A stretch of DNA of 63,518 bases from Macrostomum lignano (taxonomy: Eukaryota), in the NCBI GenBank assembly GCA_002269645.1, contig NIVC01002911.1, forward strand, positions 66,882 through 130,399, written 5' to 3'. Made by a program: the position numbers and the translations under genes. Positions 1 to 63,518 of this stretch are shown piece by piece. Each line of letters begins with the position of its first letter. The stretch's first letter is position 1. The notes beneath the pieces are model-generated. The model was not told the DNA's origin. It worked only from the letters and a program-made list of their open reading frames with translations, and made no database searches.

Positions 1-325
1 TATTGGGTAGCATCCTGAGGGGATTGGTAGCACCCTGAAGGTATTGGTAGCATCCTGAGGAGATTGGTAGCACCCTGAAGGTATTGGTAGCATCCTGAGG
101 AGATTGGTAGCATCCTGAAGGGATTGGTAGCATCCCGAGGGGATTGGTAGCATCCTGAAGGGATTAGTAGCATCCTGAAGGGATTGGTAGCATCCCGAGG
201 GGATTGGTAGCATCCTGAAGGGATTGGTAGCATCCCGAGGGGATTGTAGCATCCCGAGGGGATTGGTAGCATCCTGAAGGGATTGGTAGCATCCCGAGGG
301 GATTTGTAGCATCCTGAGGGGATTG
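1..325. repeat. 20-bp minisatellite GGATTGGTAGCATCCTGAAG (runs off window start)
   Basis: Direct reading, about 16 units. Confidence 0.95.
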
Positions 326-391
326 GTTGGATTCTGAGCCAATGCATCCGTCACAAAAAGTGCATTACGTACTTTTATCTCGCACTCCCAG

Positions 392-736
392 CCGATCACA
401 TCCGCATCGGCCAGCCGGGCACGAAATCCACGCGCGCTCAGAAGCCGCGCATCTTCGTCTCGGACGGCGCCACGGCGCCAATCAAGGGACCCTGCGCCGT
501 ATTCATGCGCTCCAACTGCCAGACAGCCATCACTGAGGCCAACATCGCCAAGGAGGTGAACTTTCTCAGCATCGACGGCTCCGACGGGGTACTGAAAGGT
601 GTCGAACAGATTCTCTCCCAGCTGCTGGTGCCACAGCTTCGAGAACTTCAGGGCGGCTGGGGACAGCTGGAGACTCAGGAGCACGCGAAGCAGCACTTCC
701 TCAACAGTCTGGAGAACTTCGTCAGCCTGCTCAACA
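392..736 (+). CDS. DNAH5: Dynein HC exon (first in window; N-terminal tail, KPRIFVSDG...FVSLLN)
   Basis: Acceptor CTCCCAG at 391, donor GTGAGT at 737, phase 1/1, open frame shared with ORF 505..855. Confidence 0.85.
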
Positions 737-3700
737 GTGAGTTGTGGGACCACTGCTTGCGATTCTCTATTGTCCTTGTCACTCTCCCATCCTCCTGGCA
801 CTCTCCCATCCTCCTGGCACTCTCCCATCCTCCTGGCACTCTCCCATCCTCCTAGCACTCTCCCATCCTCCTGGCACTCTTCTATCATCCTTGGCAGTCT
901 TCTATCATTCTTGGCACTCTTCTATCATCTTTGACACTCTTCTATCATTGGCACTCTTCTATCATTGGCACTCTTCTATCATTCTTGGCACTCTTCTATC
1001 ATTGGCACTCTTCTATCATCCTTGGCACTCTTCTATCATCCTTGGCACTCTTTTAACATTCTTGGCACTCTTCTATCATCCTTGGCACTCTCTCATCATC
1101 CTTGGCACTCTCCCATCATCCTTGGCACCCTTCTATCATCCTTGGCACTCTCCCATCATCCTTGGCACTCTTCTATCATCCTTGGCACTCTCCCATCATC
1201 CTTGGCACTCTTCTATCATCCTTGGCACTCTTCTATCATCCTTGGCACCCTTCTATCATCCTTGGCACTCTCCCATCATCCTTGGCACTCTTCTATCATC
1301 CTTGGCACTCTCCCATCATCCTTGGCACTCTCCCATCATCCTTGGCACTCTTCTACCAGGCGCCCAAGACACCATCAACGACAAGGTGGTGCTGAAGCCG
1401 TGCACCGGCTTCGACCTGCGCCGGCTGAAATCCGTCACGGACCTGAACTCGGCGGCCTCGCACACGGAGAGCCTGACGGCCATCGAGGAGTGCGCGGCCG
1501 GCTGGATGAAAGCAGATCGAGCAGGTGCTGGCCGAGACCGAGCAGATCCGGCGCGAGGCCGACAATGTGGGGCCTCGGGCCGAGCTGGAGTACTGGAAGC
1601 GGCGGATGGCCAAGTTCAACTACCTGCTGGACCAGCTCAAGTCGCACGACGTCAAGCAGGTTCTGGGCGTGCTCAACGCCGCCAAATCGCGCTCTTTGAA
1701 GGTGAGCAGTCAAGTCTGAGTGTTGAAATTATGCACCAGATATGCATATTTATCTTTGCATGAATATTTCATCCTTCTTCCCTTCTCTCTCCTCTCCTCT
1801 CCTCTCCTCTCCTCTCCTCTCCTCTCTCTCCTCTCCTTCTCTCCTCTCCTCTCCTCTCCTCTCTCTCCTCTCCTCTCCTCCTCTCCTCTCCTCTCCTCTC
1901 TCTCCTCTCCTCTCCTCTCCTCTCCTCTCCTCTCCTCTCCTCTCCTCTCCTCTCCTCTCCTCTCCTCTCCTCTCCTCTCCTCTCCTCTCCTCTCCTCTCC
2001 TCTCCTCTCCTCTTATCTCCTCTCCTCTCCTCTCCTCTTATCTCCTCTCCTCTCCTCTTATCTCCTCTCCTCTCCTCTCTAATCTTCTTTTCTCTATTCT
2101 AACCTCCTTTTCTATCGCCAATCTATCGTCTTGTCGCCAACGTTGCCCCTTGTATCCACAAGTGCATATGCTGTGCAGTGTAATATTTATTTAATGCTTA
2201 ATTTATTAACTTGCACATAATTACAATTATGTATAGGGATTACCTTGCGTGTCTGCCACAAGGTCTCTGCTTTCGCATACAATTAAACGCTGGGGGTCTC
2301 CCCGACCGCCCGTTTCTATCATTTCACTTTTTATTTTCTTGTTTTCCTTACCTTCCTAAGATGAAGCGCCTCTGCTTTGCAGTTGCTATGGACGCCAAGC
2401 ACCCTGTTGTGCGGTCTGTCTCTCTGAGTCTCTGCGTCTCTCTCACCCTTTCGGTTGTTTTACTGTGCGTGTTTGGCTGAACCACGTCGAGTTTAGCGTG
2501 ACAGGGGGTCGGGTCGGGTACGGCAAGACACACACAGAAAATTTTTAATCAAGACTCACGCACTGCATTGTTAACCTGCTGTGCAAAGGCTAAAGGCATC
2601 TTGAATTAGAAGCGCTCTCCTAACCTGTGACGCCTCTCTCGCCATAGCAACCGCACACCTATCTTCACTGCTCCTCTTCTACCTAAGCCGGGCAGGCAGT
2701 AATTGTGCTAGTGCAGTGCTGCCTGCTTTCTCTATAAATTATTTTCGACTAAAATTTTCTGCCAAAGCTACTATTGGTAGAATATATCTTTTTAGTCGTA
2801 ATTGCAATATTGAGTATTAAATTATTTTTACATTTAAAATCGCGCCAAAACAAGCATTATTATTTTTTGTTAATATAAAGTACGTAAAATCCACGAGTGC
2901 ATTTGATTAACTTAAATGATTTGAATTACTAATGCCTGTTTAGAATTATGCAGAGAGTGATTTAAAACGATTTAAAATGAAGTAAACTATTTAGAACTAT
3001 GTAGAATGAGTCAGGACAAATTAAAATAATTTAGAATGATTCATGATTATTTAAAATTAATTAAAATTAATGAAAATTAATGAAAATTAATGAAAATTAA
3101 TGAAAATGAAATAAAATGAGCTGAAACAAATTAAAATTAATTATAATTGAATTAATTATAATTGATTAGATTAAAATTTCATCAGTCGAATTGTGTAAAC
3201 TCAGTAAAACTGCGGTGTACTCAAACGGTGAAAAACTGTTGATAAACGCGCATTTAAATAGTATTAATTCAAAATTTGAAATAATTACTTAGAAATAATA
3301 ATCATTACTAGCTAATTCCTATTTACAGTACAGTGCAACATGTATAGTAACTATTTCTCTATTTAAGTAAATATATTAAAATCAAATTCATAAAAATACG
3401 AGCATTTATTAACATTTTTATATTTGTTTATGTAGTTTTAGTTTGCATTGTCTTACTGATTACAGTCTAAGCAACATAAAATAAATAATTTTGTCAAATT
3501 TAAATCATCAAAACTTTCTAAAACTATTTGATTCTCAAACGCATAGCTCCTGCTTATTTTGCACCACCAGACTTGGTTCGAGATGGACCGCCGCATCACG
3601 GACAATGCCAATGAGGCCAAGGATAATGTGAAATTTTTGTACACCCTCGATGAGCACTGCATGCCGCTGTACCACAGCGACCCGGTGAAGATGGTGGACA

Positions 3701-6700
3701 TGATCCCCAAGCTGATCAACGGCATCAGGATGATCCACAGCATCTCGCGGTACTACAACACCTCCGAGCGGATGACTTCGCTGTTCGTGAAGGTCACCAA
3801 CCAGATGATCACCGCTTGCAAGAGCTACATCAGCCAGGCGCACACGGAGACCATCTGGTCCCAGCCGACGGACCAGGTGATCGCTAAACTCAAGGACTGC
3901 ATCCGGCTTAACGAAGAGTACCAGACCTGCTTCCAGCGGACCAAGGCCAAGCTCGAGCAGATGCCCAACGAGAAGAAGTTCGAGTTCTCCGAGATGTACA
4001 TCTTTGGCAAGTTTGACACGTTCTGTCGACGGCTGAAGAAGATCATCGAGATGTTCCAGACCATGGAGATGTTCTCGCACCTGGCCGAGTCCAAAATCGA
4101 AGGCATGGAGATGATGTCCGCCAAGTTCAACGTCATCGTGGTTGGCATGAAGAAAAAGCCGTACGACTTTTTGGATCAGCGCAGAGTTGATTTCGATAAT
4201 GACTATGAGGATTTCAAGCGGCAGATTCTGGAGTTGCAGGTGCGTTGCTAGGGTCTTTCTCTAGTCGAGTAGGGCAAGCTTTCCATGACCTAAACTAAAT
4301 GACCCATGCTGTCAATGACTCACATTTTCTATTGTCTCTGATTTAAACTGTCAGTATCCCAGGCTGTCTATGACCCAAGCTATCTAGATGCCTATGACTT
4401 ACTTGACTCAGCTGCAGGGTGGTCCGAAGACGCAGCGGAAAGGCGAGCGTCGCCCATTCCGCTAATCCCTGAGACTAGACTAGAGCTAGGGCCGCGGGGC
4501 CGGTCAGGGAGGTCTGCCGGACCTGTTTTCAGCGTGGTTTTTAGTGGGGAAGACAGAGGTCGTTTGGTAGCCCTCTAGATACCTATGACCCAAGCTGTCT
4601 ATGACCAAAGCTGTCGATGACCGAAACTGTCTATGACCCAAGCTATCTATGAACCGAACTGTATATAATCAAATTTTCTGTAAAAAAAACTCCATGACCC
4701 AAACCGTATCAGCTAAACTGATAATGACACTAATTATCTATGGCCCAAGCACTAATCGACCCTTGAATTCCCATTCCCGGCACGCTCCAGGGCAGCATCC
4801 AGGCCTTCATGGACGCCCGCTTTGAGAAGCTGACCAGCTCCTACGAGCGCTGCAGACTCTGAAGCGATTCGAACGGCTGCGAATTCCTCGCCTTGGTATC
4901 GAGGAGAAATACCAGAAGATACTGGTCTTCTACGGCAAGGAGCTGGACAGCGCAGTCCGCATCTACAACAAGAACAAGGACGATCCGCCAATCGCACGCG
5001 ACCTGCCGCCAATCGGCGGCAAAATCTGCTGGGCCCGCCAGCTGTTCCGCCGCATCGAGGAGCCCATGGTGCTCTTCAAGACCATGCCGCAGCTGCTGGC
5101 CAGCCCGGAGGGCAAGCGCATTGTGAAGAACTACAACAAGCTGGCCGAGGTGCTGGTGGCATTCGAGATGCTCTACCACCGCGCCTGGACCAAACAGGTG
5201 CAGTCGGCGCAGGTCGGCCTGAAGGCCTCGCTGCTGGTGCGCCACCCGGAGACCAAGCGGCTCTTCATCAACTTGGACGCTGAGATTCTCACTCTGATCA
5301 GGGAGACGGAGCTGATGGCGCGTCTGGGCATGGACATCCCGCTAGCGGCGCAGCATCTTCGGGCCCGCCAGGTGGCTATCAAACGCCACTACGAGAGCCT
5401 CGGCATGATGCTGGACGAGTACAACCGGATTCTAGACGGCGTGCCGCCCGAGTACGAGCCGCTGATGGGCCCGCGGCTTAACAGACTGCGCCGCGTGGTG
5501 GAGCCGGGACTGACCACGCTCAACTGGATGAGCCTCGGCACGGACAAGTACATCGAGGAGGTGTACGCTGACATGCGCGATGTGGAGCTGCTGCTCAGCC
5601 GCGCTAAGGATCTGCGCGAGTTCCGCATCGACCAGGTGCTGGACGAGATGGCCACCGTGCAGCTGTGCGAGCTGCCCGACACTGAGCCCTGGACCATAGA
5701 TGCCTTCCTGGAGCGGACGCAGAGCCTCTGCCACAAGGGCGCCCAGCTGCTCCAGGTTAAGAGCATCAACGTCGAGGAGGCCGTCAATGAGCTCATCAAC
5801 ATGCTCGTCGGCGAAGACGAACCTGAGCAGCCGGCGACTGTCGATGAGGCCGACAAGCCAACTGATGAGGCGCCAGCGGCCGAGCAGCCGGAGGGCGGCG
5901 AGCGGATCCTTCGCCGGCCGAAGAAGGACGAGAAGGCGCAGATCGAGGAAGCCGCAATGGAGCTGCTGAGCCACTTCAACCACAGGAACATGGACGCGAT
6001 TGTGAAGGTGACACGCAACACGCTGGAGGCGCTGCGCAAGCGGATCACCGCTTCGACTCTGGCTGCCTACGACAGGACTGCCACCGCCCAGAGGCCGTTC
6101 TTCCAGTGCTTCGCCATGCTGGCGATCCCGCAAGTGGTGGTGCAGCCGACCACGAGGACGTGCAGCAGTGTGTCAACAAGGCCTGCCAGAGCATCATCGG
6201 CGTCAGCAAGGGCGTCTCCCAGTGGTCCAAGGAGCGCAAGCTGACCAAAGCAAAGCCAGAGGAAGCCGACGACTTTTTCATCGAGACGACCGAGGGTGGC
6301 GGCGACCCGGCAACGGCCAGGTCGGACGCTCGCCGACCCAGCGTGGCAGCCAGCGTGGCGCCAACCGACATCTCCGGTCAGTCGGACGTGGCCGCTTCCC
6401 GGACTGGCCTGCGGAGCCACCGGCAGCGGCAGGACAGCGAGGACGGCGCTGCCTCGCAGCAGTACGCGGTGCAGATGCAGGCCAACAACTACTTCAAGAA
6501 CGTATCGGACAACAAAGAGGTCGCCAAGCTGGCCTCACTGCTGTCAACTGCCATCAACAGTCAAAAGAAGGAGATCGTGACGGCTCTGGAGCGCTTCTAC
6601 CGCTACAAGTACATCTGGGAGCTGAACCGGGAGGAGACTCTGCAGCAGTTCGTCAGCCAGTCGCCTCGATTAGGCGAATACGAGGCCAAAATTATCGAGT

Positions 6701-9700
6701 TCGAGCGCGAGGAGGAGCGAATCAGCGGCGAGTCGGCGTCCTACGACTGCGGCCCGGTGGCAATCTTCACCGAGCGGCTCAAGCTGGGCCTGCTCACCGA
6801 GAGCAAGGCCTGGCGGCTGCTGTACGGCCGCTCCTGCAACCAGAAGTACAAGACCGAGATGGAGGAATTCTTTGCTTTCATCGAAGATATCGAGAAGCGA
6901 CTCAGCCGGCCAATCAAAGATCTGGACGACATCCGCATCGCCATGGCCGCGCTCAAAGACATCCGGGAGAACGAGATCCGCATCGACATGGGCATTGGCC
7001 CCATCGAGGAGTCCTACGCCATGCTCAACAAGCACGAGCTCCCCGTGCCCACGGAGGAGGCCGAACGAGTTGACACCCTCCGTTACACCTGGGAGAAGCT
7101 GCGCGCCCACGGTATTGAAGTGCAGAACCACCTGGTCAGCATCCAATCAGACTTCCGGGACAATCTCGTGCAGGAAGTGGTGGTGTTCAAGAACGACTGC
7201 AACAAGTTCTACGAGGACTATGACACTGCGGGTCCCATGGTGCCCGGCGTGGCGCCGCGAGAGGCTTCGGACAGGCTGATCATCTTCCAGAACCAGTTCG
7301 ACAATCTCAACAGGAAGTTCGTCACGTACACGGGTGGCGAGGAGCTGTTCGGCCTGCCGGTCAGCGACTACCCGGAGCTCCATCGGATCAAGAAGGAGCT
7401 GAACTTGCTCACTAAGCTCTACAGTCTGTATAACGATGTGATCAACACGGTCAACGGCTATTACGACATTCTGTTCACTGAAGTTGACATCGAGAAGATC
7501 AGCACGGAGCTGCAAGAGTTCCAGAACCGATGCCGCAAGCTGCCCAAGGCGCTGAAAGACTGGCCAGCGTTCGCCGATCTCAACAAGACAATTGACGACT
7601 TCAATGAGATGGTGCCGCTGCTGGAGCTGATGACTAACAAAGCCATGAAGCCGCGTCACTGGCAGAGAATGTCCGACCTCACCAAGCACCACTTCGACGT
7701 TGAGAGTGACGGGTTCACTCTGCGGAACATCCTGGAGGCACCGCTGCTGCAGTATAAAGAGGAGATCGAGGACATCTGCATCAGCGCCGGCAAGGAGAAG
7801 GACATCGAGGCCAAACTAAAGGCCGTCATCGCCGAGTGGAGCAGCCACGAGTTTCGCTTTGGCACGTTCAAAAACCGTGGCGAGCTGCTCCTGCGCGGCG
7901 ACCACACCGGCGAGATAATCAGCTTCATGGAGGATTCGCTGATGGTGCTCAGCTCGCTGCTTAGCAACCGCTACAACGCACCGTTCAAGAAGCAAATCCA
8001 GCAGTGGGTGAGCAACCTGTCGAACAGCTCTGAGATCATCGAGCAGTGGATGACGGTTCAGAATCTGTGGGTGTACCTGGAGGCCGTGTTCGTCGGTGGC
8101 GACATCGCCAAGCAGCTGCCGAAGGAGGCAAAACGGTTCAGCAACATCGACAAGAGCTGGATCAAGATCATGACCCGGGCGCACGAGACCACCAACGTCA
8201 TCCAGTGCTGCGTCGGCGATGAGACCCTCTCCCAGCTCCTGCCGCACCTGCTGGAGCAGTTGGAGCTCTGCCAGAAGTCTCTCACCGGCTACCTGGAGAA
8301 GAAGCGCCTGCTGTTCCCGCGTTTTTTCTTCGTGTCCGATCCGGCCCTGCTGGAGATCCTCGGCCAGGCCTCGGACCCGCACACCATCCAGGCCCACCTG
8401 CTGTCCATCTTCGATAACATCAAGACGGTGAAGTTCCACGAGAAGCAGTACGAGACCATTCTGGCCTGCTACTCGAGCGAAGGCGAGCAGCTCGAGCTGG
8501 AGAAGCCGGTGAAGGCAGAGGGCAACGTGGAAGTCTGGCTGATGACGCTGATGCAGCAGAGCCAGCGCTCGCTGCACGGCGTGATCCGCACTGCCTACAT
8601 GGCCATCAGCGACCAGAACTTCCAAATCCTGGAGTTCCTGGACATGTTCCCGGCGCAGATCGGCCTGCTTGGCATTCAGCTGATCTGGACTCGTGACTCC
8701 ACGGACGCGCTGAAAAACGCCAAGAGCGACAAGAAGGTGATGGCTAGCACCAATCAGAGCTTCCTAGATCTGCTAAATCTGCTGATTAATCAGACCACGC
8801 GCGAGTTGACTAAAGTTGAGCGCACCAAGTTCGAGACGCTCATCACCATCCACGTGCACCAGCGCGACATATTCGAGGATCTGTGCAAGATGCACATCAA
8901 ATCACCGACAGACTTCGAGTGGCTGAAGCAGACAAGATTCTACTTCATCGAGGACACTGACAAATGCATGATCAGCATCACGGATGTTGACTTCGAATAC
9001 CAGAACGAGTTCCTTGGCTGCACCGAGCGTCTTGTAATCACCCCCCTGACTGACAGGTGCTACATCACCCTCGCCCAGGCTCTGGGAATGTCCATGGGCG
9101 GCGCCCCGGCCGGGCCCGCCGGTACAGGAAAGACGGAGACCGTCAAAGACATGGGCCGCTGCCTCGGCAAGTACGTCGTGGTGTTCAACTGCTCCGACCA
9201 GATGGACTTCCGCGGTCTGGGCAGAATCTACAAGGTAAGCTGGTCAACCCTGCTTAATGATCAGCCCTACGACGTAACTGTTGAAATGAACCTTGCCTCA
9301 GCCAATGAGAGAGCTCTCAAGACTGGGGGAACCGATTCAAACACGTTGTACAACCTGGGGGTTGTAGCGTAGTGGTTAGAGCGTCGGACTCACAACTTGA
9401 AGGTCCGGGGTTCGATTCCCGATCCCACTGGAACAATTTGTGTCCTTGAGCAAGATACTTAACTCTGAATTGGTTCAGTTCTCCCAGCTGTAAAATGGGT
9501 GCCAGCATTAGCTGGGGTAATTGAGGCTGTGTGTGGCGACCCCCCAGTCCTTGGACTGAACAGCCGTACGCAGCCTTCAGATGTATCGCGCAATAGCTGC
9601 GGCTGAGCTGTCGGTTGCATATCTGGCCCAACTAGGGCAGGTGTAATCAGTTATTGTTAACGATTATTTGTTTGAAGTTATCAAAAAGATCCGCATTCAA

Positions 9701-12700
9701 GCACTTATTTAGCTGTAGTAGGACAAGAGCCATGGCTAGAACGATGAAAACAGGGCCTGTTTCCCCAAGGTGTAGTTCACTCTGGGCTGCTAGTCGACTG
9801 TCGCCAGAACTAATCGGATTAACACCTGTCGTTCCTTCCAGGGCCTGGCCCAGTCCGGCAGCTGGGGCTGCTTCGACGAGTTCAACCGCATCGAGCTGCC
9901 TGTGCTGTCCGTGGCGGCTCAGCAGATCGCCATCGTGCTCTCCTGCAAGAAGGAGCGCAAGAAGCAGTTCATCTTCACTGACGGCGACCTGGTCGAGATG
10001 AACCCGGAGTTCGGCATCTTCCTCACGATGAACCCCGGCTACGCTGGACGTCAGGAGCTGCCGGAGAATCTGAAGATCAACTTCCGCACCGTGGCCATGA
10101 TGGTGCCCGACAGGCAGATCATCATCCGCGTCAAGCTGGCCTCGGTCGGCTTCCTCGACAACATCACCCTCGCCAGGAAGTTCTTCACTTTGTACAAGCT
10201 TTGCGAAGAGCAGCTCACCAAGCAGGTGAGCGGTTTTAGAGATTGTCTCCTGCTCAACTCCAGCTCCTGCTTCTGACACTTCTCCTGCTGCTGCTCCTGA
10301 CACTACTCCTGCTCCTGACACTTCTCCTGCTGCTGCTCCTGACCCTACTCCTGCTTCTGACACTTCTCCTGCTGCTGCTCCTGACCCTACTCCTGCTTCT
10401 GACACTTCTCCTGCTGCTGCTCCTGACCCTACTCCTGCTTCTGACACTTCTCCTGCTGCTGCTCCTGACACTACTCCTGCTCCTGACACTTCTCCTGCTG
10501 CTGCTCCTGACCCTACTCCTGCTTCTGACACTTCTCCTGCTGCTGCTCCTGACACTACTCCTGCTCCTGACACTTCTCCTGCTGCTGCTCCTGACCCTAC
10601 TCCTGCTTCTGCTCCTAACACTACTCCTGCTGCTGCTCCTGACCCTACTCCTGCTTCTGCTCCTAACACTACTCCTGCTCCTGACCCTACTCCTGCTGCT
10701 GCTCCTGACCCTACTCCTGCTTCTGCTCCTGACACTACTCCTGCTCCTAACACTACTCCTGCTGCTGCTCCTGACCCTACTCCTACTTCTGCTCCTAACA
10801 CTACTCCTGCTGCTGCTCCTGACCCTACTCCTACTTCTGCTCCTAACACTACTCCTGCTGCTGCTCCTGACCCTACTCCTGCTTCTGCTCCTAACACTAC
10901 TCCTGCTCCTGACACTTCTCCTGCTGCTGCTCCTAACACTACTCCTGCTTCTGACACTTCTCCTGCTGCTGCTCCTGACCCTACTCCTGCTTCTGCTCCT
11001 GACACTACTCCTGCTCCTGACCCTACTCCTGCTTCTGCTCCTGACACTACTCCTGCTCCTGACCCTACTCCTGCTTCTTCTCCTAACACTACTCCTGCTC
11101 CTGACACTTCTCCTGCTGCTGCTCCTGACCCTACTCCTGCTTCTGCTCCTGACACTACTCCTGCTCCTGACCCTACTCCTGCTTCTGCTCCTGACACTAC
11201 TCCTGCTCCTGACACTTCTCCTGCTTCTTCTCCTAACACTACTCCTGCTTCTGCTCCTAACACTACTCCTGCTTCTGCTCCTGACACTACTCCTGCTCCT
11301 GACACTACTCCTGCTTCTGCTCCTGACACTACTCCTGCTGCTGCTCCTGACCCTACTCCTGCTTCTTCTCCTAACACTACTCCTGCTGCTGCTCCTGACC
11401 CTACTCCTGCTTCTTCTCCTAACACTACTCCTGCTTCTGCTCCTAACACTACTCCTGCTTCTGCCCCTGACACTGCTCCTGCTGCTGCTCCTGACACTAC
11501 TCCTGCTTCTTCTCCTAACACTACTCCTGCTGCTGCTCCTGACCCTACTCCTGCTTCTTCTCCTAACACTACTCCTGCTTCTGCTCCTAACACTACTCCT
11601 GCTTCTGCCCCTGACACTACTCCTGCTCCTGACACTTCTCCTGCTCCTGACACTTCTCCTGCTGCTGCTCCTGACACTACTCCTGCTTCTGCTCCTGACA
11701 CTACTCCTGCTCCTGACACTACTCCTGCTTCTGCTCCTGACACTACTCCTGCTGCTGCTCCTGACACTACTCCTGCTTCTGCTCCTGACACTACTCCTGC
11801 TTCTGCTCCTGACACTACTCCTGCTTCTGCTCCTGACACTACTCCTGCTGCTGCTCCTGACACTACTCCTGCTTCTGCTCCTGACACTACTCCTGCTTCT
11901 GCTCCTGACACTACTCCTGCTTCTGCTCCTGACACTTCTCCTGCTACTGCTCCTGACACTACTCCTGCTTCTGCTCCTGACACTACTCCTGCTCCTGACA
12001 CTTCTCCTGCTGCTGCTCCTGACACTACTCCTGCTCCTGACACTTCTCCTGCTGCTGCTCCTGACACTACTCCTGCTTCTGCTCCTGACACTACTCCTGC
12101 TGCTGCTCCTGACACTACTCCTGCTTCTGCTCCTGACACTACTCCTGCTCCTGACACTTCTCCTGCTGCTGCTCCTGACACTACTCCTGCTCCTGACCCT
12201 ACTCCTGCTGCTGCTCCTGACACTTCTCCTGCTGCTGCTCCTGACACTACTCCTGCTTCTGCTCCTGACCCTACTCCTGCTCCTGACACTTCTCCTGCTG
12301 CTGCTCCTGACACTACTCCTGCTCCTGACACTTCTCCTGCTGCTGCTCCTGACACTACTCCTGCTTCTGCTCCTGACACTACTCCTGCTCCTGACACTAC
12401 TCCTGCTTCTGCTCCTGACACTACTCCTGCTCCTGACACTTCTCCTGCTGCTGCTCCTGACACTACTCCTGCTCCTGACCCTACTCCTGCTGCTGCTCCT
12501 GACACTTCTCCTGCTGCTGCTCCTGACACTACTCCTGATCCAGCTCCTAAAACTACTCCTGCTGTTGCTCCTGACACTTCTGCTGCTGCTCCTGACACTA
12601 CTCCTGCTTCTGCTCCTGACACTACTCCTGATCCAGCTCCTAAAACTACTCCTGCTGCTGCTCCTGACACTTCTCCTGCTGCTGCTCCTGACACTTCTCC

Positions 12701-15700
12701 TGCTGCTGCTCCTGACACTACTCCTGATCCAGCTCCTAAAACTACTCCTGCTTCTGCTCTTGACACCAATACTGCTCATGACCCTACTCCTGCTGCTGCT
12801 CTTGACCCTACTCCTGATCCTGCTCCTGACCCTACTCCTGCTTCTGCTCCTGACACTACTCCTGCTCCTGACACTACTCCTGCTTCTGCTCCTGACACTA
12901 CTCCTGCTCCTGACACTTCTCCTGCTGCTGCTCCTGACACTACTCCTGCTCCTGACCCTACTCCTGCTGCTGCTCCTGACACTTCTCCTGCTGCTGCTCC
13001 TGACACTACTCCTGATCCAGCTCCTAAAACTACTCCTGCTGTTGCTCCTGACACTTCTGCTGCTGCTCCTGACACTACTCCTGCTTCTGCTCCTGACACT
13101 ACTCCTGATCCAGCTCCTAAAACTACTCCTGCTGCTGCTCCTGACACTTCTCCTGCTGCTGCTCCTGACACTTCTCCTGCTGCTGCTCCTGACACTACTC
13201 CTGATCCAGCTCCTAAAACTACTCCTGCTTCTGCTCTTGACACCAATACTGCTCATGACCCTACTCCTGCTGCTGCTCTTGACCCTACTCCTGATCCTGC
13301 TCCTGACCCTACTCCTGATGCTGCTCCTATCGCTATTCCAATCCTATATACTAAAAATCTGTCGGTATGCGATAGATTTCAGAAAAAATGGCTCAACCGA
13401 TTTTCTTCAAACTTGCACCATTTGATCAGAAATTTCTACTAATTTCAGGTGCACTACGACTTCGGCCTGCGCAACATTTTGTCCGTGCTGCGCACCCTGG
13501 GCACTGTGAAACGCTCCAACCCGAACGACAGCGAGCAGACGACAGTTATGCGAGTGCTGCGCGACATGAACTTGTCCAAGCTGGTGGACCAAGACGAGCC
13601 GCTGTTCCTGTCGCTTATTAATGATCTTTTCCCAGGTACGAGCGTATAAGCGGATTGAAACAACGTAGACAATATTCTTTGCAGAATAAAGTAAAGATCA
13701 AGATGAACTTTGAAACCCGCAGGCATCACGCTGGACAAGGCGGGCTACCCGCAGCTAGAGGCCGCCATCGCCAAGCAGGTGCAGGAGGCGGAGCTCATCA
13801 ACTGGGACTCCTGGAACCTGAAGCTCATTCAGCTTTTTGAGACGCAGCGCGTGCGTCACGGTATGATGACGCTGGGCCCCTCCGGAGCCGGCAAGACCCG
13901 CTGCATCCACACACTGATGAAGGCCTTGACGGACTGCGGCGAGCCGCACCGCGAGCTCCGCATGAACCCGAAGGCCATCACGGCGCCGCAGATGTTCGGC
14001 CGGCTCGACGTGGCCACCAACGACTGGACTGACGGCATCTTCTCCACGCTGTGGCGCCGCACCCTCAAGGCCAAGAAGGGCGAGCACATCTGGCTGGTGC
14101 TGGACGGCCCCGTGGACGCCATCTGGATCGAGAACCTCAACTCCGTGCTGGACGACAACAAGACGCTGACTCTGGCTAACGGCGATCGAATCCCCATGGC
14201 GCCGAACTGCAAGATCATCTTCGAGGTGCACAACATCGACAATGCGTCGCCTGCCACAGTGTCCCGCAACGGCATGGTGTACATGTCCAGCTCTGGGCTC
14301 AACTGGAACCCCCTGCTCAGCGGCTGGCTGCTCAAGAGGCCAACATTTGAGCGCGACCAGCTGTTCCCGCTGTTCGAGAGCACCTTCCCGGAGATCCTTC
14401 GCTATGCTATTCAATTCCTCACCTTCAAGATTGACGTCCTCGAGGCGTTCATCGTGCGACAATGCTGCGACCTGCTCGAAGGCCTGATCCCGAAGCGCGA
14501 GGAGAAGGAGGGCGCGCTTAGGCCCGAGTTCTACCGCAGGCTGTACGTGTTCACCATCATGTGGTCGGTGGGCGCGCTGCTGGAGTGGGAGGACCGCAAC
14601 AAGCTCGAGACGCAGATGCGGGAGCTGAAGCTGGACCTGCCCGAGTATGCAGCCGACTCCGACAACACCATGTTCGACTTCCTCGTTGGAGAGTCCGGCG
14701 AGTGGCAGCACTGGGACGAGAAGGTGGAGGAGTTCCTCTACCCGACCGACAGCACCCCCGAGTACGGCTCCATCCTTGTGCCCAATGTGGACAACGTGCG
14801 CACCGAGTTCCTCATCCACACCATTCACAAGCAGGAGAAGCAGGTGCTGCTGATCGGTGAGCAGGGCACGGCCAAGACCGTCATGATCAACAAATTCCTG
14901 GCCAAGTTCAACCCGGAGGAGCACATGAACAAGGCGCTCAACTTCTCCAGCGCCACCACGCCGATGATGTTCCAGCGGACCATTGAGAGCTACGTGGACA
15001 AGCGCATGGGCTCGACCTTCGGCCCGCCGGCCGGCCGCAAGATGACCGTCTTCATCGACGACATCAACATGCCGGTTATCAACGAGTGGGGCGACCAGAT
15101 CGCCAACGAGATCGTCCGCCAGCTGATGGAGAACTCTGGCTTCTACAACCTGGAGAAGCCGGGAGACTTCACCACCATCGTGGACATGCAGTTCATGGCC
15201 GCCATGATCCACCCCGGCGGCGGCCGGAACGACATCCCGCAGCGGCTGAAGCGCCAGTTCAACATCTTCAACTGCACGCTGCCGTCCAACCCGAGCATCG
15301 ACAAGATCTTCAGCGTCATCGGCTGCGGTCACTACTGCGAGGAGCGCGGCTTCCCCGAGGAGGTGCGCGCTATGGTGGCCAAGCTGGTGCCGCTGACCAG
15401 GCGCCTGTGGCAGCTCACCAAGATGAAGATGCTGCCGACCCCGGCCAAATTCCACTACGTGTTTAACCTGCGGGATCTCAGCCGGATCTGGCAAGGCATG
15501 ATCAACACCGTCAGCGAGGTGGTCAAGGACTCCAGCGTGCTGCTCAGCCTGTGGAAGCACGAGTGCTGCCGAGTCATCTCCGACAGGTGAGCGCGCGGTG
15601 AACATTGAAATGAATGCTTGCTGTTAGTAGGATTATCTTAAAGTCAAATAGAGCCATCTAGCTACTGCTAGTAGGATTATCTTAAAGTCAAATAGAGCCA

Positions 15701-18700
15701 TCTAGCTACTGCTAGTAGGATTATCTTAAAGTCAAATAGAGTCATCTAGCTACTGTTAGTAGGATTATCTTAAAGTCAAATAGAGCCATCTAGCTACTGC
15801 TAGTAGGATTATCTTAAAGTCAAATAGAGCCATCTAGCTACTGCTAGTAGGATTATCTTAAAGTCAAATAGAGTCATCTAGCTACTGTTAGTAGGATTAT
15901 CTTAAAGTCAAATAGAGCCATCTAGCTACTGTTAGTAGGATTATCTTAAAGTCAAATAGAGCCATCTAGCTACTGTTAGTAGGATTATCCTAAAGTCAAA
16001 TAGAGCCATCTAGCTACTGTTAGTAGGATTATCCTAAAGTCAAATAGAGCCATCTAGCTACTGTTAGTAGGATGATTTCAAAGTAAAAAATAAAGCCATC
16101 TAGCTACTGTTAGTAGGATGATTTTAGAGTCAAATCGAGTCATCTAGCTACTGTTAGTAGTATTGTAAAAAGTAACAAAGGTGCAGCATTTTCATATTTT
16201 TCATATTTCAGCTGATTGAATACTTCTTACACTGTGATTTGAGTAAGACTACGAGTTCATCTGTACCCTCTTCCTTGGCATTTTCTGTTTTTTAAGTTTC
16301 TTTTTAAGTTTCATTTCTAAGTTTTTCGTAACCGCTAGTTATTTATTTCGATGTCCAAATCTGCAACCCAACTCGCTGATTTTCTTTGCTATTCAAATTG
16401 AAATTCGACTGTCACTCTCAGATTCACCACTTATGACGACGTGAACTGGTTCGTGAAGACCATGAGCCGCGTGCTCGTGGAGGACATGGGCGATGATGCT
16501 GGGAAACTGCTGGAGCCAACGCACTACTTTGTGGACTTTCTCAGGTGGTCCTGGTGTCTTAGAATCCCGGAAAAATGATTTGTGGCTAACAGATTTAAAA
16601 CACCAATTTATTGTTTGCACCCTTGACACATTTTCCTTTACCTTTATTAATCAACTGACTTGCAGTGATTCTATTTCAGCTAAACCCCTCTTAACTATGC
16701 ACAATTTTTGCACCTTTGATTTTTCTAAACACTTTCGATGCACTGAATAACCTGCAATAATTCTAGCGGCCTACGCTGGAATGGTTGCTAGGGGAAGGTA
16801 GGAATTCGGAGAATAGAGAAGCTACCAGTCGCTCCTCTGCCACCCATCCGAGCCAGATTCGTGACGTTTGCCGACATCGGCTGGTTCGACAAGAGCATGA
16901 AGCGGCTCGTCCAGGAGGACCTCGGCGACCTGTTTGACCCCGTCATTGATAGGATGGAGTTTTTTGTCAACTTTCTCAGGTGCAAATCATTTAGGGGGGG
17001 GGGGCATACCGGATATGCCTCTACCGCGAGTCCATGATAGTTCGCTGGTAGCTCAAAATAGTTTTATCTAAAGTCGATTATTAATCTTATCCTATGATTA
17101 TACCAGCACTTTAACCCGGCTAATTAACACACAGTTATTACTCTCTAACAACATAATATTTAGCCAGTTTTAACTAAAGTAACTTACAGTTCTGCATGCT
17201 TCAAAGTCTTGTGAAGTCTTGAGAGACGCAACCTCGTTTCTAGGAAGGAAAAAAATGCTATAAAATTTTAACTCTGAACAAATTTCGCCCATTTCCAGAG
17301 ACGCTCCCGAGGCCACGGGAGACGAGCCGGACGATGCCAGCTTCGAGATGCCGCACATCTACGAACCGGTGAGCGGGACAGCTTCGGCTGTCTGGGTTCA
17401 AGGGTTTGCGAGTCTTGAGTGGTTTCTTAGTGAAAACACCTTTTTATGAAGATAGATATGGTAGGTAGCTTAAATAGGTAGCTTGGACAGGTAGTTTGGA
17501 CAGGTAGCTTGGACAGGTAGTTTTGACAGGTAGCTTGGACAGGTAGCTTGGACAGGTAGCTTGGACAGGTAGCTTGGACAGTTAGCTTGGACAGGTAGCT
17601 TGGACAGGTAGCTTGGACAGGTAGCTTGGACAGGTAGCTTGGACAGGTAGCTTGGACAGGTAGCTTGGACAGGTAGCTTGGACAGGTAGCTTGGATAGGT
17701 AGCTTGGACAGGTAGCTTGGACTGGTAGCTTGGACAGGTAGCTTGGACAGGTAGCTTGGACAGGTAGCTTGGACAGGTAGCTTGGACAGGTAGCTTGGAC
17801 AGGTAGCTTGGAGTAGTTCTGAGCTCACCTACAAATTGATCCCGTCTGACTCACCACTCCGCCCACAGATCCCAACTTTCGAGGCCCTGAGCGACCGCCT
17901 GCGCTACTTCATGGGCCAGTACAACGAGAGCATCCGCGGCGCCGGCATGGACCTGGTGTTCTTCCAGGACGCCATGACGCACCTGGTGAAGATCTCCCGC
18001 ATCATCAGTACGCCGCGCGGCAACGCCCTCCTAGTGGGAGTCGGCGGCTCCGGCAAGCAGTCGCTAACGCGCCTGGCCTCCTTCATCGCCGGCTACAAGA
18101 CTTTCCAGATCACCCTCACCCGGTCGTACAATGTGTCCAACCTGATGGAGGACCTGAAGTTCCTCTACCGAACCGCCGGCCAGCAGGGCAAGGGCATCAC
18201 CTTCTTGTTCACGGACAACGAGATCAAGGATGAGAGCTTCCTGGAGTACCTCAACAACGTCCTGGCCTCCGGCGTAGTGTCCAACCTGTTCCCCAGGGAC
18301 GAGATGGACGAGATCTGCCAAGAGCTGATCGGTGTCATGAAGAAGGAGTTTCCCAGACGGCCACCAACTAACGAGAACCTGCAAGAGTACTTCCTGACCC
18401 GCACGCGCCAGAACCTGCACGTGGTCTTGTGCTTCTCTCCGGTTGGCGAGAAATTCCGTAGTCGGGCGCTGAAGTTCCCGGCGCTGATCTCCGGCTGCAC
18501 AATGGACTGGTTCCAGCGCTGGCCGCGCGACGCCCTGGTCGCCGTGGCTGATCACTTCCTGTCCAAGTTCGAGATTGTCTGCTCCGAGACTGTCAAGCAC
18601 GAACTTATCCAGACCATGGGCGTTGTGCACGACGGCGTCGCCGAGAGCTGCGTGGACTACTTCAACAGGTACCGGCGCAGCACGCACGTGACGCCGAAGT

Positions 18701-21700
18701 CCTACCTGAGCTTCCTGCAGGGCTATAAGAAGATCTACACGGACAAGCTGCAGCATTACCAGGGCCTGGCAGCCCGCATGGACAGCGGTCTTGAGAAGCT
18801 GCTCGAGGCACAGGATTCCGTTAAGGTCCTCAGCGAGGAGCTGGTTGTGAAGGAGAAGGAGCTTGCCATCGCCAACAGAGAAGCCGAGGAGGTGCTCAAA
18901 CAGGTGGCTATTCAGCAGCAGGCCGCCCAGGAGGTGAAAAACAAGGTGCAGGTGGTGAAGGATCGAGCTCAGGCCATCGTGGACTCGATCGCGCAGGACA
19001 AGGCCATCGCCGAAGGCAAGCTGGAGGCCGCCCGCCCGGCCCTGGAGGCGGCCGAGGAGGCGCTGAACACCATCAAGCCGGCCGATATTGCGACGGTACG
19101 GAAGCTGGGCAAACCGCCGCACCTCATCATGCGCATCATGGACTGCGTGCTGATGCTGTTCCAGCGCCACCTGGACACGGTCACCCAGGACCCGGAGCGG
19201 CCCTGCGCCAAGCCCAGCTGGTCCGAGTCGCTCAAGCTCATGTCCAACACCGGCTTCCTCAACATGCTGGTCACCTTCTCGAAAGACTCAATGACTGAGG
19301 AGAGCATTGAGTTCCTCATGCCCTACCTGGAGATGGAAGACTACAACTTCGAGACGGCGAAGCGCGTCTGCGGCAACGTTGCCGGTTTGCTGTCGTGGAC
19401 CAAAGCCATGCAGGACTTCTTCTGGATCAACAAGGAGGTCATGCCGCTGAAGGACAATCTGGCCAAGCAGGAGGTCCGCCTGCACAAGGCCAACGAAGAT
19501 TTGGCCGCGGCGCAGCAGACGCTAGACGAGAAAGAGGCCGAGCTGGCCAAGGCGCGCGCCATCTACGATGAGGCGATGCGCAAGAAGCAGGCGCTGGAGG
19601 ACGATGCGGCCGCCTGCCGGCGGAAGATGAACGCCGCCGAGCAGCTGATCACCGGCCTGGCCGACGAGAAGGAGCGCTGGACCCGGCAGAGCAAGGAGTA
19701 CAAGGCTCAGATCGGCAGGCTGGTTGGCGACGTCCTGATGGCCACCGCCTTCCTGTCCTACTCTGGACCGTTCAACCAGGACTTCCGCCTCCTGCTGAAC
19801 CGGAACTGGCAGAAGAACCTGAAAGAGCGCAAGATTCCGTCTAGCGATACGCTCAACCTCATCGAGATGCTGGTAGAGGCGACCACCATTGCAGAGTGGA
19901 ACCTGCAGGGGCTGCCCAACGATGAGCTGAGCACAGAGAACGGCATCATTGTGACTCAGGCAAGCCGCTTTCCGCTGCTCATCGACCCGCAGGGCCAGGG
20001 CAAGATCTGGCTGAAGAACCGCGAGACGGCTAACGAGCTGCAGATCACGTCGCTGAATCACAAATACTTCCGGCAGCACCTGGAGGACGCCCTGTCGCTT
20101 GGCCGGCCGCTGCTGATTGAGGACATCAACGAAGAGCTGGACCCCGCGCTAGACAATGTCCTGGAGAAGAACTTCATTAAGCAGGGCTCTACGCTCAAGG
20201 TGAAAGTTGGCGACAAGGAGGTCGACGTACTAAAGGGTTTTTCGTTGTTCGTCACCACGAAGCTGCCGAATCCGTCCTACACGCCTGAGATCTTCGCGCG
20301 CACCAGCATCATTGACTTCACCGTGACCATGAAGGGTCTGGAGGACCAGCTGCTGGGCCGCGTGATCAAGACCGAGAAGGCCGAGCTCGAGGAGCAGCGC
20401 GTGCAGCTCATGGAGGATGTTACCAACAACAACAAGATCATGAAGAACCTGGAGGACACGCTGCTGTACCGCCTGACCAGCACCCAGGGATCCCTGGTGG
20501 ACGACGAAGAGCTCATCGGTGTGCTAAAAGAAACCAAAGTGACCTCGACTGACGTGCGCCAGAAGATCGAGATCGCCAAGGAGACGCAGATCAAGATCGC
20601 CTCCGCCCGCGAGGAGTACCGCCCGGTGGCCTCCCGCGGCTCCATCCTGTACTTCCTTATCACCGAAATGTCCATGGTGAACGTGATGTATCAGACCTCG
20701 CTCAGGCAGTTCCTTGGTCTGTTTGACCTGTCCATGGACCGATCGACCAAGTCCCCAATCACGGCCAAGCGCATCACCAACATCATCGACTACATGACCT
20801 ACGAGGTGTGGAAGTACGCTGCCCGCGGCCTCTACGAGGAGGACAAGCTGACGTTCACTCTGCTGCTGGCGCTCAAGATCGACATGCACTCCAAGAAGGT
20901 GAAGCACGAAGAGTTTCAGACGCTCATCAAGGGCGGCGCTTCGCTCGACCTGAACGTAGTGCAGCCCAAGCCGCACAAGTGGATCCTGGACTCCACCTGG
21001 CTCAACCTGGTCGAGCTGTCCAACCTTCATCAGTTCTCCGGCATCCTTGATCAGATCACGCGCGGCGAGAAGGCCTGGAAACAGTGGTTCGATAAGGAGG
21101 CGCCCGAGGAGGAGATCATTCCAGACGGCTACAGCACCAATCTGGACGCGTTCCGGCGCCTGCTGCTGATCCGGTCCTGGTGCCCCGACCGCACGCTTTC
21201 GCAGGCCAAGAAGTACATCGCGGACAGTCTGGGCGACAAGTTCGCCGAGGGCGTCATCCTGGACATCGAGGCGGTATGGGAGGAGTCGGAGCCGCGCACG
21301 CCCATGGTCGGCCTGCTGTCGATGGGCTCGGATCCCACGCCGAGCATCGAGCTGCTCGCCAAGAAGCACAAGAAGGAGTGCAAGGCGATTTCCATGGGCC
21401 AGGGTCAGGAGGTCCACGCCAGACGCCTGGTGGCGACCTCTCTGCAGAACGGCGGCTGGGTGCTGCTGCAGAATTGTCACCTGTCTCTGGACTACATGCT
21501 GGAGGTGATGGACCAGCTGATCGAGGCGGAGACCGTGAACGAAGATTTCAGCCTGTGGGTGACCTGCGAGGTTCACCCGAAGTTCCCCATCTCCTTCCTG
21601 CAGCAGTCCATCAAGTTCACCAACGAGCCGCCGCAGGGAGTGAAAGCCGGCCTCAAGCGGACATACACGAGCTTCACGCAGGACTTCCTGGACATCAGCA

Positions 21701-23046
21701 ACATGCCGCAGTGGCGCCCGATGCTCTACTGCGTGGCCTTCCTGCACACGGTGGTCCAGGAGCGCAGGAAGTTCGGCCCCATCGGCTGGAACATCCCCTA
21801 CGAGTTCAACACGGCCGACCTGAACGCAAGCATCCAGTTCGTGCAGAACCACCTGGACGACATGGACATCAAGAAGGGCGTCAACTGGAACACCGTTCGC
21901 TACATGCTCGGCGAGATCCAGTACGGCGGCCGGGTCACCGACGATTTCGACAAGTTCCTGTTGAACACCTTCTGCAAAGTGTGGTTCTCGGACCGCATGT
22001 TCGAGCCGACATTCGAGTTCTTCAAGGGCTACAGCATCCCGAAGTTCCCCAAGCTCACTGAGTACCTGGAGTACATCCAGAGCCTGCCCGCTTACGACAC
22101 GCCGCAGGTGTTCGGCCTGCACGCAAATGCCGACATCAGCTATCAAGGCCGCACCACCAAGGCCATCCTGGACTGCATCCTCAGCATCCAACCGAAGGAC
22201 TCCGGCGGCGGCTCCGGCGAGACGCGCGAGTCAGTGGTGTACAAGCAGGCCGAGGACCTGCTGGAGAAGCTGCCAAACGACTACGTGCCGTTCGAGGTGC
22301 GTGAACGCCTGCAGAAGATGGGCCCGCTGCAGCCGATGAACATCTTCCTCAGGCAGGAGGTGGACCGCATGCAGCGGGTCATCACCGCGGTGCGCACCAC
22401 CCTCACGGACTTGAAGCTCGCCATTGAGGGCACCATCATCATGAATGAGAACCTGCGCGACGCTCTCGATTCAATGTATGACGCCAAGATACCGCAGGTG
22501 TGGCGCAAGATCTCCTGGGACTCCTCGGCTCTGGGCTTCTGGTTCACCGAGCTGATCAACCGCAACCAGCAGTTCAGCACCTGGGTGTTCGGCGGCCGGC
22601 CCAACTGCTTCTGGATGACCGGCTTCTTCAACCCGCAGGGCTTCCTCACCGCGATGCGTCAGGAGGTGACCCGCGCTCACAAAGGCTGGGCTCTCGACGG
22701 CGTCCTGCTGCACAATGACGTCACCAAAATGCTTCTAGCCGACGTGCACAGCCCGCCAACTGAGGGCGTCTACGTCCACGGCCTGTTTCTCGAGGGCGCC
22801 GGCTGGGACCGGAGGAACAACCGCCTGACGGAGGCCCGGCCGAAGATCCTGAACGAGCCGCTGCCCGTGGTGCACATCTACGCCATCAACTCGGTGAGCA
22901 AGGACGAGAAGCTGTACATGTGCCCGATCTACAAGAAGCCGCGCCGCACCGACCTCACCTATGTGGCCACGATCAAGCTGCGGACCAACCAGCCCCCAGA
23001 TCACTGGGTCATGCGCGGCGTCGCACTGCTCTGCGACGTCATGTGA
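392..23046 (+). CDS. DNAH5: Axonemal dynein heavy chain, outer-arm DNAH5/DNAH8 (gamma-type) family; spliced gene, 5'-partial (join 392-736,1360-1701,3571-4239,4791-9234,9842-10225,13449-13635,13723-15586,[16422-16544 or 16857-16979],17299-17368,17869-23046)
   Basis: Four P-loops in order: [32 protein letters not shown]. Also [28 protein letters not shown], a coiled-coil stalk and a C-terminus ending [10 protein letters not shown]. Tail motifs [10 protein letters not shown] and [19 protein letters not shown] are typical of DNAH5/8. All junctions are GT-AG with matching phases. About 4,530 codons after correcting 3 single-base indels. Confidence 0.95.
775..1357. repeat. 20-bp intronic minisatellite CTTGGCACTCTYCYATCATC
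   Basis: Direct reading; source of ORFs 744..1763, 965..1699 and 1102..1395. Confidence 0.95.
1360..1701 (+). CDS. DNAH5: Dynein HC exon ([10 protein letters not shown]...AAKSRSLK); +1 frameshift at 1509-1511
   Basis: Acceptor TTCTACCAG at 1359, donor GTGAGC at 1702. Removing one A from AAA at 1509-1511 gives [32 protein letters not shown]. Confidence 0.9.
1783..2080. repeat. (CTCCT)n microsatellite
   Basis: Direct reading. Confidence 0.95.
2638..2651. promoter_or_regulatory. Candidate RFX X-box (CTCGCCATAGCAAC) in a dynein intron
   Basis: 13/14 match to RTHNYYWTRRNRAC; TGACG half-CRE about 10 nt upstream; a second weaker X-box GTTGCTATGGACGC at 2382-2395. Confidence 0.4.
3050..3160. repeat. 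AT-rich decamer repeat (AAAATTAATG)n, degenerate
   Basis: About 5 clear units in an AT-rich intron segment. Confidence 0.75.
3571..4239 (+). CDS. DNAH5: Dynein HC exon ([11 protein letters not shown]...RQILELQ)
   Basis: Acceptor CACCAG at 3570, donor GTGCGT at 4240, phase 0/0, 223 codons in ORF 3559..4251. Confidence 0.93.
4280..4760. repeat. Degenerate ~16-bp repeat (CTATGACCCAAGCTGT) interrupted by the 175-bp insertion
   Basis: Recurrent TATGACC..AAGCT units on both sides of 4399-4573. Confidence 0.7.
4399..4573 (-). mobile_element. 175-bp 5'-truncated retroposon (SINE/LINE 3' end) with probable target-site duplication
   Basis: GC-rich insert flanked by TCTAGAT(G/A)CCTATGAC at 4383-4398 and 4574-4589; ends in AAGTAAGT on the minus strand; internal hairpins. 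Confidence 0.5.
4791..9234 (+). CDS. DNAH5: Dynein HC 4.4-kb exon (tail, linker, first half of AAA1); -1 frameshifts near 4847 and 6151
   Basis: Acceptor CTCCAG at 4790, donor GTAAGC at 9235. Joins ORFs 5066..6244 and 6106..9372 and contains [18 protein letters not shown]. Confidence 0.92.
9357..9650 (+). mobile_element. tRNA-derived SINE with CORE-like central domain (3' end approximate)
   Basis: A box TAGCGTAGTGG and B box GGTTCGATTCC in 9357-9428. Then TGTGTCCTTGAGCAAGATACTTAAC...TCAGTT...CTGTAAAATGGG (9439-9499), which resembles the MIR/CORE consensus as recalled. Confidence 0.7.
9842..10225 (+). CDS. DNAH5: Dynein HC exon (AAA1: [16 protein letters not shown]...CEEQLTKQ)
   Basis: Acceptor CCTTCCAG at 9841, donor GTGAGC at 10226, 128 codons; Walker B CFDEFNR and [11 protein letters not shown]. 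Confidence 0.95.
10252..13330. repeat. 3-kb intronic triplet-based minisatellite (CCTGCTCCTGACACTACT and variants) with a 477-bp higher-order duplication at its 3' end
   Basis: Units are built from CCT/GCT/ACT/GAC/TCT. The minus-strand ORFs starting at 12769 and 13246 begin with the same long peptide. Confidence 0.95.
13449..13635 (+). CDS. DNAH5: Dynein HC exon ([13 protein letters not shown]...INDLFP)
   Basis: Acceptor TTTCAG at 13448, donor GTACGA at 13636; HYDFGLR motif. Confidence 0.95.
13723..15586 (+). CDS. DNAH5: Dynein HC exon (AAA2 and AAA3)
   Basis: Acceptor CCGCAG at 13722 after an 87-nt intron, donor GTGAGC at 15587 (phase 2); GPSGAGKT and GEQGTAKT P-loops. Confidence 0.95.
15618..16160. 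repeat. 44-bp intronic minisatellite CTAGCTACTGYTAGTAGGATTATCTTAAAGTCAAATAGAGCCAT
   Basis: Period 44, about 12 units. Confidence 0.95.
16422..16544 (+). CDS. DNAH5: Dynein HC alternative exon A ([40 protein letters not shown])
   Basis: Acceptor CTCTCAG at 16421, donor GT at 16545; 123 nt, phase 2/2; continues VISDR into the ...FVDFLR motif. Confidence 0.88.
16857..16979 (+). CDS. DNAH5: Dynein HC alternative exon B ([40 protein letters not shown])
   Basis: Acceptor GAGCCAG at 16856, donor GTGCAA at 16980; 123 nt, phase 2/2, no stops; 16/40 aa identical to exon A without gaps. Confidence 0.85.
17299..17368 (+). CDS. DNAH5: Dynein HC 70-nt exon ([23 protein letters not shown])
   Basis: Acceptor TTTCCAG at 17298, donor GTGAGC at 17369; phase 2/0; matches the recalled FLRDAPE...IYEP motif of DNAH5/8. 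Confidence 0.9.
17455..17812. repeat. 13-bp intronic minisatellite GGACAGGTAGCTT
   Basis: Direct reading. Confidence 0.95.
17869..23046 (+). CDS. DNAH5: Dynein HC terminal 5.2-kb exon (AAA4, stalk/MTBD, AAA5, AAA6, C-terminal domain)
   Basis: Acceptor CCACAG at 17868; uninterrupted frame to TGA at 23044-23046 (ORF 17836..23046); [36 protein letters not shown]. Confidence 0.96.
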
Positions 23047-23190
23047 TCTCTGTCGCTTACTCCTGAGGACTGACAGTTTTGATTTAAATGTTACGCGTTT
23101 CATTTTTGCCCACGCTGGCTTCTGTTGATTTGGCTGAGTTGAGCAAAGGTTGAGATGAGGACAGATTTTTTTTAACAAAATACGTTTACC

Positions 23191-23196
23191 AATAAA
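23191..23196 (+). other. Candidate polyadenylation signal of the dynein gene
   Basis: AATAAA about 145 nt after the stop codon, followed by AT/T-rich sequence. Confidence 0.5.
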
Positions 23197-23604
23197 AAAA
23201 TTCAGATTTATCAGCTCTGATGGTACTGAAGTTCTGCTCGCTCAGTCACTAATTAACTAATTGAACAGCTATTTTTATTATTTTATCCTCACCTTATTAC
23301 TTGAAACATTTTTTATTAAAATACGATCATAGTAAGCGAGAATTTATGTTTTACTAAACAGCTAAAACGTCTTCCTAAAAGCAGACCAAGCTAGAAATCA
23401 TTTGGTCTTCCGAAACAGTTAACACGTTTATAAATATACAATATTTATGCAAATGATATCTCACGTATTGCTACATAATATATTTACTTCTATATAAATT
23501 TTGCATATCAGCATGGCAAGAGGAAGTGCTGGCAATTGTGCCTGAATTTGTTGATTTTTTATTCGTTATCGATAGGAACGAAAAATCAATAAAAAGTATA
23601 AAGA

Positions 23605-54813: not shown

Positions 54814-57800
54814 GTAGGTGCTTGTTCGCTGTCATAGGGATTATTATTTGTCAGATTATGCCATTTGATGAGTTATCCCATCTATGACGGATGATCCCAT
54901 CTATGATGGATTATCCCATCTATGACGGATGATCCCATCTATGACGGATTATCCCATCTATGACGAATGATCACATCTATGACTGATTATCAAATTTATG
55001 ATAGATTGCCCCATTTATAGTACTTAAGTAGATTATCACACCTGTGATGGATTATTACATTTATAATTGATTGTCCCATTAATGACAGATTATCCTACCG
55101 CATCGCTCTCCATAACAATTCAGCCCCGAGAGCATCAGGAAGAATCCAGAGAACAGCCAGGAGCAGAAGCCAAAGATCATCATGTACTGGCAGCTGGAGA
55201 ATCGCAGTGTGCAGGCGGGCAAGAAGACCGTATTCCTGTGCGACATCACCGGCCTACCAGTGCCCGAGTACACCTGGATCAAAGATGGAAGAATCATCGA
55301 CAAATCCGATTTGCGACTAAGGACTGAGGCCACGAATTATGGAGCAGTGTGAGCGAGGGAGTTTTGATCTAGCTCATGGATTTCTAATATAGCTCATGGA
55401 TTTCTAATATAGCTCATGGATTTCTAATCTAGCTCATGGATTTCTAATATAGCTCATGGATTTCTAATATAGCTCATGGATTTCTAATATAGCTCATGGA
55501 TTTCTAATCTAGCTCATGGATTTCTAATATAGCTCATGGATTTCTAATATAGCTCATGGATTTCTAATATAGCTCATGGATTGCTAATATAGCTCATGGA
55601 TTTCTAGTATAGCTCATGGATTTCTAATATAGCTCATGGATTTCTAATATAGCTCATGGATTTCTAATATAGCTCATGGATTTCTAATATAGCTCATGGA
55701 TTGCTAATCTAGCTCATGGATTTCTAATATAGCTCATGGATTTCTAATATAGCTCATGGATTTCTAATATAGCTCATGGATTTCTAATATAGCTCATGGA
55801 TTTCTAATATAGCTCATGGATTGCTAATCTAGCTCATGGATTTCTAATATAGCTCATGGATTTCTAATATAGCTCATGGATTGCTAATCTAGCTCATGGA
55901 TTTCTAATATAGCTCATGGATTTCTAATATAGCTCATGGATTGCTAATCTAGCTCATGGATTTCTAATATAGCTCATGGATTGCTAATCTAGCTTGTGGA
56001 TTTCTAATATAGCTCATGGATTGCTAATCTAGCTCATGGATTTCTAATATAGCTCATGGATTTCTAATATAGCTCATAGATTGCTAATCTAGTTTGGGGA
56101 TTGCTAATCTAGCTTGTGGATTGCTAATCTAGCTTGTGGATTTCTTATATAGCTCATGGATTGCTAATCTAGCTCATGGATTTCTAATATAGCTCATGGA
56201 TTTCTAATCTAGCTTGTGGATTGCTAATCTAGTTTGAGGATTGCTAATCTAGCTTGTGGATTGCTAATCTAGCTTGTGGATTGCTAATCTAGCTCGTGAA
56301 TTGCTAATCTAGCTTGTGGATTGCTAATCTAGATCCTGGATTGCTAATCTAGCTCATGGATTGCTAATCTAGCTCATGGATTGCTAATCTAGCTCATGGA
56401 TTGCTAATCTAGCTCATGGATGGCTAATCTAGCTCATGGATTGCTAATCTAGCTCATGGATTGCTAATCTAGCTCGTGAATTGCTAATCTAGCTCGTGGA
56501 TTGCTAATCTAGCTCATGGATTGCTAATCTAGCTCATGGATTGCTAATCTAGCTCATGGATTGCTAATCTAGCTCATGGATTGCTAATCTAGCTCATGGA
56601 TTGCTAATCTAGCTCATGGATTGCTAATCTAGCTCATGGATTGCTAATCTAGCTCATGGATTGCTTATCTAGCTCGTGGATGGCTAATCTAGCTCATGGA
56701 TTGCTAATCTAGCTCATGGATTGCTAATCTAGCTCATGGATTGCTAATCTAGCTCATGGATTGCTAATCTAGCTCATGGATTGCTAATCTAGCTCGTGAA
56801 TTGCTAATCTAGCTCGTGGATTGCTAATCTAGCTCATGGATTGCTAATCTAGCTCATGGATTGCTAATCTAGCTCATGGATTGCTAATCTAGCTCATGGA
56901 TTGCTAATCTAGCTCATGGATTGCTAATCTAGCTCATGGATTGCTTATCTAGCTCGTGGATGGCTAATCTAGCTCATGGATTGCTAATCTAGCTCATGGA
57001 TTGCTAATCTAGCTCGTGAATTGCTAATCTAGCTCGTGGATTGCTAATCTAGCTCATGGATTGCTAATCTAGCTCATGGATTGCTAATCTAGCTCATGGA
57101 TTGCTAATCTAGCTCATGGATTGCTAATCTAGCTCATGGATTGCTAATCTAGCTCATGGATTGCTAATCTAGCTCGTGAATTGCTAATCTAGCTCGTGGA
57201 TTGCTAATCTAGCTCATGGATTGCTAATCTAGCTCATGGATTGCTAATCTAGCTCATGGATTGCTAATCTAGCTCATGGATTGCTAATCTAGCTCATGGA
57301 TTGCTAATCTAGCTCATGGATTGCTAATCTAGCTCATGGATTGCTAATCTAGCTCATGGATTGCTAATCTAGCTCATGGATTGCTTATCTAGCTCGTGGA
57401 TGGCTAATCTAGCTCATGGATTGCTAATCTAGCTCATGAATTGCTAATCTAGCTCGTGAATTGCTAATCTAGCTCATGGATTGCTAATCTAGCTCATGGA
57501 TTGCTAATCTAGCTCATGGATTGCTAATCTAGCTCATGGATTGCTAATCTAGCTCATGGATTGCTAATCTAGCTCATGGATTGCTAATCTAGCTCATGGA
57601 TTGCTAATCTAGCTCATGGATTGCTAATCTAGCTCATGGATTGCTAATCTAGCTCATGGATTGCTAATCTAGCTCATGGATTGCTAATCTAGCTCATGGA
57701 TTGCTAATCTAGCTCATGGATTGCTAATCTAGCTCATGGATTGCTAATCTAGCTCATGGATTGCTTATCTAGCTCGTGGATGGCTAATCTAGCTCATGGA

Positions 57801-59383
57801 TTGCTAATCTAGCTCATGGATTGCTAATCTAGCTCGCAGATAATGAATAAAATAGATAGCAAATCCAATAAAGCATTTTACCCAATTAAGCATAAATTTG
57901 GATCAAACGCAATTGCAGTTTTTGGGAATCCGAAAAAGAATCCCAGCACAGAAGAGGCTGCACGATTCCCTGATAAGATTAAGAGCCCCAAGTAGCTTGA
58001 AGACGAAAGTCCCAAATAAAATTGTATATTTTAAGATGCAGCCCGTGAGCACAGAGAACTCTTGATAGGGCCGAGAGCTGCCAGCTCGCGAGACAAAAAC
58101 TTGGAGATCAATGCTGGGATCTCAAACCGGTTAAATAGAGAACTGAACTGCTTGCCGGTGCGAAGCAGAAATAATTCAAAAGGGAACGAAAAATAATGCA
58201 AATTTACGAAAGCAATCATCGACAGAAATGATCTGAAAAGCATTATTTTCTGCCACAAAAAGCAAATACTCTTAGATTAACCGTTGCTGTCTCAGAAGCT
58301 CTGCGCTCAGCTGTGGAAGGTAAATCTGGCATTTTAATCAGCCTGTGGTAGTGCAGCCTCCGACCTGCAGCTGGAGACTAAGCTTCATCAGTTTGAGTCC
58401 TTCTGCAGTCTATATCTATTCATACTCTAGTCTACCTCTCTTCTCCTCCGATCTTCCTTTAATTGATCTTAAAGCTTTGTCAAATCTCTGTCAAATCTCT
58501 GTCAAATCTCTATCAAATCTGTGTCAAATCTGTGTCAAATCTCTGTCAAATCTCTGTCAAATCTCTATCAAATCTGTGTCAAATCTGTGTCAAATCTCTG
58601 TCAAATCTCTGTCAAATCTCTGTCAAATCTCTGTCAAATCTCTATCAAATCTGTGTCAAATCTGTGTCAAATCTCTGTCAAATCTCTGTCAAATCTCTGT
58701 CAAATCTCTGTCAAATCTCTGTCAAATCTCTGTCAAATCGGTGTCAAATCTCTGTCAAATCTCTATCAAATCTGTGTCAAATCTGTGTCAAAATTGTGTC
58801 AAATCTGTGTCAAATCTGTGTTAAATCGGTGTCAAATCTGTGTCAAATCTGTGTCAAATCTGTGTCAAATCTGTGTCAAATCTGTGTCAAATCTGTGTCA
58901 AATCTCTGCGATGGCTCTATGATATATCTTTAAAAAAATCTTTGTCAATACTCCAACACTTCTCTTTAACCTTAAAGCACTTTCGCTCATCTCAAAGTCC
59001 TAAAAGAACTAATCCGACTCACACTGCTCACCTCACAGTCTGACCATCGACCGCACGGAGCCCTCGGACGCGGGATTTTACACCTGCTCGGGCACCAATG
59101 CGGCCGGAACTAAAAACACAACCGGCTTGTTGGAGGTGCTGCCCGCTCGACAAACTGACAGAGGCGGTGGTGGCGGCAGCGGCGGCAGAGGTGGCGGCGG
59201 GAGCGGCGGGGGTGGCTGGAGGGACGGCAGCCCAGACCGCAGCGACCGCCAACTGAGCCGGGATTTTGTCAGGCTTTCAAGCCGAACGTCTGCCGCAACT
59301 ACCTGGGCGGCAGCCGGGTGTTCGTGACCGACAACACCTACCAGTACACCATGGAGCGGCTGCTGGTGCAGCGTAAGTGACCC

Positions 59384-59435
<52 letters not shown>

Positions 59436-59499
59436 AGAGTGTCTGTCTGTCTGTCAGAGTGTCTGTCTGTCTGTCAGAGTGTCTGTCTGTCTGTCAGAG

Positions 59500-59564
<65 letters not shown>

Positions 59565-59649
59565 GACTGTCTGTCTGTCTGCCTGTCTGTCTGTCTGTCT
59601 GTCTGTCTGTCTGACTGTCTGTCTGTCTGACTGTCTGTCTGTCTGTCTA

Positions 59650-59700
<51 letters not shown>

Positions 59701-59703
59701 GAC

Positions 59704-59783
<80 letters not shown>

Positions 59784-59827
59784 AGAGTGTCTGTCTGTCT
59801 GTCAGAGTGTCTGTCAGTCTGTCAGAG

Positions 59828-59884
<57 letters not shown>

Positions 59885-59945
59885 GTCTGTCTGTCTTTCT
59901 GTCTGTCTGTCTGTCTGTCTTTCTGTCTGTCTGTCTGTCTGTCTT

Positions 59946-60019
<74 letters not shown>

Positions 60020-60063
60020 AGAGTGTCTGTCTGTCTGTCAGAGTGTCTGTCTGTCTGTCAGAG

Positions 60064-60124
<61 letters not shown>

Positions 60125-60143
60125 GACTGTCTGTCTGTCTGCC

Positions 60144-60184
<41 letters not shown>

Positions 60185-60219
60185 GACTGTCTGTCTGTCT
60201 GACTGTCTGTCTGTCTGAC

Positions 60220-60256
<37 letters not shown>

Positions 60257-62653
60257 GACTGTCTGTCTGTCTGTCTGTCAGCTGCCAACACACGCTCCAC
60301 CCACCCCGCAGTCCTGGCTAAGCTGGCAGACGCCGTGGACCCCAGCTGTGTGCAGCCGCTGACGCAGGCCATTTGCCACTTCAACTTTCCCCTTTGCGCC
60401 GAGAATCCGGCCTCATTCAACCCGATGGGTTGTCAGCGTCGCCTCAGCGACTGTGCATCGCCGACTGTCAAGCTGCTGTGGGAGGCCGCTGCCAGCGACA
60501 CTTTGAGATCCTGCGCACTAGCCTGGACTACCTGAGGCGGGGCGGCAGCGGGGATCGCGATATCTTTGCGGGACGGAGCTCCGGCGTTGTCGGTAGGCGA
60601 ACTGGAATCTGGGATCGGGGATCTGGGATCGGGGATCTGGGATCGGGGATCTGGGATCGGGGATCTGGGATCGGGGATCTGGGATCGGGGATCTGGGATC
60701 GGGGATCTGGGATCGGGGATCTGGGATCGGGGATCTGGGATCGGGGATCTGGGATCGGGGATCTGGGATCGGGGATCTGGGATCGGGGATCTGGGATCGG
60801 GGATCTGGGATCGGGGATCTGGGATCGGGGATCTGGGATCGGGGATCTGGGATCGGGGATCTGGGATCGGGGATCTGGGATCGGGGATCTGGGATCGGGG
60901 ATCTGGGATCGGGATCTGGGATCGGGGATCTGGGATCGGGGATCTGGGATCGGGGATCTGGGATCGGGGATCTGGGATCGGGGATCTGGGATCGGGGATC
61001 TGGGATCGGGGATCTGGGATCGGGGATCTGGGATCGGGGATCTGGGATCGGGGATCTGGGATCGGGGATCTGGGATCGGGGATCTGGGATCGGGGATCTG
61101 GGATCGGGATCTGGGATCGGGGATCTGGGATCGGGGATCTGGGATCGGGGATCTGGGATCGGGGATCTGGGATCGGGGATCTGGGATCGGGGATCTGGGA
61201 TCGGGATCTGGGATCGGGGATCTATCAACCGTTTCCTACCCTTTCTCCCAGATCTCGTACAGCTGCTGCCCGACTGCGACTCTCTGCCCACTGAACGCTG
61301 CGTCTCCATGAAGGCCTCGCCGCCGCCGACGCCGCCTCCCCCTCCGCCGCAGCCGCCGCCGGTTCGGCCGCCTTTGTCGACGTCGGCAGACCCGGCCGAC
61401 TGCTACAACGTCACGCAGCCGTGGAGCTACTCAGGCCGGGCCGCCACAAGCCGCTCAGGCCGGGTCTGCCTGGCCTGGGCCGGAATTCCCGGCTACGCCC
61501 AGCTGGCCGGCCACAGCAACTGGTGCCGCGGCTCAGCCGGCGACCCGCCTGCCAAGCCCTGGTGCTTCGTGACGGAGACGGGCGAACAGGAGGACTGCGA
61601 CGTGCCGCAGTGCGGAGGTGAGCGATGAGATGAGCGGAAACAATGACCTAGGATCTATTGACCTGTAATCTATAGCATTCAAGTATAAGTCATGACCTAT
61701 TACCTATGATGTTCATGTCCTACGAGTAAATTATGATCTATGATTTATGACAAAGGATCTGTGAATTATATGACTTATGAGAAATTATCTCTAAACCATA
61801 AACGGCGACCGATGTCGTTCCCAAATCTTCATCTCATGTCCAATGACCCATGACCAATGACCATGACTAATGACACATACACAATGACCAAGACCAATGA
61901 CTCATGACCAATGACCCATGACCAATGACTCATGACCAATGACCCATGACCAATGACTCATGACCAATGACCCATGACCAATGACTCATGACCAATGACC
62001 ATGACCAATGAACCCATGACAATGACCCATGACAATGGCACATGACCAATGACCTATAGCCAAGACATCCACACCAACAATAACAAATTTCCTAAATACG
62101 TGTAGTTTTTTAAATACAAGCGTTTTCACATTTGTTTCGGAATTAATCGAAAGAAAATAACAAAACTATTTCGCATTCTACTCACAGTAGCTTCAAAGCG
62201 CATGAAGCATATTTTTTAAATCGATTATATTTTTGATACTTTTTGTGCCAGACGGCAGCAACGAAAGCAGGCAGGGCAGCAAAGAAGCCGCCGGTCCGCC
62301 GCCGCCGATGTCGGCGCGGGAGATGCTACCGGTGTTCGTGTCGCTCGGCGCCCTCGCCTGCCGCCGCGGCCACCCTGCTGGTCTGCTGCTTCTGCCGGAG
62401 GGCGGCGGCCGCGCCGCGGCAGCTTCGGGCTCGTCGCCGAACAGCTTGAGAGGCGGCGGCGAATTGGCGGCGCCTACCGGGGCCTGTTGAACGGCAGCTG
62501 ATTGTCGGCGGCCCACGCAGTCACACGCTGCCACCGCCGGCGCCACCGCCGACGCCAGGCGAGATGAAGCGGAACCGGCAGCTGCAGCAGCAGCAACAGC
62601 AGACTGCAGCCACCTGCTGCTCAGGTCAGGGAGTTCTCCCTCAGCCAGATCCG
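54707..62653 (+). CDS. ROR: ROR-family receptor tyrosine kinase, 3'-partial (join 54707-54813,55124-55348,59039-59372,60312-60592,61252-61617,62252-62653); several frameshifts
   Basis: Signal peptide, I-set Ig domain, Frizzled-type CRD with all 10 Cys, kringle with 6 Cys, TM segment, then [10 protein letters not shown] matching the ROR kinase start (KEISLSAVRF). GT-AG junctions with consistent phases. Confidence 0.88.
54870..55000. repeat. Short ~19-bp intronic repeat ATCCCATCTATGACGGATK
   Basis: About 6 units. Confidence 0.8.
55124..55348 (+). CDS. ROR: ROR exon: first part of the Ig domain ([32 protein letters not shown])
   Basis: Acceptor TTCAG at 55123, donor GTGAGC at 55349, phase 2/2. 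Missing from the ORF track because it has no start codon. Confidence 0.88.
55367..57835. repeat. 2.5-kb 20-bp intronic minisatellite AGCTCATGGATT(T/G)CTAAT(A/C)T
   Basis: Period 20, about 123 units. Confidence 0.97.
58480..58910. repeat. 11-bp intronic repeat TCAAATCT(C/G)TG
   Basis: Period 11. Confidence 0.95.
59039..59372 (+). CDS. ROR: ROR exon: end of Ig domain (DAGFYTC), Gly-rich linker, CRD start ([16 protein letters not shown]); -1 frameshift probably in G-run 59208-59212
   Basis: Acceptor CTCACAG at 59038, donor GTAAGT at 59373. Confidence 0.85.
59380..60281. repeat. (GTCT)n intronic microsatellite with GTCAGAGT variants
   Basis: Direct reading; fills almost the whole intron. Confidence 0.95.
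60312..60592 (+). CDS. ROR: ROR exon: CRD core ([18 protein letters not shown]...[16 protein letters not shown]); -1 frameshift in C-run 60421-60423
   Basis: Acceptor CCCCGCAG at 60311 (an alternative in-frame acceptor lies at 60281), donor GTAGGC at 60593. Confidence 0.82.
60603..61222. repeat. 14-bp intronic repeat TGGGATCGGGGATC
   Basis: Two alternating 7-mers; fills almost the whole intron. Confidence 0.95.
61252..61617 (+). CDS. ROR: ROR exon: CRD end, Pro-rich linker, kringle domain
   Basis: Acceptor TTTCTCCCAG at 61251, donor GTGAGC at 61618; DCYN...YSG...SGRVCLAW...HSNWCRG...PWCFV...EDCDVPQC. Confidence 0.92.
61845..62055. repeat. ~14-bp intronic repeat CATGACCAATGAC(C/T)
   Basis: Direct reading. 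Confidence 0.88.
62252..62653 (+). CDS. ROR: ROR exon: TM, juxtamembrane region and kinase start; multiple frameshifts
   Basis: Acceptor TTTTGTGCCAG at 62251, donor GTGAGT at 62654. The [28 protein letters not shown] is split over two frames and [10 protein letters not shown] lies in the third. Confidence 0.7.
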
Positions 62654-62924
62654 GTGAGTGAGACAGGTCTGAAAGTCAGGCTTTACTGAGGCTGTGCAAG
62701 GCTGTAATCCAGCTGAATCTCCAGACGGATTAACCGGCCACCTTGGATTGTCTGGGATTATCCAGCTAAAGCTGCTACCGCTGCTGGCACCGAATTGGCG
62801 GATTTGAAGCCAAAAATAATTTTTTATTGTCGATAATAGAATAAAGAAAAGCTCAACAGTTCTGTTATTGATATACTGTAAAAAATCCTTTGAAAACATC
62901 AGTCACGGAATATTTTTGATTGTC

Positions 62925-63518
62925 TATGATTATGATTATGATTATGATTGTGATTGTGATTATGATTATGATTACGATTACGATTATGTTGATTATGATT
63001 ATGATTATGATTGTGATTATGATTACGATTATGATTATGATTATGATTATGATTATGATTGTGATTATGATTATGAGTATGATTATGATGTGATTACGAT
63101 TATGATTATGATTATGATATGATTGTGATTATGATTATGATATGATTATGATTATGATTATGATTGTGATTATGATTATGATTATGATTTACGATTACGA
63201 TTATGATTATGATTTGTGATTATGATTATGATTATGATTATGATTATGATTGTGATTATGATTATGATATGATTTATGATGTGATTTGATTATGATTATG
63301 ATTACGATTACGATTATGATTATGATTATGATTACGATTATGATTATGATTACTATTATGATTTATGATTATGATTATGATATGATTATGATTATGATTG
63401 TGATTATGATTATGATTATGATTGTGATTATGATTATGATTATGATTATGATTATGATTTGTATTTGATTATGATTATGATTATGATTATGATTATGATT
63501 ATATTATGATTATGATTA
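62925..63518. repeat. (GATTAT)n microsatellite (runs off window end)
   Basis: Direct reading. Confidence 0.95.

Follow-up and report, generated by a model that had tools for sequence, protein, structure and literature searches.

In the DNAH5-type outer-arm dynein heavy chain gene described here, two adjacent homologous exons (A and B) probably constitute a conserved cluster of alternative, most likely mutually exclusive, exons; to this reading we assign a probability of about 0.6. The gene lies in a 63,518-nt stretch of Macrostomum lignano DNA (contig NIVC01002911.1, hereafter the window; coordinates count from its first letter, and all features are on the forward strand). According to this reading, the mature mRNA would take up one of the two exons, with the result of two motors that differ within the AAA3 small domain in approximately 24 residues; animals bearing such duplicates probably produce the motor in two versions.

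The encoded protein belongs to the DNAH5 type of outer-arm heavy chains (Chlamydomonas gamma/Tetrahymena alpha type). An outer-arm motor of the DNAH5/8 type had been proposed by the initial annotation, and this is borne out by the end-to-end, ungapped alignment of residues 2771-3034 of human DNAH5 (8j07_n0, the best solved relative) with either isoform (E about 1e-125; 5.5e-125 and 2.5e-125). The bit scores of the 262-residue query, which is the single region from which the dynein class is assigned, were 419-421 for DNAH5 8j07_n0, 374-387 for the DNAH8-like chain 9fqr_I3, 196-204 for the Chlamydomonas gamma chain and at most 191 for all other dynein classes. The portion of the gene present in the window begins with the DHC_N1 region and ends with the stop codon (3547..23046; Pfam and open reading frame map), and its domains follow each other on one strand in the order DHC_N1 (Pfam match 3547-4248), AAA_lid_1, DYN_lid, AAA_8, AAA_lid_11 and Dynein_C (22000-23040); the places of AAA_6, AAA_5 and AAA_7 we infer from homologues. 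The exons are few and large; the N-terminal start of the gene is situated upstream of 3547 or beyond the window.

The constitutive exon upstream of the pair (13723..15586) encodes AAA2-AAA3 and most of the AAA3 lid and ends with HECCRVISD/R in phase 2 at a strong donor (GTGAGC); many taxa share an intron that follows V[IF]xDR. Intron 1 (15587..16421; 835 nt, GC 0.35) holds a tandem array of a 44-nt unit (12.3 copies, 15621-16164) and is followed by exon A (16422..16544; donor GTGGTC), the more canonical copy, intron 2 (16545..16856; GC 0.42), exon B (16857..16979; donor GTGCAA), the more divergent copy, and intron 3 (16980..17298; 319 nt, GC 0.38). Downstream, a constitutive 70-nt exon (17299..17368; beginning R/DAPEATGDE, donor GTGAGC) encodes the acidic AAA3-AAA4 linker, and an uninterrupted terminal exon (17869..23046) encodes AAA4, stalk, AAA5, AAA6, the C-terminal domain and the stop codon. 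The exon following B had been delimited differently before; it comprises the 70 nt at 17299-17368, and the next one begins at 17869. The close relatives L091 and L092 have the same separate linker exon.

The basic description of the pair was reproduced exactly: both exons are 123 nt long, in phase 2/2 and bordered by AG/GT, they are separated by an intron of 312 nt, and their peptides are identical at 16 of 40 positions in an ungapped alignment. At the nucleotide level 74 of 123 positions are identical (25/25/21 of 40 at the three codon positions). A tblastn search of the window with the exon A peptide retrieved exon B (E = 2.6e-10) and no third copy. The operational criteria of Pillmann et al. 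(2011) for clusters of mutually exclusive exons concern the arrangement, length, phase, homology and structural role of the candidates: A and B are neighbouring internal exons on one strand, located between the constitutive exon that ends at 15586 and the one that starts at 17299; their lengths, for which near-equality is demanded, are equal (123 and 123 nt); entry and exit phase (2 and 2) and the AG and GT splice sites are shared; their homology is evident from the above identity and E value; and both code for one and the same structural part, which is present once in the protein family.

This structural part corresponds to residues 2834-2876 of human DNAH5, i.e. the final AAA3-lid helix and the connector to AAA4. 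Each exon encodes a module that consists of the last long AAA3-lid helix, a second, short helix or loop, and an FVDF strand leading into the acidic AAA3-AAA4 linker. AlphaFold2 predicted identical secondary structure for both isoforms (helix pLDDT 86-94 for A and 84-96 for B). The near-invariant F, D, W, F and F-V-x-F-L-R positions are kept in A and B, and exon B has N for the nearly invariant D of FVDF. That the family carries a single segment of this kind at the end of AAA3 ahead of AAA4, as had been stated before, agrees with the Pfam location (end of AAA_lid_1, ahead of AAA_8) and with the homologues: exactly one segment of 38-43 residues was present in 133/133 homologous protein or open reading frame sequences that allowed the complete segment to be delimited, a single segment was also found in the other homologous proteins and open reading frame fragments read (about 280 in total), and three cDNA-like contiguous contigs contained one segment each. 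Among the retrieved proteins there was no isoform pair from another species (near-identical flanks with different segments). The species of the window was absent from the protein collections (best match 74% identity in two protein searches), a protein search with the A/B alignment alone gave no candidates, and no spliced sequence from duplicate-bearing lineages occurred among the proteins and contigs searched.

The initial annotation had treated the pair as a feature of a single gene; the arrangement is, however, conserved across several lineages. Eleven further distinct loci of environmental or genomic origin (L007, L008/9, L010, L014, L017/19/22, L027/29/31, L034, L039, L028, L042 and L035), with bdelloid rotifers among the lineages concerned, bear two or three tandem exons at the same place and in the same phase. 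In L007 the exons occupy 4309-4431 and 4547-4669. In the window and the related loci together, 23 of 25 exons are 123 nt and the other two 126 nt long, with AG/GT borders throughout. Comparison of the copies between taxa (pS 0.54-0.94; pN/pS 0.07-0.38 per copy) indicates that purifying selection maintains the tandem copies of the relatives. The flanking exon gave a tree in which the window groups with L028, L035 and L027/L034/L039; all members of this group whose contigs cover the interval are duplicated, with at least two copies and a pN/pS of about 0.3. In the neighbour-joining tree of the exon copies, A was found with the first copies of L027/L034/L039, and B was unplaced on a long orphan branch. 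Given this lack of placement and the pairwise identities of A and B with the copies of other lineages (13-24 of 42), a single ancient duplication is not claimed. The canonical copy is the first one in the window and the second one in the rotifers; in the rotifer locus L013, copy 1 contains a 13-nt frameshifting deletion within an otherwise intact gene, and copy 1 is missing altogether from L015 and from the rotifer ohnologue. As regards the remaining loci, over 10 kb of L001 the segment was absent, the sequences of L002 and L003 stop too soon to be informative about duplication, and the contigs of the closest relatives found (L091 and L092; 85-90% identical, AAA4) begin in the intron upstream of the 70-nt exon. 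The tandem arrangement of AAA3-lid exons across lineages is a new observation, made at the level of genomic sequence.

According to their composition, A and B look like live, intact, codon-biased coding exons. Their GC3 values (0.775 and 0.825, respectively) compare with 0.886 for the gene and with a GC of 0.35-0.42 in the introns, and the codon log-likelihood was +23.0 in frame versus −28/−51 out of frame for A, and +18.6 versus −48/−59 for B; the in-frame scores belong to about the highest 1% among 40-codon windows free of stops from the non-coding parts of the window and lie within the range of held-out coding windows. A profile of the family (129 homologous segments) matched both exons end to end and ungapped with 60.4 bits (A) and 49.2 bits (B), compared with at most 10.5 bits in 400 shuffles. 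Between A and B pS is 0.53, i.e. synonymous sites are near saturation, and pN/pS is 0.71 (dN/dS about 0.57 corrected), a weak signal for 40 codons at saturation; the distance between the two is not smaller than that of either copy to distant orthologues. The duplication is thus old, as had been supposed, and the further claim of selection on both copies is sustained by the profile, GC3 and codon marks of A and B together with the pN/pS of 0.07-0.38 in the tandem pairs of the relatives. For B in particular, conservation is deduced from clade membership and not from an orthologue alignment, the window species being without a close relative in the data.

These marks bear directly on the possibility that one exon, B more likely than A, persists unused as the relic of an old tandem duplication and the other alone is spliced in. 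The lower profile score of B (49 versus 60 bits), its substituted FVDF aspartate and its long orphan branch are in line with a relic, relatives do contain relics (the frameshifted copy 1 of L013 and the lost copy 1 of L015), and an open frame of 41 codons is by itself not rare. However, B exhibits a coding GC3 amid introns of GC 0.38-0.42 as well as a strongly frame-specific codon score, and it has preserved its AG/GT borders, the remaining conserved core residues and a length of exactly 123 nt; with synonymous sites near saturation, a neutral copy of this age should have lost its coding features. Moreover, the covered members of the nearest clade all hold at least two copies at a pN/pS of about 0.3. 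We therefore regard a relic as unlikely.

Still less probable is the constitutive inclusion of both exons, by which the AAA3 lid would acquire a tandem repeat of 41 residues. Joint inclusion would keep the reading frame (123 = 3 x 41, as pointed out in the initial annotation), the intron of 312 nt is unremarkable, and no obstacle to splicing from A to B was found; purifying selection on both copies in the relatives is equally compatible with such a repeat. Against it, two segments were found in none of the approximately 280 homologues and in none of the 47 proteins read from the top 150 representatives obtained with a both-exon query (1.84 billion proteins searched), each of which has a single segment; matches that aligned with this query as a single stretch were divergent dyneins with loop insertions and not two-segment proteins. 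Both copies retain the exact length and the residues of a single structural slot, for which a compact lid could accommodate only one of them, and all donors of the cluster are weak. Since copy 1 of L013 is frameshifted in an intact gene and sister lineages have no copy 1, an mRNA with copy 2 only would be functional there; because of this frameshift and the loss of copy 1 in another rotifer lineage, alternative rather than joint inclusion is favored. An assembly artefact, i.e. two diverged alleles or paralogues wrongly joined in tandem, might be suspected in a window so extremely rich in tandem repeats, which are hard for assemblers, but can practically be dismissed, as the copies share only 60% of their DNA positions, have unique non-repetitive flanks and splice sites of their own, and the same architecture was assembled independently at 11 distinct loci in unrelated projects.

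If A and B are alternative exons, their joint use would have to be prevented. The donors of the cluster exons differ from those of constitutive exons: a G at position +5 was present at 0 of 25 cluster exons versus 9 of 12 upstream constitutive exons (related lineages being counted as independent), and in the window gene at 5/5 constitutive donors and at neither A nor B. With such weak donors, inclusion of A or B would probably depend on a regulator and not occur by default. U2/U12 incompatibility as the exclusion mechanism was ruled out by the absence of U12 motifs (RTATCCT donor, TCCTTRAY branch site) from 15587-17868, where the borders are GT-AG and the donors U2-like. Likewise, elimination by nonsense-mediated decay after a frame shift was ruled out: joint inclusion and skipping both stay in frame, and the resulting mRNAs would therefore escape surveillance.

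What matters for steric exclusion is how far the branch point lies from the 5' splice site, and not intron length. The previous assertion that the length of the intron precludes steric exclusion consequently stood only in part: a length of 312 nt does permit splicing, but the only CTRAY motifs of intron 2 (16586 and 16655) are located 42 and 111 nt past the exon A donor, and none was found within 80 nt of the exon B acceptor. In alpha-tropomyosin, exons 2 and 3 are sterically excluded from each other via a distal branch point. The present locus resembles this system in that it is a two-exon cluster with a separating intron that is not short and with CTRAY only near the donor of exon A; branch-point use itself is not readable from sequence. 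A general steric explanation across loci is doubtful because the middle intron of the rotifer loci measures 85-133 nt where their other introns measure 50-100 nt. Pairing between docking sites and a selector would account for exclusive choice in spite of in-frame joint inclusion and spliceable introns. Such RNA pairing is known from insect Dscam and 14-3-3zeta (Graveley 2005, cited in PMC5740500). In contrast to these genes, no convincing inter-intronic pairing was found at loci of the A/B type: the proposed search of the flanking introns for docking/selector pairings did not bear fruit, as an inverted-repeat scan gave short matches only; global duplexes calculated by RNAduplex among the three introns of duplicate-bearing loci yielded z values of −1.8 to +2.1, none of them significant (an eighth locus and one pair of L034 lay outside this calculation); and in the alignment of the rotifer introns, which are too diverged between loci for covariation, conserved motifs were short and confined to the vicinity of the splice sites. 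Candidates for blocking joint inclusion would be a distal branch point or trans-acting factors.

Among known systems, the closest is SmDHC1 of Schistosoma mansoni, a cytoplasmic dynein heavy chain, which has a mutually exclusive exon whose place is given just as the gene's middle (Pillmann et al. 2011, PMC3228551). In both cases two adjacent, homologous and equally long exons, each beginning and ending within a codon, encode part of a dynein heavy chain's motor region, and in both exclusivity is judged from the single segment in the family-wide alignment; in contrast to the cytoplasmic SmDHC1, the window gene is of the axonemal outer-arm DNAH5 type. In the literature searched, neither a case of mutually exclusive exons in an axonemal dynein nor their conservation across lineages was described. 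In arthropods, the genes for muscle myosin heavy chain possess clusters of mutually exclusive exons (PMC3228551). As in muscle myosin, the interchangeable dynein exons swap a defined structural element of the motor domain and are conserved across lineages; unlike it, they belong to another motor superfamily, form one cluster of two to three exons and are known here from genomic sequence alone. The alternative exons of myosin are conserved across lineages and thought to tune mechanochemistry per cell type, and their isoforms have been demonstrated by transcripts and functional assays. The A/B pair would be a new case of a known phenomenon, mutually exclusive exons in motor domains. It is conceivable, and here proposed only tentatively, that the AAA3-lid exon represents an old, repeatedly retained module of two to three copies in bdelloid rotifers, in the clade of the window and in at least two more invertebrate lineages, providing motors with cell-type- or state-specific AAA3 domains by a choice that operates through neither U2/U12 incompatibility nor nonsense-mediated decay.

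The force and beat frequency of cilia are set by outer-arm dynein, and where an animal has only one gene of the DNAH5 type, a single motor is assumed to serve all its motile cilia as well as sperm. The swapped helix, the last of the AAA3 lid, adjoins the AAA3 site; in cytoplasmic dynein AAA3 gates the communication between ATP hydrolysis and microtubule binding. In Tetrahymena outer arms the AAA3 small domain forms linker-docking grooves between neighbouring heads, as shown for other heavy chains (PMC8500839). By analogy with the alternative exons of myosin, the exchange of A and B might tune the gating by AAA3 or the contacts of its small domain. The flatworm tissues to which the initial annotation assigned the two forms are a guess. 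For annotation, it is relevant that gene predictors tend to include both exons of such a pair or to drop one. The two exons offer a natural, minimal sequence pair for probing the function of the AAA3-lid helix, and owing to in-frame joint inclusion and ordinary introns, a compact system for studying how a choice between two exons is enforced. If the reading of A and B as alternative exons is true, it would mean an isoform-level tuning of the axonemal motor, comparable to that by alternative exons in muscle myosin.

Exon A (16422-16544, + strand) and exon B (16857-16979, + strand) are each 123 nt long, with AG directly before and GT directly after the exon (donors GTGGTC and GTGCAA, respectively). 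The exon pair described in the initial annotation was confirmed by re-reading the sequence: lengths, phase, borders, spacing and the identity of the ungapped peptides (16/40) all match. Both exons are entered with two codon bases pending from the exon ending at 15586 (..HECCRVISD/R) and left with two bases of an R codon whose third base lies at 17299 (R/DAPEATGDE..); the introns measure 835 nt upstream of A, 312 nt between A and B, and 319 nt after B. At the DNA level, 74 of 123 positions are identical (25, 25 and 21 of 40 at codon positions 1, 2 and 3). In tblastn against the window, either peptide retrieved the other exon at E = 2.6e-10, and no third copy was found with either.

The pair lies in one dynein heavy-chain gene on the + strand (3547-23046), which has few, very large exons and extends from the Pfam domain DHC_N1 (3547-4248, +) to Dynein_C (+, ending at 23040). 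With either exon, a 262-residue stretch aligned over its whole length with human DNAH5 (8j07_n0, residues 2771-3034; E = 5.5e-125 with A, 2.5e-125 with B), the next matches being a DNAH8-like chain and then the Chlamydomonas gamma and Tetrahymena alpha chains, with other dynein classes far below. The segment encoded by A or B corresponds to DNAH5 residues 2834-2876 in this alignment and, according to Pfam, forms the last part of AAA_lid_1 (the AAA3 lid), ahead of AAA_8 (AAA4); a DNAH5/8-type gene with one such segment before AAA4, as initially annotated, is thereby supported. According to the AlphaFold2 models, both isoforms alike form a long helix (construct residues 127-145), a short second helix and a loop, with a two-residue bridge at FV (pLDDT over the segment: A 86-94, B 84-96). 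Replacement of A by B lowered the score against gamma/DNAH8-type chains by 6-14 bits and raised it by 4-9 bits against many other axonemal classes (DNAH9, DNAH1, DNAH2, DNAH6, Chlamydomonas beta); B is thus somewhat closer to a "generic dynein", and A is more characteristic of its type.

The tandem exon arrangement is not unique to the window. The searched collections held no protein of this species or a close relative (best match 74% identical). Of the homologous protein or ORF sequences, 133 had a segment that could be delimited in full, and each of these contained one segment of 38-43 residues (exactly 41 residues in 105); a single segment was also present in all other sequences read, approximately 280 in total. 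By a six-frame scan of 90 loci with a segment profile (contigs around homologues and metagenome contigs matching the upstream exon), tandem copies at the same place were detected in 11 further distinct loci, two copies as a rule and three in one: group R (L007, L008/L009, L010, L014, L017/L019/L022), group F (L027/L029/L031, L034, L039), L028, L042 and the three-copy L035. Including the window, 23 of 25 cluster exons measure 123 nt and two 126 nt; all 25 are bordered by AG and GT and are in phase 2/2, and the spacer introns range from 85 to 1141 nt. Group R is assigned to the bdelloid rotifers, since its loci match a protein of Rotaria magnacalcarata at 91-96% identity. Two collinear paralogous dynein loci of one ENA sample (ERZ26165376), each followed by an HSP20 gene, carry two copies (L007) and one copy (L006) of the exon; by their common sample and HSP20 neighbour they look like an ohnologue pair typical of bdelloids, diverged in exon content. 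In L035 (JAAUYA010402262.1, a metagenome contig of the window's clade) the copies lie at 1853-1975, 2293-2418 and 3370-3498 (lengths given as 123, 123 and 126 nt); since the contig stops soon after the third copy, the cluster may be larger. A separate event in the same gene part is the recent partial tandem duplication (about 140 nt, including the acceptor) of the next exon (RDAPEA.GDE..) in another organism (L004, ERZ27293330), with copies at 1391-1462 and 1531-1602, the upstream one without an obvious donor.

Between taxa, synonymous divergence within groups R and F amounts to pS 0.54-0.94, and pN/pS is 0.07-0.33 (copy 1) and 0.07-0.15 (copy 2) in group R and 0.31-0.33 (copy 1) and 0.29-0.38 (copy 2) in group F; this low non-synonymous change indicates that both copies are functional coding exons in these groups. 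When a tree was built from the 123 residues immediately preceding the segment, the window was placed with L028, L032/L035 and group F, and two or three copies are present in every member of this tree group whose contig spans the interval. This is the strongest evidence available for the window's pair being part of a conserved cluster and not a private accident. Copies from different lineages share 13-24 of 42 residues in every comparison; exon A clusters with the copies that come first in group F and exon B stands on its own long branch, and the more canonical copy is the first in the window and group F and the second in rotifers. The copies may stem from one ancient duplication or from several.

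Indirect evidence from sequence comparison favours alternative use of A and B over joint inclusion, with an overall probability of about 0.6-0.65 for alternative use. The searches retrieved no spliced sequence of a lineage with the duplicated exon. As the initial annotation held, joint inclusion retains the reading frame; joint skipping does as well, so that nonsense-mediated decay cannot police the choice. The family has one slot, and A and B both retain its length and packing residues. Three contiguous cDNA-like contigs contained one segment each. Among the top 150 representatives obtained with a both-exon query against 1.84 billion proteins, 47 proteins were read, and not one had two segments. 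In the rotifer locus L013 (1203-1311), copy 1 carries a 13-nt frameshifting deletion in an otherwise intact gene (a sequencing error is possible), L015 has only an 85-nt intron at this place (1669-1754), and the rotifer ohnologue type lacks copy 1; consequently, an mRNA with copy 2 only must be functional there. Copy number varies among these close bdelloid-like relatives (L013 frameshifted, L015 absent).

Both exons of the window are probably functional, and an abandoned copy is improbable: four in-window tests (family profile, GC3, codon usage, old but intact copies) speak for live exons. Against a profile of 129 homologous segments, A scored 60.4 and B 49.2 bits (full length, ungapped), the best of 400 shuffled controls reaching 10.5 bits. 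GC3 is 0.775 in A, 0.825 in B and 0.886 in the large terminal exon, and the three introns around A and B have a GC of 0.35-0.42, toward which an abandoned exon of such age should have drifted. The codon-usage log-likelihood, trained on large exons against non-coding trinucleotides, was positive in the correct frame (A +23.0, B +18.6; other frames -28 to -59), with values that held-out coding windows also reach (15.5-42.5) and that lie in the top ~1% of stop-free 40-codon non-coding windows. Synonymous divergence between A and B is near saturation (pS 0.53, dS ~0.9) and the duplication is therefore old; despite this age, both retain exact length, splice sites and core residues, which upholds the original proposal of an old duplication with selection on both copies.

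All five constitutive donors placed in the window (GTGAGC three times, GTGCGT, GTACGA) have +5G; across the duplicate-bearing loci, it is present in 0/25 cluster-exon donors versus 9/12 constitutive upstream-exon donors (Fisher's exact test, p = 1.8e-6, a significance overstated because the lineages are related). The weak rotifer donors are conserved (GT[CG]TTT after copy 1, GTA[TG][CT]A after copy 2). Such weak 5' splice sites on every cluster member fit regulated inclusion. The A-B intron had been considered too long for steric exclusion; its 312 nt stand, but its only CTRAY motifs (16586-16590, 16655-16659) lie 42 and 111 nt past A's donor, with none within 80 nt of B's acceptor, so that a possible distal branch point could make A-to-B splicing sterically difficult, as in alpha-tropomyosin. 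Given how short the introns are in rotifers, such a mechanism is unlikely to apply generally. A 12-nt element, AAGCTACCAGTC (16819-16830, 26-37 nt upstream of B's acceptor), is complementary to a 13-nt repeat unit in the intron after the next exon (17499-17796; among 25 pairs listed, one perfect site and 22 of 11/12), the chance of a match to a repeat unit being roughly estimated at ~5%; its role is doubtful, since pairing would loop out B and the 70-nt next exon and shift the frame. Scans of the introns for complementary segments gave nothing usable, and U12-type splicing was rejected, no U12-type motifs being found around A and B.

Long clean tandem arrays fill nearly every intron and intergenic stretch of the window (1-63518; Tandem Repeats Finder gives 55 rows with units of 4-272 nt, the arrays reaching 3 kb), e.g. 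10257-13328, 15621-16164, 17463-17812 and 55367-57835; the dynein intron at ~10230-13442 is almost wholly a 24/42-nt array. Exons are GC-rich (~0.60) and unique intron sequence is AT-rich. A second gene (+, exons 55116-55349 and 59013-59324) encodes immunoglobulin-type domains (Pfam I-set/Ig_3, E = 1e-6 to 4e-5), with 2.5 kb of 20-nt tandem array between its two Ig exons.

Between the predicted A and B isoforms, 24 of 40 residues are different, all in the final helix of the AAA3 small domain and the loop after it. The small domains of AAA+ rings each pack against the large domain that comes next. For Tetrahymena outer arms, the grooves into which a neighbouring head's linker docks have been described as formed in part by the AAA3 small domain in the beta and gamma chains (PMC8500839). 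Exchanging the helix could therefore adjust the coupling of AAA3 to AAA4 or the coordination between heads.

Mutually exclusive exons in dynein motor genes are already known as a kind: one in the cytoplasmic dynein heavy chain of Schistosoma mansoni served as a test case (Pillmann et al. 2011, PMC3228551), argued by the same family-alignment logic as the present pair, which in contrast lies in an axonemal outer-arm heavy chain, and alternative splicing in the motor domain of some dynein heavy-chain genes is mentioned in passing by Kollmar 2016 (PMC5100056). In the literature searched, which left most subscription journals outside, no axonemal outer-arm heavy chain with a cluster of this type was found described, nor was its cross-lineage conservation. 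The point added here is that the exon cluster is a lineage-spanning feature under selection.
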